A DNA stretch of 64,000 nt from a virus. This document shows positions 1-64,000 of this stretch, piece by piece. Numbering within the stretch: the first letter of the stretch is position 1; each line of letters starts with the position of its first letter. Below the pieces are notes generated by a model, which worked only from the letters and a program-made list of their open reading frames with translations, was not told the DNA's origin and did not search any database. Made by a program: the position numbers and the translations under genes. Location of the stretch: IMG/VR virus record IMGVR_UViG_3300042511_000631, positions 32,519 to 96,518 of that record; one strand, written 5' to 3'.

Positions 1-397
1 CACTATTGCTCCAATTGCAAATAAATCATTTACTTACGAAATGCCCGTAGCTTACGATTTGGTATACCAAGTCACTAGCTACTGCCGCCACCCGCGGCAC
101 GATCGAACTCTTATGTACAAGCTGGCAGATAAATTTCCCTCAAAGTACGGCAAGTTAGCTGTGCCTAATTTCTTAGGCACCGAGACAGGCTACCGAAGCA
201 TGTTCCTTGATGGGTTTGTAAAAAGAGACGCAGTGGATGGAGAAACCGGTAACCGCCGTCTTCTCCGAAACGTCTACATGGTTAGAGTGATAAGTGAAAT
301 GACTCCAAGTCAAGCCGCTTCATCAGTCTGGGCAGTAGATACCGTCTTGATTAACGCTACTACCGCGAGCATCCCGATCCAATACAAGCCGGTCTAA
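1..397 (+). CDS. Putative tail-completion/neck protein (5'-truncated)
   Basis: Frame is open from the window start; lies directly upstream of the tail sheath. Confidence 0.5.
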   Translation, partial: TIAPIANKSFTYEMPVAYDLVYQVTSYCRHPRHDRTLMYKLADKFPSKYGKLAVPNFLGTETGYRSMFLDGFVKRDAVDGETGNRRLLRNVYMVRVISEMTPSQAASSVWAVDTVLINATTASIPIQYKPV

Positions 398-435
398 CAT
401 ATGAAACCTACGAATAACTTAAAGGAGACAAACTA

Positions 436-1944
436 ATGCCTTTCCAACGCCCTGGGGTATACGTTCAAGAAACGTTAAACCCTGTTCAATCAACCACTGG
501 TCCTAACTCGGATTCAGTCGGTGCTTTTATTGGTGCTAACGACCGCGGTCCAACCACCCCAACTTTAATCACATCATGGAGCGATTACGTTAACAAGTTT
601 GGTAGCTGGAACGTTTCAGCCTCAAACAACCTTCCGCTTGCTGCTTACATGTTCTTTTCTAACGGCGGAAGCAAAGCATACTTTGCTCGCGTAACAGCCT
701 CAGCTGTTTCGGCTACACGTACTCTTGTTGACCGTGCGGCTACACCGTTAAACACCCTTACCGTAAGTGCTGCTAACGCAGGCGCATGGGGTAACAACAT
801 CAATATCTCTGTTTCAGACTCTACGAGCACTGGTCTATTTGATATCTCTGTTTACTACAACGGCAGCACCGATGCGTTTTTAGTAGAGCGTTATACAGAC
901 CTTTCAATGGCTGCTACTAATGCTCGATACGCCCCAACTGTAGTAAATGCAGGTTCTTTGTACATTACTTTGGGAGATCTTGGTTCAGCCACTGTTGGTA
1001 CTTCTAAGAACCCAGCAGTTATCACAAACCAAGCTTTGGCTTCAGGAGCTAACGGCTCAGCGATTACTGCAGTCTCTTCCTATTCAGTATTTGACACAGT
1101 TAACCAGTCTTTAATTTTAAATGTGCCTGGCTTTACTGATGCAACTACTGTAAACGCAGCAATTGCTTATGCGGATGCTCGCCAAGACGTGTTTGTTGTG
1201 ATTGATGGCTCTGGTCTACCTGTTGGTGACGCAGTTACATCTAGCACTCAATTAAACTTAGCTTCTACCTACACCGCATCATCTTATGCTGCTGTGTACT
1301 ACCCGCCAATTACAATCTCTGACCCTACAGGTGGCGTCGGCTCAGCAACTGGGTCTACAAAAACTATCGGTGCAGGTGCAGCTGTTGTTGGTCTTTATTC
1401 AGCAACTGATGCCTCTCGTGGAGTTTACAAAGCACCTGCGGGTCTTCAAGCTCGTTTAGCGGGTGCCGTATCTGTAACACCTTTAACAAATGCTAATCTA
1501 GACAGCCTAAATAGCGCAGCTAAGCCTGTAAATGCTATTAAGTTTGTTCCAGGATCAGGCATTGTAGTAATGGGTGCTAAGACACTTAAGGCTGGATATA
1601 TTGACAAGTACATCCCTGTCCGCCGCACACTTATCTATTTGCGTAAAGCTCTTACAGACCTTACTGAGTTTGCAATTTTTGAGCCAAATGACCCAGCGCT
1701 ATGGCGCCGTTTGAACGCAACTGTTAGCAGCTTCTTGACTAATTTCTGGTCACAAGGCGGTCTTGCTGGAACAACTCCGGCAAGCGCGTTCTTTGTAAAA
1801 GTGGATAGCACTAACAACCCACAACCATCAATTGACAATGGCGAAGTTAACCTTGAAATTGGTGTGGCCCTTCAGCGTCCAGCTGAATTCGTAATTATCA
1901 AGATCGGCCAGTTTGACGGTGGAACCACCGTTACTGTTGCGTAA
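436..1944 (+). CDS. Contractile tail sheath protein
   Basis: N-terminal RPGVYVQE; C-terminal RGVYKAPAG, YIPVRR, FEPND, PAEFV sheath motifs; AAGGAG RBS. Confidence 0.95.
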   Translation: MPFQRPGVYVQETLNPVQSTTGPNSDSVGAFIGANDRGPTTPTLITSWSDYVNKFGSWNVSASNNLPLAAYMFFSNGGSKAYFARVTASAVSATRTLVDRAATPLNTLTVSAANAGAWGNNINISVSDSTSTGLFDISVYYNGSTDAFLVERYTDLSMAATNARYAPTVVNAGSLYITLGDLGSATVGTSKNPAVITNQALASGANGSAITAVSSYSVFDTVNQSLILNVPGFTDATTVNAAIAYADARQDVFVVIDGSGLPVGDAVTSSTQLNLASTYTASSYAAVYYPPITISDPTGGVGSATGSTKTIGAGAAVVGLYSATDASRGVYKAPAGLQARLAGAVSVTPLTNANLDSLNSAAKPVNAIKFVPGSGIVVMGAKTLKAGYIDKYIPVRRTLIYLRKALTDLTEFAIFEPNDPALWRRLNATVSSFLTNFWSQGGLAGTTPASAFFVKVDSTNNPQPSIDNGEVNLEIGVALQRPAEFVIIKIGQFDGGTTVTVA

Positions 1945-1959
1945 AGGAGAAAATAAATA

Positions 1960-2556
1960 ATGACAAGCAGCGTTATCAATCGCTTTTCAACGATTGCAAC
2001 CGACCCGTTACGCAGTTTTCGGTTTTATGCGGAATTTACTGCGGCGGGTGAGACCCAGTTTGACAACAAAATCACCAGTGGTTTCACTGGCGGTTTTACA
2101 AATATCAGTGGTTTAAACATCACTACTCAGTCAATCCAATACCGTGAGGGTGGCTACAACACCACTGTTCACCAGATCCCAGGAATGACAACTTTTAGCC
2201 CAATTACGCTACAACGTGGTGTGTTAGCCGGTAACGACCAAGCTATCACTTGGATGCGTGGTTTATTTGCTGCCTCAAGCGGTGACGGACTCGACACCGG
2301 AACTAATAAGACTTTCCGCGTAAACGTGGATATCTATGTAATGGATCACCCAAACGCAAATGCGGCATCTACCAACCTCCCAAAAATGAAGTTCACGGTA
2401 CACAACGCATGGCTTACTGGTCTAAACTACACAGATCTAAACGCAAATGATGGATCTCTTTTCTTTGAATCAATGCAGCTAGTCCATGAAGGATTAACTG
2501 TAGCCTTTACCAAAACAACTGCTGGTAAAGAATTTGAAGCAAACCGCGAGCAGTAA
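1960..2556 (+). CDS. Tail tube protein (T4 gp19-like)
   Basis: DPLRSFRF, YREGG, PG..FSPITLQRG motifs; follows sheath. Confidence 0.9.
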   Translation: MTSSVINRFSTIATDPLRSFRFYAEFTAAGETQFDNKITSGFTGGFTNISGLNITTQSIQYREGGYNTTVHQIPGMTTFSPITLQRGVLAGNDQAITWMRGLFAASSGDGLDTGTNKTFRVNVDIYVMDHPNANAASTNLPKMKFTVHNAWLTGLNYTDLNANDGSLFFESMQLVHEGLTVAFTKTTAGKEFEANREQ

Positions 2557-2588
2557 TCTAACCGACTAACTATTTAGGAGTATAAATC

Positions 2589-3383
2589 GTGACTGAAATA
2601 ATCACAGACGCAGAACTTGTATCAAAATTTGCCGCACAGGCGATGGAGGAGCCCGAGAAAGTTATTGAAACTCGGGCACCTTCAGAGTCAGAAGTAGATC
2701 TACCGGGAGGTTTCATTGGAGTCAACCGCGAAGTGATTTTAACCGCTGAGGTTAGAGAGTTAAACGGAATGGATGAAGAGTTGATCGCTAAAGCGGGATC
2801 TTCAGCTAAAGCCTTTAACGTTCTTCTTCAGCGCGGGTTAGTAAAACTAGGTTCAGAAGATGTGACTAAGGATCAAATTGATAGCCTGTTATCAGGTGAC
2901 CGCGACGCCATCCTTATCGCTATCCGACGAGCAACCTTTGGAAACACTCTAGATCTAAACATTAACTGCCCTAGCTGTAACGCCCCGCAAACTACAAGTA
3001 TTGACCTTGTAGACGATGTTCCAGTTAAGCGGTTAGAGGATCCAATTGCGGATCGAACATTCTATGTAGAGACAAAGAAAGGCCCGGTGGGAGTTGCTCT
3101 TCCAACGGGAGTAGTTCAAAAGCGTCTTGTAGACAACATGGATAAAAGCATTGCTGAGATGAACACTGTTCTACTAGCTGGTTGTATTTTATCTGTTAAT
3201 GGTTCTCCATCTTCAGGCGCTTCAACCGCTTTAGCTTTAGGAATGGCTGATAGAACAAAAGTTCTTGACGCAATTACTGATCGTAACCCAGGCCCACGCC
3301 TTGGGGAGGTGAAGAAAGCTTGTCAGGCATGTAATGAGGATATTGAACTCCCATTAAGTTTGACAGATTTGTTTCGCTTATAG
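2589..3383 (+). CDS. Tail assembly chaperone / T4 gp26-like hub assembly protein
   Basis: Between tube and tape measure; LLSGDRDAILIAIR and two CxxC pairs. Confidence 0.7.
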   Translation: MTEIITDAELVSKFAAQAMEEPEKVIETRAPSESEVDLPGGFIGVNREVILTAEVRELNGMDEELIAKAGSSAKAFNVLLQRGLVKLGSEDVTKDQIDSLLSGDRDAILIAIRRATFGNTLDLNINCPSCNAPQTTSIDLVDDVPVKRLEDPIADRTFYVETKKGPVGVALPTGVVQKRLVDNMDKSIAEMNTVLLAGCILSVNGSPSSGASTALALGMADRTKVLDAITDRNPGPRLGEVKKACQACNEDIELPLSLTDLFRL

Positions 3384-3531
3384 CACTACTGAGTACGAAG
3401 GCATTTTAAATGAGTACGAAGTACTTACTAGAACGTTTACAGGATGGACATTGACAGAGATCCGCGCATTATCAGTTAGAGAACGATATAACTGGTTAGA
3501 GCGGGCTCAAAGACACACGGGAAGGAAATAA
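3373..3531 (+). CDS. Start-less C-terminal chaperone segment, probably reached by +1 frameshift
   Basis: +1 frame reads FAYSTTEYEGILNEYEVLTRTFTGWTLTEIRALSVRERYNWLERAQRHTGRK*; no ATG; typical second-chaperone signature. Confidence 0.6.
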   Translation, partial: FAYSTTEYEGILNEYEVLTRTFTGWTLTEIRALSVRERYNWLERAQRHTGRK

Positions 3532-3534
3532 CAA

Positions 3535-5601
3535 ATGGCAGATCCAAAGAGCGTCATTGTTGAAATAAAGAACGGCCTTTCCGACGTCCGTCAACAAATG
3601 AACTTGCTTAAGCAAGATACCGCGGCGTGGGTTAACAGTTTAGGCTCTGGTGTTTCCAAACTCTCTGGTGCTGGAGGCGGCTCAAGCGGTGGGGGCTCTA
3701 CAGTAGCCTCTGAACCAAAATTTACCCCACCCGCTTCTCAGACTGGCGGAGGTGGCGGAGGTTCCGCCCCGTACCAACCTATGGGTGGAAACCTTGTAGC
3801 TAAGAACCCATCTTTTAACCCACCAGCAGGCGGGGATGACGGCGGTGGCGGTGGCGGTGGAGGCGGCGCAGGTGGCGGGTACACCGGTAACACTAGCTTA
3901 ACTAAATATTTAACAGAAAACGCAGCAGCCGGGTTCTTATACTCAGCTGCGTTAACTTCTGGAATGTTGGACCAACCCGGTGAAACTGTTGAAGCCCAGT
4001 TGTTAATGAAACGAACCGCTTATTTTAATGACAAGTCTTATAACAACATTCGCGATCTTCAATCAAGCCTTGGTAAAAAAGGAACTATTAAAGATAAGAT
4101 GGATGTTTCGCGTGGTCTTGCTTCTGCGCAAAGCATTGGTGTTACCGGTCCAAACGTAACTCAAGGATCTAAAGGCATGGGTAGTGTAGCTGAAGGCGTA
4201 GCTGCAACCTCAAATCTTTTGCCTGGAGCTGGTTTTGAAGGCACAATGCGAGCTTTCTCGTCTATGCAGCAAGCTAGAAACGTAAACATGCTCCGCGGTA
4301 TTGGTATCCAACTCCGCGATGAAAATGGAAATTTAACGCCTCCAGATAAAATTATTGACAGCCTTTGGAAAAAGATTGTTCATGATTACCAACAAGCTTA
4401 TGGCTCAGGGTCAATGCCAAAAGAACGCGAATTGCTTATTGGTATGCAGCCAGGTAACTCTATTGACTCAATGCTTGATATGTATTTTGGCAATGACCCA
4501 ATGGCAAAACAACTTATTGCTAATGGTCTTTTGTACAAGGCAAAAACTGGCGGCGGCGCTATTGATAAAACTAAATTAACAGCCATGGGCGCCACCACAG
4601 AAGCAGTAGGTGCGTTTAGCCGTAGAAATGCTGCCGCTGGAACCCAATTAGGGCTTACCGCAAATGCTGGAGCATCGGGCTACACAACAGCTGCAAACGC
4701 AATTGCTAACATTAGCGAAAACATATCTTCAAATGAAACTTTGTTAAAAGCCCTTCAAAAAACAACAGAAATTAATGCGCAAGTTGTTACTGTATTAGGG
4801 GCAGTAAACGGAACATTAGCAAAAGCGTTAGGCGCTCTTACCGGTATAGGCGGAAAATTAGGTCTTGGACTTGGGTTTGCTGGTTTAGCGGGGTTAGGTG
4901 TTGCTGGATTGGTAACTACTTCAGGGGATGACACTTCTGGTGCAAGTGACACCGCTCCTAGTGGTGGAGGCAGTTCTGGCAGCTCGGGCGCAAGCGGAGT
5001 CGGCCTCAGCAAAAATCCAAAAGCTGGACAAAAGTCTTTTGCTTTAGCTTTGCTAAGAAAATTAGATATTAAACCTACACAAACCGCAATTGACGCACTT
5101 ATGGCATGGCAACAAAGAGAGGGCGGTCACTGGAAAAATAGTGCGACGTACAACCCTCTGAACACTATGCTGCAAAAAGATGGATCCGTTAACTACATGT
5201 CTGGGCAAGAAGGAAAGGGCGTTCAAGCTTACATGTCTTTGGATCAAGGAATTGATGCTACAGCCGATACTCTTACTGGAAAAAGCTCTAAATCTCGAGG
5301 CTACGACAGAGTTATTTCAGCTTTAAAATCTGGCGATCAAACGGATATATACGCAGCAATTTTAGCTACTGAATGGGTTGGAAGAAACGAAGTTGACAGT
5401 GAAGGGAACCGAACAGGTGCCAACTACTCCTACAAAGGTTTTAAAGGGTTTAAGTCGACGACGGACGAGGGAAAAACCTACAACATGGGCGGTGTTACCT
5501 TTAACATTGTCGGTACTGGAAAATCTGCGGATGAGCTTTACAAAGAATTTAAAACTTTAATGGATGCGGAAGAGCGGAAAGCACAGGCGGCCAACGGATG
5601 A
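3535..5601 (+). CDS. Tape measure protein with C-terminal lysozyme-like domain
   Basis: Position; G/A-rich helical body; AWQQREGG..YNPLNT motif. Confidence 0.75.
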   Translation: MADPKSVIVEIKNGLSDVRQQMNLLKQDTAAWVNSLGSGVSKLSGAGGGSSGGGSTVASEPKFTPPASQTGGGGGGSAPYQPMGGNLVAKNPSFNPPAGGDDGGGGGGGGGAGGGYTGNTSLTKYLTENAAAGFLYSAALTSGMLDQPGETVEAQLLMKRTAYFNDKSYNNIRDLQSSLGKKGTIKDKMDVSRGLASAQSIGVTGPNVTQGSKGMGSVAEGVAATSNLLPGAGFEGTMRAFSSMQQARNVNMLRGIGIQLRDENGNLTPPDKIIDSLWKKIVHDYQQAYGSGSMPKERELLIGMQPGNSIDSMLDMYFGNDPMAKQLIANGLLYKAKTGGGAIDKTKLTAMGATTEAVGAFSRRNAAAGTQLGLTANAGASGYTTAANAIANISENISSNETLLKALQKTTEINAQVVTVLGAVNGTLAKALGALTGIGGKLGLGLGFAGLAGLGVAGLVTTSGDDTSGASDTAPSGGGSSGSSGASGVGLSKNPKAGQKSFALALLRKLDIKPTQTAIDALMAWQQREGGHWKNSATYNPLNTMLQKDGSVNYMSGQEGKGVQAYMSLDQGIDATADTLTGKSSKSRGYDRVISALKSGDQTDIYAAILATEWVGRNEVDSEGNRTGANYSYKGFKGFKSTTDEGKTYNMGGVTFNIVGTGKSADELYKEFKTLMDAEERKAQAANG

Positions 5602-6638
5602 GTCCTATCTTAGAACCATTAGACAACCCGCTAGTTGTAGCAACTTCAGCTACTAAAGCGGAGATTGCTGCTGCTGAAGCAATTGAGCGTTGGAAACAAA
5701 ATGAGTTAATTAGAACCGTATCGGAAGATATCGCAAATCAAACTCAATCTAGCTCTATATACAATGGTGCTGCGTTCCTAGCAACACAAGATAAGCCTAA
5801 CTCAACGCAATCTTCTGCTATTGAGTACACGGGTACCCCTACCCCAATTGATTACAAGTTTAACTTGCCTCCGCACACTTGGAGCTTACCCCTGCGCCCA
5901 GGCGAAATTGAGCCAGAAATTGTGGGCTCTAGTACCGTTTACACAAATGATTCTTTCCATGGTTTCCGCCGTGGTCGCATTTGGTACTGGCAAACATCGG
6001 CTGATATCAGCAAAACTACTAGCGATAACTCTGCTGCTACCAGCGGAGCTGAGAAGCTATTACTTGACCGCAACTACGGCTTCCAGTTCCTATGGAACCC
6101 TGATGCTATCTCAGTAAACGTCTCTAGAAACATGGACATAACCCCAAACAGCGCCGATACTCTCCGCGTTGTAGCTGGTGTTTTTCCTGGTCAAGAAACC
6201 GTTTCTTTAACTATTGTTCTAGACCGCACTAATGACTTTGCTTACGCTAAAGCTACCGGTACTGGGGCCGCGGAGTACTACACCGCAGGATTCCCATTAG
6301 CGGCAAAACAAGATTTTAATACACAACTAAAAACATTGTTAGAGCAAGGAACAATGGCGGACTTAGAATACCTTTTCCGCGCTATTAACGGTTCTGGCTC
6401 CGGAGACAAGCAGTGGACAACACTTTTAGGAAAGAAAACAGCAAACGTTGGTTACTTACAACCGACATTGCTTGGTGTGGCTCTTGGCCCAGATACCCAA
6501 AACAACTTGTCATATGTAGGTTGGATTTCTAACTTATCTATGAACCATACTGCCTTTACCCAAACTATGATCCCTCTAAGAACAACAGTAACCATCTCAC
6601 TCGAGTGCTTCTCTGGCTCAGGAATTACGGCGGGTTAA
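5598..6638 (+). CDS. Baseplate/tube initiator protein
   Basis: FQFLWNP..ISV and tube-like motifs; synteny. Confidence 0.55.
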   Translation: MSPILEPLDNPLVVATSATKAEIAAAEAIERWKQNELIRTVSEDIANQTQSSSIYNGAAFLATQDKPNSTQSSAIEYTGTPTPIDYKFNLPPHTWSLPLRPGEIEPEIVGSSTVYTNDSFHGFRRGRIWYWQTSADISKTTSDNSAATSGAEKLLLDRNYGFQFLWNPDAISVNVSRNMDITPNSADTLRVVAGVFPGQETVSLTIVLDRTNDFAYAKATGTGAAEYYTAGFPLAAKQDFNTQLKTLLEQGTMADLEYLFRAINGSGSGDKQWTTLLGKKTANVGYLQPTLLGVALGPDTQNNLSYVGWISNLSMNHTAFTQTMIPLRTTVTISLECFSGSGITAG

Positions 6639-6640
6639 AA

Positions 6641-6922
6641 ATGGCTATCTATCGCGGATCTCGTTACGAGTACTCAACTGTTGACTACTTTTCAACTACG
6701 GTAGAGGGTGCCGATGAGCCTGTCGTTTTTTACAGCTTTTCGGATCTTGGGTATGTTCGCTACTGGCAACACACGTATGTAGAAGGCGAACGTTTAGACC
6801 AGATTGCGTATAAGTACTACCAACGCCCTCAATTCTGGTGGATCATCCCTGAGTACAACCCGGAAATTACAGACTTAAACAACATTCCCGCGGGAACCGT
6901 TTTAAGAGTGCCAAATGTTTAA
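6641..6922 (+). CDS. LysM-like baseplate protein (T4 gp53/tail X-like)
   Basis: EGERLDQIAYKYY..WWII..NP..IPAGTVLRVP; ATG at 6641. Confidence 0.8.
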   Translation: MAIYRGSRYEYSTVDYFSTTVEGADEPVVFYSFSDLGYVRYWQHTYVEGERLDQIAYKYYQRPQFWWIIPEYNPEITDLNNIPAGTVLRVPNV

Positions 6923-8261
6923 TTACATAAAGGTAAACTTCCCTGACTCAGATATACAACCAGAGGTTGTTTACTCTGCCACTATCTCTCAAAGCCGGTT
7001 TGCCCACGAAACCGCGGTAGTAAAATTTAGAGACTGGAACGTTCAATACGACATCGTAGCTCCAGGCACACCTGTCCAACTAACCCTTTATGGCATGAAA
7101 AACCGTAGAGAGTTTTATGGCTATGTGCACCACATTACCCCTGACCAAAGCCCAGGAAAAAACTTTACAGAAGTTGTAATTATTGGGGCATCTTTTCCCA
7201 TGAAACAACAATCTCAAACTATTTATAAAAACACTACAGCTGATCAAGTCATTCAGTCAATTGCTACAAAATACAATTTTGTTGCCTATACCGTTCCGCA
7301 TCCACGCATTTACCCACAGGTGTCCCAAGCTGGCCACACTGATTGGGAATTTATGGTCCGTTTAGCTATGCAATCTGGGTACTCTTTGCGTACAGAGAAC
7401 ACCGAACTTTATTTTCAACCCGTTATGGACGACTTTACAAATTACAGAGAAAGCGCCCCTAAGTTTATTATGCGACAAGCCACCGATCCGGACGGCTCAA
7501 CCATTTACTCTTTTAAACCTATTATTGGTGAGTCATTAGACTTTAAGGACTCAACTAAAGCGGCTGTTGCAATCAGCGGCGTAAATCAAAATGATGGCAC
7601 TAGAATGGCCATTACCACTCAAATTAGAAATATTAAAACTAGAAAAAAGCAACAAATTGAGTTTTTTGACAAATTTGATACTTCTGTAGTCGCATCAGAT
7701 ATTCAAACAGCTAGCTTTGAAGCAAAAGCTGCTGAAGACAAAAACTACTTTCCATATCGAGCTACTGTAGAAGTTTTAGGCGACCCTACCTTGCGCCCAG
7801 ACTTGCCTGTATTTTTAGAGGGCATCGGGGACAACTATTCTGGTTACTGGGTCATTTTAAATACAGAGCATAAGATTATTGAAACTGAGCGGAATCAACA
7901 GACCTACACAACTGTGTTAACTGTAGGTATTGACTCTTTAGGCGCCGCTGCGTCGTGGAGTGACAACAAGACAATAAACTCCCCTGACTACATTCCGCGT
8001 AGAAAAATTATTCCGGGCGTAAAACAAACAAAGGTTGTTCCCGCTACCGCCTTAAACACCGTATCTCCTGCTGCGAGTCCTCAGCTAAAAAGCAGCTTTG
8101 GAACTTTACAAAATAGATCAAAGCCAAGCCTTAACCGCCGAGATCAATCCCCAACAGTTTGGAAGAGCACTACCTCTTCGCTTAATAACATAATTGTAGA
8201 AACTAAAAAGTCTCCAATTATCCTTGATCGGTTGCTAAAACGAGCGGCGTCTAACTTATGA
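6915..8261 (+). CDS. Baseplate hub (gp27/GpD-like)
   Basis: QAGHTDWEFMVRLA, GDPTLRP, YSGYWVI motifs. Confidence 0.75.
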   Translation: MFNYIKVNFPDSDIQPEVVYSATISQSRFAHETAVVKFRDWNVQYDIVAPGTPVQLTLYGMKNRREFYGYVHHITPDQSPGKNFTEVVIIGASFPMKQQSQTIYKNTTADQVIQSIATKYNFVAYTVPHPRIYPQVSQAGHTDWEFMVRLAMQSGYSLRTENTELYFQPVMDDFTNYRESAPKFIMRQATDPDGSTIYSFKPIIGESLDFKDSTKAAVAISGVNQNDGTRMAITTQIRNIKTRKKQQIEFFDKFDTSVVASDIQTASFEAKAAEDKNYFPYRATVEVLGDPTLRPDLPVFLEGIGDNYSGYWVILNTEHKIIETERNQQTYTTVLTVGIDSLGAAASWSDNKTINSPDYIPRRKIIPGVKQTKVVPATALNTVSPAASPQLKSSFGTLQNRSKPSLNRRDQSPTVWKSTTSSLNNIIVETKKSPIILDRLLKRAASNL

Positions 8262-8500
8262 CCTTTGACAAGCGTTTTTATGGACTATATAAAGGTATTG
8301 TTGTAGACAACAACGACCTAGAGTTGCGAAAGCGCCTTACGGTTAAGGTTCCTCAAGTAACTGGGGACGCTGTAACGGGTTGGGCCGAAGTCTGCATCAA
8401 TGGTAGCGGGGTTACCGCGCCAAGTGTAAACGACGTTGTATGGATATCCTACATAGCAGGAGACCCTAATTTTCCAGTATGGATAGGAGTAACTACATGA
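8258..8500 (+). CDS. Baseplate spike OB-fold protein (gp5/GpV N-terminal-like)
   Basis: FYGLYKGIVVDNND..VKVPQV..GWA..P..VWI..GDPNFPVWIG. Confidence 0.8.
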   Translation: MTFDKRFYGLYKGIVVDNNDLELRKRLTVKVPQVTGDAVTGWAEVCINGSGVTAPSVNDVVWISYIAGDPNFPVWIGVTT

Positions 8501-8904
8501 TTGAAAAAGCAATAACGTTGCCTTTTTCCTTTGATTCAACCGGGGCGGTATCGCACTCAACGGATCAAAAGAAAATATTACAAGACCGCGTTGTTCTTGT
8601 GGTTATGACCAAATTAAGAGAACGAGTAATGCGTCCTACATTTGGCAGCGAAGCTAGTAACTCATTGTTTGAGAACGTAGACTCAGCCGCAAATATGATC
8701 CGTCAAACTATTGGCGCGGCGTTCTCTAATTGGCTAAAAGGTTTACTTTTGACCAACGTTGAAATTTATGTAGATCCTTCTGAAGGCTATTTAATTGCGG
8801 AAGTGTTCTATAAGATTGATCTACAAGAGAATGAGCAAAGTGTAAGGATAAAAACGGCTATCCTTAGCCGAACAGGCGACGTACTTCTGGAGGTAAATAA
8901 CTAA
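8497..8904 (+). CDS. Baseplate wedge gp25-like protein
   Basis: ERVMRPTFGS motif; ATGA overlap with the upstream gene. Confidence 0.85.
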   Translation: MIEKAITLPFSFDSTGAVSHSTDQKKILQDRVVLVVMTKLRERVMRPTFGSEASNSLFENVDSAANMIRQTIGAAFSNWLKGLLLTNVEIYVDPSEGYLIAEVFYKIDLQENEQSVRIKTAILSRTGDVLLEVNN

Positions 8905-10652
8905 TGGCTACTAACTACATACCGCAGGTGGATTACACCTCCCGCGATTACTCGTCTATTCGCCAAGATTTGATTGATTTAATCCCAGAATTTACCCCTA
9001 CTTGGACTAACCGCGATCCAGCTGACTTTGGTATTACTATCTTAGAGATGTTCTCTTACATGGGTGACATTTTAAATTACTATATTGATAAATCAGCTAA
9101 CGAAGCATTTATTAGCACAGCTAGCCAACGCGACAGCGTGCTCCAGTTGGCTAAGCTTTTGGGATACACCCCAACAACCAGCACAGCTTCTACTGTTACA
9201 TTAACTTTTGCCGACACCCGCGGTGGTACCCCAGCTACCGCTTTTGTGGTGCCAGCTTTGACTCAGGTAGCAACATCTGCGGTAACAGATAGCAATACAA
9301 ATCAAATTGTTTTTGAAACCAATTCTGCCGTAACCGTGCCCATAAACGGAACAATTACAGTTTCCGCCAAACAGGGCAAAACTATCGGGATCTCTCCTGT
9401 GGAAAAAATTGGTGAGTCTAACGGACAAGCTAACCAAGTATTTAAATTAGCTCAATCGCCTGTAATTAACGGCAGTATTTCAGTCACTGTTGGCGGGGTT
9501 AACTATTACGAAGTTTCTTATTTAATTGACTACAATAGCTACGACCCAGTGTTCTCTACCTACACAAACGCCGATAGCGTCACATATGTTTTGTTTGGCG
9601 ATAACATCAGCGGCCGTATTCCACCAAATAACGCAGAAATTTTTGCCGTATACCGTATTGGCGGAGGCGCCGAAGGTAACGTAGCAGCAGGCACAATTAA
9701 ATCTATTATTAGCCAAGCTGCTATTACACCTACTGCTTCTGGTTTAACTGTGCTTAACCAGTACATATCTGCCGCTAATGACGGCTCAGCTTCTGGCGGA
9801 GCTGACGCGGAGTCTACTGACTCTATTCGTATTAACGCTCCGTTAAGCTTACGCGCTTTAAACCGCGCCGTATCTCTATCTGACTATTCAGCTCTTTGTG
9901 TACAAGTTAGCGGTATTGCAAAAGCCATAGCTATTGCTGAAATTTATAGCAGCATTACTGTGTTCTTTGCTCCTTACGGTGATCGCGGAGTAGAATCTGA
10001 CAACGTAACCCCTACCGCAACCTTTAATACACTAAAGGCGACAGTACTAAGTTATATGGCTGACAAAGTTCCAGCTAACACCACAATTACATTCCAACCA
10101 CCAAGCTATGTAACTGCGCTAATAGACGCAAACGTTACATGCCTACCTCAATACAAACAAAACTTAGTAGAGGCCGGCGTAAACACAATCTTGGCAGAAC
10201 TATTTGCTTTTGACAACGTAGCGTTTGCTGACCGCATTACCCTACAAGATGTAATGTCTGCTATTTCATCTGTAGATGGTGTGGCGTACTCGCAAATAAC
10301 AAAACTTGTCCGCGAAGATGAAGACATCACATTAACCGTAACCAACAAGGTTCTTTCATCAAATGTAGCAACATTAACTGTAGGTTCCTCACACGGCATT
10401 ACTGTTGGAAATACAATTCTGGTTTCTGGAGTAGACGCTACGTTTAACGGTACGTTTGTAGTTACCGCAGTAGCATCCACTACAATTTCTTATGTATGTA
10501 TTGCTACTAACGTGTCTTCTACCGTAGTCTCCATTACTGATGGTGTAACAGTGCTAAAAGTTACTGACATCTTATGTTTAACAAATGAAATCCCAGAGAT
10601 TGACTACGAAACAAATCTTAATTTGACATTAACGGGAGGTATTCTTAACTAA
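8904..10652 (+). CDS. Baseplate wedge J/gp6-like protein
   Basis: DYTSRDY, EAFISTA, GGADAES..IR, RAVSLSDY motifs. Confidence 0.9.
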   Translation: MATNYIPQVDYTSRDYSSIRQDLIDLIPEFTPTWTNRDPADFGITILEMFSYMGDILNYYIDKSANEAFISTASQRDSVLQLAKLLGYTPTTSTASTVTLTFADTRGGTPATAFVVPALTQVATSAVTDSNTNQIVFETNSAVTVPINGTITVSAKQGKTIGISPVEKIGESNGQANQVFKLAQSPVINGSISVTVGGVNYYEVSYLIDYNSYDPVFSTYTNADSVTYVLFGDNISGRIPPNNAEIFAVYRIGGGAEGNVAAGTIKSIISQAAITPTASGLTVLNQYISAANDGSASGGADAESTDSIRINAPLSLRALNRAVSLSDYSALCVQVSGIAKAIAIAEIYSSITVFFAPYGDRGVESDNVTPTATFNTLKATVLSYMADKVPANTTITFQPPSYVTALIDANVTCLPQYKQNLVEAGVNTILAELFAFDNVAFADRITLQDVMSAISSVDGVAYSQITKLVREDEDITLTVTNKVLSSNVATLTVGSSHGITVGNTILVSGVDATFNGTFVVTAVASTTISYVCIATNVSSTVVSITDGVTVLKVTDILCLTNEIPEIDYETNLNLTLTGGILN

Positions 10653-13186
10653 TGTCACGTTACGGTATTAATTATTACGGCTTAAGTACGTACGGCTCTT
10701 CCGCCGCCGTTCAGTACGTAGCTGGGGCTTTTACTGCCCAATCTAGAGGGTACGGGTTTATACGTATTGAATGGGAAAACCCATCTGGCGCGTGGTCAAA
10801 TGTTCGGTTAATAAGAAACTCTTACGGTTACCCCGTAAACGCGTATGACGGCGACGTATTAGTCAATGCGGCAAGAGAAAACAATTTAACAGAGTATGAC
10901 GATTCAACGTTAGCAAAAGGCGCATTTTATTACTACTCTTTATTTTTGTATGACACCTTAACTTATAGCTGGGTTCGTGCGGGAAATGTAACGGGAGTAT
11001 CTGTAAAAAATTACAATTACGGTGCCAATATGTACAAATACATGCCGGACATTTACAAACTTACTCAAGCCTACGTGGCCTCATCCGAATGGGATAACGA
11101 CGACCTTTACAACTTTTTATCTTTATTTGGATTTCAACTTGACCACGCTCACACAATAACTAATTTATTAGTAAATCGGTACGACTTAGAAAAAGTTGGC
11201 GGAGTTCTAATCCCGTCATTACTACAGCAGTTTGGCTTAACGTACGAGCCTGAAATTGGTTACCAGCAATCCCGCATCCTTGTACGTGACGCAGTTCAAA
11301 TTGGCAAGAAAAAGGGAAGCGCAGAAGGCTTGCGTCAATTTATGAAAGCTTTTACAGGGTACGCAGTACCTCAACCAATTGCTGGAACCCCAAATCCAAG
11401 TGTAGACGGATTAGTGGTAGGCGAAAATATAATGCTTGATTACAACGATTCTTCATTTGAAGAGTCCGTTGGGCAATGGGCTTCATCTGACAGTACGGCT
11501 ACCTTGACCCATTTAAAAAAGATGGACATTACAGCCGTATCTTTAACCTCTAACGTTGTCCGTTTAATTATTGGATCTCATGCGTTTAAAGTTGGAAACA
11601 AAATTAACACCTCTGGGTTTACTTACCCACTGTTTAACACGTTAGGTACTCAAAAGACTATTACCGCAATTGATGCTACGTCAATTTATTTTGCGTTAAC
11701 TGCCAACGATGTGGCGCAACTACCGGCGTATAACAACTCCACTTCAAGTTACCCAGTAGTTATTCCCTACCCAACACCTTGGGATGAGCCAACAACTTTA
11801 ACTCAATACCCAAATAAACAAAACGGTATTTTGGCTATAAAAAATAGCACGGCGTCAACAGCTACAATTAAAATTGAATGCGGGTTGCTTAACCCTGTTC
11901 TAAAAGGCGTTCCAGTAACCACAGGTTTAAATTATGTGTTTAGTGTGTACTCAGCTGCTGGGTCTACTCTTAAAGGAATTGTTCTTAAAATTAGATGGTA
12001 TAGCCGTCTAGGTGATTTTCTTTCAGAGTCAACAGGCAGCTCAGTAAATAACGTAGTTGGCGATTTCTCAGCTCGTCCTGTTGTTTCGGACGGTGCCCCA
12101 GCTGACGCTTATTACGCTGTACCTGTAATAACAGTTGTTAGCGCCGGAGCAACATCGCTTAATGAATACCATTATTTTGATTGCGCTCAATTTGAACAAT
12201 CAGCTTCAGTCACAGACTTTGATGAAGCGCGCCAAATACATATGACGTTAAGAGCTTCTAGAATTAACGAATTGCTAAACCCTCACTTTGCCTCACCGTT
12301 AACCCCCTGGGCGGTTACAGGAGCATCAACTTCCGTAGATGCAACAACAAAAGAGCCAGACGTTGACGTATTCTCAATTGCCTTTAAATCTTTAACTTCA
12401 AATGTAGCAATGCTTGAAACATCCGTAAGTCACAACTTGCGTCCGGGAGATGTAGTTGTCGTAAGCGGGGTTGGCGCACCATTTGATGGAACTAAAACTA
12501 TAGCAACAGTTAGAGTTAACGCGGCTAACCCAACGCAAGTGTCAAAAACTTTTACCTACGCTGTTACAAACACAAATATTGTTAGAGTGGCCGCAACAGG
12601 TACAACTTATAAATCTGGAGATGCTTTAAAACTTACCGCCTCTGGCACGTCGGTGTTAGTAAAATCAACAACAACAACTGCAGATTTAATGCCAATCCAT
12701 TACCCAAGCACCTCTTACACATTTAGCGTATACGCTCAAGTTGCAACGGGAACAGAAACTGTAACCCCGGCTATTGTTTGGTATGACTCTTCTAAAGTTG
12801 CAATAGGTTCACCTATATCTGGAACCGCTACAGCAATTACCGCAACAGGTACTGCTTGGAATCGCCCATCTGTAACAGCCATCGCACCAAGCAACGCAGC
12901 ATACGCGCACGTGCAACTGTCATGGACAGCTGTAATTGGCGAAGAACTTTGGCTTGATGCAGCTTTGTTTGAAAACACTTCATCAATATCAACATACTTT
13001 GATGGAAGCTACGGCCCAGCTACAGCTAACGACTTGTTTTGGGAAGGCGGGGTAGTAGGTGGTTCCCGCAGCCATTACTACAAGCATCGGTACGCTATTC
13101 AAGATCGTTTGGCGGGAGCAGCGTTAGACTCTCAGTTAAACACGGGAACCACTGTAGCTATTTACTTGGCTCAACCAAAAACGTAG
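10652..13186 (+). CDS. Baseplate wedge/tail protein (gpI/gp7-like) with beta-rich carbohydrate-binding-like repeats
   Basis: LLQQFG..RILVRDA..KKGS core followed by repeated YTFSVY..WYD..FE domains. Confidence 0.65.
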   Translation: MSRYGINYYGLSTYGSSAAVQYVAGAFTAQSRGYGFIRIEWENPSGAWSNVRLIRNSYGYPVNAYDGDVLVNAARENNLTEYDDSTLAKGAFYYYSLFLYDTLTYSWVRAGNVTGVSVKNYNYGANMYKYMPDIYKLTQAYVASSEWDNDDLYNFLSLFGFQLDHAHTITNLLVNRYDLEKVGGVLIPSLLQQFGLTYEPEIGYQQSRILVRDAVQIGKKKGSAEGLRQFMKAFTGYAVPQPIAGTPNPSVDGLVVGENIMLDYNDSSFEESVGQWASSDSTATLTHLKKMDITAVSLTSNVVRLIIGSHAFKVGNKINTSGFTYPLFNTLGTQKTITAIDATSIYFALTANDVAQLPAYNNSTSSYPVVIPYPTPWDEPTTLTQYPNKQNGILAIKNSTASTATIKIECGLLNPVLKGVPVTTGLNYVFSVYSAAGSTLKGIVLKIRWYSRLGDFLSESTGSSVNNVVGDFSARPVVSDGAPADAYYAVPVITVVSAGATSLNEYHYFDCAQFEQSASVTDFDEARQIHMTLRASRINELLNPHFASPLTPWAVTGASTSVDATTKEPDVDVFSIAFKSLTSNVAMLETSVSHNLRPGDVVVVSGVGAPFDGTKTIATVRVNAANPTQVSKTFTYAVTNTNIVRVAATGTTYKSGDALKLTASGTSVLVKSTTTTADLMPIHYPSTSYTFSVYAQVATGTETVTPAIVWYDSSKVAIGSPISGTATAITATGTAWNRPSVTAIAPSNAAYAHVQLSWTAVIGEELWLDAALFENTSSISTYFDGSYGPATANDLFWEGGVVGGSRSHYYKHRYAIQDRLAGAALDSQLNTGTTVAIYLAQPKT

Positions 13187-13198
13187 TAGGATGAGAGT

Positions 13199-13480
13199 AT
13201 GTTAAACCTCATACTCATTGGATGTTTTACTGCGTTTTTACTTGCCGCTCTTGGTCCTTTAATGGATATTTTAAGCATGTTTATAGACAGTTTAATCCTC
13301 ACCGCGTTTGCTTCTCTTGTCTTTTCTTTGGGGGCAACTTTGTTGTTAGGTACCCCGGACTATAGGTCAGCTACTGTCACAGTTGTTGCTGGCGCCTTTC
13401 TAGGATCTCTATTTTTAGCTTTGGCTGAACGCGTAGCTACCTACAAACCAGCCGTAATTAACCCCACTAGGACAAATTAA
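13199..13480 (+). CDS. Small multi-TM membrane protein
   Basis: Three hydrophobic segments; leaderless -10 TAGGAT at 13187. Confidence 0.6.
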   Translation: MLNLILIGCFTAFLLAALGPLMDILSMFIDSLILTAFASLVFSLGATLLLGTPDYRSATVTVVAGAFLGSLFLALAERVATYKPAVINPTRTN

Positions 13481-13520
13481 AAAAAATGTGTAGGGTAGGG
13501 ACTCTTAAAGAGGAGACCTT

Positions 13521-14144
13521 ATGGAAAAGCATTATGTTGTAATTGCGGGTAATGGTGAAACTAGCCGCGCAAACCTTGAAGCCCTTATGGAAGACTACTT
13601 TTACACAAAAGGCGCAGACGGAATAGTCACAGTTCACATTGTTGTGGAAGGCGCGTTAAGCCCCGGAAAAACTTTTGCTACGCAGTACTCAGAAAGCAAG
13701 GGCAAAGAAGTTTTTCAACTGGGCGTAAAAGACAGTCTACAAAAAGCGGATCGAGTAAATACGTCCTGTTTCATCCTGTGGTCTGATGAAGACTCAGAGT
13801 GCCAGAAAGTTTTGGCGGTAGCCACCCAAATGGGGATCCCATGCTTTGACTTGACCGAAGGTCTTCTCCCAATCACCGCATCTAACGGAATCAAGGCTGC
13901 GGTGGAACCCGTGATCCCAGTACAGGAAACCTTGACCCCGCCAGTTGTTGAGGAGCCTTACGTTGAACCTGAGGATGAGGATGTTGAAGAAGACGGCGAA
14001 GAGGAAGAAGCCGAGTACGACGAGGAAGACATGGATAGCCTCTATTTCGGCGTGGAGGCCATTGCCAAGATATTTGCAAAAGCTATGGTTAAGGAATTGA
14101 CCGAGCAGGGTGTTTTAAAGCCTTCCAAGGCACCTGAGGCATGA
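13521..14144 (+). CDS. Hypothetical protein with acidic C-terminal tract
   Basis: ORF with GAGGAG RBS. Confidence 0.6.
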   Translation: MEKHYVVIAGNGETSRANLEALMEDYFYTKGADGIVTVHIVVEGALSPGKTFATQYSESKGKEVFQLGVKDSLQKADRVNTSCFILWSDEDSECQKVLAVATQMGIPCFDLTEGLLPITASNGIKAAVEPVIPVQETLTPPVVEEPYVEPEDEDVEEDGEEEEAEYDEEDMDSLYFGVEAIAKIFAKAMVKELTEQGVLKPSKAPEA

Positions 14145-15013
14145 TTTCAGCCCGAGCCCTAGGCATCCTTTTGGAAATCGCTTCTACAGGCCTCCAAGGC
14201 GGTGCTGACACCCTTTCTCTCCATTTTAAAGAGGGGCGTGACGCCTGCCAGTCTGCCCTGACCGAACTACGCAAGGCCGGTCTGATAGAGACCAAAACCA
14301 ACAAGTTCAATGGCGGGTTTAGCCGGTCAATTGAGGTCACGGAGCTAGGATTTACTTTCCTGGAAAGCCGTATAAGTATAACCCTGAAAAGCCGTACATC
14401 CATACTGCTGTCACAGCCTAATAGCATATTAAGCACTAATAGCTTATTAGCAAATAAGCAAGAAATAGTACCCGACGGGGTCGGGGATGAAGAATTTTAC
14501 AAGGTCGATTTAAAAACGGGAGGCGAAATGGATTTCTTAGGGCAAATGGATTTAGACCCTGATGACCGCGAGGAACAACTTCGCAAAGGGCGAGAACGCC
14601 GAAAGCTGGATTATCAAGACGCCAAGCAGCAAAAGCACGATGCTATGGTTGCTACAGCTGAAAATCGTTTACCGGCGATGTGGTCGACCAACCAAAGCTC
14701 ATCGGAGTTCATCAAGCGCCTTGAGGACATGTGGCATGTAAAACCTTGGACTGTCAGTCAAGCCCCCTTCAGAGCATCCCTAGCCAACGCTAGAAAGGCC
14801 TACGACACAGACGGCGAGATTGAGATTTTGATGATGGATTTGTATTTTAAGCAGATTGCTCATGAAACTTCTATTGACAACCCTGAGCATATTTGGCGAA
14901 GATTCATCCAACAATTTAGCTCACTTGCGATTGAGGCAAAACGGTCTAGGGTTACCGACGACGATATTGAAACTGAAAAGATTAAAGCCGCAAAGTCTTG
15001 GGAAGGTATTTAA
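14141..15013 (+). CDS. HTH protein, putative replication initiator
   Basis: N-terminal winged HTH (ARALGIL..EGRDA..ALTELRKAGLI); precedes a DnaC-like ATPase. Confidence 0.55.
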   Translation: MISARALGILLEIASTGLQGGADTLSLHFKEGRDACQSALTELRKAGLIETKTNKFNGGFSRSIEVTELGFTFLESRISITLKSRTSILLSQPNSILSTNSLLANKQEIVPDGVGDEEFYKVDLKTGGEMDFLGQMDLDPDDREEQLRKGRERRKLDYQDAKQQKHDAMVATAENRLPAMWSTNQSSSEFIKRLEDMWHVKPWTVSQAPFRASLANARKAYDTDGEIEILMMDLYFKQIAHETSIDNPEHIWRRFIQQFSSLAIEAKRSRVTDDDIETEKIKAAKSWEGI

Positions 15014-15702
15014 TGTTTAATGTTAAAGATCTAAAGGTTCGTCGCCGATCTTGGGTACAAAGCGCGTCTATTCCTAGCGCCCGTGTGGGTTGGACGGTTG
15101 AGGATTGCGTAGATGTAGACAAGGATGACATTGAATCTATCCGCCGTTGGATGTCAACGGTTGAGTCGGGAAAGGTCATCCGCGCTGTCGGATCAAAGTT
15201 TTGTGGCAAAGGGTTACTTTTATACGGCCAACCGGGTCGCGGAAAGTCCACATTAGCTTTGGCTGTGATTCAAGACATGATGAGAACGTTTCCGTTAGAG
15301 GCTTTTGCTCCAGCTGAACACGGGGTAGTTATCCGCCCTTGTTATTTTGCAACTTTTAACAGCATTTTAGACTTAAAGGGGTCTTTAATGGGAGACCCTT
15401 CAATTGAAGAGCAAATAATTTATAACGGAATACTTGGGGAGTGCCAAGACGATGCTTATAACATACGAGTATTGATTATCGACGATCTAGGTAAAGAACA
15501 CGCTAGTTTGTCTGGTTGGCAAAAGAATTTACTTCATCACGTGTTAAGAACCCGCTTTAACAACGGATTGCCTACTATTGTCACCACGAACATCAAACGC
15601 GATGATTGGGGAGGGCTCTACGGTGACGCAACTGAAAGCTTTGCAAACGAAGCTTTTGTTTATATGCCCATTGCTGTCACTAAAGGAGACCTACGTAAAT
15701 GA
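15013..15702 (+). CDS. DnaC/IstB-like AAA+ helicase loader
   Basis: Walker A GQPGRGKS; LIIDDLGKE; PTIVTTN. Confidence 0.85.
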   Translation: MFNVKDLKVRRRSWVQSASIPSARVGWTVEDCVDVDKDDIESIRRWMSTVESGKVIRAVGSKFCGKGLLLYGQPGRGKSTLALAVIQDMMRTFPLEAFAPAEHGVVIRPCYFATFNSILDLKGSLMGDPSIEEQIIYNGILGECQDDAYNIRVLIIDDLGKEHASLSGWQKNLLHHVLRTRFNNGLPTIVTTNIKRDDWGGLYGDATESFANEAFVYMPIAVTKGDLRK

Positions 15703-16013
15703 GCGAGTTCCAAATGACTGATGATTATCGTTTAGTTCAAGTGTTCTTGCCGCAAAACACAACCACCGGCCCTGGAATTTATGAAGTGTCTATAAATGAT
15801 ACTGATGGTTTTTACTGTACTTGCCCGGGTTACTCTGGACGCGCTATATGTAAACATGTTAAGTTTGTCAGAGCGCGGATTGATACTAATAACGGAACTT
15901 ACCCGTTAGAGATATCTAGTAGAGCTACTATGGATGACGCCGATAAAGCTAAAACATCCAACAAAGAGTTCCGGCAATTTATTATAAAATTTGGCAAGGT
16001 AGAGGTTATCTAA
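15699..16013 (+). CDS. SWIM zinc-finger protein
   Basis: CTCPG..CKH. Confidence 0.75.
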   Translation: MSEFQMTDDYRLVQVFLPQNTTTGPGIYEVSINDTDGFYCTCPGYSGRAICKHVKFVRARIDTNNGTYPLEISSRATMDDADKAKTSNKEFRQFIIKFGKVEVI

Positions 16014-16014
16014 C

Positions 16015-16422
16015 TTGCGAAACGGGGATATCAGCAACGAGCTCCCCAAAAGAATACTTGTAGTAAGTGACATATTCTTAACTGTAGAGCTCACGTTTAA
16101 AAAAGTATTAAAAGTTTTTCCTGTCGCAAAAATTGATAAAAAGATTCGTCGTGACATTTTAAGTTATCTCTACTTGTACACCACTAAACAAGGTGTTACT
16201 TTAGAACTTGTATCGTATGAGTTATCCGATGATGATCTAGCAAAAGTAATTGATATGCTTGACGACATGGGTACTAACCCGTTTAGATACTTCTCAGCGT
16301 ACGAATCAGTGAACCATCTAGTAGCGGAATTGCCTTATCGTCCAGAAGTTGTTGGTGTGCTTGATACACCAGAGCGACTGTTACGTTATGGCCATTGGGG
16401 ATTGGACTTTAATAGACTATGA
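16015..16422 (+). CDS. Hypothetical protein
   Basis: ORF in the replication operon, coupled to DnaB. Confidence 0.55.
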   Translation: MRNGDISNELPKRILVVSDIFLTVELTFKKVLKVFPVAKIDKKIRRDILSYLYLYTTKQGVTLELVSYELSDDDLAKVIDMLDDMGTNPFRYFSAYESVNHLVAELPYRPEVVGVLDTPERLLRYGHWGLDFNRL

Positions 16423-17645
16423 ACAACCAAGTAAAACTCATCAGTAAGATTCTTTCAGACCGAGATGTAACTTTAGTTCTTGAAAAGAATATTAACGAGT
16501 CTTGGTTTTCAGACGCCACAGATAAAAAAATATTTAAGTTTATTCAACAGCATTTTGTTAATTATCAAGAATGCCCAAGCTTAGATGTAATACTCGAGAA
16601 CTTTCCAACTTTTGAGATAACACCTTGCTTAGATAGCGTTGATTATTTAATTGATCGTTTAACTCAAGATCGTCGTAAGCAAAGAATTGTTGCCACACTT
16701 GGATCAGCTCTTGAAGCACTTGAAAGAGAACAAGACCACGAATCAGCTTTACTTGCTTTACAAAATGGAATTGTAAAGTTAGAAGAGGATGGGCTTAACA
16801 GCTCTACAGATTTAGAAATTACTATTGCTGCTAAGTCAGCGGTGGAAGAGTATGAGTGGCGAAAGAATAACCCCGGGCTATTAGGACTACCTACAGGGTT
16901 TCCTACTATTGATAGGGCTACTTCTGGTTTACAGAATGGCCAGTTAATTGTAATTATTGCTCCACCAAAAACTGGTAAGTCAACTCTTGCGTTACAGATT
17001 GCTACTAATTGTCACTTGAATAACAAAGTCCCATTGTTTTATTCGTTTGAGATGAGCAACAGCGAGCAGAAGAGTCGGTACTACGCCATGCGTGCTCGTA
17101 TTTCTCACAAGCGTTTAATGGAAGGTAACTTAACTTCGGAAGAAGAAAGTCGTTATTACCGTGTTGTTAAAGGCATTGAGAACATGCACGATAAGTTTTG
17201 GTTTAGCGACTCCTCTGGCGGTCAGACTGTAAGCGGTGTGGCTAGCAAGATTCAAAATAAGAATCCAGATATTGTTTTTATTGACGGAACTTACTTGATG
17301 ATTGATGAGCAGACTGGTGAGGCAAATACTCCTCAAGCTCTAACTAACATCACTCGTTCTTTAAAGCGTTTAGCTCAGAAGGTTAACAAGCCGATTGTTA
17401 TCTCTACTCAAGTACTGGCTTGGAAGATGAAAGGTGGAAAGGTAAACGCAGACGCTATTGGTTACTCATCTTCTTTTCACCAAGATGCTGACACTATCTT
17501 TGGTTTACAGCGAGAGACTGAAGATGTCGATGACACTCGTTTACTTAAAGTTGTAGCCAGCCGTAACTCTGGACTTAGCGAAGTTTCTCTATGCTGGGAC
17601 TGGGACAGCGGTCAGTTCCGTGAGCTTGGGGTTGAAGACCTATGA
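16419..17645 (+). CDS. dnaB: DnaB-like replicative helicase
   Basis: GLPTGF..D, APPKTGKS, SFEMS, LKRLA, QDAD motifs. Confidence 0.92.
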   Translation: MNNQVKLISKILSDRDVTLVLEKNINESWFSDATDKKIFKFIQQHFVNYQECPSLDVILENFPTFEITPCLDSVDYLIDRLTQDRRKQRIVATLGSALEALEREQDHESALLALQNGIVKLEEDGLNSSTDLEITIAAKSAVEEYEWRKNNPGLLGLPTGFPTIDRATSGLQNGQLIVIIAPPKTGKSTLALQIATNCHLNNKVPLFYSFEMSNSEQKSRYYAMRARISHKRLMEGNLTSEEESRYYRVVKGIENMHDKFWFSDSSGGQTVSGVASKIQNKNPDIVFIDGTYLMIDEQTGEANTPQALTNITRSLKRLAQKVNKPIVISTQVLAWKMKGGKVNADAIGYSSSFHQDADTIFGLQRETEDVDDTRLLKVVASRNSGLSEVSLCWDWDSGQFRELGVEDL

Positions 17646-18571
17646 CAGTTGAAGAGATGCAAGACACCCTTACGCGTTTAGGTATGGAGAGTATTGCTGT
17701 ACGCGGAGATGAAATCCAGAGCTATTGTCCAGCTCACAAAGATAGAACTGGTCGTGAAGACCGCAACCCGTCGTTTTGGATTAACTCCGACACTGGAGCT
17801 TTTATTTGTTTCTCCTGTCAGTTTAAAGGAAATGTTTACAGTTTAATTAGTTATGTAAGCGGTATTGAGTTTGATAAAGCTAAAGAATGGTTTGCTTCTC
17901 CTTCGCTTTTAGTTACTCGGTTTAACCGACTTATTGAAGAAAAGCGGGGGCCAATTGAAGAGCCAACTATTATTACTGAATCGATGCTTAGTGCTTTTGT
18001 AGACCCCCCGCAGGAAGCTTTAAACGCTAGAGGGATATCTTTAGCTGCTGCAAGAGCCTACGAGATTTGTTGGGATGCTAGACAAGACAATTGGATTATC
18101 CCTATTCGTGATTCTAAAACTCAAAAGCTTTTAGGCTGGCAGGAGAAGGGTTACAAACAGCGTTACTTTAACAACCGCCCGGCTAAGATTAAAAAAAGCA
18201 ATTCTTTATTTGGTTACAGCCAGTATGTAGGCGGGGACATGATTGTGGTTGAGTCCCCTTTAGATGTAGTGCGCTTAGCCTCAGTGGGGATTATGGGCGG
18301 GGTGGCTACTTACGGAGCTTTGATATCAGACTCTCAAGTTGGGTACTTAAGAGGAGCCGACCGATTGATCTTTGCTTTAGATAACGACGAAGCTGGAAAG
18401 AACGCGTCTATGAAAATGCTACATACCTGTAAGGCTCTTGATATGGAAGCGTGGTTCTTTAGTTATAGCAATACGGACATGAAAGATATTGGCGGGATGA
18501 GCCTTGATGAGGTACGTTTAGGGTTAACAAACGCCAAACACTTGGTACACGGATTGAGGGCAGTTCTATGA
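17642..18571 (+). CDS. dnaG: DNA primase (CHC2 Zn finger plus TOPRIM)
   Basis: CPAH..CFSC; VVES.LD; ALDNDEAG. Confidence 0.9.
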   Translation: MTVEEMQDTLTRLGMESIAVRGDEIQSYCPAHKDRTGREDRNPSFWINSDTGAFICFSCQFKGNVYSLISYVSGIEFDKAKEWFASPSLLVTRFNRLIEEKRGPIEEPTIITESMLSAFVDPPQEALNARGISLAAARAYEICWDARQDNWIIPIRDSKTQKLLGWQEKGYKQRYFNNRPAKIKKSNSLFGYSQYVGGDMIVVESPLDVVRLASVGIMGGVATYGALISDSQVGYLRGADRLIFALDNDEAGKNASMKMLHTCKALDMEAWFFSYSNTDMKDIGGMSLDEVRLGLTNAKHLVHGLRAVL

Positions 18572-19101
18572 TTATTGGTCTTTCAGGATATGCGCGTTCG
18601 GGAAAAGACACGGTTGCTGGAATGCTAATGGGTATTCATCATTATCAGCGAGTAGCTTTTGCGGACAAGATTAAAGAAATGTTGTATGAAATTGATCCGT
18701 TAATCATGTTTAATAGGAGAGATTTTAGGTTGCAAGACATTGTTGACTACAAAGGTTGGGAAACCGCCAAGACAGAGTTTCCAGAGATTCGCCGCTTACT
18801 TCAAGACCTTGGCGTAGGCGCTCGTGACATTTTTGGAACTGACTTTTGGATTGACCAAGCTTTGCGGAAGTACAACGTTACTGAAAAGATTGTTATTACA
18901 GATGTAAGGTTTAAGAACGAAGCCGCCGCTATTAAACGGCATAAAAATGGTCAAGTATGGCGAATTAATCGTATTGGTACTGGGCCAGCAAATGACCATG
19001 TCTCTGAAATAAATATGGACGACTGGGAATTTGACGCTGTTATAAACAACGACAGCGATATGCCCAATTTGATTCGCCAGATACGCGCCCTGCTAGGGTA
19101 G
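18568..19101 (+). CDS. Deoxynucleoside monophosphate kinase
   Basis: IIGLSGYARSGKDT, FAD, RRLLQ.LG, ITDVRF.NE, H.SE. Confidence 0.9.
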   Translation: MIIGLSGYARSGKDTVAGMLMGIHHYQRVAFADKIKEMLYEIDPLIMFNRRDFRLQDIVDYKGWETAKTEFPEIRRLLQDLGVGARDIFGTDFWIDQALRKYNVTEKIVITDVRFKNEAAAIKRHKNGQVWRINRIGTGPANDHVSEINMDDWEFDAVINNDSDMPNLIRQIRALLG

Positions 19102-19105
19102 CTCT

Positions 19106-20695
19106 ATGACATTTACAGGCACACTTCTGCCTTATCAGCCAGAGGCTGTCGATCGCATGTGCGACCGTAACAAGATGCTGGTGGCCTATGACCTAGGGCT
19201 AGGCAAAACTGTTTTAACCATTGCGGCTTTAGAACGTTTGATGGATGAGCGGAAAATACTGGAGCCAGGGCTTATTATTTGTCTTTCAAGCCTCAAATAC
19301 CAGTGGCATAATCAGATTGCGAAATTTACAAATGGAACTTCAAACTCTTTGGTCATTGATGGAACGCCGAAGAAACGCACAGATCAATACGCCGAAGCGA
19401 TGGACTGGCGGAATAGCGGGGTTGATTATGTCATTCTCAACTACGAGCAAATTGTTAATGACTGGGCATACGTCAGCCAACTCCCCCGAGGATTCGTGGT
19501 ACTCGACGAAGCAACAGCTATCAAATCTTTCAGATCAAAACGATCAAAAGCTGTAAAAAAGTTAGGCGACGCTCCTTTTAAATTTGCGCTTACCGGAACT
19601 CCTATTGAAAACGGTAAACCAGAAGAGCTGTATTCAATTATGCAGTTTGTTGACCCAACCGTGCTTGGAAGGTTTGACATCTTTGATTCAACTTTTATCG
19701 TGCGCAATAACTGGGGCGCGGTTAACTACTACCGTAATCTCCCAACGCTCCATACTAAGTTAAAGGAAGCTTGCGTTCGTAAAGCGCAAAAAGATCCAGA
19801 CGTAGCGCCATTCTTACCAGACTCTATCCACAAAGAGCCAGTAAAGATTGTGCTTGATCGCAAGTCAGCAAAACTTTACCGCCGTATTGCTACCGATTTA
19901 TCAAATGACTTAGAGGAAGCTCAAGAGTTGTTTGGCGCATCTTTTAACGTGCTAGCGCACTACGGGTTTGAAAGCCAACGCGGTGGGCCAGAGGATGAGA
20001 TCCGCGGTCGTATTATGTCCAAGGTAGGTTGTCTAAAGATGCTGTGCTCTCACCCAGATCTATTAAAGACAAGCGCTCGCAAGTTTTTATTAGAAAACAA
20101 CGAGGGCTCTGCTTACGCCAATGATTTAAAACAATCTGGGGCGCTGGATGATCTTGGTCAATCTACAAAGCTTGATTACTTAATTCAATATGTTAAAGAT
20201 TTCTTAGAACAAAACGACGCTAACAAAGTAGTTATCTTTGCTACTTACGTAGATATGCTAGACATGATGGCAGAAGCGCTGGGTGTAGACCAATGTCGTT
20301 TGTACTCAGGAAAACTGAATGCCAAAACTAAGGAGGATAACAAAATTGCTTTTAACACTGACCCTAATATTCGGGTGCTTATTTCTTCAGACGCTGGCGG
20401 TTACGGTGTGGATTTACCGGCGGCTAATCTACTCATCAACTACGACTTACCATGGTCATCAGGAGCAGCGACCCAACGCAACGGACGAATAATGCGTGCC
20501 TCATCCACTTGGCCTTCTATCGTTATTCAAGACGTGCTGATCCAAGGATCAATTGAAGAGCGTCAGCATGAAGCGCTTCAACACAAGAGTGCCTTAGCAA
20601 GCGCGGTGGTGGACGGAGAGGGTATAGACGACAAAGGGGGTATTCCAATGACAGTTGGGAGCTTAACTACCTTCCTACGGGTCTCTACGGTCTGA
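19106..20695 (+). CDS. SNF2-family helicase/translocase
   Basis: DLGLGKT, LDEA, LTGTPIEN, QRNGR. Confidence 0.9.
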   Translation: MTFTGTLLPYQPEAVDRMCDRNKMLVAYDLGLGKTVLTIAALERLMDERKILEPGLIICLSSLKYQWHNQIAKFTNGTSNSLVIDGTPKKRTDQYAEAMDWRNSGVDYVILNYEQIVNDWAYVSQLPRGFVVLDEATAIKSFRSKRSKAVKKLGDAPFKFALTGTPIENGKPEELYSIMQFVDPTVLGRFDIFDSTFIVRNNWGAVNYYRNLPTLHTKLKEACVRKAQKDPDVAPFLPDSIHKEPVKIVLDRKSAKLYRRIATDLSNDLEEAQELFGASFNVLAHYGFESQRGGPEDEIRGRIMSKVGCLKMLCSHPDLLKTSARKFLLENNEGSAYANDLKQSGALDDLGQSTKLDYLIQYVKDFLEQNDANKVVIFATYVDMLDMMAEALGVDQCRLYSGKLNAKTKEDNKIAFNTDPNIRVLISSDAGGYGVDLPAANLLINYDLPWSSGAATQRNGRIMRASSTWPSIVIQDVLIQGSIEERQHEALQHKSALASAVVDGEGIDDKGGIPMTVGSLTTFLRVSTV

Positions 20696-20737
20696 TTTCA
20701 CCCAATAAAAACGGTTGGGTGACATTACACTTATCTA

Positions 20738-20881
20738 ATGCCTAACGCACCTAAGACTCCAACACGCACAATACGTGTACCTGATGACCTGTGGAAAGCC
20801 GTCCAGCTTAAGGCTGCCGATCAAGGCATAACTGTCACAAGCGTCATTATTAAAGCTCTTGAGGATTATCTTAAAGATTAG
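20738..20881 (+). CDS. Ribbon-helix-helix DNA-binding protein (47 aa, not in ORF track)
   Basis: MPNAPKTPTRTIRVPDDLWKAVQLKAADQGITVTSVIIKALEDYL fits the Arc/CopG pattern. Confidence 0.75.
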   Translation: MPNAPKTPTRTIRVPDDLWKAVQLKAADQGITVTSVIIKALEDYLKD

Positions 20882-20910
20882 TTGACAAGGGCTTGGCTGG
20901 ACATTAAGTT
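20882..20910 (+). promoter_or_regulatory. SigA-type promoter, leaderless
   Basis: TTGACA-17-TAAGTT, then 6 nt to ATG 20917. Confidence 0.75.
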
Positions 20911-20916
20911 ATCAGC

Positions 20917-21306
20917 ATGGACATGGAAACTATAAAAAACACAGTAAAGCAATACCTTGCGCTTAAAAAAGAAGCTGACATGCTTTCAGATCGCACAGGT
21001 GAGTTAAAGAAGCGTTTGACATCAGATGTTGAAGAGTTTGGTGAAGAGAACGATCGCGGACACATCGTTTTAGATGTGGATGGCGTAACCCTAACTAAAC
21101 AGCGTAAAGTATCTAAAAACTTAGATATGGACGTTGCAGAGCAGATGCTTAAAAAGCGCGGTATTTATGACCGCTGTGTAAAAATGGAGCCAGTGCTTCA
21201 AGAAAATGAAATTTTAGCGTGCGTCTACACTGGCGACTTAACTGAAGAAGACATTGACGTTATGTTCCCGTCTAAAGTTTCTTACGCATTTCTTGTGAAG
21301 GAATAA
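20917..21306 (+). CDS. Hypothetical coiled-coil protein
   Basis: ORF behind a consensus promoter. Confidence 0.6.
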   Translation: MDMETIKNTVKQYLALKKEADMLSDRTGELKKRLTSDVEEFGEENDRGHIVLDVDGVTLTKQRKVSKNLDMDVAEQMLKKRGIYDRCVKMEPVLQENEILACVYTGDLTEEDIDVMFPSKVSYAFLVKE

Positions 21307-21770
21307 TGGAAGATTTTATCGAGTCAGCTTTTGCTGGTTTAGATGAGTACTACCCAGGTAGTAAACGCAAGCGCAAAAAAGCTGAGCCAAAGAAGCGAGA
21401 AGTAGACCCTGATCTTACTTGGGATGCAAAACCTTTTAAAAAGAGTTTGCCTAACGGTAGCGAGATTGAGATGTTTACTATCGGCGCGGTGGCTAGCGCT
21501 TTAGGTCGTCCTGTGATTACTATTAGAACATGGATAAAGGAAGGCTACCTTCCCGCATCTCCATACAGACTTCCCTCTAAGAAAAATATTAGAGGGGAAG
21601 ACCAGAAGGGGCGTAGGCTGTATTCGCGCCAGATGGTCGAGTCATTGATTACTTTGTTTGGTAAGTCTGGACTTCTATATATAAAACGTATAGAGTGGTC
21701 AGAACATCGGCAACTAAGCAATGAAATTGCAAAAGCGTGGGAGACAATCCGCGCTGATGAAACTAAATAA
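21306..21770 (+). CDS. MerR-like HTH DNA-binding protein
   Basis: FTIGAVASALGRPVITIRTWIKEGYLP..RRLYS. Confidence 0.75.
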   Translation: MEDFIESAFAGLDEYYPGSKRKRKKAEPKKREVDPDLTWDAKPFKKSLPNGSEIEMFTIGAVASALGRPVITIRTWIKEGYLPASPYRLPSKKNIRGEDQKGRRLYSRQMVESLITLFGKSGLLYIKRIEWSEHRQLSNEIAKAWETIRADETK

Positions 21771-21803
21771 ACATACATAAAACTAAGAGAAAAAAGGAAA
21801 CAT

Positions 21804-22496
21804 ATGTCTATCGACCGGGAAGCAACACTTGCCCCTGAGAACGATGCGTTCTCAATTTCAACTGCCGTATTGGCAGATCGCCCAGCTCAAGCAACCAGTA
21901 CAGTAATTCAATCTGGTTGGGATGCAGCTGAAAAAACAATTGCACCAGTTGGGGATTATCCAACTGAGTTCAAGTTTGTTGAAAACTCCTATCAAATCAT
22001 TCGGTTTATGGATCCGCCTACTCCTCCTGCAGGACCATTTGCTATCTATAAGCAACACTTTTTAAATCAAAAGACAACAGGCAAGCGTTCATACGTTTGC
22101 TTGGAAAAGAGTTGTCCACTGTGCGTTCGTTTGCAGAACAAAGCAGAGGACAAGAAGGCGTTTACTGTAATTAATTACAGTGCTGAAGGCGGCCCACAGC
22201 GACAGATTCTTGTTGCTAGCGTCAAGTTGTACAAGCAGCTTGCCGGCATTCAGCATTCAACTTCTGGCCCTCTTATCAATAAGTACTGGTCTGTTACCCG
22301 TACAGGTAAGCAACAGACTACTAACTACATTATTACCCCAATCAAACCTCGCGACCTTCTTGAAGATGCTCCACATCTTGGTCTTGACGAGGCAGCTGCG
22401 GAAGAAGTTTTCCACCAGTTCCAAGCTTATGATCGTTCCGCTATTAAAGAATCAACTTGGGACGAACTAGAGGCAGTTGCTCTATCCCTGATGTAG
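21804..22496 (+). CDS. ssDNA-binding protein (T4 gp32-like)
   Basis: IIRF..QH..C..CPLC..VTRTG..TNY; upstream of the polymerase. Confidence 0.65.
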   Translation: MSIDREATLAPENDAFSISTAVLADRPAQATSTVIQSGWDAAEKTIAPVGDYPTEFKFVENSYQIIRFMDPPTPPAGPFAIYKQHFLNQKTTGKRSYVCLEKSCPLCVRLQNKAEDKKAFTVINYSAEGGPQRQILVASVKLYKQLAGIQHSTSGPLINKYWSVTRTGKQQTTNYIITPIKPRDLLEDAPHLGLDEAAAEEVFHQFQAYDRSAIKESTWDELEAVALSLM

Positions 22497-22502
22497 CAAG
22501 TT

Positions 22503-22544
22503 TGAAGAGGCTAGGTTCAGGAGTGCGCCTAGCCTCTTCATTTT
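22503..22544 (+). terminator. Intrinsic terminator
   Basis: 13-bp stem TGAAGAGGCTAGG/CCTAGCCTCTTCA followed by TTTT. Confidence 0.7.
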
Positions 22545-22557
22545 AATTGGGAGACAA

Positions 22558-24525
22558 ATGGAACATATAATTACAACGATAGAACAACTTAACGCAATGG
22601 TTGAGCATTACATGAAACAAGACGCATTTGCTTTTGACGTTGAAACTGTTGGCGATCGCAGAGGCGTGCCAGCTGTTAACGAAGTACTTTGGATTAGCTT
22701 TGCCACACACAATCGCGGTGACGTTATTCCGTTAGGGCACCCTCATGGAGAGTTTATTAGTGAGGCTTTCCCATTGACCGGGCAAGGAGAAAAGCGTGTG
22801 CTTGCTGGTTTACAGGCAAGAGATTCTGATTACTCTAAAGATAAAAAGAAAGCACTTAAATCTTTTGGCCCAGCACCAGATCAGTTAAACCCTGCCGAAG
22901 TGTTTAAAGCGTTAGCCCCTCTATTTTTTAATGACAAGATTCTAACTATTGGCCACAACTTAGGTTTTGATTTAAGTTCTGTTGCCAAGTATTACAAAGG
23001 GCAGATTCCAAGTGGCCCTTACTTTGACACTCTTATGGGTTCTTTTCTTTACGACAACAAAAATAAAAACAAGGTTGGTCTTGATGATTGCTTAGATCGC
23101 GAGTTTGGCTACAAGATGAAAAAAGGTATTGGCCACATGGTTGAGATTTATTCATTTGATGAAGTAGCTAAGTACGCATATTTAGATGCCAAGTACACGT
23201 TTCTTTTGTGGAAAGCAATTAAACCTAAGATTGTTCAAGCAGAGGTTGATTATGTTATGAGCGTTGAAATGGACGTGTTAAAAGTGTTATGCGACATGAA
23301 GCTTACTGGCGCACCTATTGACATGGAGCAGTTACAGATTTTGTATGACAAGTTAAACATTGAGATTGAAGAAGTTAAATCCGAAATTTATAAGATTGGC
23401 GGCATCTTTAATATTAACTCAAACTCCGATAAGCAATACTTGTTGTATGGCCCAAAGGAGGAGGGCTGCCGCGGGTTGAAGCCTATGATTCTTACAGGTA
23501 AAGGCGAAAAGAACGAAGGCGCATTAAACTATAAAGACTACTCAGTTTCAGCTGAGGCGCTAGAGCCTTTCCGTGAAAAGGACGAGTTAGTAGGAACTAT
23601 TCTTAAATACTCTGACTTAAACAAATTGCTTAGCACCTACGTTATTCCATACCTAGGCGGGGAAGTAACTAAGACTACAAACGGAAAGACTAAGACAGAG
23701 ACCAAGGACAGCTTGCTAGTCAATGGTCGAATCTACGCAGATTTTATTCAATGGGGCGCAGAAACCGGTCGTTTCTCTAGCCGTAACCCTAATTTACAGA
23801 ACATCCCAAACCCTTCGGTAAGCGAAAATGGTCGCGCTATCCGTAATTTATTTAAAGCACCTGCTGGGTACAAGCTAGTGGTGGCTGACTATTCACAGAT
23901 TGAGCCACGCGTTATTGCTGCCATGTCACAAGATCCAATTATGTTAGACAACTATCTAACGGGCGGGGATATCTATACAACTGTAGGAAACACTATGGGG
24001 GTAGACCGTAAAGCTGGCAAGGTGTTGGTACTGGCTATGGCCTACGGCGTTGGCCCGGACAAGATAGCTAAGAGCATCGGGTGTACCGTTACAGAGGCTA
24101 GAAAGCTTCTCACAGACTTTGGGGCTAAGTTTCCAGCGGTCAATGAGTACCGCCAGTTAGTCATTGGTGTAGCCCGCAATCTAGGGTATGTGACCACAAT
24201 TCTTAAGCGCCGCCGATACCTACCAGATATTAACTCTAAAGTGGTTTCGTTTCGAGCAAGCTCAGAGCGACAAGCTTTCAACACGCGGATCCAAGGGTCT
24301 GCTGCGGATATTATTAAACTGGCTATGGTCAGAGCGCATGAGCGTTTGCCAAAAGAGGCTAAACTAATCCTTACAGTTCACGACGAACTGGTAGCTCTGA
24401 CTCCTGATAATCTGGTGGATGAGGCTAAAGAAGCGATTAGAGATGCAATGGAAGGTTTAATTCTATTGCCAATACCTTTAATTGCCGATATCTCTGTAGT
24501 TGAAAGGTGGGGTGATGCTAAGTGA
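22558..24525 (+). CDS. polA: Family A DNA polymerase with 3'-5' exonuclease
   Basis: FDVET exo motif, TGRFSSRNPNLQN, ADYSQIE, K...L...YG, VHDEL. Confidence 0.95.
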   Translation: MEHIITTIEQLNAMVEHYMKQDAFAFDVETVGDRRGVPAVNEVLWISFATHNRGDVIPLGHPHGEFISEAFPLTGQGEKRVLAGLQARDSDYSKDKKKALKSFGPAPDQLNPAEVFKALAPLFFNDKILTIGHNLGFDLSSVAKYYKGQIPSGPYFDTLMGSFLYDNKNKNKVGLDDCLDREFGYKMKKGIGHMVEIYSFDEVAKYAYLDAKYTFLLWKAIKPKIVQAEVDYVMSVEMDVLKVLCDMKLTGAPIDMEQLQILYDKLNIEIEEVKSEIYKIGGIFNINSNSDKQYLLYGPKEEGCRGLKPMILTGKGEKNEGALNYKDYSVSAEALEPFREKDELVGTILKYSDLNKLLSTYVIPYLGGEVTKTTNGKTKTETKDSLLVNGRIYADFIQWGAETGRFSSRNPNLQNIPNPSVSENGRAIRNLFKAPAGYKLVVADYSQIEPRVIAAMSQDPIMLDNYLTGGDIYTTVGNTMGVDRKAGKVLVLAMAYGVGPDKIAKSIGCTVTEARKLLTDFGAKFPAVNEYRQLVIGVARNLGYVTTILKRRRYLPDINSKVVSFRASSERQAFNTRIQGSAADIIKLAMVRAHERLPKEAKLILTVHDELVALTPDNLVDEAKEAIRDAMEGLILLPIPLIADISVVERWGDAK

Positions 24526-25004
24526 GTTGGTTTTCTGAGTTCTTTAAAAAGCAAGATGACTTTGAAGTAGAGTATAAAGATATACCCGCTAGCACTTTGC
24601 TACGTTGGTATATTTATGACACCTCACTTGCGGATGAAAACGGTACAGCGGAGTTTATGGGGTTAAGCAGGGTTAGCCAAGAAGGCGATGAGAAAGAACG
24701 CGAAGATAGCGATCGTCGTTTAATTGACTCTAAGTTTTTATTTCCATACATTGACTACATCTCTAGTATTAGCTCAGACGTGGTAACTTCTGTGCAGTTA
24801 AGAGATTTAGCAGACAGCACGGATCAAGCAACAAAAGCTTTATCTGAAGAGTTAGCTGTAGATTTAGAAGTAATGCGAAAAGTGTACAAAGCTGTAGCCG
24901 CATCTACATTGTTGGGCGCGTTTTCAATAGCTTTACATGTAGGTTTGATTGATGCTGGAACCGTAGTACTATCTGAAACTGACGAAGGAGATATTTATGA
25001 GTAG
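24522..25004 (+). CDS. Hypothetical protein
   Basis: Translationally coupled ORF. Confidence 0.55.
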   Translation: MSWFSEFFKKQDDFEVEYKDIPASTLLRWYIYDTSLADENGTAEFMGLSRVSQEGDEKEREDSDRRLIDSKFLFPYIDYISSISSDVVTSVQLRDLADSTDQATKALSEELAVDLEVMRKVYKAVAASTLLGAFSIALHVGLIDAGTVVLSETDEGDIYE

Positions 25005-25353
25005 CAATTGGTGGGCAAATAAACTAGGAACACCCGCACCGGCAGTTGCGCCTCAACAACCGCAACCAGTGCTACAACAACAGCTTCAGTACCAGCAACC
25101 GCAGGCACAGTATCCGCCTTCACAACAGCTGCAGTTGCCGGCACGTTGCCCAGGTTGCGGTAGTGGAAACTACGGCGGTACAGCTGAGAGCAGAGCTCGT
25201 TGTTATGACTGCGGTTACCCTATACAACAATCAGGTAGTGGAGTAGGCACCGGTATTGTTGGTCAAGGTGGTCAGGCATCCGGGCCCGCAACTCCAGCTA
25301 CACAAGTAGCAGTTGGCGGCTTTAACCCAACAACAATCATTGGACACATTTAA
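24997..25353 (+). CDS. Q/P-rich zinc-ribbon protein
   Basis: CPGC..CYDC. Confidence 0.6.
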   Translation: MSSNWWANKLGTPAPAVAPQQPQPVLQQQLQYQQPQAQYPPSQQLQLPARCPGCGSGNYGGTAESRARCYDCGYPIQQSGSGVGTGIVGQGGQASGPATPATQVAVGGFNPTTIIGHI

Positions 25354-26405
25354 TGAATATTACAGGCGAACTAGCAAAAGTATTTAGCGACATTAACAAG
25401 AAGTATGGATCTGACACTATTGTTTTAGGATCAGACATTAGAGAAGATTTATTAGATCGTTTGACTACTGGCTCATTAGCTATTGACATGGCTCTAGGCG
25501 GCGGGTGGCCGATTAACCAATGGCATGAGATCATTGGGGAAGCTAGTAATGGTAAGACGGCACTTGCGCTAAAGACTATTGCTGCTAATCAAAAGCGAGA
25601 TCCAGAATTTACCACTGTCTGGGTTGCCGCTGAGCAGTGGGTACCTAAGTACGCAGAGATGTGCGGGGTTGACACCTCAAAGATTTATGTAATTTCTACC
25701 AATTTAATGGAGGAAGCTTATGAAGCGGTTATTCGCATCGCTGAAAGCAAGGCTGTTGATTGCATTGTTGTTGACTCCCTTCCTGCTCTGGTTCCTGGCG
25801 CAGAAAATGATAAAGACATGGGAGAATTTACAGTGGGAAGAGGAGCTCTACTAACCAATACGTTTTTCCGTAAGGTTGGAATGGCTTCAAAGCGCAGCTT
25901 AACTGAGCATGAGCGCCCTTTTATTGGGTTAATGATTAACCAATGGCGTTCAAAGATTGGCGTTATGTACGGGGATCCTCGTACGACCCCGGGCGGTTTG
26001 GGCAAGGACTACGCGTTCTTTACCCGCATTGAAGTTAAACGCGATGAATGGATTGAAGAAGGAACTGGCCAAGAGAAAAGAAAGATCGGGCAGTCAATTA
26101 AAGTTAGAGTAATGAAGAACAAGTCAGCTCCCCCATCACAAGTAGCCGTTGTTGATTTTTACTTTTCTGATGGGAAGGCCGCTAAAGCTGGAGAGTTTGA
26201 CTTTGCCAAAGAGATATTGTCTATCGGCATTCTGAATAAAGTCATCACACGTGCAGGTGCCTATTATCGTTATGCCGATAGACAATGGCAAGGATCCGAT
26301 GCTATGCTTAGCACTATTCGGGAAGAGTTAGACTTGAAAGAAGCCCTTGAACGTGAAGTACTGGATTCCATTAAAGCGGGATCTAAGTTCGTTTATGAAG
26401 AGTAA
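25353..26405 (+). CDS. recA: RecA/UvsX recombinase
   Basis: TGSLAIDMALGGG, GEASNGKT, VVDS, INQ.R.KIGVMYG.P.TTPGG. Confidence 0.95.
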   Translation: MNITGELAKVFSDINKKYGSDTIVLGSDIREDLLDRLTTGSLAIDMALGGGWPINQWHEIIGEASNGKTALALKTIAANQKRDPEFTTVWVAAEQWVPKYAEMCGVDTSKIYVISTNLMEEAYEAVIRIAESKAVDCIVVDSLPALVPGAENDKDMGEFTVGRGALLTNTFFRKVGMASKRSLTEHERPFIGLMINQWRSKIGVMYGDPRTTPGGLGKDYAFFTRIEVKRDEWIEEGTGQEKRKIGQSIKVRVMKNKSAPPSQVAVVDFYFSDGKAAKAGEFDFAKEILSIGILNKVITRAGAYYRYADRQWQGSDAMLSTIREELDLKEALEREVLDSIKAGSKFVYEE

Positions 26406-26736
26406 GGGTCAAATAGAGTCAAAGAAGCATGAGGTACGGCTAGCCAAGGAGATTGGCGGAACGCGTAATGCGGGAAGCGGATCGTTTTGGAGTCGTAAAG
26501 GTGATGTCCGCAGTAGCGATCTACTTATTGAACATAAGTGGACGGGCAAAGCTTCCTTCACTGTCAAAGCGACAGTTTTGGAAAAGATTGTTAGAGAAGC
26601 AATTCTTGACAATCGGACGCCTGTCCTCGGCTTCAGTCTCAATAATGAAAATTATGTGATGCTCACTGAAGATGATTTTCTGGAACTACGCCAGAATCTT
26701 CAGGAGTGTACTTGTACCAAGACAACGAGCACGTAG
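26395..26736 (+). CDS. PD-(D/E)xK nuclease, Hjc-like resolvase
   Basis: HE..GSGS..KGDV..IEHK; ATG at 26395. Confidence 0.65.
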   Translation: MKSKGQIESKKHEVRLAKEIGGTRNAGSGSFWSRKGDVRSSDLLIEHKWTGKASFTVKATVLEKIVREAILDNRTPVLGFSLNNENYVMLTEDDFLELRQNLQECTCTKTTST

Positions 26737-27029
26737 AAAGCTGGCGCTACAACGCTAAGTGTCGCGGCATGGATACTGAATTATGGTATCCCCCAAGAGA
26801 TAAAACCAAATACAAAACTATTGCCGAAGTATCTAAAGCTGTGTGCTACGGCAAAGATGGTTTACCAGAGTGCCCTGTTCGTAAGCAGTGCTTGTTGTAT
26901 GCAGACAAGATGGATGAGCAGCACGGTATCTGGGGCGGTATGTCACACCGCGAACGTAACGCATTAAAACGTAAAGCTACAAAAATGGGTTACTCTTTAA
27001 AAGATTGGGTAGAACGAAAGAAACCGTGA
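26706..27029 (+). CDS. whiB: WhiB-family Fe-S transcription factor
   Basis: W..AKC..C..CPVRKQC..GIWGG..ER. Confidence 0.9.
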   Translation: MYLYQDNEHVESWRYNAKCRGMDTELWYPPRDKTKYKTIAEVSKAVCYGKDGLPECPVRKQCLLYADKMDEQHGIWGGMSHRERNALKRKATKMGYSLKDWVERKKP

Positions 27030-27041
27030 TAGGGTGCCAGA

Positions 27042-27902
27042 ATGGCATACAAATCAACCGGATCATTAAAAAGTTTTATTGAAGCTGGCAAAAAAGAAAC
27101 CCGTGTCCTAGGTTCTGTAGAGCGACACGTATTGGTTACTCCTCGAGATGAGGCTCCCCGCAGGCACGATGTCCTGCATCCTTCCGAAATGGCCGGAACA
27201 GATTGGTGCCACCGCGCCTCTTATTTTCAGTTGTTAGGTCACCCACCGGCCGATCGCAAGTTCTCATTTAAATTGCTATCTGTATTTGAAGAAGGCCACG
27301 CAATTCACGCAAAGTGGCAGGGTTGGTTTAAAGACATGAACAACCTATATGGAAAATACTATTGTACTGATTGCCGAGATAGTTTTTGGGGACTTCCCTC
27401 AGACCATCAGATTGATCCAAAAGCTTTACGTTACAACGAAGTGCCATTAGATTACGAACCTTTGCGTATATCGGGGCATTCAGACGGCTGGTTAATTGGT
27501 TTCGGTAACCCACTAATGCTTGAAATTAAGTCTATTGGTATGGGCACGCTTAGATATGAAGCGCCACAGTTGTTAAAAGAAAATGACAATGATTTTGAGA
27601 AAACATGGAAAGCTTTGTCTGAGCCTTTTGGAAAACATGTTACGCAGGTACAGATTTATATGAAGTTAGCCGAGTTAATTGGTTACGAAAACGTACCGCA
27701 AGAGGCTGTATTGATTTATGAGTCTAAAGCTACGCAAGATGTAAAAGAGTTTGTAGTTCCAAAGAGCGATTTTTCTATTAGCCATATCTTTGCTGCCGCA
27801 GAAAAGATTGTTAAAGCTGTTGACAGCCGTTCACCCCTTGATTGTAATATTGGGCCAGTGAGTTGTTCAAAGTGTAAGGGGTATAGCAATGAGTCCAATT
27901 GA
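27042..27902 (+). CDS. Cas4-like exonuclease
   Basis: HPSE..C.R, G..IH, GHSDG, EIKS, Q.Q.Y, C-terminal Cys cluster. Confidence 0.8.
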   Translation: MAYKSTGSLKSFIEAGKKETRVLGSVERHVLVTPRDEAPRRHDVLHPSEMAGTDWCHRASYFQLLGHPPADRKFSFKLLSVFEEGHAIHAKWQGWFKDMNNLYGKYYCTDCRDSFWGLPSDHQIDPKALRYNEVPLDYEPLRISGHSDGWLIGFGNPLMLEIKSIGMGTLRYEAPQLLKENDNDFEKTWKALSEPFGKHVTQVQIYMKLAELIGYENVPQEAVLIYESKATQDVKEFVVPKSDFSISHIFAAAEKIVKAVDSRSPLDCNIGPVSCSKCKGYSNESN

Positions 27903-28386
27903 ATTACAAATGGCGGATGCTAGTAAAAGAGCTATAGACAAGCTTAAAGGTCAAGGTCTTAGCATAAACGAGGATTACACATATGATCCGCCATCATTAC
28001 CTATGGATGTTACTTCTGTAGATGACGATGAGTTAATGGACATGTACGCTAAATATGTGGCTTATTTAGAGTTTATTAACCTCCAGCTGTGGTGCGCAAA
28101 CACTGACAAGTCTGAGGCTGAAAAAGATATGGTTTTAGTTAAGTCTAGAAAAAAATTAACAATGAAGGCTGCCGGTACGGCAGTAGCTTTACTTGATGCT
28201 GAGATTGAAGTAGATGACGAGTACCGAGTTAAGGCTGATAAGTTTCAAGAGCTAGACAACTACCACAGCCTTATTCAAATTATGTCTAGCAAGCTGTCTA
28301 AAGATATTTCGTTTATTAACCGTGAGATTACTCGTCGAGTGAATTTAAATAAAATGGCTGGACGAGGCCCGTGGCTAACCCCCTGA
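27889..28386 (+). CDS. Helical protein, possibly UvsY-like recombination mediator
   Basis: Coiled-coil character; recombination cluster context. Confidence 0.4.
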   Translation: MSPIELQMADASKRAIDKLKGQGLSINEDYTYDPPSLPMDVTSVDDDELMDMYAKYVAYLEFINLQLWCANTDKSEAEKDMVLVKSRKKLTMKAAGTAVALLDAEIEVDDEYRVKADKFQELDNYHSLIQIMSSKLSKDISFINREITRRVNLNKMAGRGPWLTP

Positions 28387-28919
28387 AAACATTCGGTAGC
28401 CCAGCCGAGCTTCTGGGCAGTCCAGTCTATGTAGGCATAGATCAGTCTTACAGCGGGTTTGCCACGACAATTTTGCGGGGCGATAACCAGTGGACAACGG
28501 TATACAAGTCTGAGCAGCGCGGGATTGACCGGTTAAAAGATATACAAGCGCATGTAATGGAGTTGTTAGTTCAATTTGAGATAAAAGATGTAGCTATGGA
28601 AGGCTACGCATTTGGATCTCAAATGGCTAATATGCTTGGTGAGCTAGGCGGAATGGTAAAGCTGACGCTGTTAGATTTTGGCGTTTACCCATTAATCGTG
28701 CCCCCTACAAGCTTAAAGAAGTACGTTACCGGCAAAGGCAACGGTATTTCAAAGAGTCAGATGCTGTTGTATGTTTACAAAAAGTGGGGCGTAGATTTTA
28801 CTGACGACAATGCCGCTGATTCATACTCGTTAGCTCGCTTAGTGGCGGGAATGCACCAAACAGCTTATGAAAAAGAAGTGTACGATAAACTCCAAGATCC
28901 AAAGTTTAGGGAGAAATAA
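28371..28919 (+). CDS. ruvC: RuvC-like Holliday junction resolvase
   Basis: VGIDQS, MEGY, LKKYVTGKG..K, DDNAAD. Confidence 0.85.
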   Translation: MANPLKTFGSPAELLGSPVYVGIDQSYSGFATTILRGDNQWTTVYKSEQRGIDRLKDIQAHVMELLVQFEIKDVAMEGYAFGSQMANMLGELGGMVKLTLLDFGVYPLIVPPTSLKKYVTGKGNGISKSQMLLYVYKKWGVDFTDDNAADSYSLARLVAGMHQTAYEKEVYDKLQDPKFREK

Positions 28920-29143
28920 TGAATAAAGAAGCCCGCGAAATACTGCGCAAATTAGAGAATGCTAAACTTGAAGTTAAATTTTTAGAGGCTGAGTACAGCG
29001 CCGTGTGCGAGTGCAACGAAAAAATTCCTGGTGTTAAATTTGAATCTCAGTCTTACCAAAAGCTTTATAAAACGTGTCAACACCACGAAGTAAAACTAAG
29101 ACATAGTCATTTCCCAGAAAGCCAACACCATGCCGGCATATGA
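28919..29143 (+). CDS. Hypothetical protein
   Basis: Coupled ORF. Confidence 0.5.
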   Translation: MNKEAREILRKLENAKLEVKFLEAEYSAVCECNEKIPGVKFESQSYQKLYKTCQHHEVKLRHSHFPESQHHAGI

Positions 29144-29300
29144 CTTTGTATGTATGAAATGCGATCGCACAGTAGAGATGCACTTTGCGTTTGATTCGGT
29201 TCAACGCCCGACTTGTTCTGAGTGCGGAGAGTTTATGACTAAGTCCTACACCCCACCATCTATTCAGTTTAAAGGCGGAGGCTGGGGAGGTCAAGGATGA
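29130..29300 (+). CDS. FmdB-family zinc-ribbon protein (56 aa, not in ORF track)
   Basis: MPAYDFVCMKC..CSECG..FKGGGW. Confidence 0.8.
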   Translation: MPAYDFVCMKCDRTVEMHFAFDSVQRPTCSECGEFMTKSYTPPSIQFKGGGWGGQG

Positions 29301-29536
29301 GTAAGACTAAAGATAAAAGAGAAGCCCGTAAAGCAGAAGCTGAGTCTTTTGTAAAAGAACGGCGTCAAGTACAGATGGCGGTGTTTGAAAGTAACTTTAA
29401 TGTAGGCCTTGATCTATACGAGCGAACTAAAGATAAGATGTCTAAAGAAGAACTTGCGTTAATTGAAGCAGAGATTGCTCGTAACCGTAAGTTAATTGAT
29501 GAGTGGAAAGAGAGGTGGGGTAGTGAAGAAGAGTGA
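29297..29536 (+). CDS. Hypothetical protein
   Basis: ATGA-coupled ORF. Confidence 0.55.
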   Translation: MSKTKDKREARKAEAESFVKERRQVQMAVFESNFNVGLDLYERTKDKMSKEELALIEAEIARNRKLIDEWKERWGSEEE

Positions 29537-29744
29537 AGACCAAGAGCTACGCAGCTGCGGGTACATGACCCCTGATGAATTTGTCGACAAATTAGTTCCA
29601 GGGCTTAAAGAATATTTAAACAAAAATTGGGGAATGGTTCCCGATCGGCTATACCATCCAGAGGATTTAGCGTCTAACGTTGCTATCTATATGGAAGTGG
29701 CTTATCACGTGCTTGTGGATTTCGGTGCTCGACCTCCGCGATAA
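29496..29744 (+). CDS. Hypothetical protein (start uncertain)
   Basis: ORF in operon. Confidence 0.45.
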   Translation: MMSGKRGGVVKKSEDQELRSCGYMTPDEFVDKLVPGLKEYLNKNWGMVPDRLYHPEDLASNVAIYMEVAYHVLVDFGARPPR

Positions 29745-29898
29745 GGAAGCCCCGCTGCACGTATGTGCCTGTGGGTCGACCTTATGGAATGTTAAAGTTA
29801 TGTTTGAAGATGGGGAAATATCCCTATATATGCTTGATATGGAGTGTGCTTTGTGCGGAAGTCTGGCCACCGCACCTACACCTTTAGACACACAATAA
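29680..29898 (+). CDS. Small zinc-finger protein (start probably downstream)
   Basis: VCACGS..ECALCGS. Confidence 0.55.
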   Translation: MLSIWKWLITCLWISVLDLRDKEAPLHVCACGSTLWNVKVMFEDGEISLYMLDMECALCGSLATAPTPLDTQ

Positions 29899-29957
29899 GC
29901 CGGTAATCCCTCATAATTGCGGGTACGGGGTTCCACTATTCGTTAAACGAGGTACAC

Positions 29958-30236
29958 ATGTCCGAGCAACCAGAAGAGCAGATCCTGCGCGTAAGCGCTG
30001 GTTCTAACCCACAAGCCGTAGCATCAGCAATCGCACACAGCATTTATGAAACCCGTGCTTGCAAACTTCGTGCCGTAGGCGCAGGCGCTGTCAATCAAGC
30101 CGTAAAGGCCATTGCCATTGCCCGTGGATACACCGCACCAAGAGGGCTTGATTTAAGCTGTATTCCAGGGTTTTCCAGCATTGAGAGCCACGATGGGCAG
30201 ATTTCTGCCATTGTATTCTCAGTAACTGCGAGTTAA
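29958..30236 (+). CDS. spoVS: SpoVS-family (Alba-like fold) protein
   Basis: LRVSAGSNP.AVA.AIA..AVGAGAVNQAVKAIAIARG..IPGF. Confidence 0.9.
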   Translation: MSEQPEEQILRVSAGSNPQAVASAIAHSIYETRACKLRAVGAGAVNQAVKAIAIARGYTAPRGLDLSCIPGFSSIESHDGQISAIVFSVTAS

Positions 30237-30296
30237 GCCATTATTTTTAAGTAAATAGACATACGATTTATTTACCCTTCGGCCAAAGGAAATTAA

Positions 30297-30629
30297 ATGA
30301 AAAAAGATTCAACTAAGAACTCAGCACCACTAGCTCCAACTTCAGCAAAGCCTTCAAACGCTACTGGATCAAAGCCACGTGTTGCCATGCCTGAAAAGGG
30401 CACCCTTATAAAGAAAAAGAACACAGCTGCTGGCGATCCAACAAAGATGGCTAAGCCTTCACGTTCTTTTGTAACCGCAACAGGCGGAGCTCGCTACGGT
30501 ATTCGTGTTAAGTACCAAGCATCAACAGCTCCAGAAGCTACTTCAACACAGAGCAACGGCCGCTTACTAGCAGCCGCTGTAAAGCGTTCAGCACCTAACT
30601 TCGCAGATGGAATGCAAGACTATAACTAA
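30297..30629 (+). CDS. Basic low-complexity protein
   Basis: K/A/S/T-rich ORF with RBS. Confidence 0.55.
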   Translation: MKKDSTKNSAPLAPTSAKPSNATGSKPRVAMPEKGTLIKKKNTAAGDPTKMAKPSRSFVTATGGARYGIRVKYQASTAPEATSTQSNGRLLAAAVKRSAPNFADGMQDYN

Positions 30630-30640
30630 TCTTTAAAAAT

Positions 30641-30680
30641 AAAATCCCCGGTATCTTTCGAGATGGCCGGGGATTTTTTT
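30641..30680 (+). terminator. Intrinsic terminator (bidirectional-like)
   Basis: AAAATCCCCGG..CCGGGGATTTTTTT. Confidence 0.8.
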
Positions 30681-30717
30681 ATGTATACTACTGTTGACTA
30701 GATTCGCTACCTAGACA

Positions 30718-30745
30718 CGACCTGAACAAGTCGGTAAAAGGTTCA
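30718..30745 (+). ncRNA. Small H-type pseudoknot motif, copy 1
   Basis: CGAC-CTGAACAA-GTCG-GTAAAAG-GTTCA; covaries with three other copies. Confidence 0.55.
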
Positions 30746-30800
30746 ATTTTCATTTCCTTGTGGTAATCTTAACGCGTCATGATGACGACAAGGAGAGAAC

Positions 30801-31040
30801 ATGCTTGATATTTTAACTAAACACCTTGAGGAAAAAGCTTCTATTAACTGTGTAGTAAGCGTTTGGATTGAGTCATTAGAAGAGGCTGAAAAAGAAGCAT
30901 TTGCTAAATTAAAAGAGAATAATAAAAACGTTGTTCTTGCTTCATTATATAAGGAGTTAGATAACGCAGATCCTATGCCTTTTGGGTTAACTGCTTTTCG
31001 TTCCCACTTGAGAGGTTACTGCACATGTCTGAAAAGTTAA
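30801..31040 (+). CDS. Hypothetical protein
   Basis: AAGGAG RBS; C..H..C.C residues. Confidence 0.6.
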   Translation: MLDILTKHLEEKASINCVVSVWIESLEEAEKEAFAKLKENNKNVVLASLYKELDNADPMPFGLTAFRSHLRGYCTCLKS

Positions 31041-32227
31041 AGATATTGGGAAAAACCCTTATTAACGCTGATTTAAACGGCGTTGAGTCTGATTTAAAAA
31101 AAGCTAATACTCCGCCTGAATACAGAGCTCGCTTAGATGTTGGGCCAGAGGGCGGATATTTTGTTTCAACACCCCGCACCGCCGGTGACCTTCCAGATGC
31201 GGTAGAGATGTTTAAAGATTTTGATTTAGATCCAAATGTGTGGGAAGTTATTAGTGTTCGTAAAAGCCGTTGGCAACGTTATGACGGTGAATGGTTAGAA
31301 GCAGCTCGCGTAAGTATTAAGCCAACCGGACAAATATCAGGCAATGATCTTGACTACGATTTGTTAATTGATGAGGTAAAAAAATGGAAGCCAAGCAAGA
31401 AGGAACCGCACAGTGGAGCACTGTTCGCTATCTACGCGATAGGCGATACACAGTATGGCAAGGACGCGGGCGGTGGAACGGAAGCTACAATTCAGAGAGT
31501 GTTGCTAGCGATCGACGAAGCAGTGAACCGTCACAAGGAACTGTTGAAATTAGGTCGGAACATAGGGACAGTAGTCCTACCGCAGCTGGGTGACTGTATT
31601 GAAGGCAGCACCTCACAAAAGGGAATGGTGCTTGGCCGCAGCGATCTAGGCGTTACCCAACAGGTTCGCGTAGGCCGTCGCGTATTAATGGCGTGGGTAA
31701 AAGCTTTTGCGCCGTTGTGCGAAGAGTTACTTATCCCAGTAGTTCCAGGAAACCATGATGAGCCTCACCGTATTGTTATGACCGACCCTGTTGACTCATG
31801 GCAGATTGAAGTTGTATCTGCCGTTCAGGATGCGTGTGCGGAAAACCCCGCGCTATCACACGTAAAATTTTATTACCCAAAGGCCGACCACGCTACGCTA
31901 GCTTTAGAACTTGGCGGCACTGTAATTGGTTTGGCGCACGGTCATCAAGCTAAAGACATGGGCAAGTGGCTACATGGTCAAGCTACCGGGCGCACACCAG
32001 TTGGTTCGGCAGACATTTTGTTAACTGGTCACTTTCACCATTTCCGCGCTGATCAAATTGGCCCACGTTTATGGATTCAAGTGCCAGCTATGGACGGCGG
32101 AAGCGCATGGTTCCGTGACAAGAGCGGATTAGAATCACCAACAGGTATTGTTTCATTAGTTGTTGGCGAAGGCTATGACCCACGTAGAGATTTAGCAGTT
32201 TTAGCAGGCGAAAACCGCTTACCATAG
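31025..32227 (+). CDS. Calcineurin-like metallophosphoesterase
   Basis: GD.Q.G, LGD, GNHD, HGH, GHFH motifs. Confidence 0.8.
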   Translation: MSEKLKILGKTLINADLNGVESDLKKANTPPEYRARLDVGPEGGYFVSTPRTAGDLPDAVEMFKDFDLDPNVWEVISVRKSRWQRYDGEWLEAARVSIKPTGQISGNDLDYDLLIDEVKKWKPSKKEPHSGALFAIYAIGDTQYGKDAGGGTEATIQRVLLAIDEAVNRHKELLKLGRNIGTVVLPQLGDCIEGSTSQKGMVLGRSDLGVTQQVRVGRRVLMAWVKAFAPLCEELLIPVVPGNHDEPHRIVMTDPVDSWQIEVVSAVQDACAENPALSHVKFYYPKADHATLALELGGTVIGLAHGHQAKDMGKWLHGQATGRTPVGSADILLTGHFHHFRADQIGPRLWIQVPAMDGGSAWFRDKSGLESPTGIVSLVVGEGYDPRRDLAVLAGENRLP

Positions 32228-32231
32228 GAAC

Positions 32232-32771
32232 ATGCCTAATAGCCATCAGAATACCCAAAACCTCGGCGCTGCCGGGATGTACGGTACTAATACCAATTAT
32301 GGTGGTGGCGGTGTACCTGTTGCTCGCTCTGAGCTCGACTTCCTGCGTTTAGGTGTAGGTCGAACACCGCAAGCTGAGTATCCTGATGGCTATTTGGGTA
32401 CGATCCGTTCGCGTAGAGATGACCGCGGTCGTCCATCAAGCGTATCCGATAAAGTATTAGACGGTTTAAAAACCCGTGTAGGTCAACGTTCGTACCAGCG
32501 TGGTGTTCACCGCGGTGAGCGTATTGATCAGTCAGATTATTATTACCCAGAAGGTTTAGAGAATACTCGCGGTATTGCTCGTCAAATGAAAGCTGTAAAA
32601 GACGGAAATGTTTATCGCAGCGCTCGCGATGTCTATGTCGCACAACTAGCACCTGCTCCACACTTACCTAACGACGGTAAAGCTGGCCCACTTGCGCGGA
32701 GTGATTCACCTGTTCAAATTAATCAGGCACGTCAAGATCAAATGGCTCGTATGAAGCCTGCTTGGAGATAA
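32232..32771 (+). CDS. Hypothetical protein
   Basis: ORF in operon. Confidence 0.55.
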   Translation: MPNSHQNTQNLGAAGMYGTNTNYGGGGVPVARSELDFLRLGVGRTPQAEYPDGYLGTIRSRRDDRGRPSSVSDKVLDGLKTRVGQRSYQRGVHRGERIDQSDYYYPEGLENTRGIARQMKAVKDGNVYRSARDVYVAQLAPAPHLPNDGKAGPLARSDSPVQINQARQDQMARMKPAWR

Positions 32772-32772
32772 C

Positions 32773-33081
32773 ATGTCAGCACCAGATAGAGCTAACGATC
32801 CTAAAAGAAAACATACACCACCTAAGTTAGGCGATATGTATACAACCCACAGTACTGGGGTAACCGGAAAGATTGAAGAAATTGTTGAGAATAAAACTGG
32901 AACAAGCAAGCTTAGATTAAAAACTTCTGAGGGTCAAGATCGCTGGACTACATATGTACCTCCTGGTTCGGGCGTTGCCAAAACCCCTAACCCATCCGAT
33001 GTACAAAGTGCTTTGAAAGACGGGCACATTACTAAAGACGAAGCTGCCGGGTTAGATAAGAAAAACTTTGGAGATAAATAA
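32773..33081 (+). CDS. Hypothetical protein with DRAND N-terminal motif
   Basis: MSAPDRANDPKR. Confidence 0.6.
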   Translation: MSAPDRANDPKRKHTPPKLGDMYTTHSTGVTGKIEEIVENKTGTSKLRLKTSEGQDRWTTYVPPGSGVAKTPNPSDVQSALKDGHITKDEAAGLDKKNFGDK

Positions 33082-33446
33082 TGTCAGGTCAACAAGCAGA
33101 TGGCGTATACAACCGCCGCGCATGGTCAGCTCCCACAGCTGATGCTCCACGGCCTCCACAGGAGTACGTCGGCCCATTTCAGAGCAACCAAGAGCGTTTA
33201 CTAAGTCAATCCCTAGCGGCTTGGAATATGAACGGTGCGGATATCCAACAATATGTACGTCCGCCACTACCTCAAATCAAGCTTTTTCCACCGCGGTTCG
33301 GCTATACTGAGGACGAAATCAGCATTGAGGATATAATTGCGCTACCACGTAATATAGCCACCACACAGCGTAACGAGTCCGACTTTAGTCAGACTCCAAA
33401 TAGCACACAGTCTTCAAGTCGAAATACTTTAGGAGGAGCAGTTTAA
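33081..33446 (+). CDS. Hypothetical protein
   Basis: Coupled ORF. Confidence 0.55.
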   Translation: MSGQQADGVYNRRAWSAPTADAPRPPQEYVGPFQSNQERLLSQSLAAWNMNGADIQQYVRPPLPQIKLFPPRFGYTEDEISIEDIIALPRNIATTQRNESDFSQTPNSTQSSSRNTLGGAV

Positions 33447-33598
33447 TGGGACGTAATAACGCAGACTTTAACGAAGAGACTTCAAAGTCATCTTATAAAT
33501 TACCAGGGCACGATGAAACAATGGCTGCTTTTGATGATTTAATGAAAAGCGGTCAGGCTATTATAGATAAAAGAAAGCCTAAGCCTGATGAAGAATGA
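33446..33598 (+). CDS. Small hypothetical protein (50 aa, not in ORF track)
   Basis: AGGAGG RBS; MGRNNADF... Confidence 0.55.
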   Translation: MGRNNADFNEETSKSSYKLPGHDETMAAFDDLMKSGQAIIDKRKPKPDEE

Positions 33599-33821
33599 CC
33601 CCGGTCTATTTACAGATTCTACCGGCGAAGGTATGGCGGGGGCAGAAGACGTCAGTCTAGCTACTCAACAAGAGCTAAAAAAGACCATTTATAATGGGTC
33701 AAAGGCTTGTAATGGGTGCGGAACGCTTATGAATCCCGTACAATCATTACAGAACCAAGACCTTTGTCCGACCTGCAATCGACGCAAGTTGAACAATCTA
33801 GTGAAGGGCAAGATGGCGTAA
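33588..33821 (+). CDS. Small zinc-finger protein
   Basis: CNGC..CPTC. Confidence 0.6.
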   Translation: MKNDPGLFTDSTGEGMAGAEDVSLATQQELKKTIYNGSKACNGCGTLMNPVQSLQNQDLCPTCNRRKLNNLVKGKMA

Positions 33822-34036
33822 TGGCAAAAAACGCACCTAAAGCAAAACGCAAGATCGGTGACTCAAATATTACGGCTAACAACAAAGCTGTAAAATCAAC
33901 CCTTAAAAGTGCTAACGTAAAGTCTGATACATCCGCACATGTTGCAGTAAACAAAAGCGGCGGGTCAAAGCCTTTTTCTAAAAAGACATTTATGCCTCAA
34001 TCCCCATCTGTTCCAGTTAAAGGAAAGAAGAAGTAG
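33821..34036 (+). CDS. Lys-rich small protein
   Basis: MAKNAPKAKRK, start coupled at 33821. Confidence 0.55.
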   Translation: MAKNAPKAKRKIGDSNITANNKAVKSTLKSANVKSDTSAHVAVNKSGGSKPFSKKTFMPQSPSVPVKGKKK

Positions 34037-34038
34037 CC

Positions 34039-34245
34039 ATGACAGTTCGCAAAGCACGTTCAGAGAACGCAGAGCTTCTAGAGGGAGCTACTGACGGTAA
34101 GTATCGCAAGCGTCGTCCAAACACAACTGTAGATCCTGGCATGGGTGATCAAGAAGTGATCAAGAACCGCGCCGGTCTACATCCTTATATGAATTATGGT
34201 TTTATCAATTCCGAAGAGCCAGCTAAAGTAAACCCAGGTAAGTAA
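34039..34245 (+). CDS. Hypothetical protein
   Basis: ORF in operon. Confidence 0.55.
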   Translation: MTVRKARSENAELLEGATDGKYRKRRPNTTVDPGMGDQEVIKNRAGLHPYMNYGFINSEEPAKVNPGK

Positions 34246-34247
34246 AA

Positions 34248-34766
34248 ATGGCTAAACCTAATAACCTAAACGTATCTCCTGGCGGTGGCGGCGGTAGCGG
34301 TGGCGGCGCAAAAGGCGGCGCAAGCAGCTTTGGCGGAAGTCCTCAATTTTCCGAGGGCGTTACAGTTGGACCTAAAGGTTCTTTTGGACCTTATTCACCA
34401 CCAAGACCAGCAGGAAGGCCTAGTAGTTTTGACGCAGAACCTACTTTTGTCAATCGATGGAACCCAGTAACCCAATCCCCAAAGCAAGCTGCTTACGTAA
34501 ATGCAAGACAAGGGCAACCACCCGCACGTGGGGAAGAAGTAACTATTAAAGGTGTAAACGACGGTTTGTTTGGTAAGAAAGTTGTAGCTCGAGGGTTGGA
34601 CAATACTGGAGCATCAGTACGAGTACGTCCAGCAGATTCACCAACGCAGGCCGCTTACAGCAATGCAAGATGGGCCAATGAAACACCCGCACGTAATAAA
34701 TTCCTTCCAGGTATAACGGACGGGTGGGGAACACCAAACGCTTCTGTTCGGGGGTTTGATAAGTAG
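34248..34766 (+). CDS. G/P-rich protein with an internal repeat
   Basis: SP.QAAY.NAR..PAR occurs twice. Confidence 0.55.
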   Translation: MAKPNNLNVSPGGGGGSGGGAKGGASSFGGSPQFSEGVTVGPKGSFGPYSPPRPAGRPSSFDAEPTFVNRWNPVTQSPKQAAYVNARQGQPPARGEEVTIKGVNDGLFGKKVVARGLDNTGASVRVRPADSPTQAAYSNARWANETPARNKFLPGITDGWGTPNASVRGFDK

Positions 34767-34954
34767 TGCCTGAAGACAGAGCTAACGACCCTAACCGTGT
34801 ATTTGACGCTGAAGAGCTAAGAAAACATATGGGTATGCACCATGATGAAGCTACGGTAGAGAAGTTTCAAGGTAAGTATTACCCTGAGATGCAAAAAGCT
34901 CAGGAAGATACTAACGCATATTTGGCAGCTAGAGCAGAACGAGAAAAGGGATAA
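34766..34954 (+). CDS. Hypothetical protein with DRAND motif
   Basis: MPEDRANDPNR. Confidence 0.6.
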   Translation: MPEDRANDPNRVFDAEELRKHMGMHHDEATVEKFQGKYYPEMQKAQEDTNAYLAARAEREKG

Positions 34955-34956
34955 TC

Positions 34957-35373
34957 ATGGCAAGAGACAGAGCTCGCGACACCTCACGGGTGTATCAAAA
35001 CCCCATTAGCCATGTAAATGTGCTGCCTAATGAGCAAGAGGCATCCCCTGATGACGGTACTATGGGCTACGGTAGTTCACTTAATTTTAAGAAAAACCCA
35101 AAAGATAAATCTTTTTCAGACGCTAAGGGAGAGGTTCACTTCAGAACCGCCGCACGTCATGAGTGGCAGGAAGCTAAGGTTCGCTTACGGGGCGCTAAAG
35201 GTTCTTCCGGCGAAGACCACGAAACAGCTAACTCAGCACGCCAAGACGCATACAATGACGCTAGTTCAAAAGCCGTAAATAACCGCAAAGAAATTACTAA
35301 AAAGGGCGCAGAAGAAGTTGAACGCGGAAATAAAGTCCGTGGAAAAGCTCCGGTTGTCAAAGTAAAAAGCTAA
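34957..35373 (+). CDS. Hypothetical protein with DRARD motif
   Basis: MARDRARDTSR. Confidence 0.6.
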   Translation: MARDRARDTSRVYQNPISHVNVLPNEQEASPDDGTMGYGSSLNFKKNPKDKSFSDAKGEVHFRTAARHEWQEAKVRLRGAKGSSGEDHETANSARQDAYNDASSKAVNNRKEITKKGAEEVERGNKVRGKAPVVKVKS

Positions 35374-35392
35374 TTTATGCTAGGATCTGCCC

Positions 35393-35956
35393 ATGGCAAA
35401 TCCAATTGACGACCTAGAGCCCGATCGTATTAACCTGCTTATCTGTAAGCAGTGTAAAGATATTAAAGAAGTCCCTTATTGGAAGGGCGGCAAAGTTGTT
35501 AACGCCTCCGAAGGTAAGTATGACCAAACTGATAACCCTTGGCTAGAGAGCGCTATTGGTAAATGTGGGCCAGACGGACACTACGGCATCCTCACAGATT
35601 GTTTAACTGTTGCGTGGATGGGTAATCCAAAGCTTAAAGAAGAAATCCTAGATCGTATTAAGAAACAAATTCTAGGTGGCGGTTCATCCGGCCTAGATAT
35701 TCTGGGTACAAACTTCTACGCAGTTAAAGACACTTATTCCGCGGATGCTATGTCATGTTGGAAAATTCATAACAGTCCTAAAGGACAATGCCCAGATTAC
35801 AAGAGTGACCGTAAAGAATTAAAACCTGATACAGCTAAAGAGCGTAAAGATATTGGGTTGACTGCAACAAAAACTAAAATTCATTTATGTGATTTCTGCC
35901 CAGTTAAAATGTATAACCAAAAGCGTGCTTATGAGGCCAGAGGTTTGTATAACTAA
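35393..35956 (+). CDS. Cys-rich hypothetical protein
   Basis: CKQC..C..H..C..CDFC; leaderless promoter. Confidence 0.6.
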   Translation: MANPIDDLEPDRINLLICKQCKDIKEVPYWKGGKVVNASEGKYDQTDNPWLESAIGKCGPDGHYGILTDCLTVAWMGNPKLKEEILDRIKKQILGGGSSGLDILGTNFYAVKDTYSADAMSCWKIHNSPKGQCPDYKSDRKELKPDTAKERKDIGLTATKTKIHLCDFCPVKMYNQKRAYEARGLYN

Positions 35957-36219
35957 TGGAAACCACCGCATTCATTGTAGTTTTGCGTCAAGACGGGTCT
36001 TACTACGCCACGGTTGACTTATCCACAGCCATCGAGGTAGAGCGGGATGCCACCCGATCTGAGATAAAACGCGGATGTTCGGACATTTTGGACATTATTA
36101 ACCAATCTGACATGGCAAGAATGGCAGCTGACCTAGTAATACAGGCTATTACACCCCCAGAACCCGAAACTATTTCAGGTTCAATCCGCGAAGCCCTAGA
36201 TGAGCGCGGTATACTGTAA
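35956..36219 (+). CDS. Hypothetical protein
   Basis: Coupled ORF. Confidence 0.55.
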   Translation: METTAFIVVLRQDGSYYATVDLSTAIEVERDATRSEIKRGCSDILDIINQSDMARMAADLVIQAITPPEPETISGSIREALDERGIL

Positions 36220-36233
36220 CTACACAGTGAAGG

Positions 36234-36461
36234 GTGGCCGTTATGGCGTTCATCGAAATGACATGCACTTGCATGGCATCTTTTCAAGCAGAAGTAGAAG
36301 AGAACGAAACGCTAGCCGTGATGTGGGCGCAACAATTTGTTGGTGCGCACCAAGCGTGCGGTTATATGACAAAGATAGTCACTGACGCACCAGAGAAGCA
36401 TCGTAAATTTGAGTTCGAAACTGATGTTATGTACAAAGAACGCAAGGAAAAAGAACTATAA
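36234..36461 (+). CDS. Small Cys/His protein
   Basis: CTC..H..C. Confidence 0.5.
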   Translation: MAVMAFIEMTCTCMASFQAEVEENETLAVMWAQQFVGAHQACGYMTKIVTDAPEKHRKFEFETDVMYKERKEKEL

Positions 36462-36468
36462 TAACTAA

Positions 36469-37398
36469 ATGAACTTCTATGATGCGTTAGTTGCACAAGC
36501 GCAACCAGTGTCATTAGAACCATCGGAAACTTCTTTTTTTAGCCCAACCAGCGCCGGATTAGATCCTAGATTATTTAGGACTGGGTCGCTAATACCAACA
36601 GTTAGAGCTTCTATATTGCGTATTTTATTTGAACATTTAAAGAACCATTATTATAACCCTGAAGCTTACGTTCACGTTTGGCTTGCCGGATCGGGTGTTT
36701 CTTACCAGTGGACAGCTGCCCGCAGCCCAGCAGATTTAGATTGTTTAATTGGTGTTAACTATTTAGCGTTCCGCCAAACAAATCCAGATCAAAAAGGTTT
36801 AAGCGATCAAGAGATTGCTAGTATGTTTAACGAAGACTTTCAAGCGTTAAACAAAGAAACCAGCAGCTTCCTTGACGTGTTTGAGCTAACGTTTTATGTA
36901 AACGTACAATCAGATATTAGAAAGATTAAACCTTACGCAGCCTATTCAGTAACCAACGACGACTGGACAGTTCAGCCGGAGTTGCGGGGGCCGATTATTA
37001 ATAAAATGTGGGATCGCAAAGTATCCTCAGATACGTCATTAGCTACTGAGATCCTTTCCCGCTATTCAAAAGCATTGAGTGATATCCATGCCGCTACTAC
37101 TGATACAGCTCGACGCAACGCGGAAGCTACGTTAAAGTTAGCGGTAGATCAAGCTACAGGTTTATATGAGGATATCCACAGAGGGCGCAAATACGCGTTT
37201 AGTTCTAGCGGTCAAGGCTACTCCGATATCCATAATTATCGTTGGCAATCTGGAAAAGCTGCCGGAACTATCCAAGCACTTCGCAAAGTAAAAGACGTCG
37301 GCGAAGCCGGAAAGAAAAGCTTTGAAACAGCTACTTATGGCATGGAATTGCCTGATGCTGGTACTTTAGTTCGTCGCGCTTTACAAGCTCGCAAGTAA
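36469..37398 (+). CDS. Pol-beta-superfamily nucleotidyltransferase
   Basis: hhGS (WLAGS) followed by DLD motif. Confidence 0.7.
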   Translation: MNFYDALVAQAQPVSLEPSETSFFSPTSAGLDPRLFRTGSLIPTVRASILRILFEHLKNHYYNPEAYVHVWLAGSGVSYQWTAARSPADLDCLIGVNYLAFRQTNPDQKGLSDQEIASMFNEDFQALNKETSSFLDVFELTFYVNVQSDIRKIKPYAAYSVTNDDWTVQPELRGPIINKMWDRKVSSDTSLATEILSRYSKALSDIHAATTDTARRNAEATLKLAVDQATGLYEDIHRGRKYAFSSSGQGYSDIHNYRWQSGKAAGTIQALRKVKDVGEAGKKSFETATYGMELPDAGTLVRRALQARK

Positions 37399-37419
37399 AA
37401 AAAGTGATAGTGTTCCGCC

Positions 37420-37878
37420 ATGGCCGTGTTAATGTTTTTAGATGGTGTAATGCGCAATCAACAAGGTTCGCCAATTCCTAATGGTGTGTTGTTATATCAC
37501 ATCTTAAAAGAAAAAAATAAAATATTATTACTTGTTGAAGACAAAGACAAAGCAGACACGTGGCTGCGCCAACACAAAATAAATAAGCTTGACGATCTAA
37601 TTGATTTTAATATCCCTATGCCAGGTGATGATCCAGAGTTCCGTCAAGTTGAGTACGTGCGCTCGCAAGGCCCAGTTGATTATGTAATTACCTCCGACCC
37701 AGCTTTAATTAAAAAACTGTTAGGGATCGGTGTAACTGTATTAGGGTTTATGAACCCTATTTATATTAGGGAAGAGTTTCGGCCAGATAGCAAAGTCGGT
37801 ATTAAAAAGTGGGCGGATATTGTTGATGAGCTAGCCCGCCAACAAGACGCCTTCCTATCGGATCCCCGCGTAGAGTGA
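37420..37878 (+). CDS. HAD-like protein (degenerate motif I)
   Basis: hhhhLDGV N-terminus; Rossmannoid pattern. Confidence 0.45.
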   Translation: MAVLMFLDGVMRNQQGSPIPNGVLLYHILKEKNKILLLVEDKDKADTWLRQHKINKLDDLIDFNIPMPGDDPEFRQVEYVRSQGPVDYVITSDPALIKKLLGIGVTVLGFMNPIYIREEFRPDSKVGIKKWADIVDELARQQDAFLSDPRVE

Positions 37879-39344
37879 AGATCATTTACCTAGGGGCGGA
37901 AGTCCCAAGTAATCGTGTACTACTAGAATCCACTACAGCTAACCATGTAGGCGTTAGCTTCTGGCGGTTAGTTAAGCGAGGGTTACCAAAGAAGAGTGAC
38001 TACATGCTTGACAACTACTTTGCCAAAGACTGCTATATTTATGTTCACCCCGGCATTCCTAAAAACTTAGTCCTATCGGCCTCCGAGGTTGAAGACTTTG
38101 CGGTTATGTACGAGCACTTTGTAGCTAACAACATTGACCGCCTTACTGTAGTTACCGAGATCAACGGCCCACATATCAATCCCGTATTTGTAGAGTCTCA
38201 GCGCCGTACGGTGTGGCATGAGATCCCGCCAGGCAAGTTTCAACCTGTATGGGGACAGCAAACTGGGCTGCGGGGGTTACAAACCCTTGTGGATAAGTAT
38301 TTAGACGTTGCTATCCCCGGAGATGCTATAGAGTCTGATTCTCAGCTTGCTATGGCTACTAGAGCTCACGCTATCCAGCATGGCACTAGGTTCCACGCCC
38401 TAGGCTGCGCCAAGCCTGACAACCTGCGGCAAGTCAAGGTTGAAACAGCTAGCACCTTGTCATGGATGTCACCTATGCTTCATGGCGAAACTATTATTTG
38501 GGATGGCAGCCGACTGGTACGCTACCCAAAGAAGATGAAAGATCAAGCGCGGTCACGGTACAAGCATGTATATGAAAAAGCCGGACTCGACGCAGATAAG
38601 ATTCTAGAAGATGATGCCCAAGAGGTATGTCGACTAGCAGTATGGTCATATGAACAGCTTGAAGTGAGGATAAATAAGATGATCAATAACCCAGATGACG
38701 AGCTCTTATATGATAATAGCGAGTGGAGTGAAGGGGAGCAAAAGGGGGAAACTACCCCTGCCCATGCTGATAACAGGGGTATCCAGATGCGGAAACTTAT
38801 ACCCCGCGAACCCGAAGAAATGGGCAATTTACCAGTCTTCGGATACGAGGATAAGACCGAGGTTGACAACGATGGAGTCATTAAAGATGTCACCGTTGTT
38901 CACTCCCAAAAGGCTAGTTTACGAGCTTGCGATACCTGCTTTGTAGCTGCTAACTGCCCTGCTTTTAAACCTCAAAGTGTCTGTGCTTTCAAGCTTCCAA
39001 TCGAGGTAAAGACCAAAGATCAGCTCAAGAGTTTGATCAACGCAGTCATTGAAATGCAGGGTCAACGCATTGCTTTTATGCGTTTTGCTGAGGAAATGAA
39101 CGGTGGATACGCAGATCCAAACCTTTCACAAGAGATGGATCGCTTGTTTGAAATGCTAAAAGATACCAAGCAACTAGACGATTCACGTGAGTTTATTCGC
39201 ATGACCGTAGAGCGACAAGGCTCCTCTGGTGTGCTAAGTTCTATCTTCGGGGACAAGGCAAATGTCCTTAAAGAACTTCCCGACGGAGGGCTAAATGAAG
39301 CTCAAACCACCGAGATTATCAGGCAATCTTTAGAGGATAAGTAG
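37875..39344 (+). CDS. Putative TGT-like barrel fused to a Cys-cluster domain
   Basis: FHALG..SW..G pattern; CDTC..C..C. Confidence 0.35.
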   Translation: MKIIYLGAEVPSNRVLLESTTANHVGVSFWRLVKRGLPKKSDYMLDNYFAKDCYIYVHPGIPKNLVLSASEVEDFAVMYEHFVANNIDRLTVVTEINGPHINPVFVESQRRTVWHEIPPGKFQPVWGQQTGLRGLQTLVDKYLDVAIPGDAIESDSQLAMATRAHAIQHGTRFHALGCAKPDNLRQVKVETASTLSWMSPMLHGETIIWDGSRLVRYPKKMKDQARSRYKHVYEKAGLDADKILEDDAQEVCRLAVWSYEQLEVRINKMINNPDDELLYDNSEWSEGEQKGETTPAHADNRGIQMRKLIPREPEEMGNLPVFGYEDKTEVDNDGVIKDVTVVHSQKASLRACDTCFVAANCPAFKPQSVCAFKLPIEVKTKDQLKSLINAVIEMQGQRIAFMRFAEEMNGGYADPNLSQEMDRLFEMLKDTKQLDDSREFIRMTVERQGSSGVLSSIFGDKANVLKELPDGGLNEAQTTEIIRQSLEDK

Positions 39345-39456
39345 TTTCTTCTTATCATATAAGAGAGCACTAGCATGGCACGGAACAGCATAAGGCTCGA
39401 ACTTAGCTGAGTAAGTAGTTAAACTAATAAACCATCCACAAAATAAGGGAGAAGCC

Positions 39457-41481
39457 ATGGCATTATCGTTTCGTTTAGCCGATGAATTTGTTGGCAGTTA
39501 CAAAGAAAAGAAAGTCCCTTGGGGCTATCAAGATGCCGCTGGAAACTCGGTTGGAGAGATTACCTTCCTTCGCACCTACTCCCGTTTGAAGGAAGACGGA
39601 ACTAAAGAAACTTGGGTTGACGTGTGTGAGCGTGTTATCAACGGCATGTACTCAATCCAGAAAGACCACGCTAAAAGCCAGCGTTTACCTTGGAATGACT
39701 CCAAGGCTCAGTCCTCAGCTAAAGAGGCCTTCGACCGCCTGTTTAACTTGAAGTGGACTCCGCCGGGTCGCGGGTTATGGGTTATGGGTACTCCGCTTGT
39801 TAATGAGCAGAAGAACTCAGCTGCCCTACAGAACTGTTCATTTGTGTCAACTGACGCCATGACCAAGCTCAACCCAGCCAAGCCATTTGCTTTCTTAATG
39901 GAAGCGTCTATGCTAGGGGTGGGCGTCGGGTTTGACGACAAGGGCGCGGACAAAGACTTCATGATCTATGAGCCTAAGCTGCCGCCGGTCACTATTGTTA
40001 TTCCAGATACCCGCGAAGGCTGGGTAGAATCTGTATCAACACTGATCAATTCGTATCTAAAGCCAGAACAGCCAGTCTATGAGTTTGACTACTCAGAGAT
40101 TCGGCCAGCTGGCGCACTTATTAAAACTTTCGGCGGTACTGCTGCCGGACATGAACCATTGGAGAAACTACATGAGTACATTCGAGGAATCTTTGCTGGA
40201 CGAGCTGGTGAAAAGCTTATTCGGAGGGATATTGCAGACATTGGAAACCTTATTGGGGTCTGTGTCGTTAGTGGAAACGTACGTCGCTCAGCAGAACTGC
40301 TAATGGGGCGTCTGGATGACCCAGACTTCCTAAATCTAAAGAACGCTGCGGTATATCCAGAGCGTAACTCCTACGACCCAAAGAATCCGGGTTGGGCATG
40401 GATGAGTAATAACAGCGTTGAAGTTTGTGTAGGAGATGATATGACTCATATCGTTGACAGCATAGCTTTGAACGGTGAGCCCGGTGTAATTTGGATGGAC
40501 GTGACTCGCAAGTATGGTCGCCTCATTGATCCACCTAACAATAAAGACTGGCGAGCTGCCGGTTACAACCCATGCGCGGAACAATCCCTTGAAAGCTTTG
40601 AGTGTTGTACTTTGGTAGAAACTTATCTCAATCGCCATGAAAACTTAGAAGACTTTAAGCGCACTCTCAAGTTTGCTTATCTCTACGCAAAGACTGTAAC
40701 TCTTCTCCCAACTCACTGGGAAGAAACTAACGCAATCATGCAGCGCAATCGTCGTATCGGAACTTCTATGTCCGGTATTGCTAACTTTGCTGATCGCGTA
40801 GGACTACCAACTCTTCGTGAGTGGATGAACGCGGGTTATGAAAAGATCCAAGCTTACGATAAGTCATACTCAGAGTGGCTAGGTATTCGTGAATCAATTA
40901 AGACTACAACTGTAAAGCCTTCCGGCACTGTGTCTATCCTTGCCGGTGAATCTCCTGGTGTTCATTGGACTCCAGGTGGAGAATACTTCATGCGAGCTAT
41001 TCGTTTTGCTAATGAAGATCCTATGCTTCCATTGTTTAAAGCTTCGGGTTATGTTGTTGAGCCGGCCAGTGAATCTCCTGACACTACAAGCGTGGTGTTC
41101 TTCCCAATTAGATCTCTTGCTCTCCGTTCAGAGAAAGACGTATCTATCTGGGAGAAAGCTGACTTAGCAGCTCTAGCTCAGCACTATTGGTCTGACAACT
41201 CTGTATCTGTAACCGTATCATTCGACGCGGAAAAGGAAAAGGAAACTGTAGGCCGTGTACTACATATGGTAGACGGAAAGCTAAAGACAATCTCTTTCCT
41301 ACCTATGGGCAATCATGTCTATCCTCAAATGCCATACACGCAAACAACTAAAGAAATCTACGATGAATACGCTATGACTCTCTTGCCTATTGACTTTACC
41401 GACGTGTACGCCGGTATGGCAGCTGACGCAATTGGTGAAAAGTATTGTTCAACTGACTTCTGTGAAGTACCTAAGCCATAA
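39457..41481 (+). CDS. nrdJ: Class II (adenosylcobalamin-dependent) ribonucleotide reductase
   Basis: RTYSR, PPGRGLW, NC, GEPG, NPCAEQ.L, TVKPSGT. Confidence 0.92.
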   Translation: MALSFRLADEFVGSYKEKKVPWGYQDAAGNSVGEITFLRTYSRLKEDGTKETWVDVCERVINGMYSIQKDHAKSQRLPWNDSKAQSSAKEAFDRLFNLKWTPPGRGLWVMGTPLVNEQKNSAALQNCSFVSTDAMTKLNPAKPFAFLMEASMLGVGVGFDDKGADKDFMIYEPKLPPVTIVIPDTREGWVESVSTLINSYLKPEQPVYEFDYSEIRPAGALIKTFGGTAAGHEPLEKLHEYIRGIFAGRAGEKLIRRDIADIGNLIGVCVVSGNVRRSAELLMGRLDDPDFLNLKNAAVYPERNSYDPKNPGWAWMSNNSVEVCVGDDMTHIVDSIALNGEPGVIWMDVTRKYGRLIDPPNNKDWRAAGYNPCAEQSLESFECCTLVETYLNRHENLEDFKRTLKFAYLYAKTVTLLPTHWEETNAIMQRNRRIGTSMSGIANFADRVGLPTLREWMNAGYEKIQAYDKSYSEWLGIRESIKTTTVKPSGTVSILAGESPGVHWTPGGEYFMRAIRFANEDPMLPLFKASGYVVEPASESPDTTSVVFFPIRSLALRSEKDVSIWEKADLAALAQHYWSDNSVSVTVSFDAEKEKETVGRVLHMVDGKLKTISFLPMGNHVYPQMPYTQTTKEIYDEYAMTLLPIDFTDVYAGMAADAIGEKYCSTDFCEVPKP

Positions 41482-41492
41482 AAGTAAAAGCG

Positions 41493-41527
41493 AAAAGCCC
41501 CCGGTATGAACTTCCGGGGGCTTTTCT
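41493..41527. terminator. Bidirectional terminator at a convergent junction
   Basis: AAAAGCCCCCGG..CCGGGGGCTTTT. Confidence 0.85.
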
Positions 41528-41528
41528 A

Positions 41529-41614
41529 TTGGTAAGCGCAGATCTAGCTACGAGTGATAGGACTCGATCATGACTAGCCTTAGCAGGAAAGGTTGAAGCT
41601 TTAACGCTTACCAA
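41529..41614 (-). ncRNA. Candidate multi-branched structured RNA
   Basis: 10-bp closing stem TTGGTAAGCG/CGCTTACCAA; inner hairpin CGAGT-CCTATC-ACTCG. Confidence 0.4.
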
Positions 41615-41627
41615 CTGTGACTAAACT

Positions 41628-41783
41628 TTAGTTACTAGGTCGAAATCCAAACTCTTCGTCATCATCCTCTTCGTGATCGTGAACGTGCTCTTCATCGTCT
41701 TCATCGTCTTCAAGGGCTGGGATAAAGTTTGGATCATTCGTCGGTGTCCAATCAGGGTTCGGTATAATCTCTTGCGGGGTCAC
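41628..41783 (-). CDS. Very acidic 51-aa protein (not in ORF track)
   Basis: GTG start overlapping the upstream stop; EDDEDDEEHVHDHEEDDDEE. Confidence 0.5.
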   Translation of the reverse strand: MTPQEIIPNPDWTPTNDPNFIPALEDDEDDEEHVHDHEEDDDEEFGFRPSN

Positions 41784-42064
41784 ACTTCTACCTTAAACAC
41801 TACATCGCCATTAAAGTAAACTGGCTTATCTTTGAGATCTCTCTCTGTATTAGCGGCCATTTTAATACTCTTCTTAGGTGTGTGCTCTAGCACCATAGCC
41901 TTGAGCCAACGCTTTCCAGCTGAGGCATTTGACCATGCGGCATATCCAGCGTTGACTGGTCGATCAAAATCAGATCGAGTTATTACAAACTCAGCGATCC
42001 ACGCACCACCTTGTTCGGTGTTCTTGCGTAGCTCTCCGTTAAAATTAGCGTTTACTTTAGCCAT
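41780..42064 (-). CDS. Hypothetical early-region protein
   Basis: GAGGAG RBS before ATG 42064. Confidence 0.6.
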   Translation of the reverse strand: MAKVNANFNGELRKNTEQGGAWIAEFVITRSDFDRPVNAGYAAWSNASAGKRWLKAMVLEHTPKKSIKMAANTERDLKDKPVYFNGDVVFKVEV

Positions 42065-42245
42065 TGATCTCCTCAATTCTGACTTCCGCGAGGGTGTTCT
42101 CGAAGTCGTCTTTAATCCATTTGTGAATCATATCTCTTGCGTCTTCTTCTGTAAAATCTTCAGCTGGATAGTCTTCGGCGAAGTCGTTCATTACATCTTC
42201 GATCTTGTATTCCACCGTCGCGGTGGCTCGGATCATCGTACACAT
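42057..42245 (-). CDS. Small acidic protein
   Basis: D/E-rich coupled ORF. Confidence 0.55.
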   Translation of the reverse strand: MCTMIRATATVEYKIEDVMNDFAEDYPAEDFTEEDARDMIHKWIKDDFENTLAEVRIEEING

Positions 42246-42592
42246 TATAGGTACCCATCTCTTCGATCAGACTCATGGGTTCTACCTTCATGCCACCAAC
42301 CTACTATGACATCGGTAAGGATATCGACGAACTCAGCCTTCTTATCCTCTTTAATGAAGTCGTACTGTAGCAGCAATCTTTTGGCCTGTTTCCTAGCATT
42401 AGCGTATATGTTTTTTGCGGTAATCTGATTAGCATAGTTAAGTGAAGGTGGAATTAGCTCTCTTAACCTACGCGCTTCAGCAATTTTAGCGGCACGCTCA
42501 GCTTCTTGCTCAGGCGTACGCGCCGGTCGACCGGTCATCTCGTTGCGCCAAGCGTCTAGCACATTGTTTAGCGACTTTACTTGGTCACTCAT
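42245..42592 (-). CDS. Hypothetical protein
   Basis: Coupled ORF. Confidence 0.55.
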   Translation of the reverse strand: MSDQVKSLNNVLDAWRNEMTGRPARTPEQEAERAAKIAEARRLRELIPPSLNYANQITAKNIYANARKQAKRLLLQYDFIKEDKKAEFVDILTDVIVGWWHEGRTHESDRRDGYL

Positions 42593-42931
42593 TTATTTCA
42601 CTAACACTTGAATATCGCGGTATTTGACATCAAAGTATAGATCTCTCTCTACTCCCTCTTCATCTTTGTAGAATACTTCTATTCCGAGGGCATTTATTCT
42701 TACGCCGGTTACTTTATAACTTGCGTCGCCAAGGTGGTATTTTTCATGGGTATTGACACTTACGATGAAAGCTTCATGACTTTCATATAAATTACCGTCA
42801 ATCTCTAAAATACTACTATCGTTGTACGGGCGGCCTTCTGGTAATGGCATTGAGTCATCCCAAAGGTCGATTATGTTTGGATCGGTTTCGGTCTTTATCA
42901 TTTGTTTCCTTAGTTTGTGTTGGTTTGGCAT
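42593..42931 (-). CDS. Hypothetical protein (start may be 42902)
   Basis: AAGGA RBS before the internal ATG. Confidence 0.55.
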   Translation of the reverse strand: MPNQHKLRKQMIKTETDPNIIDLWDDSMPLPEGRPYNDSSILEIDGNLYESHEAFIVSVNTHEKYHLGDASYKVTGVRINALGIEVFYKDEEGVERDLYFDVKYRDIQVLVK

Positions 42932-42966
42932 ATTTTATACACGATTACCGGCTACTCGCCAGTAAC

Positions 42967-43074
42967 TTAATCTAGGGTTAAACCTTTGTCTAACCAGTTA
43001 GCTAGGCAGACTGGGCAGCCTAACGCGGTCTTGCTCTCTTCCGGATACTCATGGCCTTGATCGCAGGTAATCAT
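42967..43074 (-). CDS. 35-aa zinc-finger microprotein
   Basis: MITCDQGH..GCPVC. Confidence 0.55.
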   Translation of the reverse strand: MITCDQGHEYPEESKTALGCPVCLANWLDKGLTLD

Positions 43075-43281
43075 TTACTCTTCCCAGCAGTCCACGCATG
43101 AGTTCATGAGCTTAATGCTCTCTACTTCATTGAGCGTAGCTAAGCCCACCTCTAACCTGCCCACGCCACTTGGGTCGCGGGGGTCGGGTAGCCTCTCCCA
43201 TGCGCAGAATCTACATACAGCTAACACGCTTAGGTCACGCTTAGGGCGACTTGTAATAGGTATTACATTCTCATAATCCAC
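43075..43281 (-). CDS. Small zinc-finger protein (start approximate)
   Basis: CRFC..CVDC. Confidence 0.5.
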   Translation of the reverse strand: MDYENVIPITSRPKRDLSVLAVCRFCAWERLPDPRDPSGVGRLEVGLATLNEVESIKLMNSCVDCWEE

Positions 43282-43489
43282 GTTTAATATCCTCTCTAGC
43301 AAATATGACACGGTATATCTCTTGATAGATAGCCGTATAACCGTCAAGCATTCCGTTGTAATAAGCTTTATCTAACTCAGCAGCTTCCTCTATCAATTCC
43401 TCTAAGTCATACATACGGGACTTGAGATCACCATGGATAAGGTCGTGTATCTCTATATCTAAACACGCAATAGCTTTCTCGCTAATCAC
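43271..43489 (-). CDS. Small acidic protein
   Basis: AAGGAG RBS. Confidence 0.55.
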   Translation of the reverse strand: MISEKAIACLDIEIHDLIHGDLKSRMYDLEELIEEAAELDKAYYNGMLDGYTAIYQEIYRVIFAREDIKRGL

Positions 43490-43778
43490 TTAATTCTCCT
43501 TGCTTAATAGCCAATAGTCTTAGTTCCGGCGTTAAACACTCTTCATGGTACTTATCGTTGTATCCATTCTCATTTACTACGGTGATATCCATATCTAAAT
43601 AGATATTCTTTCCGCAGCCGTCACACTCGTAACCGGCACACTCTCCGCAACGCCAGCCGTCTTGCTCTCCGTCGTCGCAGCTAAGGCGGTCAATACCAAT
43701 ACCAACGGTTGAACCGTCGGCCATAGTAAGAATACCTAAGGTAGGTTTCCCGCAGTCAAGGCAAGGGTCATTACTCAT
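43482..43778 (-). CDS. Double zinc-finger protein
   Basis: CLDC..CGEC..CDGC..HEEC. Confidence 0.6.
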   Translation of the reverse strand: MSNDPCLDCGKPTLGILTMADGSTVGIGIDRLSCDDGEQDGWRCGECAGYECDGCGKNIYLDMDITVVNENGYNDKYHEECLTPELRLLAIKQGELSD

Positions 43779-43954
43779 TCTGTAACCTCTTCCGTTTCAA
43801 AGAAAGTGTTAACGGTTTCGCTATTAGACTCCCAGCCATAAACTTCAATATCAGTCATAAGCATTTTTTCAGCTGCCTCTTGGCTCTCAGCTTCATACAC
43901 GTCGTACCAAATATGATTAACTAATTCTGTATATCTAACGGCATATTTAGGCAT
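43775..43954 (-). CDS. 59-aa acidic protein (not in ORF track)
   Basis: MPKYAVRYTE..EAESQEAAE; coupled at both ends. Confidence 0.55.
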   Translation of the reverse strand: MPKYAVRYTELVNHIWYDVYEAESQEAAEKMLMTDIEVYGWESNSETVNTFFETEEVTE

Positions 43955-44109
43955 TAGTTTTCCTCTCTATCGTAATCGACTAGCACTTCATAGCATTCCG
44001 TACACTCGATAGCTACGTTCACAACTTCACTATCTTTATTTACATACCTAGTTATTGAAATATCGTGGCCAAAGTGTGTGTCAAGCTCGGTTAAAGTCTG
44101 TACGCTCAT
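43954..44109 (-). CDS. 51-aa zinc-binding microprotein
   Basis: HFGH..CTEC; coupled. Confidence 0.55.
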   Translation of the reverse strand: MSVQTLTELDTHFGHDISITRYVNKDSEVVNVAIECTECYEVLVDYDREEN

Positions 44110-44339
44110 AACCCTGCCCTTCGTTCAGCTTTCTTTATAGCTTCTTGGATAGTCCGGCAGTAATCCCCGCGGGAACAATTACCGTCATCTGTGGAATCCC
44201 ATACTACATAAGGGTCATAACTGTTTTCTCTCATCGCGAGAACTATATGGTGATCAACTGACAACTGCCAGCTTTCTACACACAACGCGCCGTTTTGTAA
44301 CTGTGTGCCCCGTAGCGCACCGCTCTCTAGTGTGGTCAT
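44106..44339 (-). CDS. Hypothetical protein
   Basis: Coupled ORF. Confidence 0.55.
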   Translation of the reverse strand: MTTLESGALRGTQLQNGALCVESWQLSVDHHIVLAMRENSYDPYVVWDSTDDGNCSRGDYCRTIQEAIKKAERRAGL

Positions 44340-44342
44340 TTG

Positions 44343-44654
44343 TTATTCCCTTTCCTCTACAGATAGATAATGCTTACCTTCAATTTGAACGTATTCATAT
44401 TCAGTATTACCACCGTCAACGACATACCACTCGCCTCCGCCCATTTCAGATATAACGTCGAGAATGTCATACCAATACTCACCCTGAAACCAAGCGTTAG
44501 TGTCAAACTCTTTCAACGTTATCCCGCTGATATCACTTACATAACCGTCGACCGGTGAGGTAAAGCTTAAGCCTCCCTCTATCTCGGTGATCTCGATATT
44601 TGCCCAGATTACTCCGTGCTTATTACGTTCATAATTTTTAGTTATAGTAGTCAT
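44343..44654 (-). CDS. Acidic hypothetical protein
   Basis: Coupled ORF. Confidence 0.55.
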   Translation of the reverse strand: MTTITKNYERNKHGVIWANIEITEIEGGLSFTSPVDGYVSDISGITLKEFDTNAWFQGEYWYDILDVISEMGGGEWYVVDGGNTEYEYVQIEGKHYLSVEERE

Positions 44655-44866
44655 TACTTCTCTTCCTCTTCATCTTGGTATTGAGCCTCTAAGTGGTCGT
44701 TGACATGACCCACGCAGTTATCTAATGCGTTTTCAATTAGCTCTAACGCTTGCTCTTGATCTTTATAAGGCGTGTAATCCTCTTCCCCCCAATAGGTATA
44801 AACCAATACTTCATCAGGGTTTATCTTCATTAAGTCTTCGATTAACTCTTTAACGGTACTGATCAT
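44654..44866 (-). CDS. Acidic hypothetical protein
   Basis: AAGGAGGT RBS. Confidence 0.55.
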   Translation of the reverse strand: MISTVKELIEDLMKINPDEVLVYTYWGEEDYTPYKDQEQALELIENALDNCVGHVNDHLEAQYQDEEEEK

Positions 44867-45006
44867 GCTGATACCTCCTTAGGGCAGTCTGGATATGGAA
44901 AGTCCTCTTGCTCTTCGCATGAGCACCAGTTAAACCGTTCAACTTGGGTGGCATGAGTTAGCTCTGCCAACTCTCCCCAGCTAATTGACTCTTGATCTTT
45001 ACTCAT
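44863..45006 (-). CDS. 47-aa protein (not in ORF track)
   Basis: ATGA-coupled at both ends; H..CSC..C. Confidence 0.5.
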   Translation of the reverse strand: MSKDQESISWGELAELTHATQVERFNWCSCEEQEDFPYPDCPKEVSA

Positions 45007-45581
45007 GCTGATACCCGCTTCGCTGCTTGCTTAATCTCCCAGTCGATCAACGACTTAGCTTCGGTAATGGCGGCGGCGGTATCTTCCCAACCACCGTTAG
45101 AATCACCGTCAATATTGCTAATTACATGGCAGGTATCGCATTCCTCTTGCTTATAGATACGGAAGCGGTAGATATCCCCGCGGAGGTATCGGTCATAGAC
45201 ATATACGTCATTCCGAAGGTGCTCTTCGGCCTCTTCAATAGTCGTATATCCATATGAAGCCATATCGGCTTCGGTGGCATAGATAAACCCGACTTGACCA
45301 CTATCCCAAGGGTCGATACGCGTACCGACGTACATGGAGATACCGGAATGGTCATATAAACCGACCGGAAGGATAGCTACTGCCCCGCACTCAGCGATCA
45401 GGTGAGCTTTAAGTGCCTCCCATGAGTCAAAGTCATTCTCGGTTAGATCAGTCTTATCACCTAAATTGTATTTACGGTGGAAGCAAACCATATGACTGTC
45501 ATCTTGCCAGTCGCGGGGGTTTTGCGGGTCATCGTCTACTGATACTTCAATAGTCCAACCCTTATACTCGATAGACTCCAT
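45003..45581 (-). CDS. Conserved phage/mobile-element protein of unknown function
   Basis: NPR..W, YDHSG, WDSGQVGFIY motifs; acidic. Confidence 0.6.
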   Translation of the reverse strand: MESIEYKGWTIEVSVDDDPQNPRDWQDDSHMVCFHRKYNLGDKTDLTENDFDSWEALKAHLIAECGAVAILPVGLYDHSGISMYVGTRIDPWDSGQVGFIYATEADMASYGYTTIEEAEEHLRNDVYVYDRYLRGDIYRFRIYKQEECDTCHVISNIDGDSNGGWEDTAAAITEAKSLIDWEIKQAAKRVSA

Positions 45582-45583
45582 GG

Positions 45584-45754
45584 CTAGGCCACCTCTACGC
45601 GGAAGCCGAATGCTTCATACTGCTTAGCTAAGCGTTTAGCAGCAGCGGGAGTGAGTTCAGCTGATACAAACTCTTCACGGGTGATTAAGTCAATAATGCG
45701 GGTGGATACTTTCTTACGGGAGTTAAGCTTAGGTAGCTCGACTTCGGTGATCAT
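45584..45754 (-). CDS. 56-aa protein, first gene of the long leftward operon
   Basis: GAAAGG RBS, downstream of promoter 45810-45840. Confidence 0.55.
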   Translation of the reverse strand: MITEVELPKLNSRKKVSTRIIDLITREEFVSAELTPAAAKRLAKQYEAFGFRVEVA

Positions 45755-45809
45755 ATAGTTAACCTTTCAATAGAATAAATTAATCGCGGTGGCTATCACC
45801 ACTTTCCCT

Positions 45810-45840
45810 ATCATAGAGATAGACATATAGAGAGAGTCAA
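45810..45840 (-). promoter_or_regulatory. Leftward SigA-type promoter
   Basis: TTGACT-19-TATGAT followed by a 5' hairpin. Confidence 0.55.
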
Positions 45841-46110
45841 GCCAATATGGGCATATATAGCTATTGTTACCTAATCGTTATAATTGAGGGCTAGAGGGCT
45901 ACTTGGAAGCCTTGCCTCTCTCTCACTCTCTCTCTCTAGCTCATACACACTCTTATCAGCTAAGACTGTCCGGCAACCGGCAGATAATCTGGCCGCGCTG
46001 CTGGGTTGGCCGGTGAGCGGCCGGCAGTAGCCCAATATCGCTAAATAGCTATATCTCTTTGTCGACAATTGGCTAGCACGCCGGCCATAGCTTTGTCAAG
46101 CATCCGGCCG

Positions 46111-46126
46111 TGTTAGCTGCGTCACA
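46111..46126. promoter_or_regulatory. CRP/GlxR-like site
   Basis: TGTTA-GCTGCG-TCACA, one mismatch to TGTGA-N6-TCACA. Confidence 0.45.
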
Positions 46127-46143
46127 CGTTGATCTCTCTCTTT

Positions 46144-46187
46144 ACCCTATCCCGAAGGGATAAGGGGAGGGTGGGTCAACACAAACA
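46144..46187 (+). repeat. Hairpin/G4 repeat copy 1
   Basis: ACCCTATCCCGAAGGGATAAGGGGAGGGTGGGTCAACACAAACA. Confidence 0.95.
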
Positions 46188-46251
46188 AGTTGCCGAGCTG
46201 CGCCGGTCGCCCGGGCAGCTCAGCAAGCTGGCAGTGTTAGCTAATTCATCG

Positions 46252-46350
46252 TTAATCATCCTCTCTACAGATGTCGCACAGTCTTTCCGCGCAACATATT
46301 GACTCGACCGAGCAGCGTTCGCACCACTCTTTATCTAGATCACAGCTCAT
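46252..46350 (-). CDS. 32-aa Cys-rich microprotein
   Basis: MSCDLDKEWCERCSVESICCAERLCDIC; ATGA-coupled. Confidence 0.45.
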   Translation of the reverse strand: MSCDLDKEWCERCSVESICCAERLCDICREDD

Positions 46351-46673
46351 TTACACTCCAAGCTGTATAAAAGGTTCTCCGCGTACTCATACATCGGCGT
46401 GCCCTCAGCTACCTCTGTCCGGGCCCCGTCAAACCAGTCATGAAAGACATACTCCGCGGAAACGATCTCTCCGAACTTGTGCTTTATCTCTAAATAGTCA
46501 CTAGGGCCACCGTAGCTAAAACACACACGGGTGAACTCATATTGATCAATTGCGAGCGCGGGGTCGTCAAAATACTCATCTGGATCAGGGTGATCCATAA
46601 GCAGTCGTAGCTGCGCATTCCTCTGCGCTAGCTCAGCTTGAATGCGATCTTTACAAGGCTCATTACTACTCAT
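46347..46673 (-). CDS. Hypothetical protein
   Basis: Probable start MSSNEPC; SYGGPSD..DWFDGA motifs. Confidence 0.6.
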   Translation of the reverse strand: MSSNEPCKDRIQAELAQRNAQLRLLMDHPDPDEYFDDPALAIDQYEFTRVCFSYGGPSDYLEIKHKFGEIVSAEYVFHDWFDGARTEVAEGTPMYEYAENLLYSLECK

Positions 46674-46818
46674 TTTCACACCCGCACGCGCAGCTAACCG
46701 CTTCGGTAGCTGCTTCGAGCCCTTTCTCTTTAATATATTCGGTGGCGTAGAAAGAGGCCTCCCCAGCGGAGAGGCCAACCTCCATTCCCCAATCTTTAAG
46801 ACGATCAAACGTGCTCAT
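46666..46818 (-). CDS. 50-aa protein (not in ORF track)
   Basis: Coupled ORF MSTFDRLKDW. Confidence 0.45.
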   Translation of the reverse strand: MSTFDRLKDWGMEVGLSAGEASFYATEYIKEKGLEAATEAVSCACGCENE

Positions 46819-46994
46819 AGCTTCCCCTCAATATTCGTCGAATAGCACTCTTTACAAGTGCCTTCCTCAACCTCATGGAACTCTTTGTAAAAGACATCCT
46901 CAAGCTCACCTTTCTCATCGTACTCAGCTTCGTTATAGCTATTCTCACAATAAGTAAAGCGGCGGGTATTACCACAATCTAGACACTTAGGCAT
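46815..46994 (-). CDS. 59-aa acidic zinc-ribbon protein
   Basis: MPKCLDCG..CKEC; GGAGG RBS. Confidence 0.6.
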   Translation of the reverse strand: MPKCLDCGNTRRFTYCENSYNEAEYDEKGELEDVFYKEFHEVEEGTCKECYSTNIEGKL

Positions 46995-47277
46995 TTGTAA
47001 CCTCCAGTTTAGTAGTCCAGTCCGACATATCAGGGTAGTTCAGGCCGAATATAAAGCCACCGCCATTGCCTTCCTCATCTTGCGATATCTCTATCTTGAT
47101 TAGCTTGCCATTAGCAAGGCGCACCGAAAACTGCGGGAAGGAATCCTCACTACACTCAAGGCCAATTTTGCCCTTAAAGCTAATTATCTTTGCGCCCTCT
47201 AATTGGCTATAGTAACGCTTGTAAAACTCAGCAGCTTTAGCTGCGTGGTGATCGTTTAACGCACTCATCTCTCTCAT
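46987..47277 (-). CDS. Hypothetical protein
   Basis: SQDEEGNGGGF motif; first gene of its cassette. Confidence 0.6.
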   Translation of the reverse strand: MREMSALNDHHAAKAAEFYKRYYSQLEGAKIISFKGKIGLECSEDSFPQFSVRLANGKLIKIEISQDEEGNGGGFIFGLNYPDMSDWTTKLEVTNA

Positions 47278-47309
47278 CTCTCTATCAGTTGTGGTATCTC
47301 CACGGTCAT

Positions 47310-47348
47310 AAATTACTCTCTTTCAGCTACTTATCAACCGACACGCCG
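47310..47348 (-). promoter_or_regulatory. Cassette promoter with GACAC box
   Basis: CGGCGTGTCG then TTGATA-16-TAATTT. Confidence 0.55.
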
Positions 47349-47434
47349 CACTTTCGCAGCTATTTTTTTATAACAATATTGTTATCGACTCTCTCGGCGT
47401 GTCTACTTGACATTCCGGCCGACTCTCTCTCCAC

Positions 47435-47478
47435 ACCCTATCCCGAAGGGATAAGGGGAGGGTGGGCCAACACAAACA
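47435..47478 (+). repeat. Hairpin/G4 repeat copy 2
   Basis: ACCCTATCCCGAAGGGATAAGGGGAGGGTGGGCCAACACAAACA. Confidence 0.95.
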
Positions 47479-47506
47479 TTTGGCTTTTGGGTTTAGGCAT
47501 TTCCCT

Positions 47507-47560
47507 AAAATAAAAAGAGAAATGCCCCAGCTGCCGTCTAACAGCCAGGGCATTCTTTTC
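47507..47560 (-). terminator. Intrinsic terminator
   Basis: AATGCCC..GGGCATT stem with an A-rich left flank (U-tract on minus). Confidence 0.6.
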
Positions 47561-47580
47561 TCTGATAGGAGGAAACCTAT

Positions 47581-47862
47581 TTAATCACAACAGCCACAAC
47601 ATTCTACGCAGACCGGTTGATTATCTTTAATATGAGTCCGGCAAGCATACTCACTCATATTCATATCTGGATTCCGGCAGTCCTCACAGATGATCTCCGC
47701 TAATTGCTGCCATGTCATATCTCTTAAGTGCGGGGGTTCATCTTCATCTACATGAGTCCGATAATGGACTATCAGATCACTAGAGGTAGAGAAGTAACCA
47801 AAGCAATACTCACAGACTCTAGTTACCACAGCAACCCTCCCCATTATGGATCTCTTTAACAT
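47581..47862 (-). CDS. C2H2 zinc-finger plus Cys-cluster protein (true start likely ~47830-47844)
   Basis: CEYCFGYFSTSSDLIVHYRTH; CEDC..C..H..CVECCGCC. Confidence 0.65.
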   Translation of the reverse strand: MLKRSIMGRVAVVTRVCEYCFGYFSTSSDLIVHYRTHVDEDEPPHLRDMTWQQLAEIICEDCRNPDMNMSEYACRTHIKDNQPVCVECCGCCD

Positions 47863-47957
47863 CTAACCACCGTAGCACTTCACCGTCATAGACATCGGCG
47901 GTAAAGTTCATAATTGCGTTTAACCATTTTTCATCGATCTCAAGGGTGACTCTGTAG

Positions 47958-48377
47958 TTAGGCACTTGGCACCTCACTATGAGTCGACACGTATGAGTTC
48001 GCGCCCGGAACTACAACACTATTTAACTTGATAATCGCCTTATGAGGGCACGGGCAATCGGGGGTGGGCACATACTCCTCTTTCCAATAAGTAGTGATCT
48101 CCATTAGAGAGTCGCACTCGGTACAAAGATATTGGTGCTTAACCCATGCGCCAAAGTGTGTCTTATTGACCTTAGATACCAAGCCAAGTTCAGCGATCTG
48201 CGGAGAGAGTTCGTCAATCTCTTCATCTAACTCTACACGAATAGATATATAGTCATCATGGTCTTGATTCTGTCTAAGATAGTTCAGATCTACAGCAACG
48301 CCAATAGCCACATCTAGTAGTACCATGGCATCAGGGTCACCCTGTAAATACTTTTCTGCGATCTCGCGGTTGTTCAT
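47958..48377 (-). CDS. Hypothetical protein with zinc ribbon
   Basis: CTEC..CPC. Confidence 0.6.
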   Translation of the reverse strand: MNNREIAEKYLQGDPDAMVLLDVAIGVAVDLNYLRQNQDHDDYISIRVELDEEIDELSPQIAELGLVSKVNKTHFGAWVKHQYLCTECDSLMEITTYWKEEYVPTPDCPCPHKAIIKLNSVVVPGANSYVSTHSEVPSA

Positions 48378-48422
48378 ATTCTCACCTATCAGGATAAGTC
48401 GGCATTGTTACCGACAAAGCAC

Positions 48423-48461
48423 AAGGTAGTGCCTCTCTCAGTTAATTTCAACGACACGCCG
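48423..48461 (-). promoter_or_regulatory. Cassette promoter with GACAC box
   Basis: CGGCGTGTCG then TTGAAA-17-TACCTT. Confidence 0.65.
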
Positions 48462-48523
48462 TAAAATTACTATAACGATATTGTTATAAACTTAACGGCG
48501 TGTCGCCTTGACTCTCTCTCAAT

Positions 48524-48566
48524 ACCCTATCCCGAAGGGATAAGGGGAGGGTGGGCCAACACAAAC
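48524..48566 (+). repeat. Hairpin/G4 repeat copy 3
   Basis: Identical core to copy 2. Confidence 0.95.
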
Positions 48567-48612
48567 TAATAAGCATTGAGGCTTTGGGCAAAATAGTATT
48601 TTGGCATGCCCT

Positions 48613-48651
48613 AAAAAAAAGATCGCCCCCACCGGCAACCGGCAGGGGCGA
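48613..48651 (-). terminator. Intrinsic terminator
   Basis: TCGCCCC/GGGGCGA stem plus A8 (U8 on minus). Confidence 0.75.
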
Positions 48652-48664
48652 GCTTCTATTTAAT

Positions 48665-48823
48665 TTAATCGAAATAACCTTCAGCCCACAGCCCATTTAG
48701 AAAGACTGTCGCCATAGTTAAATTACCATGTAACCAAGGGTCATCAGTATCATTAACAGTAGTTAAAGCAGACTCAATAGCAGTAACCATGTCATCTAGG
48801 TCAGCTTTGGTATATCCCAGCAT
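48665..48823 (-). CDS. 52-aa protein (not in ORF track)
   Basis: MLGYTKADLDDM..LWAEGYFD. Confidence 0.5.
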   Translation of the reverse strand: MLGYTKADLDDMVTAIESALTTVNDTDDPWLHGNLTMATVFLNGLWAEGYFD

Positions 48824-48826
48824 GGC

Positions 48827-49297
48827 TCACCAACTCGACTGGTACTCGAACGACCAGTATTGTCCATATTTTGCGGTGTGTAGGCACTTGTCAACGATAG
48901 CAATCGTATTGCTAAGGCTTTGGTAATACCAGTCATCTCGCTCAGCATTACCAAAGAAAAACCCTTCGGTAGGTTCTAGCACTCCGCCACCTTTACCGCC
49001 AGCAGGTACCAGCAACTCTAACTGGCAAGCCTCTTTAAGTTTGACTAGATCGTCAACGCTTACATAATACGGCTTACAATTATCCTCACCGCCTTGGACA
49101 TTTTCAACGAACCAGTTATGAATTGCGTTAGCCTTGCGCCAATAACCAACATTGAAAGAGATCTCCATTGACGGGGATTGCTCTGATATTTCGACTTGCG
49201 GATATAAAGCTTTTAAGCGATCAAACTCGCTTGTATCGTCTTGGTGCGACCAGCCGCTTATATATTTTTTTGCGTATAAATACATATCTAAACCCAT
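48827..49297 (-). CDS. Conserved phage protein of unknown function
   Basis: MGLDMYL, YWRKANAIHNWFV, GFFFG, YQSSW. Confidence 0.7.
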   Translation of the reverse strand: MGLDMYLYAKKYISGWSHQDDTSEFDRLKALYPQVEISEQSPSMEISFNVGYWRKANAIHNWFVENVQGGEDNCKPYYVSVDDLVKLKEACQLELLVPAGGKGGGVLEPTEGFFFGNAERDDWYYQSLSNTIAIVDKCLHTAKYGQYWSFEYQSSW

Positions 49298-49321
49298 TTA
49301 CTTACTCCTATCTAGTAGTTT

Positions 49322-49351
49322 GGTGAGCAGTTTAATCTCATGCTCAGGAGA
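49322..49351 (-). ncRNA. Small pseudoknot motif, copy 2
   Basis: TCTC-CTGAGCAT-GAGA-TTAAACT-GCTCA. Confidence 0.6.
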
Positions 49352-49360
49352 GATAGGGGA

Positions 49361-49852
49361 TTACGCCAGCGTTTCGGCAGTAATTTTTTGGTTAGCGATC
49401 TCGTTGATGGCTTCAACGATCTTTGAGTGTAGCCCGTCACGCATTTGCTGAACTGATTCGGGTGACCAGCCAGCGCGGATTACGCGTACCACTAGCAAGG
49501 CTAGTGAGTAACTAGGATCTGCCACTAGACACTTTTCTAGTGACGCCATAGCGTCAGCGGTTAGCCCTACTTCATACTGATAAAGGGCTAATACAGCGTT
49601 AAACGGGGTGCGGTGATTCTCCGCGACATTTTCTGCTAGGTAAGCAAGATATTCAAACGCGGTCATAAAGTCTTTTGACTCTACTGTGAAACCGATTAGG
49701 TAATCGCGCAACTGAACTTCATTTGCTACGGCATAACCGATAATGTCTAGTGACAATGGGCTAATGAACTTCTTATCTAAAAAACGCTGATAATTGTTGT
49801 CAATTATCAGTTTTGCCTCTGAAACAGTAGGCAAGGCTTCAATGCTTAACAT
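49361..49852 (-). CDS. DUF4192-like helical-repeat protein
   Basis: LRD..LA..Y..G..A..L..DP.YSLA.L..AG..P. Confidence 0.6.
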   Translation of the reverse strand: MLSIEALPTVSEAKLIIDNNYQRFLDKKFISPLSLDIIGYAVANEVQLRDYLIGFTVESKDFMTAFEYLAYLAENVAENHRTPFNAVLALYQYEVGLTADAMASLEKCLVADPSYSLALLVVRVIRAGWSPESVQQMRDGLHSKIVEAINEIANQKITAETLA

Positions 49853-49900
49853 TGAAATCTCCTATCAAGAGTTACTAGACCGATCTGATCTAGTAAGAGC

Positions 49901-49940
49901 AATTTAATCTCTCGCCCTGTCAATGTAAAGCGACACGCCG
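49901..49940 (-). promoter_or_regulatory. Cassette promoter with GACAC box
   Basis: CGGCGTGTCG then TTTACA-17-TAAATT. Confidence 0.65.
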
Positions 49941-49985
49941 ACCATTTAGCAATTATTTTTTTATTTTTTACGCGCCTCTCTCAAT

Positions 49986-50029
49986 ACCCTATCCCGAAGG
50001 GATAAGGGGAGGGTGGGCCAACACAAACA
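49986..50029 (+). repeat. Hairpin/G4 repeat copy 4
   Basis: Identical core to copy 2. Confidence 0.95.
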
Positions 50030-50082
50030 TATTAGGCATTGGGAAAAGAAGTTTTGGCACCCTATATAAAACGCGGGCACAG

Positions 50083-50110
50083 AAAAGCCCCGGGGGGAAG
50101 GCCGGGGCTG
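50083..50110 (-). terminator. Intrinsic terminator
   Basis: AGCCCCGG/CCGGGGCT stem plus AAAA. Confidence 0.75.
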
Positions 50111-50135
50111 ATCTGTTTATCTGATAGGGATAAAG

Positions 50136-50228
50136 CTAGTTCTCGCAATCGCTACAGGTTGGTTGGCCGTCAACCAGATGATAGCCGGTAATTTCATCTA
50201 CCGGTGAGCCACAACTCCAGCATTTCAT
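50136..50228 (-). CDS. 30-aa C4 zinc-finger microprotein
   Basis: MKCWSCG..CSDCEN; ATGA-coupled to ArdC. Confidence 0.6.
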   Translation of the reverse strand: MKCWSCGSPVDEITGYHLVDGQPTCSDCEN

Positions 50229-51103
50229 GCGCTCACCTCTTCCTTGACCTCGGCGCCTGTAATACACGCAACCGCTTTTTGCGCCTTCGCGCTCGCCTTA
50301 AAGATTAGGCTGGTGTCATTTTTTAGCGCGGTGAGCCAATTCTTTACATAAGCGCCACTATTAGGCAGATCGAATTCGATTCCCGCGGTTGATAACAGCA
50401 TACATGAGCCTAATTCTGCTACCAATTCCTCTTTGGCGTATGACTCGCAACCAAACGCGCTTGGCTTGTCTGCGGAATCCTTCCAGCGATTCACGCGTGA
50501 TTCGTGACCTGTGGAGTGAATCATCTCATGCGCGAAAGTGTAAGCATGCTCGCCTGCGCTGTCGAATTGCTTAAGTGCTGGCAAGGTGATCGAATCTGCG
50601 CTAGGTGAATAAAATGCGCCCGCTTGCTCGCGATAGTAAAGTGTAGGGCGGTTTGCGTATCCTTCCCAGATCGCGTTAATACCTTCTAAAGGTGTTACAG
50701 GCTCGCGGGTGTCTAGGTACTTACTAGGCAATTCGACACCTTCGGTTTGATCTAGGTTGAATACGCTGTCTAACTTATACATGAAGAAAGATTTAGCTGG
50801 ATCGCCCGCTGGCACTTTCTTATCTATGCGCGACATGAACACCACCTTGGTGGCTTTCTCGCCTTTCTTAACGCTTCCGCCCAATTTCTTTGCTTGGTTG
50901 AAAGTAATCCATAGCGGGCGGGAATACTCTAAACCCGCGATAGATAATAGAAGGTTATTTATGCCTTGGTAAGGTTTGCCAGTTTGTAATGATGTCGGCA
51001 TATAGCCATCGGTTGCCCAACCCTTGCGCCATGGCGCATTGCCTTGTTCTAGTTCTGCCATGATCAACCCTGTAACCATGTCCTTGATTTCTGCTTGATT
51101 CAT
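50225..51103 (-). CDS. ardC: ArdC-family antirestriction protein (ssDNA-binding plus zincin domain)
   Basis: PW.K.W, Y.GIN..LL, W.TFNQA..GG.VKKGEK, VFN..Q, AFY.P..D.I..P, HEMIHSTGH, YA.EELVAE. Confidence 0.9.
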   Translation of the reverse strand: MNQAEIKDMVTGLIMAELEQGNAPWRKGWATDGYMPTSLQTGKPYQGINNLLLSIAGLEYSRPLWITFNQAKKLGGSVKKGEKATKVVFMSRIDKKVPAGDPAKSFFMYKLDSVFNLDQTEGVELPSKYLDTREPVTPLEGINAIWEGYANRPTLYYREQAGAFYSPSADSITLPALKQFDSAGEHAYTFAHEMIHSTGHESRVNRWKDSADKPSAFGCESYAKEELVAELGSCMLLSTAGIEFDLPNSGAYVKNWLTALKNDTSLIFKASAKAQKAVACITGAEVKEEVSA

Positions 51104-51145
51104 TTCTATCCCCTATCAAAGGTCACCCGATTAGGTGATGAGATG

Positions 51146-51185
51146 AAGGTATTCTCTATCTCTATGAATTACAAGCCACGCGCCC
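51146..51185 (-). promoter_or_regulatory. Cassette promoter
   Basis: Degenerate box GGGCGCGTGG then TTGTAA-17-TACCTT. Confidence 0.6.
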
Positions 51186-51214
51186 ATTTATTAGGTAACG
51201 ATTAGATAACGATT

Positions 51215-51258
51215 TAATCCACAGCTTTATACACAGGCTGTGGATAACCTGTGGATAA
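51215..51258. promoter_or_regulatory. Cluster of four DnaA boxes
   Basis: TAATCCACA, TTATACACA, TGTGGATAA, TGTGGATAA, spaced 3/3/2 nt. Confidence 0.8.
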
Positions 51259-51266
51259 CTCTCTCC

Positions 51267-51310
51267 ACCCTATCCCGAAGGGATAAGGGGTGGGAGGGCC
51301 AACACAAACA
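51267..51310 (+). repeat. Hairpin/G4 repeat copy 5 (loop bases swapped)
   Basis: ACCCTATCCCGAAGGGATAAGGGGTGGGAGGGCCAACACAAACA. Confidence 0.95.
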
Positions 51311-51341
51311 TTAGGCATCGGGAAATATTATTTGGCGCCCT

Positions 51342-51373
51342 AAAAAAAAGAACCCCCGCTGGGTGCGGGGGCT
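51342..51373 (-). terminator. Intrinsic terminator
   Basis: CCCCCGC/GCGGGGG stem plus A8. Confidence 0.8.
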
Positions 51374-51390
51374 CGATCGATAGGGTTTAT

Positions 51391-51495
51391 CTAAACAGCT
51401 TCACAATCATGTCCGTAATACCACTCACTAGCCTCATTTTCGTTGGCCAGATTAAATATCTTCCAACAGTGCGCGCATCTAATAACAGCTTTCAT
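51391..51495 (-). CDS. 34-aa zinc-binding microprotein
   Basis: CAHC..HDC; AGAAAGG RBS. Confidence 0.6.
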   Translation of the reverse strand: MKAVIRCAHCWKIFNLANENEASEWYYGHDCEAV

Positions 51496-51520
51496 TTTTT
51501 TACCTTTCTAAAGTTGATGT

Positions 51521-51550
51521 GGTGAGCCTTTTAAACCCATGCTCAGGGGC
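51521..51550 (-). ncRNA. Small pseudoknot motif, copy 3
   Basis: GCCC-CTGAGCAT-GGGT-TTAAAAG-GCTCA. Confidence 0.6.
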
Positions 51551-51555
51551 TAGTG

Positions 51556-51693
51556 CTATAACTGCGCTAACAAGCCGTTGTATTCATCCCATGTAATTTG
51601 CTTGGTGTAAAACTGAATTCCTAGTGCTATTTCTTTTTGTTTGCGATCTTCCGGGCCGGAAACAAAAGTTTCGTACCAAGTAGCGTAATCCAT
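51556..51693 (-). CDS. 45-aa protein
   Basis: AGAAAGGA RBS; MDYATWYETF. Confidence 0.55.
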   Translation of the reverse strand: MDYATWYETFVSGPEDRKQKEIALGIQFYTKQITWDEYNGLLAQL

Positions 51694-51716
51694 TTTATAA
51701 TCCTTTCTAGTAAGAG

Positions 51717-51746
51717 GGTGAGCCTTTTAAACCCATGCTCAGGGGT
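51717..51746 (-). ncRNA. Small pseudoknot motif, copy 4
   Basis: ACCC-CTGAGCAT-GGGT-TTAAAAG-GCTCA. Confidence 0.6.
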
Positions 51747-51753
51747 GGGGATC

Positions 51754-52116
51754 TTAGTAGTCTAGAGTTTCGTAATTCTCTAGGTAAGCGATATCCGATT
51801 CGGCAGCGGGGGTGCTGTAAATGCGGATAGATGAAGGAACCATGTCGTAAAGGTTTTCATCGGCAAGTTCGTAAGCCTTTTCAGATGAGCGGGCTTTTAC
51901 AGTAATTTCAGCGGTGTAAAGGAAAGAAACCTTTACAGGGAACTCAGTTTCTAGCCCCTCAAGTCCTAGGCTTTCTAGGAACTCATTTGCGGTGTCCTCG
52001 TCAATGTCATTGTCATTAACAAAGTCAATGAAGGTGGTGCGAACCTGCTCCTTGTAATCAACCAAGGCGTTACGAGTTGCGTTGAGTAACGCAATCGTTT
52101 CTGGCGCGATGTCCAT
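51754..52116 (-). CDS. Acidic hypothetical protein
   Basis: ATG 52116 after TGATAGGGG. Confidence 0.65.
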   Translation of the reverse strand: MDIAPETIALLNATRNALVDYKEQVRTTFIDFVNDNDIDEDTANEFLESLGLEGLETEFPVKVSFLYTAEITVKARSSEKAYELADENLYDMVPSSIRIYSTPAAESDIAYLENYETLDY

Positions 52117-52163
52117 TTTATCCCCTATCAAGAGATTAAGTACCAGCGGTTGCTGATAGGTGT

Positions 52164-52205
52164 ATTTTGACAGGTAGCAAGTAGTGAGTCAATAGCGACA
52201 CGCCC
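52164..52205 (-). promoter_or_regulatory. Cassette promoter with GACAC box
   Basis: GGGCGTGTCG then TTGACT-17-CAAAAT with extended TG. Confidence 0.65.
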
Positions 52206-52256
52206 ATGTCGTATCATCGTTATAAGATCGTTATAAATGACCCCCCCTAGGGTTAA

Positions 52257-52272
52257 TCGAACGCCTGTTCGA
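52257..52272. promoter_or_regulatory. Actinobacterial LexA SOS box
   Basis: TCGAAC-GCCT-GTTCGA, a perfect match to TCGAAC-N4-GTTCGA. Confidence 0.75.
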
Positions 52273-52369
52273 GATCTCCACCAAGGGCTAGCCGTACCTA
52301 ACATGTAGCCCTCAAAGCAGTAGCCTAAAATGACCGGGGGGTGCTAAAAATTTTAATGAGGTTACCTAC

Positions 52370-52400
52370 TTGACAAGACAGTAGCCCATATTGTTAAACT
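52370..52400 (+). promoter_or_regulatory. Rightward leaderless promoter
   Basis: TTGACA-19-TAAACT (extended TG), 6 nt to ATG 52407. Confidence 0.6.
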
Positions 52401-52406
52401 GCGGGG

Positions 52407-52598
52407 ATGACAAACGAAGAGCTTATGTATGAGATAGAGCATTACTTGGCGGGGTCGCTAGAAAGCGGCAAGAGAAGCTGGAGAGGATTAGCTGCGGTGG
52501 CCAGATTGCACAAGCAACGAGAGGACAATTCTTGTCAACACTGTGTTACTTTCTACCCTTGCTCAACTATTAAAGCGATCGAGGCCGAGTTAGCGTGA
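52407..52598 (+). CDS. Small zinc-binding protein
   Basis: LH..CQHC..YPC.T. Confidence 0.6.
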   Translation: MTNEELMYEIEHYLAGSLESGKRSWRGLAAVARLHKQREDNSCQHCVTFYPCSTIKAIEAELA

Positions 52599-52768
52599 CG
52601 GAGAAGTTAATTACAGAGAAGCAAAAGTCAAAGCTTAAGAAGCTACTTGGCGCTCATGGCGTGGTCAAAGACCTAGATGGCTTAACCAAGGGCCAAGCGC
52701 AGCTAATGATAAATCGCCATCAGAAGTGGCATAAGCTAACCGATGAAGAGAAGGCTAAGCTAGCCTAA
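52595..52768 (+). CDS. 57-aa basic protein (not in ORF track)
   Basis: TEKQ..L..LTKGQAQ.MI; GTGA-coupled. Confidence 0.5.
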   Translation: MTEKLITEKQKSKLKKLLGAHGVVKDLDGLTKGQAQLMINRHQKWHKLTDEEKAKLA

Positions 52769-52846
52769 GGGGCCGGTGTCGCAACCGCGGTGTAGTTACC
52801 CTAGTTTTTCGCCTTCGAAAGTAACCGCCATTGCTATACTCAACTC

Positions 52847-52936
52847 ATGTGTAGAGAGTGCGGCAACTGTGCAACCGAACATGGTGCTCGAACAATTGAT
52901 GATGCAGTTGATGCCGTTTTAGACGCTCCCATTTAG
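52847..52936 (+). CDS. 29-aa Cys microprotein
   Basis: MCRECGNC..H; leaderless TATACT. Confidence 0.4.
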   Translation: MCRECGNCATEHGARTIDDAVDAVLDAPI

Positions 52937-52942
52937 TACCCT

Positions 52943-53176
52943 GTGCCTGTGACTTTTAACTCCTGGCTATTTGATAATATGGATACGCCTTCCCGCGCCA
53001 CAATATTTGGCAAAGTCATTTGGGCAGATATAAATAATGGCTGCGGCAGCAGTAAGTTCACCGCCGTTGATTGGCGTAGTCACTTTGAAGATAAACACCC
53101 AGAGCGCTGTAAAAAGCTTACAGATATGCTTTTACTGGCTTACGTCGAATACGCGCTGACTTTTAACTCCAAGTAG
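52943..53176 (+). CDS. Hypothetical protein
   Basis: ORF. Confidence 0.5.
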   Translation: MPVTFNSWLFDNMDTPSRATIFGKVIWADINNGCGSSKFTAVDWRSHFEDKHPERCKKLTDMLLLAYVEYALTFNSK

Positions 53177-53190
53177 GGCAAACTTTATCT

Positions 53191-53382
53191 ATGGCTGAAG
53201 ATAGAGCACGTGATAAGAGACGCGTTATTGATTTAACAGCGACCGCACGTAACAAAAGACTTAACGGCCGTGTTCAACCAGTTGAGGCAAGCTCAACTCA
53301 TAAGCATGAAGATGAAGCTTTAGATATTCATAAGCCAAAACTAATCGCCGGCCCAGGCTGGATGGGGGAAAATAAAGAATGA
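53191..53382 (+). CDS. Hypothetical protein with DRARD motif
   Basis: MAEDRARDKRR. Confidence 0.6.
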   Translation: MAEDRARDKRRVIDLTATARNKRLNGRVQPVEASSTHKHEDEALDIHKPKLIAGPGWMGENKE

Positions 53383-53711
53383 TTTCTACACCGCGTCAAT
53401 TTATGCCGCCTAGAACTGACCCTCAACGCACTGAGCAAATGAAACAATCTCCGTTACCTTTTGCTAAGCAACCTGTTTCACAACCTGGTTTCGTACCAGA
53501 TATGAGCGTTCCTGGCGGTGGAGCGTTTATTACTCGACCACCAGCTGGTCCACGTTACCTTGGCAACAAAGTTGAAGACATGCGCGTACCGGGCGGATTT
53601 AAAAAAATTCCTGTTGCACAACCTCCAAAATTTGTACCAGACATGCGTAAGCCTGGCGGAGATGCTAAAGGCGCTATGGCATGGATGAAGAAAAACCCAA
53701 CAAAGAAATAA
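53379..53711 (+). CDS. Pro-rich protein with (F)VPDM.(V/K)PGG repeats
   Basis: Three internal repeats. Confidence 0.6.
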   Translation: MISTPRQFMPPRTDPQRTEQMKQSPLPFAKQPVSQPGFVPDMSVPGGGAFITRPPAGPRYLGNKVEDMRVPGGFKKIPVAQPPKFVPDMRKPGGDAKGAMAWMKKNPTKK

Positions 53712-53712
53712 T

Positions 53713-53976
53713 ATGGCTAAGTCAGAAGCGTGGACACGCAAAGAAGGACAGAACCCTGAAGGTGGTTTAAACGCTAAAGGCCGTGCTTCTTTAAAAGCTA
53801 AAGGTCAAAATATTAAACCTCCTGTTTCAAAAGAGAAAGCAGCTAAGTCTCCTAAGTCAGCTGCGCGTCGTAAATCATATTGTGCTCGTTCTGCCGGACA
53901 AGCTAAAGACTTTCCTAAGGCAGCAGCAGATCCAAACAGCCGTTTGAACAAAGCTCGCAGAAAATGGGACTGCTAA
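53713..53976 (+). CDS. Conserved basic aquatic-phage protein (DUF6321-like)
   Basis: AW.RKEG.NP.GGLN.KGR..RRKS.CAR..DPNSR.NK..RKW.C. Confidence 0.65.
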   Translation: MAKSEAWTRKEGQNPEGGLNAKGRASLKAKGQNIKPPVSKEKAAKSPKSAARRKSYCARSAGQAKDFPKAAADPNSRLNKARRKWDC

Positions 53977-54141
53977 AGTGGACAACATGAAAACATGTAA
54001 AGTTATTAATTGCGAAAACACTTCGATAGTTTACTCAGGGACAGACGCTTTATGTCTCGGTGGGATTCCGACTGAAACGTATTGCTACACGTGTGCTAAT
54101 GCTTATGCACAAATAGATAGAGATATGTCCGAGGTGCTCTA

Positions 54142-54390
54142 ATGTTAAAACCTGGACGTCAATGGTCAATTAAAGCTGATGGTATGCCCGAACCAATGCC
54201 GCCTTCAGCATTTGCAAACCCAACACCAACACCAACATCAAAACTAACGCCAAAGCCAACACCTAAGCCTAAAAAGTTATATGTAGGCAGGGGAGGTATG
54301 CCTGAGTACAAACCTGTCGGTTCAGGTAACTCTGCAGCAGTTGGTGGTATTTCAGGCGGAAGCAGTAACGCAATGTTTGGATTACTATGA
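54142..54390 (+). CDS. P/G-rich small protein
   Basis: GAGGTG RBS. Confidence 0.55.
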   Translation: MLKPGRQWSIKADGMPEPMPPSAFANPTPTPTSKLTPKPTPKPKKLYVGRGGMPEYKPVGSGNSAAVGGISGGSSNAMFGLL

Positions 54391-54575
54391 GTAAAGTTAT
54401 TAAAGCTGCTGGAGAAAAGCACACTATTAAGAAGAACAAAAATGGTGAAGTTATTGTTGATCATGCCGGTAAAAAGGGCAAGTACGATAAGATTAACCTG
54501 ACAAAGAAGGCCGGGTCTAAGACAATTAAGCAAGGCGTTCAAGCTACTAAAGAATGGCATAAGAACAATGGCTGA
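54387..54575 (+). CDS. Lys-rich small protein
   Basis: Coupled ORF. Confidence 0.55.
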   Translation: MSKVIKAAGEKHTIKKNKNGEVIVDHAGKKGKYDKINLTKKAGSKTIKQGVQATKEWHKNNG

Positions 54576-54837
54576 GTCCCGAAATGGTTCTTTTTATGAA
54601 GGTAAGACTCCCACGCTTCTAGATGTGCATGAGGCATATACCTCTGGAAAAATTCCAATGGAAGAAGCTCAAGATTTAAACGTTAAATACGATCCTAGTA
54701 AAGTTACAAATGTTTTTAAAAGAGGAGACACAAAATATGTTCAAAAAAGAACTCAAGCTCACATGTTAAACTCTGTACTTAAACAAAAAAAGTTAGGCAA
54801 AGGGCGATACGCAAAAAAGAAGGATGACAATGGCTAA
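54568..54837 (+). CDS. Basic small protein
   Basis: Coupled ORF. Confidence 0.55.
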   Translation: MAESRNGSFYEGKTPTLLDVHEAYTSGKIPMEEAQDLNVKYDPSKVTNVFKRGDTKYVQKRTQAHMLNSVLKQKKLGKGRYAKKKDDNG

Positions 54838-55360
54838 GCCAAAGACCACTAATACATCTACACCTAAAGCGCCAAAGACTAAAGTCACCACTACGGAGAC
54901 ACCTAAAGCGCCAAAGACTAAAACTACTCGCGTAGACACTAATAAGTGGATGGGTACTTCTCCGCTTTCTGGCTCTGGTCAATCATGGTCTGCTTGGGGT
55001 AAGTCAAACCCTAACCGCGCTCTCAACGCAGCTCTAGCTGATGACCGCTTGCGTAAAACTCCGCGAGAAACAGCTAAGACAAATAGATTTAAAGAAGACG
55101 GCACAACCGAGGATCCTAAGCGCGAAGAGGCTGTACAAGCTTGGCGAGGCTTGCGCCCTCTATCTGGCAAGGGAACCTCTAAGTCAGAAGAAGAGAAAGA
55201 AATTCGCCGTAAGAAAATGATTAAGTGGGCTAAAGATAACCCTAACGCCCGCGATAACGCCCGTACAGCTCTTGGTAGAGAGCTAACCCGCGATGGTGAA
55301 ACCCCTGCCGCTAAAGCAAAAAAGAAAACAGCGCCAAAAAAGAAATCTAAGAAGCGATGA
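54824..55360 (+). CDS. K/T-rich protein
   Basis: TPKAPKTK repeat. Confidence 0.55.
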   Translation: MTMAKPKTTNTSTPKAPKTKVTTTETPKAPKTKTTRVDTNKWMGTSPLSGSGQSWSAWGKSNPNRALNAALADDRLRKTPRETAKTNRFKEDGTTEDPKREEAVQAWRGLRPLSGKGTSKSEEEKEIRRKKMIKWAKDNPNARDNARTALGRELTRDGETPAAKAKKKTAPKKKSKKR

Positions 55361-55548
55361 AAGATCCAGCACTAGGCCGCACCCGCGCTGAAAACAGCGG
55401 CGTAACCCCACCAGTAAGCCGTAATAAAGAATTTAGAAACATAAACGTAGGCATGTTTGCGGGGCCACGCCCCACCTATGGCCGATACAATGTATCCGAG
55501 CAAGCAGCGGATGTTTTAAACAGGTCGCTTAATAAGAAGACGAGGTAG
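55357..55548 (+). CDS. Small basic protein
   Basis: Coupled ORF. Confidence 0.5.
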   Translation: MKDPALGRTRAENSGVTPPVSRNKEFRNINVGMFAGPRPTYGRYNVSEQAADVLNRSLNKKTR

Positions 55549-55550
55549 TC

Positions 55551-56321
55551 ATGGAGCGCGGACAACAATTTAATACACCTAAGTTGCCAGAATTACCGCC
55601 CCAACAAAGTTTTGGCGAGGAAGTGGCTGGACTTGCCGGAATAGTTACTCGCGCCGTTACAGGTGCTCCAGGCTTTAATATTTACAAAGAGATATTAGGT
55701 GACAAGCCTCGCACTTGGAATGGTACAACTATGTACAACCCAGACGCAAGTGTAAAAGACTGGGCCAAAGATATTTTAACAAGCGCTGCGTTGGTAGTAG
55801 GAGCAAAAGGCGGAGGCGCAGGTAGAACTGTTGTTAAAAGCCCTACAAAAGCAACTACAAAAGCAACTACAGGTGCAACAGCGGCAACGTCAGGCTCAAA
55901 AGCAACTGCTAGTGCGCCAACTACTCCAAAAGTTCCAACCCCAACTGCTGGTCCAAAGCCTACCGCCCCTACTCCACCAAAGGTAACAACTCCTACTCCA
56001 CCAAAAACAACAACTAAAGCTCCAGTAAACACAAAACCACTAGATGATTTGTTCTTTCCAACTTCTAGTAAAAATGCAGTTGTAAAACCCAAGCCTGAAG
56101 TTGTTGCTCCAAAACGCACAACAAAAATGACTACTAAAAAGAAAACTGAAGAAAAGCCAGTAGTCACAGCTAAAACAAAACAAGAGGCTAAAGCAGATAA
56201 GCGTGCAAAAAGAACTAAGGCTGCAAAGACAGCTGCACTGTCTGCTTTAGGTGCCGCGTTACTTGCTAAAGGTAAAGACAATAGCGGTGAAGAAGGCTGG
56301 AAGCCTAGTGGTGTAGTCTAA
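55551..56321 (+). CDS. K/T/P-rich protein
   Basis: GAGGT RBS; low complexity. Confidence 0.6.
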   Translation: MERGQQFNTPKLPELPPQQSFGEEVAGLAGIVTRAVTGAPGFNIYKEILGDKPRTWNGTTMYNPDASVKDWAKDILTSAALVVGAKGGGAGRTVVKSPTKATTKATTGATAATSGSKATASAPTTPKVPTPTAGPKPTAPTPPKVTTPTPPKTTTKAPVNTKPLDDLFFPTSSKNAVVKPKPEVVAPKRTTKMTTKKKTEEKPVVTAKTKQEAKADKRAKRTKAAKTAALSALGAALLAKGKDNSGEEGWKPSGVV

Positions 56322-56325
56322 AGCC

Positions 56326-56619
56326 ATGGCAGAGACAAAGAAGTTTGGACCGTACAAAGGATCTGATGCGAATGGAGGTCGTCCTATCTACGTCTACAAG
56401 AAAAAAGTAGACGGTAAATGGGTTACTACATCGAAGAATAAGGCTCGCGCCGACTATGAATCAGAAAACGGTAAGATCAAATCGAAGAATAAAACGGTTG
56501 ATCACAAAGATAATAACCACAGTAATGACTCTAAGGGCAATCTTCGCATCTTAGATAAAGGTAAGAACACCGCCAAAGAAAACAAGCGCCGGGCAGGCAA
56601 AAAGGAGAATGAAAAATGA
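56326..56619 (+). CDS. HNH-motif small protein
   Basis: VDHKDNNHSND..NL..L...N. Confidence 0.6.
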   Translation: MAETKKFGPYKGSDANGGRPIYVYKKKVDGKWVTTSKNKARADYESENGKIKSKNKTVDHKDNNHSNDSKGNLRILDKGKNTAKENKRRAGKKENEK

Positions 56620-57113
56620 TATTAACTTCAAATCAATTTGATAGCGATGGGGCTACTCTTCCAGCCACACCGGCTGTTCCACTTGCACCAACAGCAAGCA
56701 TTGAGCCAGTAAAAGCTGCGCCAAAGGCTGCACCAAAAGCTGCACCAACAAAAGCTATTGACAAGAGTAACTGGAACCGCAATATTAAAGTTCGTCAATC
56801 TACAATTGACGAACTTAAAAAAGGCGGAATTAAATCGGCTGCCGCAATGTCTAAGGTTAACGCTGGCGCAGATCAAGGAGGAATGGTTGGAGAGTACCAA
56901 GAAGCAACTAAGCGACTTTACCCAAAGGCTTACACAGCAGCTCCTAGCAAGGTAACTGGCAACCGAGTTGATAATAAAGATCCTAAATCACCTTACCCTT
57001 TTGGCGGGTTTACTCAAACTCCCAATAAGGCTAAGGCTAAGCCTAAGCTTAAGCTTAAGCCTAACCCTAGTGGCGCCGCCGGACAAGCTCCATTTATTCC
57101 AGTAACGCCATAA
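56616..57113 (+). CDS. K/A/P-rich protein
   Basis: AAGGAG RBS. Confidence 0.55.
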   Translation: MILTSNQFDSDGATLPATPAVPLAPTASIEPVKAAPKAAPKAAPTKAIDKSNWNRNIKVRQSTIDELKKGGIKSAAAMSKVNAGADQGGMVGEYQEATKRLYPKAYTAAPSKVTGNRVDNKDPKSPYPFGGFTQTPNKAKAKPKLKLKPNPSGAAGQAPFIPVTP

Positions 57114-57116
57114 ATT

Positions 57117-57401
57117 ATGAGCGCAGAGAATCGTGCATTTAATCCAATCCGCAGTGTAGGAAACTACATTGGTAACCTAGCTCGGGAAGTTCGTGACATC
57201 CCTACGGCTTTTGGCACAAACGTCAGTATGGCTAAAAACAGGGCGACAACAGGTCAAAACGATCCAATGAGCGTTGCTGGCGAAAACAATGTGTACAAGC
57301 AGGTTAAAGAAGTTGGCGGAGCCCTTATTGGCAAGCCAGGAGCTCGCTCTGACCAGTACAAGAAAAGCACCGGGTATGTTTCAGGAAAGAAGTTTAAGTA
57401 A
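57117..57401 (+). CDS. Hypothetical protein
   Basis: ORF in operon. Confidence 0.55.
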   Translation: MSAENRAFNPIRSVGNYIGNLAREVRDIPTAFGTNVSMAKNRATTGQNDPMSVAGENNVYKQVKEVGGALIGKPGARSDQYKKSTGYVSGKKFK

Positions 57402-57697
57402 TGGCTATCTACCGTGAAGGTGGAGACGACTCAGGTCTTCGTACCCGCGCTTTACAGCAGGGTATTGAAGAGTCAACAGCTACTCGCAATATGACTTCTG
57501 AACAGAGGTACGATCGTGATGCTAAGAGTGGTGTACAAGGCGCAAGAAATGCTGTAGAGTTAAACCCAACCGCCAGAGAAGCTATTGAAAACCCAGATAC
57601 TCTAGGCGGCCCAGTAAGTGGCGCAGCTCTTGCTAAACTTAAGGCAAAAAAGTCAGACGCTAAAAAGACTAAAGAAAGAGAGATGAAAAGACGATGA
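57401..57697 (+). CDS. Hypothetical protein
   Basis: Coupled ORF. Confidence 0.55.
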   Translation: MAIYREGGDDSGLRTRALQQGIEESTATRNMTSEQRYDRDAKSGVQGARNAVELNPTAREAIENPDTLGGPVSGAALAKLKAKKSDAKKTKEREMKRR

Positions 57698-57903
57698 CCT
57701 CTGTGAGCCTAACTTCACCAGAACGGGAACTTACGCTCCAAGATCGTTGTGATTCATGCTCTGCAGCTGCATTAGTTGTAGCTACATTTTTAAATGGTGA
57801 ACTTATGTTTTGCGGACACCACGCACGCAATTTAAGTGCGGAGCTTACAAAAAAAGCTGTAAGTGTATATGACCCGCAAAATGTATTAAATGCTTTAGAA
57901 TAG
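57694..57903 (+). CDS. Conserved actinobacterial-type small Zn-binding protein
   Basis: LT..DRCD.C.A.A..GEL.FCGHH. Confidence 0.65.
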   Translation: MTSVSLTSPERELTLQDRCDSCSAAALVVATFLNGELMFCGHHARNLSAELTKKAVSVYDPQNVLNALE

Positions 57904-57945
57904 AAGAAACACCATCTCGGGGGAGATAAAATAAAACGACTGCGC

Positions 57946-60396
57946 ATGTTCGCAGTATTATCTGTACTAACATACGCCGCTTTTTTCCCTTTACTATTCC
58001 CAACACCTGCTAACGCCGAAGGTAGTATTGGCGCGCCTACAAACTTAACAATTGTTGACGGCGGGACTTCTCTTATTCTTTCTTGGCAAGCACCAGACTC
58101 TGGCACAGCTACAGTTCAACCAGAAAGATACGCCATTATGTTTAGCGTTGATGGAGGTGGTTGGGGAATAGCAACTGGAAATGTTGGAGATGCTAACGCT
58201 CTTAATACAACAATATCTATTGACAAGTCATTACTAGATAGCCTTAAACCTGCAGGCACGGTATGGTCATTTCATATTAGATCTGATAACGATACTTTGC
58301 GCATGTATTCCGCAAATTCAAATGTTGTAACTGGGGCTACTGCTGCTCCAGCCCCTGAACCAACTCCTACCCCTACTCCTACTCCGACTCCCACTCCAAC
58401 TCCGACTCCAGAGCCTTCACCATCTCCTTCAGAAACAGTAACGCCCCAACCGAGCCCAACGCCAGAACCAACAGCGACACCAGAACCTTCTTCATCTCCT
58501 ACTCCTTCTCCCGAGGCGACCAGTAATTCTCCTTCGCCTTCCCCGTCCACCACACAGCAGCCCAGCCCAGAGCCATCAGTAACACCCAGCCCAACACCAT
58601 CTCCATCAATTACTCCTTCCGATACTTCAACAGTTCAAGGTACAACAAATGAAGGCGGTTTACTAGAGCTAATTGCTCCTATTGGTAAAATATTTACATC
58701 TGTTATGTTTGCTAGTTATGGTACCCCAAACGGGTATTCGATTGGGCAATGTCACGCACCTAGCAGTATTGAAAAAGTGGCGGAAGTATTTTTAGGTAGA
58801 GCTATCGCTTCAATAATGGCGATCAATGACATATTTGGCGATCCTTGTAGCGGAGTTGGTAAAGCTTTAGCGGTAATACTTCAATACGGAAATGACCCTA
58901 ATCCCGCCCCATCGCCTTCGACTTCTCCAAGTCCAGAGCCATCTCCAACGTTGACTCCCGTAGATACCTCAACTGCAACTGTTTCTCCAACGCCATCACC
59001 TGAACCCTCATCGGAGCCGACGCCAACACCCACCCCAGAGCCAAGCCCAACACAAACATCACCAGTAGTAATACCGATTCCATCGCCTACTCCTCTTCCT
59101 GTCGAGCCAACGCCCACACCAACAGTCCCACCAGCAGTGGGACCAACACCACAACCGCAACCAGAACCAACTCCATCACCTACCCCTTCGCCTGAGCCCG
59201 TGCCTGTTGTAGTTCCAACGCCTTCGCCAGAGCCCGTTGTGCCGCCTGTTCCAGCGCCTCAGCCGTCTCCGGAGCCATCCCCGGAGCCAGTTCCTGTTCC
59301 TCAGCCATTACCTACTCCTTCTCCTGAACCGGAGCCTGCCCCAGAGCCAGAGCCTGCGCCAGAGCTAGAGCCAATTCCTGAACCTGAACTTGCTCCAGGA
59401 CCTTTACCAGAGCCTGAACTTGAGCCGCCGCTAATCCCAGAACCCGAGCCTGTTCCTGGGCCAGAACCTGAACCTTCTCCTGGACCTGCTCCAGAGCCGG
59501 AACCAACTCCCGAAGAGCCACCAATTGCGATCCCAGATCCTGAGGGTTCAATTGGTGAGCCACCTACTGAGCCACCCACAGAAGAGCCATTACCACCCAT
59601 AGAGCCGCAACCACCCGTGGAAGAGCCTTCAGAGCCACCCGTAGAGCCCGAGGAGCCTCCTGTGGTACCTGAGCCACCTGTGGAACCAGAACCAGCACCA
59701 GAGATACCAGAGCCAAAGCCACAAAATCCGATAGAAGAATCACCTAAACCTCCTGTAGTAGAACCTGCTCCAGAGCCTATCACACAGGCTGAGGAAACTA
59801 AGGTTGCCGTAACTGAGGCTTTGTCTGATGGAAAGATCACCGCAGCCGATAGCGTTGCTATTTTGGAGTCTTTAAACTCTGATGGAGAGGTCACCGCGGA
59901 AGAAGTATCTACCCTTTCTGAAGCTCTATCTGCTGATGGAAATTTAACTACTGCTGAAAAAGAATTAGTCGCGGATGCCCTTATTGAATCAGTAGTAGAA
60001 GGAGAAACTCTTACAACAGAGCAGATCCAAGACGCGGGAATTGAGTATAAAGATCTTCCAGCGGAGACACCTGTCGAGGTTAGACAGGATGAAGAAGGAA
60101 ACGAAGTTATAATTACAGCAGACGTAGCTGCGGCTCTAGTTTTACTAGAAAACCCATCAGAATTAATTGGCGCAATATTTAGCGATCCAGGTGAGGCACT
60201 ACAAGCACTTGCAAGTATTGGTGCTGATATGTCTACAGAAGAACGAGAAGAGTCTACTAAAGCAGTTGTTGCAACAGTTATTGCAGCAGGTGCGGCAATT
60301 AATGCCGTAGGTGCCGCTACAGCGGGTGGCTCCACTGGAGGAAGTACCGGAGGCGGAGGCGCCTCTGGACAATCAGGATATAGGAGAAAGCCTTGA
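57946..60396 (+). CDS. Secreted/membrane-anchored surface protein: FN3, SUEL-type lectin, PT/PE stalks
   Basis: Signal peptide (..PANA-E); APTNL..LSW.AP; FASYGTP..C..FGDPC.G..K.L; C-terminal hydrophobic anchor. Confidence 0.75.
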   Translation: MFAVLSVLTYAAFFPLLFPTPANAEGSIGAPTNLTIVDGGTSLILSWQAPDSGTATVQPERYAIMFSVDGGGWGIATGNVGDANALNTTISIDKSLLDSLKPAGTVWSFHIRSDNDTLRMYSANSNVVTGATAAPAPEPTPTPTPTPTPTPTPTPEPSPSPSETVTPQPSPTPEPTATPEPSSSPTPSPEATSNSPSPSPSTTQQPSPEPSVTPSPTPSPSITPSDTSTVQGTTNEGGLLELIAPIGKIFTSVMFASYGTPNGYSIGQCHAPSSIEKVAEVFLGRAIASIMAINDIFGDPCSGVGKALAVILQYGNDPNPAPSPSTSPSPEPSPTLTPVDTSTATVSPTPSPEPSSEPTPTPTPEPSPTQTSPVVIPIPSPTPLPVEPTPTPTVPPAVGPTPQPQPEPTPSPTPSPEPVPVVVPTPSPEPVVPPVPAPQPSPEPSPEPVPVPQPLPTPSPEPEPAPEPEPAPELEPIPEPELAPGPLPEPELEPPLIPEPEPVPGPEPEPSPGPAPEPEPTPEEPPIAIPDPEGSIGEPPTEPPTEEPLPPIEPQPPVEEPSEPPVEPEEPPVVPEPPVEPEPAPEIPEPKPQNPIEESPKPPVVEPAPEPITQAEETKVAVTEALSDGKITAADSVAILESLNSDGEVTAEEVSTLSEALSADGNLTTAEKELVADALIESVVEGETLTTEQIQDAGIEYKDLPAETPVEVRQDEEGNEVIITADVAAALVLLENPSELIGAIFSDPGEALQALASIGADMSTEEREESTKAVVATVIAAGAAINAVGAATAGGSTGGSTGGGGASGQSGYRRKP

Positions 60397-60563
60397 GAAT
60401 ATTAAAAGACATGGTTGATCAGCTATGGACACTGCTTGGCATGTTTATTGCTTGGGTAGTCCTAGATGGCTCAGCTAAAACAATTGTTGGATACGCAATC
60501 ATGGGTACTTTGTTTGCATGGGCTATTACCTATCCGCTACGCAACCCAAAGGATGAAGACTAA
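60393..60563 (+). CDS. 2-TM small membrane protein (not in ORF track)
   Basis: QLWTLLGMFIAWVVLDGSAKTIVGYAIMGTLFAW. Confidence 0.65.
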   Translation: MRILKDMVDQLWTLLGMFIAWVVLDGSAKTIVGYAIMGTLFAWAITYPLRNPKDED

Positions 60564-60778
60564 TGTTAAAACGAATTATGCTAACCTTTGTGTTAGCACT
60601 TACCCTGTCAAGCTGCGGGTATGACGGTGGGTTCAGGTATCCATGTCAAGACCCAGCAAATTGGGAAACAGCGGAATGCAAACCACCAATTTGCACAGCT
60701 TCACAGATTTGCCCAGAAGATTTGGTTAAATTAGAGGGCACAACCTTTACTACAGAAACAGGTACATCAAATGAGTAA
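60563..60778 (+). CDS. Small Cys-rich lipoprotein
   Basis: Lipobox LSSC; RYPCQDP.NW..EC.PP.C..C. Confidence 0.7.
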   Translation: MLKRIMLTFVLALTLSSCGYDGGFRYPCQDPANWETAECKPPICTASQICPEDLVKLEGTTFTTETGTSNE

Positions 60779-61169
60779 ACAGCGTTATACACAGAGCGAA
60801 CTAGATGCTCGACTTAAGTTTCTATTGGGAACTATTTTAGGTCTCATTCTACTATTTACTGCCTCTGGAATCCTTTACGGGCTTTTATTTGTTACACAGC
60901 CGGTAGGCGCTCAGTCAGAAAATGACAAAATGTTCTTCAATGTTCTAGGAAGCATTGCTACATTTATCACAGGAACCCTTGCTGGTATCTTGATTGGTAA
61001 AAGCGGATCGGAAGAAATTAAAAATATGGGTAACGCGGCAGGAGAGCCTATTCCAGCACCAGCGCCAACCGAGCCCGAGCCAACAGCGCCAGAGGCAACA
61101 GAAGAAAAAGAAGTAGTCAAAACTGGGCCAGCTATGCCTGATGCCCACGACGCAGATGACGAGTGGTAA
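60771..61169 (+). CDS. 2-TM membrane protein
   Basis: Two hydrophobic helices and an acidic tail. Confidence 0.65.
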   Translation: MSKQRYTQSELDARLKFLLGTILGLILLFTASGILYGLLFVTQPVGAQSENDKMFFNVLGSIATFITGTLAGILIGKSGSEEIKNMGNAAGEPIPAPAPTEPEPTAPEATEEKEVVKTGPAMPDAHDADDEW

Positions 61170-61290
61170 CCCACTAATTTGTTAAGCGACAGCGATCGTG
61201 AAGCGCTCTGGTCATGTGCGCTTTGCGGTCGCTTTTGGGCTGTACCCGGTTTAGCCCGTTCCTGCGAAGAAAAACACCTAGACTTAGACC

Positions 61291-61800
61291 ATGAATGACG
61301 ATGTAAGCCAAGCTAATTTTATTGGTAACGCTATAAACAAGGGTCTTGTTGGCATTCCAACCCGTAAAAAGAAAAAAGATGACGGCAAAGGCAAAGGTAA
61401 AGATAAAGATAAAAGTGAAGACACCGTCACGGAAACTGAGCCTACGGAGCCAACAACACCTTCAAAGCCTTCGACCCCTTCAGCGCCAAAGACTAAAACT
61501 GGAAAGAACGCAACAATAAAAGATGTTAAATTGGCTATTAGCGCAGGAAAAATTGATCAAGAACAAGGAATTAATTTAAGCCGTGGGTACGCTAATCAAT
61601 TTGCCAAAAAAGAAGTTGGCCGTCAGTTTAGAGATTACGTTGGAAGCTATGGCGGAACAAGCAACCAACCCCCTGTAAACTTGACTAACTTGAATACAAA
61701 AAATTCTAGCGGAAATGAAATTGACGAAGTTACGGGGCCAGTTAACCCTAAGGGAAATCCAACAGGGAAATATATAAACCCTACAGGGCCAATTTTTTAA
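61291..61800 (+). CDS. K/P/T-rich protein
   Basis: ORF. Confidence 0.55.
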   Translation: MNDDVSQANFIGNAINKGLVGIPTRKKKKDDGKGKGKDKDKSEDTVTETEPTEPTTPSKPSTPSAPKTKTGKNATIKDVKLAISAGKIDQEQGINLSRGYANQFAKKEVGRQFRDYVGSYGGTSNQPPVNLTNLNTKNSSGNEIDEVTGPVNPKGNPTGKYINPTGPIF

Positions 61801-62196
61801 CATGCCTAAAAAAAGAAAGCTAGAACTAACCGAGACAACGGCCATAGCCCAAAAAGCTGCAGCAACACTGGGCTCTACCAGAGACGGTAGAGACAGACTG
61901 ACTAGGGCTAGTTACAAAGGTGCTATTAAAGTCACGGACACCCACGGCAAACAATGGAACCGCTGGTCTCCGTGAGAAAAAAAGAGTTTAAAACGGCAAT
62001 TGCAAAACCTATTACTATTCGTGATTCGCGGTTTGGTATTAGAAAGATTTATTTAAACCCAAATGAAGAGCCAAGTATTGGCGGAGTACAGCAAAGACCA
62101 GGTCGCGGACCAAATGGAGAGTCTCAAAACTAAGGTTTAGCCCCAAAAGCAAGAGCATTTCCTCTAAGGTAGGACATAGTTTTTGAAAGGATACTC

Positions 62197-62949
62197 ATGA
62201 CCGCGACGTACCCCGCTGGTGTAGCTAGCTTTATTGCTAAAACCAACATCTCTGACATTATTGACGCGTCGCACCCAAACGTACTTCAAGAAGAAGTAGT
62301 TGCTATTGAGGTTACTTTAGGCACAGAACCTAACCGTTCTACAACCCCTAGCCCTTCTGGCACATTTAACGGCACTACCAACTTATTCTCAACAGTCGGC
62401 GGTCGCCTTAACAATATTGAAACTGGCGTAGTAGCTGACGTACATACCCAGTACATCCGTAAAGCTGGAGATAGCGCTAACATAATTACCGCAAACTCAT
62501 CTGCTATTACAGGTCTTGTAGTTAAAGGCGCAGCTTCTCAAAGCGCAAACCTTCAAGAGTGGCAAGACTCAGCTGGTACCGTTCTTGCTTATGTAAGCCC
62601 TGCCGGAGCATTTAATGGAACTATCGTTGCGCAAGATTTAGTAATTAATAACCAAACCGCAAGCTACACAATTTTGGTTGGCACCGATAAGAATGCTCTT
62701 ATAGTTGTAAACAGTGCCTCTGCCGTAAACATTACCGTACCTTTGTACGCCACTAGCGCTTTCCCACAGGGCTCACAAGTAAATATTCTTAGATACGGAA
62801 CAGGTACCGTTACCATTGTTCCGGTTTCAGGTACAGTAACTGTTGGCGCAACTCCGGGGCTAAAGCTTCGTGCGCAATATTCTTCAGCAACTCTTATTAA
62901 ATTAGATAACTCAAATGCTTGGGCGTTAGTCGGCGATTTGAGCGCCTAA
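62197..62949 (+). CDS. Minor structural/tail-fibre-associated protein
   Basis: A.H.N.LQEEV.AIE..LG N-terminus; QSANLQEW; LRAQYSSATLIK..W.LVGDL. Confidence 0.6.
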   Translation: MTATYPAGVASFIAKTNISDIIDASHPNVLQEEVVAIEVTLGTEPNRSTTPSPSGTFNGTTNLFSTVGGRLNNIETGVVADVHTQYIRKAGDSANIITANSSAITGLVVKGAASQSANLQEWQDSAGTVLAYVSPAGAFNGTIVAQDLVINNQTASYTILVGTDKNALIVVNSASAVNITVPLYATSAFPQGSQVNILRYGTGTVTIVPVSGTVTVGATPGLKLRAQYSSATLIKLDNSNAWALVGDLSA

Positions 62950-64000
62950 TGCCAAGTATTGGAATTGTAGCTTCGTCTAGCCGCGAACCAGCTGACACGC
63001 CCGTAATTGGAACCGCAAGCAATGTTCCTTCTGGCCGTGGGTTTAACAACGGCCGCGCTGATGTAACGTTTACAGCTTCTACTTCTGATGGCGGATTACC
63101 CATCACTTCTTACCTTGCTACATCTAACCCTGGCGGTTACACAGGATCAAGTGCAACATCTCCAATCTCAGTAACAGGTCTTCAATCTAACACCGCATAC
63201 ACTTTTAACGTAGCTGCGGTAAACGGTGCGGGAAACTCCGTCGCATCCGCATTTACAAGCGCAATAACTGCTACAACTGTTCCTCAAGCTCCAACCATTG
63301 GCACCGCAACTTCTGGAAACACCACCGCTACTGTGACTTATACAGCAAATGCTACTGGCGGGTCTACTATTACTGGCTTTACCGCAACATCTTCTCCTGG
63401 TGGTTTAACAGGCACAGGTGCCTCACCTATTAGTTTTTCTGGCCTTAGCAATGGTACTGCGTACACATTTACCGTTACCGCAACTAACGCTAACGGCACT
63501 TCAGCTGCGAGCGCAGCTTCTAACTCTGTTACGCCTTCTGTCCCAGCTCCACCTCCGCCACCTCCACCTCCACCTCCGCCACCAGCAGTTCAACCGGTTC
63601 TTACCAGCTTTACATTTACGTCTACAACGTCTGCAGGCTCAGTCTTTGCTAATGGTGGACAACTTTCGTGGACTGGTAGCAACCTTGATATGTGGCGCTT
63701 TATCGGCGACTCCAGCACTTATCCGTCCCCATACAACTATGGAACATTTACCTCTGGTTGGCCTGGCAACTTAGTAAACATGCAACTCGGTGTTAATTAC
63801 AGCATGCAAATGGAATTTCGCTCCAACAGTGGTGGATCCGTATTTTCGCAAGTAATCAATAATATTCCAGCTGCTCCACCGCCTCCTCCAACTCCTCCAC
63901 CGCCAACTCCTCCACCGCCAACTCCTCCACCGCCAACTCCTCCACCGCCAACTCCTCCACCGCCAACTCCTCCACCGCCAACTCCTCCACCGCCAACTCC
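62949..64000 (+). CDS. FN3-repeat fibre/decoration protein with Pro stalk (3'-truncated, not in ORF track)
   Basis: P.IGTA..DGG.PITSY..SPI.V.GL...TAYTF.V.A.N occurs twice; PPPPT repeats. Confidence 0.75.
   Translation, partial: MPSIGIVASSSREPADTPVIGTASNVPSGRGFNNGRADVTFTASTSDGGLPITSYLATSNPGGYTGSSATSPISVTGLQSNTAYTFNVAAVNGAGNSVASAFTSAITATTVPQAPTIGTATSGNTTATVTYTANATGGSTITGFTATSSPGGLTGTGASPISFSGLSNGTAYTFTVTATNANGTSAASAASNSVTPSVPAPPPPPPPPPPPPAVQPVLTSFTFTSTTSAGSVFANGGQLSWTGSNLDMWRFIGDSSTYPSPYNYGTFTSGWPGNLVNMQLGVNYSMQMEFRSNSGGSVFSQVINNIPAAPPPPPTPPPPTPPPPTPPPPTPPPPTPPPPTPPPPTPPPPT
63888..64000 (+). repeat. Perfect 15-bp tandem repeat (CCAACTCCTCCACCG)n, at least 7.5 copies
   Basis: Read directly; runs off the window end. 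Confidence 0.9.

What the first reader, a model, noticed from the sequence alone, without database searches (positions are those of the whole stretch)
45750..52280. Modular early-gene cassette array, each spacer loaded with different host master-regulator sites
Seen: five leftward units share one grammar (reading the minus strand): GGCGTGTCG box, -35, 16-17 nt, -10, short 5' hairpin, TGATAG(G)-type RBS, 2-5 small ORFs, intrinsic terminator, hairpin/G4 repeat. A sixth promoter at 45810-45840 shares only part of it. The variable DNA next to each repeat holds recognisable host sites: CRP-like (46111), paired GACAC boxes around an MtrA/GlnR-type repeat (47339-47403, 48452-48505), DnaA x4 (51215) and LexA (52257). 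Inference: either each payload cassette is wired to a different host-state input (cAMP, cell cycle, replication, SOS), or the first-entering DNA is a decoy array that titrates these regulators. I am not aware of a described system combining these.
Basis: partly seen in the sequence, partly recalled or inferred. Interest (0 to 1): 0.88.

Follow-up and report, generated by a model that had tools for sequence, protein, structure and literature searches.

The report
Phage gene cassettes reading host regulators
An uncultured lake phage of actinobacteria splits its small accessory genes into five separately switched units. Their promoters carry the binding word of the host cell-cycle regulator WhiA, plus DnaA, LexA and CRP-type sites, so the phage probably reads the state of its host; binding is untested, and similar arrays were already seen in this scan.

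Summary
Five leftward units (w47.3-52.2k) share this order: terminator, 60-nt conserved element, GA tract, operator words, sigma-A-type promoter, 5'-UTR hairpin, GATAGG-type RBS, 2-5 small ORFs.

- **GGCGTGTCG box:** it abuts the -35 in four units and is degenerate in the fifth. All five exact copies in the 96.5-kb genome lie here (0.24 expected). It is the complement of GACACGCC, the published M. tuberculosis WhiA/WhiB2 motif.
- **Host parallel:** the same 9-mer, in the same geometry, heads recA promoters in the presumptive host family and in most Actinomycetia searched. The phage has two WhiB-like genes but no WhiA, DnaA, LexA or Crp.
- **Other sites:** the DnaA cluster and the perfect LexA box exceed chance. 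The CRP-like box does not on its own, but it sits where relatives carry perfect boxes. The "MtrA/GlnR" label is unsupported.
- **Relatives:** they conserve the control modules but not the genes, and re-assort modules against genes, as with T4 PeSL cassettes.

"First-entering DNA" and a decoy role are unsupported, though titration is not excluded. The conserved element's function remains unknown. This scan found similar arrays before in other lake actinophages. My verdict is a new variant of a known kind.

The parts
52257..52272 (.). Perfect LexA (Cheo-type) box TCGAAC-N4-GTTCGA in the divergent control region
   Evidence: The CGAAC-N4-GTTCG core is the only copy in the 96.5-kb genome (0.04 expected). 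It matches the recA SOS boxes of the presumptive host family. It is absent at the homologous place in relative G005.
52216..52236 (-). Two direct TTATAACGAT repeats (GTTATC-type word, reversed orientation) upstream of P52
   Evidence: All 6 genome copies of TATAACRAT lie in this stretch.
52164..52204 (-). Promoter P52: WhiA-type box GGCGTGTCG (52196-52204), -35 TTGACT (52187-52192), -10 CAAAAT (52164-52169)
   Evidence: The box-to-promoter geometry is shared across the phage family.
51391..52116 (-). Cassette 1: ORFs of 120, 45 and 34 aa, with no family hits
51350..51374 (-). Intrinsic terminator ending cassette 1
51257..51316 (-). Conserved junction element, copy 5 (C-rich block, TTC-loop hairpin, GA tract)
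51214..51258 (.). DnaA-box cluster: two perfect TTATCCACA boxes and two one-mismatch boxes
   Evidence: A homologous module is 84% identical in G005 but sits in front of a different gene. A population variant carries extra boxes.
51146..51213 (-). Promoter P51: two ATCGTTAyC repeats (51194-51213), degenerate box GGCGCGTGG (51176-51184), -35 TTGTAA (51169-51174), -10 TACCTT (51146-51151)
50136..51103 (-). Cassette 2: ArdC-like anti-restriction protein (50225-51103, 292 aa) plus a 43-aa ORF
   Evidence: Pfam ArdcN 6.6e-28 and MPTase-PolyVal 3.2e-31. PHROG 7245 anti-restriction 3.5e-69.
49976..50109 (-). Terminator (50086-50109) and junction element copy 4 (49976-50035)
49901..49969 (-). Promoter P49: A-tract (49950-49969), box GGCGTGTCG (49931-49939), -35 TTTACA (49924-49929), -10 TAAATT (49901-49906)
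48665..49852 (-). Cassette 3: 163 aa (DUF4192 C-terminal part), 156 aa (PHROG 7971) and 52 aa
48514..48651 (-). Terminator (48623-48651) and junction element copy 3 (48514-48573)
48423..48505 (-). Promoter P48: inverted box GACACGCC (48497-48504), palindrome TATAAC-N6-GTTATA (48471-48488), box GGCGTGTCG (48452-48460), -35 TTGAAA (48446-48451), -10 TACCTT (48423-48428)
   Evidence: Part of its leader is 89% identical to a G005 leader that precedes a non-matching gene.
47581..48377 (-). Cassette 4: 139 aa, 52 aa and an 82-aa weak C2H2-like zinc-finger ORF
47425..47555 (-). Terminator (47520-47555) and junction element copy 2 (47425-47484)
47310..47404 (-). Promoter P47: inverted GACACGCC (47396-47403), palindrome ATAAC-N6-GTTAT (47369-47386), box GGCGTGTCG (47339-47347), -35 TTGATA (47332-47337), -10 TAATTT (47310-47315)
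46252..47277 (-). Cassette 5: five small ORFs (96, 59, about 50, 114 and 32 aa)
   Evidence: Two of them have homologues in G005.
46134..46193 (-). Junction element copy 1, preceded by a GC hairpin without a T-run
46066..46126 (-). CRP-like box (46111-46126, one mismatch), then 11 nt, TTGACA (46094-46099), 18 nt, TAGCCA (46070-46075)
   Evidence: The same box-11 nt-TTGACA spacing occurs in G005, L025 and L055. The box alone is not above chance.
45806..46068 (-). About 260 nt of non-coding DNA holding TTGTCGACAA, GGCTACTGC, a GA run and a GTTAT-type pair, followed by the sixth promoter (TTGACT 45835-45840, TATGAT 45810-45815)
   Evidence: It is 76% identical to G005 22665-22797.

Best explanation
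This is the accessory, probably early, gene block of a ~96.5-kb lake myovirus that infects low-GC actinobacteria of the acI/Nanopelagicales type. It is divided into five self-contained leftward transcription units.

**Junction anatomy (shown).** Each junction is a composite control module in a fixed order:
1. an intrinsic terminator;
2. a family-wide structured element;
3. a GA tract;
4. a variable set of operator words;
5. a sigma-A-type promoter whose -35 is abutted by GGCGTGTCG;
6. a 5'-UTR hairpin;
7. a GATAGG(G/A)G ribosome site.

**How the promoters work (inferred).** GGCGTGTCG is the complement of GACACGCC, the published WhiA motif. The same 9-mer, at the same distance from the -35 and -10, heads the recA promoter of the presumptive hosts. 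The promoters are therefore most likely read by host sigma-A RNA polymerase with WhiA and a WhiB-type partner. That partner could be host WhiB2 or one of the phage's two WhiB-like proteins. In effect they are recA-type promoters without the LexA operator.

**Extra inputs (inferred).** The other words add unit-specific inputs:
- four DnaA boxes before the ArdC anti-restriction unit;
- a LexA box in the divergent region;
- a CRP-type box before a further promoter;
- a GTTATC-type word of unknown binder.

**Evolution (shown by comparison).** Relatives conserve the modules but not the genes, and re-assort modules against genes. The repeated junctions therefore also act as homology patches for cassette exchange, as PeSLs do in T4-type phages.
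For: **Anatomy and statistics.**

**Phage and host identity.**
- The record is a 96.5-kb virus with tail sheath and baseplate genes and its own DnaB, helicase and PolA-type polymerase.
- It has two Wbl genes, GC of 44% and is held in lake-water runs.
- An 8-junction contig of the same kind is binned in a Ca. Nanopelagicaceae MAG.

**WhiA link.**
- GACACGCC is the M. tuberculosis WhiA ChIP-seq and IDAP-seq motif. WhiB2 peaks share it, and both proteins bind the recA promoter (PMC13473873).
- A structure shows WhiB bridging sigma-A region 4 to WhiA upstream of the -35 (PMC10243135).
- GGCGTGTCG followed within 30 nt by a LexA box occurs in 19 of 61 host-family genomes (0 controls) and in 87 of 151 genomes of the class (2 controls).
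- The gene downstream is recA in 6 of 6 and at least 4 of 6 loci read.
- The full grammar (box, TTGnnn, 16-18 nt, TAnnnT) in the host family is found only at that promoter, in 5 genomes against 1 control.
- WhiA is present in 21 of 21 host-family genomes and absent from the phage.
- The box-to-promoter geometry is fixed across the phage family.

**Other words.** They are enriched in 80 independent junctions. The CRP box sits at a fixed distance from the promoter. The phage has no DnaA, Crp or LexA domains of its own.

**Shuffling.** G005 shares ArdC (62% aa) and the gene order. However, the DnaA module and the P48 leader sit in front of different genes, cassettes are gained or lost, and ArdC there has a perfect box without DnaA boxes. 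DNA contigs of lake runs break at the elements.
Against: - No binding, transcription-start or timing data exist, so 'early' is inferred from gene type and position only.
- The box is not enriched genome-wide in the host family (187 against 187 controls in 41 genomes).
- In the solved sepX complex, GACAC lies on the other strand. The published text read here gives no spacing with which to compare how the phage box abuts the -35.
- P51 has only a degenerate box.
- The LexA box lies about 55 nt upstream of the P52 box and overlaps no clear core promoter. It is not conserved in G005.
- The CRP-like box is not above chance on its own.
- The DnaA cluster could instead be an origin.
- The host assignment rests on indirect evidence.
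- The conserved element, which is the most conserved part, is not explained by this model.
Confidence: 0.6

Rival explanations
1. Decoy or sink array. The WhiA, DnaA and LexA words exist mainly to titrate host regulators once the phage DNA is amplified. This would arrest division and replication initiation or trigger SOS, with promoter control being secondary.
For: The phage carries 5-6 exact WhiA words (G001 carries 12) on 96 kb, against about 4.6 per 1.4-Mb host-family genome. It also carries 7 perfect DnaA boxes against 0.77 expected. A population variant has extra DnaA boxes. Titration after replication would follow automatically (inference).
Against: The words sit at fixed distances from promoters. 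All 8 DnaA boxes in relatives have one orientation. There is only one LexA box and one weak CRP box. The site type varies from phage to phage, while the promoter grammar is constant. Nothing shows that this DNA enters first.
Confidence: 0.1
2. The operator words are read by phage-encoded proteins, not host regulators. Candidates are the Wbl proteins, the small zinc-finger ORFs, or the basic DUF6321 protein. The resemblance to host sites would then be mimicry or chance.
For: The GTTATC-type word has no known host binder and is confined to the array. The box is not enriched genome-wide in hosts. The phage has two Wbl genes and several unannotated small proteins. DUF6321 is conserved in all 8 relatives.
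Against: The 9-mer is identical to a class-wide recA promoter element and to the experimentally derived WhiA motif. The DnaA, LexA and CRP words equal the host consensus exactly. No phage homologue of those DNA-binding domains was found.
Confidence: 0.15
3. The DnaA-box cluster, together with the adjacent AT-rich ATCGTTAyC repeats, is a phage replication origin. The repeated structured elements are replication or single-strand features rather than transcription modules.
For: Four boxes lie in 45 nt beside AT-rich 11-nt repeats. The phage has its own DnaB-type helicase but no DnaA. The long-form elements in relatives are multi-hairpin domains with z of -3 to -7.
Against: DnaA boxes occur at the same junction position in only 7 of 80 relatives' spacers, each in front of a promoter. 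The module moves between genes. A second perfect pair lies elsewhere in the genome beside a strong promoter-like site. GC skew shows no clear switch here.
Confidence: 0.1

Closest known systems
PeSL (promoter-early stem-loop) cassettes of T4-type phages (Arbiol 2010, PMC2839356; Comeau 2014, PMC4122927)
   Same: In both, a repeated composite terminator-plus-promoter unit flanks small genes of unknown function in a plastic region. In both, the units are more conserved than the genes and appear to mediate gene exchange between related phages.
   Different: There is no sequence relation, and the phage and host groups differ. The unit here is much longer (about 150-250 nt). It contains an extra family-wide structured element and a variable block of host-regulator words. 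Recombination at the units is inferred here from one pairwise comparison only.
WhiA/WhiB-activated promoters of actinobacteria (S. venezuelae sepX, PMC10243135; M. tuberculosis regulon including recA, PMC13473873)
   Same: The 8-bp GACACGCC word lies upstream of the -35 of a sigma-A-type promoter. A Wbl protein is available, and WhiA is present in the presumptive hosts.
   Different: These promoters are on a phage and drive accessory genes. The word lies on the template strand and abuts the -35. Binding and activation are untested. A phage Wbl as the partner is a hypothesis.
Actinobacterial recA promoter (LexA-regulated P2 region)
   Same: The order is identical: GGCGTGTCG, then 0-3 nt, TTGnnn, about 17 nt, TAnnnT.
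   Different: The host promoter has the LexA box inside the spacer and the phage promoters do not. The phage's single LexA box lies about 55 nt upstream of the P52 box.
Similar arrays noted earlier in this scan in other lake actinophages (e1-6020515, e1-6073034, e1-5958869, e1-6019963, e1-5890834)
   Same: They share the terminator, folded element, CRP-type or PafBC-type words and promoter, and the reshuffled small genes.
   Different: This genome adds the DnaA cluster and the LexA box. It also adds the identification of the -35-adjacent box with the WhiA/recA word, tested here against host genomes.

Membership tests
PeSL-type mobile regulatory cassettes | A repeated short unit that combines a transcript-end stem-loop with an early-type promoter | tested here: met
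   Five junctions have a terminator, a conserved element and a promoter. The unit is longer and more complex than a PeSL.
PeSL-type mobile regulatory cassettes | The units flank small genes, mostly of unknown function, in a region that differs between related phages | tested here: met
   The array holds 16 small ORFs, and only ArdC and a DUF4192 part are named. Only 2-7 of the array genes have homologues in each of 8 relatives.
PeSL-type mobile regulatory cassettes | Gene gain, loss or replacement between relatives is bounded by the units | tested here: inconclusive
   G000 and G005 differ by whole cassettes, and the modules sit before different genes. The pair is too diverged (about 67% DNA identity) to place breakpoints exactly.
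PeSL-type mobile regulatory cassettes | Sequence relation to T4-type PeSLs in a T4-type phage | tested here: not met
   The word set is different and the host is an actinobacterium. There is no match in 50,697 phage records. It works like a PeSL but is not a member.
WhiA/WhiB-dependent promoter | A GACACGCC (or GACAC) word | tested here: met
   The full 8 bp is exact at four promoters and at two inverted upstream copies. P51 matches 6 of 8. The motif is as printed in PMC13473873.
WhiA/WhiB-dependent promoter | The word lies upstream of the -35 of a sigma-A-type promoter | tested here: met
   The box ends 0-3 nt before TTGnnn and 23-26 nt before the -10. This holds across 73 family contexts. 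The published text says strand and spacing vary.
WhiA/WhiB-dependent promoter | WhiA and a Wbl partner are available in the infected cell | tested here: met
   WhiA is in 21 of 21 genomes of the presumptive host family. The phage has two Wbl genes. The host assignment itself is indirect.
WhiA/WhiB-dependent promoter | WhiA binds the promoter and activates it together with WhiB | not testable with these tools
   This needs EMSA or IDAP-seq and reporter assays.
DnaA-box cluster | Several TTATCCACA-type boxes lie close together, above chance | tested here: met
   Two perfect and two one-mismatch boxes lie in 45 nt. The genome has 7 perfect boxes against 0.77 expected.
DnaA-box cluster | Conserved in relatives | tested here: met
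   The G005 module is 84% identical but sits before a different gene. Boxes occur in 7 of 80 junctions, all in one orientation. A population variant has extra boxes.
LexA (Cheo-type) operator | A TCGAAC-N4-GTTCGA palindrome, above chance | tested here: met
   It is perfect, and its CGAAC-N4-GTTCG core occurs once against 0.04 expected.
LexA (Cheo-type) operator | It overlaps a core promoter and is conserved in relatives | tested here: not met
   It lies about 55 nt upstream of the P52 box. G005 has a TTGTCGAC word at the homologous place. Only 1 of 80 junctions has such a box.
CRP/GlxR-type site | TGTGA-N6-TCACA, above chance in this genome | tested here: not met
   It has one mismatch, with 1 site found against 2.8 expected.
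CRP/GlxR-type site | Fixed position relative to a promoter, conserved in relatives | tested here: met
   It lies 11 nt before TTGACA, as in G005, L025 and L055. Perfect boxes occur in 27 of 80 junctions.
MtrA/GlnR-type response-regulator repeat | A match to the known direct-repeat consensus of these regulators | tested here: inconclusive
   The word is ATAAC-N6-GTTAT (inverted) or GTTATC-N5-GTTATC (direct, 11-nt period). It resembles neither consensus as I recall them, and no library of sites was available.
G-quadruplex element | Four G-tracts are conserved across the element family | tested here: not met
   The motif is present in all 5 local copies but in only 18 of 71 independent copies.

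The most novel reading that the evidence does not exclude
Actinophage WhiB-like proteins exist to capture host WhiA and sigma-A at phage promoters that copy the host recA/WhiA promoter word (GACACGCC). This would switch on an exchangeable array of anti-defence and takeover genes. Meanwhile the amplified WhiA, DnaA and LexA words on replicating phage DNA would drain these regulators from the host chromosome. The result would be a combined 'read and drain' device that also stops host division and replication initiation.
Probability: 0.15. Interest if true: 0.8.

Novelty: new variant of a known kind. Interest (0 to 1): 0.55.

Why it matters
- **Purpose of phage whiB genes.** These genes are very common in phages of actinobacteria and their purpose is still unclear. 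Here the WhiA word sits at the -35 of four or five promoters of a phage that carries two whiB-like genes. That gives a concrete, testable role: the phage Wbl proteins would drive phage promoters together with host WhiA.
- **A conserved host promoter element.** GGCGTGTCG next to the LexA box is a conserved part of the recA promoter in most Actinomycetia searched. This ties the recently reported WhiA binding at recA to a defined site.
- **Ecology of acI bacteria.** For these abundant and hard-to-culture lake bacteria, the junction words (WhiA, DnaA, LexA, CRP here; PafBC-type, HspR-type and PHO-type in relatives) are a readable record of which host states matter to their phages.

Tried and rejected
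- **Database searches with no hit.** Rfam gave nothing at gathering threshold and only one chance-level hit (E=0.87) at E up to 1. Distant blastn against 50,697 phage records gave no match.
- **T7-like or N4-like phage-polymerase promoter for the element (TATA-GGGAG look).** Rejected. No single-subunit polymerase was detected, although the control was silent. The 816-aa ORF has only a weak lectin hit. The spacing is variable.
- **Sigma-B/F-type promoter (GTTT...GGGTAT).** Rejected because the spacing is wrong.
- **G-quadruplex as the conserved feature.** Rejected.
- **Intrinsic terminator role for the element hairpin.** Rejected because no T-run follows it.
- **Element as host-derived sequence.** Rejected. 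Among 185,579 species genomes it occurs only on two small MAG contigs.
- **Deciding the functional strand from G-U pairs.** Inconclusive, because the antisense strand folds as well or better.
- **Metatranscriptome evidence.** One RNA library holds contigs with the element core and pieces of cassette genes. Contigs cannot show starts, ends or strand, and DNA carry-over is possible.
- **Genome-wide enrichment of the box in hosts.** None was found. The signal appears only at specific promoters.
- **PafBC-type (RecA-NDp-like) promoters.** They are enriched in relatives' junctions (7 of 80) but absent from this array. The consensus used was recalled from memory.
- **Literature search for the 9-mer as a literal string.** It returned only unrelated primer matches among the 15 of 149 papers listed.

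Full report
**What the DNA is.** The window is the right two-thirds of a 96.5-kb IMG/VR virus record.
- The phage has tail sheath and baseplate genes, so it is a myovirus. It has its own DnaB-type helicase, a second helicase, a PolA-type polymerase and a ribonucleotide reductase.
- GC is 44%. It carries two WhiB-like genes.
- Near-identical DNA is held in many lake-water runs.
- The 113-nt end repeat of the record, like the 114-123-nt ones of relatives, looks like the overlap of a circular assembly. Which DNA enters first is therefore unknown.
- The array lies 12-18 kb from the record end. It sits between the rightward replication/nucleotide block and a rightward block that starts at w52407.

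**Check of the observation.** Reading the minus strand, five units follow one another.
- A ~60-nt element occurs five times. Its 23-nt core is exact in all copies, against none expected.
- In four junctions it follows a strong intrinsic terminator, and in the fifth a GC hairpin.
- After the element come a GA tract, 40-110 nt of variable DNA, and then a promoter.
- GGCGTGTCG occurs five times in the whole genome, all here, against 0.24 expected.
- Four copies abut a -35, one is an inverted upstream copy, and P51 has a degenerate version.
- Each leader has a small hairpin and a GATAGG(G/A)G-type ribosome site.
- The units hold 3, 2, 3, 3 and 5 ORFs.
- Only two ORFs have names. One is an ArdC-like anti-restriction protein (ArdcN plus zincin domains; PHROG 7245, E=3.5e-69). 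The other has a DUF4192 C-terminal part.

**Host-type sites in this genome.**
- The LexA box at w52257-52272 is a perfect TCGAAC-N4-GTTCGA, and its CGAAC-N4-GTTCG core occurs once against 0.04 expected.
- The DnaA cluster (w51214-51258) has two perfect and two one-mismatch boxes. The genome has 7 perfect boxes against 0.77 expected. A second perfect pair lies in an AT-rich divergent region outside the window.
- The CRP-like box has one mismatch and is not above chance by itself.
- All six copies of TATAACRAT in the genome lie in this stretch.

**Relatives.**
- The element's hairpin core occurs in 11 other IMG/VR contigs. Its 5' block (TGTTTGTGTTGRCCCNCCCNCC) occurs in 54 stretches.
- Among one genome for each of 185,579 bacterial and archaeal species, that block is found only on two small MAG contigs. 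One is a 7.3-kb piece with eight junctions, binned in a Ca. Nanopelagicaceae MAG.
- In 24 of 26 cases in nine complete genomes, the element is co-oriented with its flanking genes.
- I collected 80 independent junctions from other contigs and compared them with overall density in the nine genomes:

| Word | Junctions with it | Enrichment |
|---|---|---|
| TGTGA-N6-TCACA (perfect) | 27 of 80 | 366x |
| DnaA box (all one orientation) | 7 of 80 | 12x |
| CGACACGCC | 16 of 80 | 30x |
| ATCGTTAT | 12 of 80 | 10x |
| LexA box | 1 of 80 | 9x (single hit) |

- The CRP box lies at a fixed distance from the promoter. It sits 11 nt before TTGACA, as in this window, or 5-6 nt before a GGGTGGCAGGTTT-type -35 region.
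- The vocabulary is therefore real and family-wide, but which words a junction carries varies.

**Modules move relative to genes.**
- G005 is the closest relative. ArdC is 62% identical at the protein level, and 15 ORFs in and around the array have homologues in G005.
- The DnaA module (w51245-51196) is 84% identical to G005 18011-18057. It precedes ArdC here but follows ArdC and precedes the DUF4192-like gene there.
- ArdC in G005 has a perfect GGCGTGTCG promoter without DnaA boxes.
- Part of the P48 leader is 89% identical to a G005 leader in front of a gene with no detectable similarity to it.
- Where this phage has the LexA box, G005 has a TTGTCGAC word.
- Other relatives share only 2-7 array genes but keep the junction grammar.
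- This is how the PeSL cassettes of T4-type phages behave (PMC2839356; PMC4122927).

**The GGCGTGTCG box.**
- The phage has no WhiA, DnaA, Crp or LexA DNA-binding domain and no detectable phage RNA polymerase.
- In 41 genomes of the Nanopelagicaceae-level family, the 9-mer is not enriched overall (187 against 187 controls). It recurs at conserved loci, however: recA, the LysM/nrdR region, the rpsL leader and DUF4193.
- GGCGTGTCG followed within 30 nt by GAAC-N4-GTTC occurs once per genome in 19 of 61 family genomes (0 controls).
- It also occurs in 87 of 151 genomes of the class (2 controls). That tally includes three unpublished genomes (G102, G106, G112); without them it is 84 of 148.
- The downstream gene is recA in 6 of 6 and at least 4 of 6 loci read.
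- The full phage grammar (box, 0-3 nt, TTGnnn, 16-18 nt, TAnnnT) is found in the host family only at that promoter, with the LexA box inside the spacer (5 genomes, 1 control).
- A 2026 paper reports GACACGCC as the WhiA motif in M. tuberculosis, by ChIP-seq and by in-vitro IDAP-seq. The motif is shared by WhiB2 peaks, and both proteins bind the recA promoter (PMC13473873).
- A cryo-EM study shows WhiB bridging sigma-A region 4 to WhiA bound at GACAC upstream of the -35. It states that strand and spacing vary between promoters (PMC10243135).
- WhiA is present in 21 of 21 host-family genomes.
- Across 73 box contexts in the phage family, TTG follows after 2 nt in 23. TAnnnT follows after 24-26 nt in 22, with only a smaller peak of 6 at offset 20 elsewhere.
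- I found no paper linking phage promoters to the WhiA word.

**Most likely mechanism.** Confidence is about 0.6, and the steps below are inferred unless marked.
- The units are read by host sigma-A polymerase.
- Four or five promoters are WhiA/Wbl-type promoters copied from the host recA design without its LexA operator.
- A phage Wbl may serve as the partner.
- DnaA, LexA, CRP-type and GTTATC-type words add unit-specific control.
- The repeated junctions also allow cassette exchange (shown by comparison).

A decoy role is less likely. The words keep fixed distances to the promoters, the DnaA boxes keep one orientation, and only single LexA and CRP sites are present. Titration of WhiA and DnaA by amplified phage DNA cannot be excluded, though.

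**What remains unexplained.** The function of the conserved element is unknown.
- The short form has a C-rich block, a variable or absent apical hairpin, GGGAxT and GAGAGAG. It comes in three subfamilies that co-exist within single genomes. Its folding is only moderately better than shuffles (mean z of -2).
- A long form in 11 relatives closes an 11-12-bp stem (TGTTTGTGTTGG/CCAACACAAAC). That stem encloses an unpaired CCCACCCACCC tract and 2-3 perfect hairpins of unrelated sequence (z of -3 to -7 in 10 of 11). This argues for selection on structure.
- The functional strand and the molecule (RNA, single-stranded DNA or a protein site) are undecided.
- An RNA library holds the core, but only as contigs.

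**Relation to earlier notes of this scan.** Several follow-ups on other lake actinophages reached the same general reading: PeSL-like cassettes with CRP- or PafBC-type words. New here are the DnaA and LexA modules, the movement of modules relative to genes, and the identification of the -35-adjacent box with the WhiA/recA word.

Noticed in passing
Host genomes: loci L133-L149 and the class-level search: GGCGTGTCG placed 6-12 nt before the LexA box is a conserved part of the recA promoter. It occurs in 19 of 61 Nanopelagicaceae-level genomes and 87 of 151 genomes of the class (84 of 148 without the unpublished G102, G106 and G112). It equals the WhiA motif GACACGCC reported for M. tuberculosis.
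   Followed up: yes
window 49303-49348, 51502-51547, 51698-51743 (minus strand): A third repeat, CCTGAGCATGGGTTTAAAAGGCTCACC, lies between ORFs inside cassettes, each time before an AGAAAGG/ATAGGAG ribosome site. A related copy occurs in relative L013. It may be an intercistronic RNA structure.
   Followed up: no
window 45850-46100; G005 22540-22800: About 260 nt of non-coding DNA follows the CRP-type promoter and holds TTGTCGACAA, GGCTACTGC, a GA run and hairpins. The same words recur in the same order in many relatives (GGCTACTGC in 14 of 80 junctions, all in one orientation). It could be a non-coding transcript or another control region.
   Followed up: partly
L123 (contig binned in a Ca. 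Nanopelagicaceae MAG), whole 7.3 kb: There are eight junctions of the same architecture. Seven of them carry operator words that are 2-5 direct TGTTCAYC-type repeats with an 11-nt period, which resemble actinobacterial PHO boxes (recalled from memory). This suggests phosphate-state control in that phage.
   Followed up: no
Relatives L008, L013, L021, L027/G005, L034: Seven of 80 junction promoters carry TGTC[AG]GTG-N8-TAnnnT, the PafBC/RecA-NDp-type promoter word (consensus recalled from memory). There are only 4 copies in 870 kb of genome. None is in this window's array.
   Followed up: partly
Genome positions 4128 and 4160 (28.4 kb before the window): A second pair of perfect DnaA boxes lies in an AT-rich divergent intergenic region next to a near-consensus TTGACA-N17-TATATT, close to one of the two whiB-like genes. 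It is a candidate origin or another DnaA-controlled promoter.
   Followed up: no
window 53713-53976 (+): An 87-aa, very basic, lysine-rich DUF6321 protein lies next to the array. It is one of only two array-adjacent genes with homologues in nearly all eight relatives, at 58-94% identity in all eight. It is a candidate nucleic-acid binder.
   Followed up: no
window 52117-52140 and 49853-49875 (minus strand): The conserved CTCTTGATAGGAG-type sequence around the ribosome site can fold into a mini-hairpin that pairs the Shine-Dalgarno bases.
   Followed up: no
G005 15570-16560: The closest relative has an extra gene of about 330 aa with an HNH-like C-terminus. It is inserted in the divergent control region, where this phage has cassette 1.
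   Followed up: no

Follow-up and report, generated by a model that had tools for sequence, protein, structure and literature searches.

Why a folded, G-rich element should be repeated between successive small genes of a phage, and which of its features selection keeps, is the question raised by this locus, where the first-pass annotation had proposed a switch between a GAA-loop hairpin and a canonical G-quadruplex. The window, i.e., the whole 64,000-nt stretch analyzed from a phage genome of 96,518 bp, contains five copies, as annotated, starting at 46144, 47435, 48524, 49986, and 51267, with 1291, 1089, 1462, and 1281 nt between successive starts and 77-100% identity over 60 nt. The 23-mer CCCTATCCCGAAGGGATAAGGGG occurs exactly five times in the genome, always on the plus strand (reversed control, 0), and the 96.5-kb genome holds no further near-identical copies. 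Copy 1 (46134-46186, plus strand) consists of a CT-run, ACCC-TA, the hairpin TCCC-GAA-GGGA, three G-tracts, and the 10-mer CAACACAAAC (46177-46186), and is matched by our covariance model R1 at 46128-46189 with 37.8 bits. The other copies, likewise on the plus strand, lie at 47425-47477 (copy 2; 10-mer 47468-47477, R1 41.3 bits), 48514-48566 (copy 3; 48557-48566, 35.9 bits), 49976-50028 (copy 4; 50019-50028, 38.8 bits), and 51259-51309 (copy 5; 51300-51309, 42.7 bits). Copy 5 has its two one-base spacers swapped (A/T to T/A), and its upstream CCACCC is able to pair with GGGTGG to give a longer hairpin. An optional third module (GGC-T-GGG ... GGCA ... CCC) follows copy 2 at 47478-47518, with plus-strand counterparts after copies 3-5 at about 48567-48625, 50029-50070, and 51310-51345; it is present in about a third of the relatives described below. 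Identity islands in blastn extend to 47545, 48633, 50091, and 51365. Genome-wide, the 10-mer is found nine times on the plus strand and once on the minus strand, whereas words of the same composition average 0.33 and 0.15; a lone minus-strand instance (42913-42922) sits in the leader of the gene at 42593-42931, just upstream of its ribosome-binding site.

Every gene between 41.6 and 52.3 kb lies on the minus strand, and the annotated setting, between one cassette's terminator and the next cassette's promoter, could be mapped for copies 2-5. Beside copy 2, the strong intrinsic terminator of the upstream cassette is at 47555-47520 and a sigma-A-type promoter-like site of the next cassette at 47337-47310 (GCGTGTCG box, TTGATA-16-TAATTT); the counterparts for copies 3-5 are at 48651-48623, 50109-50086, and 51374-51350 for the terminators and at 48451-48423, 49929-49901, and 51174-51146 for the promoter-like sites, all on the minus strand. 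Copy 1 instead directly abuts a hairpin (about 46190-46226, read by eye). The promoter-like sites stand 47-88 nt beyond the element, and in a sigma-70 scan such sites were no commoner than in shuffled sequences. The element's own hairpins have no U-tract, the intrinsic terminator adjoining the copies being a separate structure. The early regions are arrays of small cassettes, including anti-restriction genes (ArdC-like), each linked to sites that resemble those of host regulators. In all five complete genomes, the cassette block runs in the opposite direction to the remainder of the genome, and the main sense strand is the G strand; GC skew tracks gene orientation only.

The conserved unit and the quadruplex motif

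Relatives were gathered from IMG/VR phage contigs, with the core present in 49 and 71 stretches, giving 144 distinct instances and 134 once chance hits were removed; R1 returns 162 matches, all five window copies among them. On the G strand, the order is a CT-run, one or two CCC blocks, an optional variable hairpin (hairpin 1), three G-tracts that are free or enclosed in the loop of a second variable hairpin, and the 10-mer. Conserved across the 134 relatives is GGG-N-GGG-N-GG(G)-Y-CAACACAAAC, in which N is never G (first spacer: T 72, A 55, C 7; second spacer: T 93, A 22, C 19). The core is an invariant unpaired 18-mer plus two covarying stems, and conservation is strongest in the unpaired sequence. 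Rfam models, including 6C, ribozymes, and HDV-like families, gave no match to the element in the window at E values up to 10, nor in four related loci at E values up to 5. The five repeats are members of an extensive, previously undescribed family of folded DNA/RNA signals at the borders of early cassettes, carried by uncultured actinobacterial phages from fresh water. With more than 130 distinct copies that clearly covary, the element defines a new structured nucleic-acid motif.

The quadruplex motif was correctly located: all five window copies have four runs of at least three G with loops of 1-7 nt, and they make up five of the only seven such motifs in the genome. In the family, however, the four tracts are not kept. 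The motif with loops up to 7 nt is present in only 37 of the 134 relatives (28%), rising to 51 when loops up to 12 nt are allowed, while 76 have just three G-tracts, which speaks against the proposed selection for G4 folding and against the expectation of invariant tracts. The spacer swap in copy 5, taken as a sign of such selection, is ordinary variation, as both spacers vary across relatives. In the window copies, the fourth tract is the 3' arm of the variable hairpin, a warning that what looks like a textbook G4 motif in a single genome can arise incidentally from the arm of an adjacent hairpin. A four-tract quadruplex is not required, nor is it what selection keeps. The original model, a G-strand hairpin/G4 switch acting as a recombination trigger, template-strand roadblock, or injection signal, draws on the overlap of motif and GAA-loop hairpin in the five window copies and on the strong conservation of tracts 2-4 and of the single-base, never-G spacers; given the family counts, and about 50 relatives that hold the tracts in a hairpin loop with the last G paired in the stem, we regard it as very unlikely. 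The phage also has a Tgt/DpdA-like gene (phrog_887, E 1.6e-50); if its product places 7-deazaguanine in DNA, the modified G could not form tetrads. Pfam gave no hits to preQ0 pathway genes beside it.

Hairpins and strand

Mutual exclusion of hairpin and quadruplex, as first suggested, would apply to the five window copies, where a 6-bp TATCCC/GGGATA stem with a GAA loop uses G-tract 1 and part of G-tract 2; as single-stranded DNA, this hairpin is predicted at -6 to -10 kcal/mol. Across the family, hairpin 1 has many alternative stems (e.g., TATCCC/GGGATA, CTTAC/GTAAG, ATTCCCC/GGGGAAT, CCCT/AGGG), and many relatives are without it, having just a 3-bp CCC/GGG closure with a 3-8-nt loop. The G-N-A triloop on the G strand, pointed out from the window, is common in family hairpins and is their most frequent loop type. 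The second hairpin, found in the same roughly 50 relatives that hold three G-tracts in its loop, has a stem of 4-7 bp with more than 15 different sequences, all Watson-Crick. Its pairing is 92.5%; shuffled sequences gave 73.5%, and none of 500 attained the observed level. Four of the five pairs have changed on both sides. Insertions in the element are always self-complementary. Because insertions are self-complementary and the stems covary, the element must work single-stranded and folded. It is a structured element acting single-stranded, not a G4 switch, and the hairpins display the conserved G-tracts and 10-mer as unpaired sequence. The earlier view of a real, selected, structure-forming element at cassette borders is borne out. 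Pairing of the G loop with the 5' pyrimidine run as a pseudoknot was considered and dropped, real spacer bases ranking only a little ahead of alternatives (mean rank 3.35, 4 expected).

The evidence on which strand is active conflicts. The G-N-A loops and the hairpin-plus-10-mer sites in late-mRNA sense favor the G strand. The C strand is favored by gene-sense orientation, both flanking genes being on it in 62 of 75 loci with a scorable gene strand on each side (24 type A, 38 type B; reversed orientation is confined to one sub-family), and by stem 2 mismatches, which read on the G strand are 11 A.C and 1 G.T. The corresponding counts for hairpin 1 (14 A.C, 11 G.T) are uninformative.

Proposed function at the cassette borders

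TACCCT/CACCCT had been offered as a -10 for a G-rich plus-strand sRNA; reading the sequence, we could not discern a -35 or -10 at consistent spacing on the plus strand, nor any plus-strand promoter for such an sRNA. The 44-nt core contains no consistently spaced -35/-10 on either strand. By eye, promoters of sigma-A, sigma-32, sigma-54, and ECF types were rejected for want of consistent spacing on either strand, as were Bacteroidetes, T7-like, CRP class II, and WhiB-box arrangements. A small ORF was ruled out by spacer lengths that are not multiples of three. Of the public RNA data, one metatranscriptome from fresh water contained 7% of the words, in unstranded contigs of low depth; element depth there was as expected for a repeat, and a 47-nt high-depth contig corresponds to the shared repeat core.

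In more than 25 phage loci, the element islands are 80-90% identical, whereas the genes around them are either unmatched or 67-72% identical. The suggested shuffling hotspot is upheld insofar as no DNA in this mosaic region is better conserved than the element, which can serve as a recombination point; no tyrosine or serine recombinase is encoded, however (PF00589 and PF00239 had no match in the phage genome; controls worked). Compared with the nearest genome (L067), the exact breakpoint on one side is in the gap, and that on the other side is within a gene. Megablast of the region returned no close phage relatives, and the phage DNA polymerase is at most 39% identical to those of Streptomyces phages. 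Two WhiB genes and a copy-bearing contig in a Nanopelagicaceae MAG lead us to conclude that the hosts of these phages are acI/Nanopelagicaceae-type actinobacteria, a group that is abundant in fresh water and difficult to grow in culture. In 26 genomes of this host family, the element is at background, with a single 10-mer match, in a coding region.

As the best, if tentative, explanation, we propose a border module resembling the promoter-early stem-loop (PeSL) cassettes of other phages. This phage lineage sets the element, its version of a widespread modular one, at each early-cassette border, beside the terminator of the cassette upstream and before the regulator sites and promoter of the following one; a putative phage-specific factor would read the displayed G-tracts and 10-mer and control polymerase passage across the border, through insulation, back-up termination, or relief of such termination, leaving each cassette to answer to its own promoter, with shuffling a by-product. 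Against this stand the terminator upstream in the gene sense, by which most early transcripts should exclude the element, the lack of a promoter found for the opposite sense, and a few relatives (L068, L069) in which the 10-mer, in both its orientations, flanks palindromic units, unexplained by a strictly polar signal. A more specific version, which we consider possible but doubtful, is a dedicated phage system that reads the folded single strand, i.e., hairpin-displayed GGGNGGG plus CAACACAAAC, for polar polymerase traffic in the inverted early-gene block; candidates would be protein- or RNA-based antitermination or termination, or hairpin-dependent initiation new to actinobacterial phages. 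A strictly conserved, phage-specific border signal offers a handle on the insulation, timing, and reshuffling of cassette arrays.

Other readings account for part of the same evidence. One is an RNA in gene sense, from the C strand, in which GUUUGUGUUG is followed by C-rich sequence (CC-N-CCC-N-CCC) as a loop or 5' tract. Like the 6C and RsaE/RoxS-type sRNAs of Gram-positive bacteria, which are C-rich, it would pair with G-rich ribosome-binding sites, or it would mark read-through transcripts for Rho or RNase E. It is consistent with the sense of the flanking genes in most loci, with RNAalifold, which lengthens stem 2 on the C strand with G-C/G-U pairs, with the stem 2 mismatches, and with a promoter-like TTGCCA-16-(T/A)ATGTT site and terminator-like hairpin that, by our reading, would bound a roughly 90-nt RNA in three reversed copies. 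Yet a strong terminator lies directly upstream, a promoter is absent at most copies, 6C was unmatched in the Rfam scans, the A belongs to hairpin 1, which confounds the wobble evidence, and the exact conservation goes far beyond Rho-loading needs, making such an RNA unlikely. We find it quite unlikely that the G strand is an ssDNA signal for priming or replication start (like plasmid ssi), or that an unrecognised polymerase uses it as an N4-type hairpin promoter. The family's most frequent loops, G-N-A triloops closed by a C:G pair, are of the DNA mini-hairpin type, the cassette genes have the G strand as their template, all hairpin-plus-10-mer sites are on one genome strand, and DnaA boxes adjoin many copies; many copies, however, are without hairpin 1, the copies cluster in 5-8 kb rather than genome-wide, and no RNA polymerase was found in the phage by PF00940 or PDB sequence comparison. 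The PF00940 profile had no phage match, but likewise none in control genomes; the large ORFs of no known function had no PDB sequence match.

A double-stranded site for a phage regulator, comprising the 10-mer and perhaps the G-tracts with incidental hairpins, would suit gaps crowded with DnaA-, CRP-, LexA-, ParB-, and WhiA-like sites and a 10-mer that also occurs alone and as inverted pairs; it leaves unexplained the compensatory changes in two stems and the always self-complementary insertions, and seems distinctly improbable. We give hardly any credence to a selfish miniature mobile element (MITE, REP, or IS200/605-like) spreading among intergenic gaps: the copies are multiple, intergenic, and hairpin-rich, and some units have 10-bp inverted ends, but they are limited to equivalent positions in one block, no transposase or recombinase was found, unpaired sequence is conserved most, and host genomes are without the element.

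Comparison with known systems

The early promoters of phage N4 are DNA hairpins with a 5-7-bp stem and a 3-nt loop that are read by the virion RNA polymerase. The window hairpin, TATCCC-GAA-GGGATA, is similar: its stem is 6 bp long, its loop is GAA, it is on the plus strand, the template of the downstream genes, and its copies recur in an early region whose transcription units each have a terminator of their own. Unlike in N4, many relatives can dispense with it and the conserved sequence is located elsewhere, and no N4-like polymerase gene was found in this phage. Lambda nut and HK022 put are RNA signals for processive antitermination, the put site consisting of two hairpins, as does the element. 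The G strand carries a CUCUCUUA-like run, a small hairpin with a GAA(A)-type loop, CA-rich sequence, and a terminator, reminiscent of boxA-boxB-rut upstream of tR1. However, the G strand is antisense to the neighboring genes and no promoter was found for its sense, in the gene sense the terminator comes before the element and not after it as in lambda, the host rrn leader box CCUUGAGAACUCAACAAC is not reproduced, and there are five to nine copies per phage. A boxA/boxC likeness to the host rrn leader was set aside, being only a partial CUCAACAAC match in one sub-family. As with integron attC sites, there is one site per cassette in the same orientation, with single-strand folding, variable stems, and short conserved ends; the phage has no integrase or site-specific recombinase (PF00589, PF00239), the R'/R'' core sequences do not fit, and the cassettes have their own promoters. 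The Neisseria pilE G4 and other bacterial G4 elements share G3 tracts and 1-nt loops with the five window copies, but here the four-tract motif is not conserved in the family and no associated sRNA promoter was found.

The closest likeness is to the PeSL cassettes of T4-type phages (Arbiol et al. 2010, PMC2839356), repeated modules between small variable early genes that combine stem-loops/terminators, often with G and C runs, with early promoters and provide homology patches for modular shuffling. Here, too, a repeated motif lies between small, variable, mostly uncharacterised early genes. In contrast to PeSL, the conserved core is not itself a promoter, the promoter-like site lying 47-88 nt away; a separate hairpin, itself variable, forms the terminator; an invariant unpaired 18-mer and two covarying stems are found in the core; and the hosts are actinobacteria. 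As the element is 80-90% identical between phages with differing flanking genes, it would also serve, as in PeSL, as a homology patch for cassette exchange.

Arrangement of the element at cassette borders

Using a repeat finder, we recovered the element as a single five-copy family at 46134, 47425, 48514, 49976 and 51257, with 77-100% identity over 60 nt. The window covers bases 32519-96518 of a 96,518-bp IMG/VR phage record, and over this whole genome the 23-mer core of the element is present five times, always on the plus strand, against no occurrence of the reversed control; of the seven G-quadruplex-type motifs in the genome, five are element copies. Between 41.6 and 52.3 kb the genes lie on the minus strand. 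Copies 2-5 each have a strong minus-strand terminator immediately on their right (n = 4), and sigma-A-type promoter-like sites, every one with a GCGTGTCG-type box ahead of it, are found on the left of the copies at a distance of 47-88 nt; the terminator, element, promoter layout described in the first-pass annotation is therefore correct. Read in gene sense, the conserved 10-mer of the element is GUUUGUGUUG, which often continues the U-tract of the terminator directly.

Several other words occur in these borders. DnaA-box-like words, including two perfect TGTGGATAA, cluster at 51215-51258 and adjoin copy 5; among related phages, L025, L028, L033, L043 and L050 likewise have GTTATCCACA adjoining the element's CT-run. 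AT-rich palindromes such as TTATAACAATATTGTTATAA are found at 47300-47420 and 48400-48510, flanked by inverted CGACACGCC/GGCGTGTCG box pairs that contain the WhiA-type word GACAC; in each cassette promoter, the gene-proximal box immediately adjoins the -35. The word TGATAGG(R)G is present at ribosome-binding sites of cassette genes (47280, 48385, 49860 and 51110) and its complement just before terminators (47560-47580 and 50120-50140); the hairpin arm of the element, GGGATAGGG on the minus strand, is similar to this word, as is the SAS motif of cluster K mycobacteriophages. Next to the elements of relatives (L010 at ~5480, L072 and L069) we observe perfect words of the actinobacterial LexA-box (TCGAACACGTGTTCGA), parS (GTTTCACGTGAAAC) and CRP (TGTGA-N6-TCACA) type.

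Conserved architecture and folding

Exact-pattern scans of IMG/VR matched 11, 49 and 71 stretches, which, after removal of duplicates and chance matches, represent 134 distinct copies. The conserved part reads GGG-N-GGG-N-GG(G), then a single pyrimidine, then the 10-mer CAACACAAAC; on its 5' side stands a CT-run followed by a (Y)TCCC block, and the spacers between the G-tracts are T, A or C but never G in the 134 copies. In the type B build, which includes the window copies, a variable loop or hairpin (hairpin 1) is followed directly by the G-tracts, while type A copies present them in the loop of a second hairpin, the 3' arm of which enters the first C of the 10-mer; about a third of the copies carry a third module, where an AU hairpin is likewise optional. 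Because the length changes across the family are without exception self-complementary insertions, the element bears the signature of one that works folded and single-stranded.

The stem of the second hairpin (stem 2) occurs in type A in more than 15 different sequences, all of them Watson-Crick paired. A covariance model built from 12 type A seeds yielded 162 matches, among them every one of the five window copies (36-43 bits), and in its alignment stem 2 is paired in 92.5% versus 73.5% in shuffles (0 of 500 shuffles as high), with changes on both sides in four of the five pairs. Hairpin 1 is formed by many alternative stems, its commonest loops being GAA or GTA on the G-rich strand. We conclude that this cassette-border element is genuine, under selection, structured and specific to phages, and it is undescribed in Rfam.

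The same G-tracts had been read in the first-pass annotation as a switch between a hairpin and a G-quadruplex, with the exchange of two spacer bases in copy 5 taken as a sign of selection for the quadruplex. We consider such a switch very unlikely, since four tracts with loops of up to 7 nt are present in only 37 of the 134 copies and three tracts in 76, the fourth tract of the window copies is supplied by the 3' arm of hairpin 1, and the spacer swap is common variation in the family. The quadruplex is thus not what the family conserves; other sub-families place unrelated arms (GTAAG, AGAG, etc.) where the fourth tract would be, and the swap in copy 5 also allows an upstream CCACCC to pair with GGGTGG. 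The phage also encodes a 489-aa Tgt/DpdA-like protein on the plus strand at 37875-39344 (phrog_887 queuine tRNA-ribosyltransferase match, E 1.6e-50; no match in Pfam). It may be a DpdA-like enzyme placing 7-deazaguanine in DNA, a modification that would block tetrads; no preQ0 synthesis genes were recognised near its gene.

As to which strand carries the selected fold, the evidence points both ways. The G strand is favoured by the G-N-A triloops and by the order of hairpin and then 10-mer in real late mRNAs, whereas the C-rich strand is what terminator read-through would transcribe, extends stem 2 with G-C/G-U pairs in RNAalifold, and is favoured by the stem 2 mismatches, 11 A.C versus 1 G.T on the G strand. 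This C-strand evidence is in part confounded, the A being a base of hairpin 1. A search for a promoter of G-sense RNA found none, and the sole RNA data set consists of unstranded contigs.

Phage gene content and host

The phage encodes structural proteins (terminase, portal, major head and baseplate J protein), replication and nucleotide enzymes (DNA polymerase A, SNF2 helicase and class II ribonucleotide reductase) and two WhiB proteins. Searches of the phage for sigma-70 region 2 and, with a search lacking a working control, for a T7-type polymerase gave no match. Cassette genes on the minus strand encode an ArdC-like anti-restriction protein with a zincin metallopeptidase domain (50225-51103) and a DUF4192 protein (49361-49852), and the majority of the remaining cassette genes belong to no family. 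Long Pro/Thr-rich coding repeats (PTPPP-like; repeat-finder family D1) lie at 58338-58427 and 63512-64000.

The closest isolates are Streptomyces phages, with a polymerase identity of 39%. Eight element copies, in one orientation and spaced by 0.7-1.6 kb, are carried by a 7.3-kb contig (L064) binned with a Nanopelagicaceae MAG; this contig is probably a phage fragment and hints at the host, and in 26 Nanopelagicaceae genomes the motif is otherwise at background. From the WhiB genes and the MAG contig, the most likely host is a freshwater actinobacterium, and with the motif at background in the host family the element belongs to the phage itself.

Orientation, proposed role and cassette replacement

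At 62 of the 75 loci scorable on both sides, the genes on either flank lie on the C strand, and reversed orientation is confined to the sub-family with an ATTCCCC-GTA-GGGGAAT hairpin. The cassette block runs opposite to the remaining ~85 kb of genes in each of the five complete genomes examined, which makes the G strand the principal sense strand genome-wide. Taken alone, the 10-mer is strongly in excess (9 plus and 1 minus versus 0.33 and 0.15 for words of the same composition), and it recurs in mRNA sense in two conserved gaps of the late region. One of these follows the major head gene (genome position 13272, outside the window, with a counterpart in G008), where a GC-rich hairpin, the 10-mer and a ~25 nt leader are conserved in late mRNA sense with the hairpin sequence changed; in the second gap the 10-mer immediately precedes a terminator that is shared with whiB. 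At some equivalent cassette borders of the related loci L068 (6671-6752, 7981-8070 and 10870-11020) and L069, the G-tract element is replaced by 80-150-nt palindromic units with the 10-mer in both orientations at their ends, bounded by GTTTGTGTTG and CAACACAAAC.

As the likeliest mechanism, which we put forward tentatively, the hairpins would display the G-tracts and the 10-mer to a phage-specific factor, whose reading of them would control polymerase passage between cassettes, with cassette shuffling as a side effect. No tyrosine or serine recombinase was found encoded in the phage, and any cassette exchange would therefore go through homology. When 41-53 kb was compared with all fetched loci by blastn, the element regions matched more than 25 loci at 80-90% identity, and the genes between elements had either no match or 67-72% identity to a few genomes. 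Comparison with L067, the closest genome, shows a collinear block in which one or two cassettes between elements are replaced. The promoter-early stem-loops (PeSL) of T4-type phages resemble this arrangement, showing the same pattern of cassette replacement between repeated elements (PMC2839356).

Follow-up and report, generated by a model that had tools for sequence, protein, structure and literature searches.

The early region of this phage raises the question of why the ribosome-binding sites (RBSs) that lead its gene cassettes share one motif, GAUAGG, and why the complement of that motif, CCUAUC, recurs close behind stop codons in the same region. The window, by which we mean the whole stretch of DNA analysed here (64,000 nucleotides), comes from a 96.5 kb lake myovirus with a family A polymerase and direct terminal repeats; none of the T4 hallmark genes was found among ten large proteins. 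Its cassette genes encode ArdC, a DUF4192-like protein and small zinc-ribbon proteins, and the order within an early cassette is extended -10 promoter, leader, a Shine-Dalgarno (SD) context of the form YGAUAGGRG, one to three genes, stop codon, CCUAUC element and rho-independent terminator. Promoters and terminators are predicted, as are the transcript ends of all units, each unit being bracketed by promoter-like and terminator-like sites. Pieces of the phage also occur in one RNA library, as contigs only, which are silent on RNA ends or structure.

The 5' copies of the motif lie 7-12 nt ahead of start codons, the distance being 7-10 nt for those at 52124, 51112, 49861, 49307, 48385 and 47280, and an additional copy of the complement is found in the U1 leader:

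52154-52160, minus strand: CCUAUCA that begins the U1 leader or lies close to its 5' end, some 30 nt ahead of the U1 RBS; absent from the earlier list of motifs, and reading CCUAUUA in a natural variant
52124-52130, minus strand: UGAUAGG(GG), RBS context of the first U1 gene (start ATG 52116)
51112-51118, minus strand: UGAUAGG(GG), RBS context of ArdC, cassette U2 (start 51103)
49861-49867, minus strand: UGAUAGG(AG), RBS context of the DUF4192-like gene, cassette U3 (start 49852)
49307-49313, minus strand: AGAUAGG(AG), RBS context of the second U3 gene (start 49297)
48385-48391, minus strand: UGAUAGG(UG), RBS context of the first U4 gene (start 48377)
47280-47287, minus strand: variant UGAUAGAG (TGATAGAG at 47280) before the 96-aa gene of cassette U5 (start 47277), a gene that has GAUAGG in several relatives

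The motif coordinates listed in the initial annotation all hold, and so does its observation that these leaders differ from those of other genes: GATAG falls within the RBS zone of six of the seven cassette genes and of only about 4 of 140 other genes, most of which use AGGAG, AAGGAG or AAGG. The cassette RBSs are not, however, truly non-canonical as had been claimed, in that they have a normal SD core (AGGAG, AGGGG or AGGUG) as their 3' half and the unusual part is the invariant GAU preceding it. Two further copies had been assigned to -10 elements; the one at 45807 does overlap a TATGAT, 19 nt after a TTGACT, while the one at 27027 is the RBS of a gene starting at 27042.

The k-mer enrichment proposed as a check was found for TGATAGG, with 13 copies in the window where 6.1 are expected and none of 100 shuffles attaining that number, but not for GATAGG alone (28 against 22.4, window-wide). 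GATAGG is instead clustered: 16 of the 37 whole-genome copies of GATAGG/CCTATC lie in the 6.4 kb from 45800 to 52200, against 1.5 expected (P 7e-12), and the clustering persists with 11 GATAGG copies (P 5e-7) after removal of the five that are internal to a repeat, D1, in which the motif had also been noticed:

46134-46193, 47425-47484, 48514-48573, 49976-50035 and 51257-51316, minus strand: D1 repeats, one after each terminator, marking the cassette borders

All five D1 copies contain GATAGG, while those of the closest relative, G001, do not, and the GGGAUAGGG within D1 is probably not part of the system described here.

The 3' copies are found 1-12 nt past a stop codon and ahead of a predicted rho-independent terminator, with two features of a different kind, one between genes and one at the end of the leftward early block:

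51378-51385, minus strand: U1 3' element CCCUAUCG, 6 nt past the stop at 51391-51393 and followed by the terminator at 51350-51374
50116-50134, minus strand: U2 3' hairpin, stem UUUAUC/GAUAAA and loop CCUAUCA, 1 nt past the stop and followed by the terminator at 50086-50109
49351-49357, minus strand: internal U3 CCUAUCU, just past the stop of the first U3 gene and complementary to the next RBS (49307), about 45 nt downstream
47557-47576, minus strand: U4 3' element UUUCCUCCUAUCAGAGAAA, between the stop at 47581-47583 and the terminator at 47520-47555
41529-41615, minus strand: structured RNA (z -6.1) that ends the leftward early block, with a 10-bp closing stem and a strong terminator next; absent from the earlier list

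That the complement follows the stop codon of the same units is thus borne out at 47564, 50123 and 51379, which lie 3-12 nt past stops and upstream of predicted terminators; the copy at 49352 follows an internal stop upstream of the next RBS, has a local pairing probability of 0.39 and is not conserved in G001. The closing stem of the structured RNA encloses a hairpin (CGAGU/ACUCG) with the loop CCUAUC, together with an exposed ACCUUUCC; in the G001 homolog the stem is kept via changed pairs and AACCUUUC is kept, but CCUAUC is not. A search of Rfam gave no match at gathering score, and at E up to 1 only a weak terminator-like match in 41400-52400. Several cassettes have the RBS motif but lack a 3' element, namely the end of U3, U5, three of the five G001 units, two of the three L104 units and all units of L188.

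Co-variation in relatives, also suggested as a check, was observed. In the leader RBSs of the window, G001 and L104, GAUAGG is unchanged in 16 of 17. Four genomes keep the ArdC unit's closing module, in which a CCUAUC element stands between stop codon and terminator, and the last gene of the unit is different in each; the hairpin of the module has the stem UUUAUC/GAUAAA in the window and other stems in G001, L104 and L107, UUUCC/GGAAA and UCUUC/GAAGA being among those seen, with a loop that is constantly CCUAUC. The G001 ortholog of the U4 3' element is likewise a hairpin (6 bp, loop UCCUAUC), and CCUAUCA forms the loop of terminator-like hairpins of 13 bp in L008 and 10 bp in L107. Motif and complement also change together: CGAUAGG occurs with CCUAUCG in G001 and L104, UGAUAGG with CCUAUCA or CCUAUCG in the window, and quite different pairs in more distant lineages, such that the leader motifs of relatives (CGAUAGG, GAGAAAGG, GGGCUAG, GGGCUAA, GGGCUGA and GGGGCAA) have matching complements in 3' hairpin loops. 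Individual pairs are:

L114: leader GAGAAAGG, 3' loop CCUUUCUC
L014: leader GGGCUAG, 3' loop CUAGCCC
L006: leader GAGGGCUAA, 3' loop UUAGCCCUC
L007: leader GGGCUGAUU, 3' loop AAUCAGCCC
L061: leader GGGCUGU, 3' loop ACAGCCC
L010: leader GGGGGCAAG, 3' loop CUUGCCCCC

L006 and L014 provide a direct comparison, as they have orthologous units (proteins 93% identical) in which the leader motifs differ and the terminator loops differ correspondingly. When hairpin loops were scanned without bias for complements of at least 7 nt, matches were found in 23 of 468 loops within the own genome and in 33 of 4197 when loops were compared between motif classes (odds ratio 6.5, P 9e-10, although P values overstate independence because the relatives compared are few and related). 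By orientation, the within-genome matches comprised 23 reverse complements, 4 sense, 7 reverse and 6 complement.

These controls bear on the possibility that the complementarity has no function, the leader motif being kept by descent and by gene conversion among paralogous leaders, and the pyrimidine- or C-rich flanks of terminators matching a purine-rich SD by composition. Leaders and 3' modules are indeed repeated, related sequences, the compared genomes are related, and a 7-nt match is near chance level for any one pair. The same-composition cross-class and orientation controls nevertheless leave a 3- to 6-fold excess of own-genome reverse complements, leader/loop matches of 9-11 nt are present in seven genomes, and the flanks of GAUAGG are free to vary. 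An absence of function is accordingly disfavoured, and we consider it improbable.

The initial annotation had offered, next to an RNA fold-back, inverted operator or recombination sites in DNA. Such sites could be half-sites of a lineage-specific DNA-binding protein flanking the cassette cargo, or points of recombination in the manner of the PeSL elements, whose role in shuffling is documented (PMC2839356, PMC4122927), and the motifs do lie exactly at the borders between conserved modules and variable genes: the modules stay while the genes between them differ among relatives. The details fit DNA sites more poorly than RNA. The 5' copy keeps a set distance of 7-12 nt to the start codon; every 3' copy falls within the transcript, beside a stop codon and ahead of the terminator, and the loops that hold it have co-varying stems, a feature relevant to single strands and not to duplex DNA; the pairs include matches of the G-U type (UGAUAGG with CCUAUCG); and homologous recombination between modules requires no inverted repeat. 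Of all the explanations weighed here, we judge this one the least probable.

A short hairpin immediately upstream of a terminator, variable in its stem and conserved in its loop of 6-7 nt, could also be a protein-binding site, as in nut/boxB-like antitermination, for which lambda nutR, lying between cro and tR1, is a model. GAUAGG would then be a signal in its own right, such as one bound by a translational repressor, and its complementarity to the loop would be incidental. This leaves unexplained both the complementarity of loop and leader in five or six motif classes and their joint change, and we regard it as very improbable. Sequence comparison and folding models together make it a well-supported conclusion that selection maintains RNA pairing between the 5' and 3' copies, the 3' copy being an anti-RBS.

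How far this pairing takes place within one mRNA is a separate question. In folds of full-length transcripts, the probability of a helix between RBS and 3' element was 0.84 for U2, 0.995 for U4 and 0.98 for unit C of G001, compared with a mean of 0.03 (0 of 10 above 0.5) in ten control transcripts from the same genome. For U1 it was 0.999 with a transcription start at 52150-52162, as set by the predicted promoter, and 0.02 with a start at 52206. The ArdC duplex of about 15 bp with one bulge that had been described earlier was reproduced (RNAduplex, -17.3 kcal/mol), and duplexes of CCUAUC elements with their own GAUAGG contexts ranged from -14 to -17 kcal/mol. Closure was not predicted by folding for the ArdC units of G001 (P 0.09) and L107 (0.007) or for most L107 units. 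The duplex matrix showed no own-unit specificity, and the U4 3' element forms better duplexes with the RBSs of U1-U3 than with that of U4. Of the fold-back originally envisaged, the RNA pairing thus stands on conservation, co-variation, orientation and the U1, U2 and U4 folds, while intramolecular closure is weakened by the lack of own-unit preference, the missing 3' copies and the two relatives whose ArdC units have low predicted closure.

The 3' elements might instead act mainly in trans, with mRNA ends consisting of hairpin and terminator, together with the 41529-41615 RNA, outliving decay, accumulating and silencing every cassette leader with the common motif. The phage would in this way encode its own delayed shut-off of early genes, comparable to 3'-UTR-derived sRNAs or the c4 RNA of P1/P7. 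It would suit a leader motif that is lineage-specific and common to all cassettes while the 3' element occurs in some only, as well as duplexes without own-unit specificity and relatives, several in number, without predicted cis closure. In the manner of antisense regulators, the element is also exposed in the loop of a hairpin or terminator whose stem co-varies, and the structured RNA with its CCUAUC loop sits in a unit whose own leader RBS is GAAAGGU rather than GAUAGG. For phages there is a precedent in c4, which, as summarised in PMC12197685, has loops complementary to the target RBS and heteroimmune specificity. Action in trans gives no obvious reason, however, for the spacing of 1-12 nt to the stop codon; strong intramolecular closure is predicted in four units; and in L006, L007 and L010 the best (9-nt) loop match is the leader of the own unit. 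We consider a mainly trans mode rather unlikely.

The reading that we prefer is that pairing of the RBS with its 3' complement as RNA most likely limits early protein synthesis. That the CCUAUC copies are anti-RBS elements, and that each 3' element closes the RBS of its own mRNA once the transcript is complete, we put at about an even chance from sequence and folding models. The RBS would be free during mRNA synthesis, allowing co-transcriptional translation, and would become closable once the 3' end is made; the 3' element would then pair with the GAUAGG context and mask the 5' part of the SD, such that binding of the 30S subunit is blocked. A ribosome terminating 1-12 nt upstream of the CCUAUC element may melt the duplex, and lasting closure would thus be expected only when ribosome traffic thins. 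Because one motif is common to all leaders of a phage, the 3' elements would also be able to pair with the leaders of other cassettes. The motifs with their positions, enrichment, conservation and co-variation across lineages, and the thermodynamic closure of some units, are direct results; where the transcripts end, whether the copies pair in the cell, how translation responds and what the terminating ribosome does are the parts of this model that we infer.

A broader form of the model is possible, though we hold it as doubtful: that this family of lake phages has a private, lineage-specific code for translation initiation, with one SD-plus-flank motif in the leaders and its complement in the 3' loops of cassettes, as a protein-free timer that ends early translation. 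GAUAGGAG differs by one base from the canonical extended SD GAAAGGAG, and its partner CUCCUAUC differs by one compensating base from a 16S tail CUCCUUUC; on the leaders of the phage, the anti-RBS would therefore prevail over the ribosome, and ordinary mRNAs would be spared.

The switch-off of phage early genes is known mainly via protein factors, such as RegA and RegB of T4, and via repressors. If the model is correct, an RNA device built into every early mRNA, by which the mRNA is closed or silenced on completion, would be a simple and general timer, and the first family-wide case of pairing between a 3' end and an RBS, earlier cases being single bacterial genes. The lineage-specific motif pairs are natural compensatory mutants, which makes the idea directly testable with reporters. 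A private code that differs among relatives could also be a specificity barrier between co-infecting phages. In practical terms, the leader motif common to the cassettes, together with the TTTGTGTTG boundary element, helps to annotate early cassettes in metagenomic phages, and self-limiting expression systems would gain useful parts in orthogonal RBS/anti-RBS pairs.

Among known systems, the cassette architecture recalls the PeSLs of T4-like phages, composite terminator/early-promoter repeats between small variable ORFs (PMC2839356, PMC4122927). The sequences and the phage type are different, and PeSLs are not known to carry complementary RBS and 3' motifs. What is shared is that repeated terminator/promoter modules flank small variable early genes whose content is swapped between relatives: the window has five terminator/D1/promoter modules, and the cargo between conserved modules differs in G001, L104 and L107.

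In hok/sok, the fbi element at the 3' end base-pairs with the 5' terminus and keeps the full-length mRNA untranslated until 3' trimming activates it, in the presence of the Sok antisense RNA and a toxin gene. The phage units resemble hok in that their 3' end would pair with a region towards the 5' end of one mRNA, but the partner is the RBS, 30-75 nt inside the leader; with no toxin among the cassette genes and no sign of activating 3' processing, the hok-like expression pulse suggested at the outset is not supported.

Terminator hairpins with an upstream seed, or loops that pair with SD regions, are known from 3'-UTR-derived sRNAs, RNAIII hairpins and the actinobacterial 6C RNA. Unlike those of C-rich-loop regulators, the loops described here match the SD plus its flank rather than the SD core alone, and they match no Rfam family.

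The c4 RNA of P1/P7, one of the two nearest precedents, is a discrete 77-nt antisense RNA with a single target, ant (Citron and Schuster 1990, as summarised in PMC12197685). In that summary its loops are complementary to the target-RBS region and loop and target co-vary between related phages, both of which are seen here; the phage elements are instead the 3' ends of several mRNAs, without an Rfam family match, and their targets are many leaders. The other is icaR mRNA of S. aureus, in which a short, pyrimidine-rich 3'-UTR motif is the complement of the mRNA's own SD region, as CCUAUC is of GAUAGG, pairs with that region and blocks initiation (PMC3868564). There it concerns one bacterial gene, with a 3' UTR of more than 100 nt and an RNase III substrate (PMC3868564); the putative phage counterpart extends over a whole cassette array with very short 3' UTRs, an element often placed in a hairpin or terminator loop and a motif pair specific to each lineage.

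The source record of the window is a 96.5 kb virus with direct terminal repeats, of which bases 32519-96518 are covered here. Its genes for a tail sheath and baseplate proteins, along with those for family A DNA polymerase, SNF2 helicase and class II ribonucleotide reductase, make the phage a myovirus. At least 19 metagenome runs from lake water contain near-identical DNA, and metatranscriptome run X24 yields a few contigs on early genes, which reveal neither transcript ends nor levels. No DNA match to 46000-52400 was found in the public phage collection; at the Rfam gathering score the whole window returned nothing, 41400-52400 gave only a weak terminator-like match (E 0.36) and no family match, and a tRNA scan found none.

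Genes at ~42.2-52.1 kb lie on the minus strand and, read in that direction, this early block is a row of short units, among them the cassettes U1-U5 (U2 being the ArdC cassette and U3 that of the DUF4192-like gene). Each unit passes from a stop codon through a short element or hairpin to a GC-rich hairpin with a U run (the terminator), then through a 60-nt repeat (D1) and a palindrome with an extended -10 (TGnTATAAA-like) to a CGGCGTGTCG box, and finally through a leader of ~60-100 nt and the RBS to the genes.

Features of the early block
~42.2-52.1 kb, minus strand: DUF4192-like protein and many small Cys-rich proteins
50225-51103, minus strand: ArdC, within the early block
51374-51350, 50109-50086, 48651-48623 and 47555-47520, minus strand: predicted terminators (GC-rich hairpin plus U run)
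46134-51316: D1, 60-nt repeat, five copies
52154-52160, mRNA strand: CCUAUC copy in the U1 leader
41529-41615, minus strand: structured RNA with a CCUAUC hairpin loop (z -6.1), at the very end of the early block

The same unit architecture, its post-terminator element again starting with TTTGTGTTG, recurs on over 20 further lake-phage contigs (L006-L114), at 58 cassette borders in all. Many lake-phage contigs keep the post-terminator element, which proceeds from TTTGTGTTG through a C-rich CCCRCCCWCCC and a short hairpin to GAGAGAG. In many copies a co-varying stem (GAGAC/GTCTC, GAATG/CATTC or GGAAC/GTTCC) surrounds the C-rich stretch, forming a hairpin with a C-rich loop; the D1 copies of the window lack this stem and have a C(UUCG)G-capped hairpin instead.

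Cassette promoters have TTATAACaATaTTGTTATAA-type palindromes across their extended -10 (47371-47386, 48470-48489, 52216-52240 and 45863-45887); these are followed by CGGCGTGTCG, the inverse of which also precedes them in two cassettes. L114, L104 and L107 keep these palindromes, which look like an operator common to all cassette promoters. Another palindrome, TCGAACGCCTGTTCGA, occupies 52256-52272, where the leftward and rightward early promoters diverge. Between D1 and the ArdC promoter, 51225-51262 contains two TTATCCACA boxes together with one TGTGGATTA in inverted orientation (DnaA-box-like), and the closest relative phage, G001, has a similar pair (CTGTGGATAAACCTGTGGATAAAG) at the matching place (locus L023, ~10013-10045). 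Between genes within cassettes (49303-49348, 51502-51547 and 51698-51743), we found an intergenic repeat, CCTGAGCATGrGnTTAAAnnGCTCACC, with the hairpin UGAGC(A)/(U)GCUCA, which is also present in G001, L104, L107 and L061.

The initial annotation had reported TGATAGG in the RBS context of cassette-leading genes and its complement at the 3' end, and all of its motif coordinates were correct. TGATAGG is enriched in the window (13 copies versus 6.1 expected), and 16 of the 37 genome copies of GATAGG/CCTATC fall within 6.4 kb, versus 1.5 expected. The minus-strand copies at 52124, 51112, 49861, 49307 and 48385, and the variant at 47280, sit 7-10 nt before start codons. By a rough gene list for the whole genome, GATAG occupies the RBS zone of 6/7 cassette genes versus ~4/140 others, whose RBSs are mostly AGGAG, AAGGAG or AAGG. 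Non-canonical is too strong a word for this RBS, since an ordinary SD core makes up the motif's 3' half; what is unusual is the invariant GAU ahead of it. Across the window, G001 and the relative L104, GAUAGG is invariant in 16/17 leader RBSs, and the neighbouring bases vary. Lake metagenome run X20 contains a natural variant with three extra bases in the ArdC spacer, 51104-51110 (GAUAGGGAGAUAGAGAAAUG), in which GAUAGG and the 3' CCUAUCA are retained, and a variant of U1 in which the leader CCUAUCA has become CCUAUUA.

At plus-strand 47564, 50123 and 51379 the mRNA strand reads CCUAUC between stop codon and terminator; the copy at 49352 follows an internal stop. Two further copies on the mRNA strand lie at 52154-52160 and within 41529-41615. 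The structured RNA at the latter position, which follows the last early gene and precedes a strong terminator, has an exposed ACCUUUCC; its G001 homolog, located by position (locus L024, ~13440-13560), keeps the closing stem via changed pairs and also keeps AACCUUUC, and BLAST of the RNA against all fetched loci gave no match. The 15-bp ArdC duplex with one bulge was reproduced (-17.3 kcal/mol). No conserved local fold of the 3' region emerged, MFE folds differing between units; consistency was limited to the small hairpin found in the ArdC unit and in G001 unit C. A candidate partner inside D1, GGGAUAGGG, was rejected because the D1 copies of G001 lack it.

Co-variation was examined in G001, a syntenic 98 kb phage (ArdC 62% identical); L104, a 3.9 kb contig and the sole relative from the metagenome scan with the DUF4192-like protein; and L107, which with L013 comes from one 34 kb contig (ArdC 51% identity); few close relatives were compared, the main limit on this test, and their start sites and gene calls are heuristic. 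Many further ArdC relatives were found (55-96% identity), and the design is unchanged in L008 and L106. Pattern scans of viral contigs returned only the two known relatives for the ArdC-unit terminator and, for the U4-type leader, mostly chance matches plus L188. Four genomes keep the module of stop codon, element and terminator that follows the ArdC unit, with a different last gene of the unit in each. In all four, CCUAUC is the loop of a small hairpin, and the stems differ: UUUAUC/GAUAAA (window), UUUCC/GGAAA (G001, L104) and UCUUC/GAAGA (L107). When six 3' modules are aligned the hairpins are out of register. L008 and L107 display CCUAUCA as the loop of terminator-like hairpins of 13 and 10 bp. 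The RBS of G001 and L104 is mostly CGAUAGG and their 3' element always CCUAUCG; UGAUAGG, accompanied by either CCUAUCA or CCUAUCG, is found in the window and L107. Duplexes are stronger within a genome than across genomes. Inverted DNA-level sites for a protein or for recombination, the second reading of the initial annotation, would explain the position of the copies at module borders; they leave unexplained the fixed distance to start codons, the placement of the 3' copy inside the transcript, before the terminator, the stems co-varying around the loop and the G-U type matches, and we do not favor them.

With TTTGTGTTG as the anchor, cassettes were delimited in 12 genomes or contigs. The cassette leaders of each lineage share an initiation motif of their own, with the reverse complement in 3' hairpin or terminator loops, and the two change together across lineages.

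Leader motifs and 3' loops by lineage
Window, L107, L008: leader YGAUAGGRG; 3' loop CCUAUC(A)
G001, L104: leader CGAUAGGAG; 3' loop CCUAUCG
L114: leader GAGAAAGGA (also given as GAGAAAGG); 3' loop CCUUUCUC (16-nt loop, 11-bp stem)
L014: leader GGGGCUAGA; 3' loop CUAGCC(C), a terminator loop
L006: leader GAGGGCUAA; 3' loop UUAGCCCUC
L007: leader GGGCUGAUU; 3' loop AAUCAGCCC
L061: leader GGGCUGU; 3' loop ACAGCCC
L083: leader GGGGCAG or GGGGCAA; 3' loops CUGCCC and CCCUUCC
L010: leader GGGGGCAAG; 3' loop CUUGCCCCC

In a blind scan, every simple hairpin loop within 125 nt ahead of an anchor was scored for own-genome complements of at least 7 nt. Such complements were found for 23/468 loops, versus 33/4197 between motif classes (odds ratio 6.5, P 9e-10, statistics in which independence is overstated since the genomes are related), and the own-genome orientation control gave 23 for the reverse complement, 4 for sense, 7 for reverse and 6 for complement. 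Orthologous units of L006 and L014 encode proteins that are 93% identical, and the two nonetheless differ in leader motif and matching loop. Chance plus descent is disfavored by the cross-class and orientation controls, and even with related genomes the leader/loop pattern is what selection for base pairing would predict, and composition or descent alone would not. A nut-like protein-binding site at the 3' hairpin before the terminator would account for the hairpin, but not for the complementarity or its co-variation. We infer that GAUAGGAG/CUCCUAUC may be a private variant that departs by one base from the canonical pair of extended SD and 16S tail. In L006, L007, L010, L014, L061, L083 and L114, SD plus spacer is near-identical within a lineage up to the start codon (in L014, GGGGCTAGAC-ATG), which makes it handy for calling early cassettes.

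We commit to RNA-level anti-RBS pairing that, judging from sequence and modeled folds, would limit translation of early cassette mRNAs. Its mode was addressed with partition-function folds of whole predicted transcripts.

Predicted probability (P) of the RBS-3' helix
U2 (ArdC): 0.84
U4: 0.995
G001 unit C: 0.98
U1, TSS of the sigma-70-like promoter (~52150-52162): 0.999
U1, with the TSS placed 45 nt more upstream: 0.02
Controls (ten transcripts from other parts of the genome): mean 0.03, none above 0.5

Predicted closure becomes weaker when transcription reads through into the next cassette, and in such RNA no pairing with that cassette's RBS was predicted above P 0.02. Because the element adjoins the stop codon, strong closure is predicted in four units and the best match in L006, L007 and L010 (9-nt) is the unit's own leader, intramolecular closure is most likely the primary mode, in preference to action of the 3' elements between molecules. 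Action in trans is nevertheless a serious second, and the two are not exclusive: one motif common to all leaders and few loop-displayed complements would suit a trans regulator. Several observations also speak against a purely intramolecular device: the duplex energy matrix has no own-unit preference; no 3' element accompanies the RBS motif at the end of U3, in U5 or in many cassettes of relatives; closure is not predicted for the ArdC units of G001 (0.09) and L107 (0.007) or most L107 units; loops on terminator stems would need to form pseudoknots, a type of pairing beyond the reach of the folding program; and the terminal structured RNA carries CCUAUC, though its unit's own leader uses GAAAGGU. 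The self-closing mRNA of the initial annotation survives as a strong prediction in four units, but not as a rule for orthologous units.

Its likeness to hok did not hold, as the window cassettes do not share hok's defining features. A small literature search turned up no account of a lineage-specific leader motif matched, in an array across a whole phage, by the 3' hairpin or terminator loops of the cassettes. In their architecture, the cassettes work as do the PeSL modules of T4-like phages (PMC2839356, PMC4122927). For anti-RBS pairing in the phage, the closest experimentally shown mechanism is the icaR mRNA of S. aureus, whose SD region pairs with a motif in the 3' UTR (PMC3868564), the hbs mRNA of B. 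subtilis being another 5'/3'-UTR case (PMC5737220). The closest phage case is the c4 RNA of P1 and P7, whose loops are complementary to the ant RBS region in phage-specific pairs (PMC12197685).
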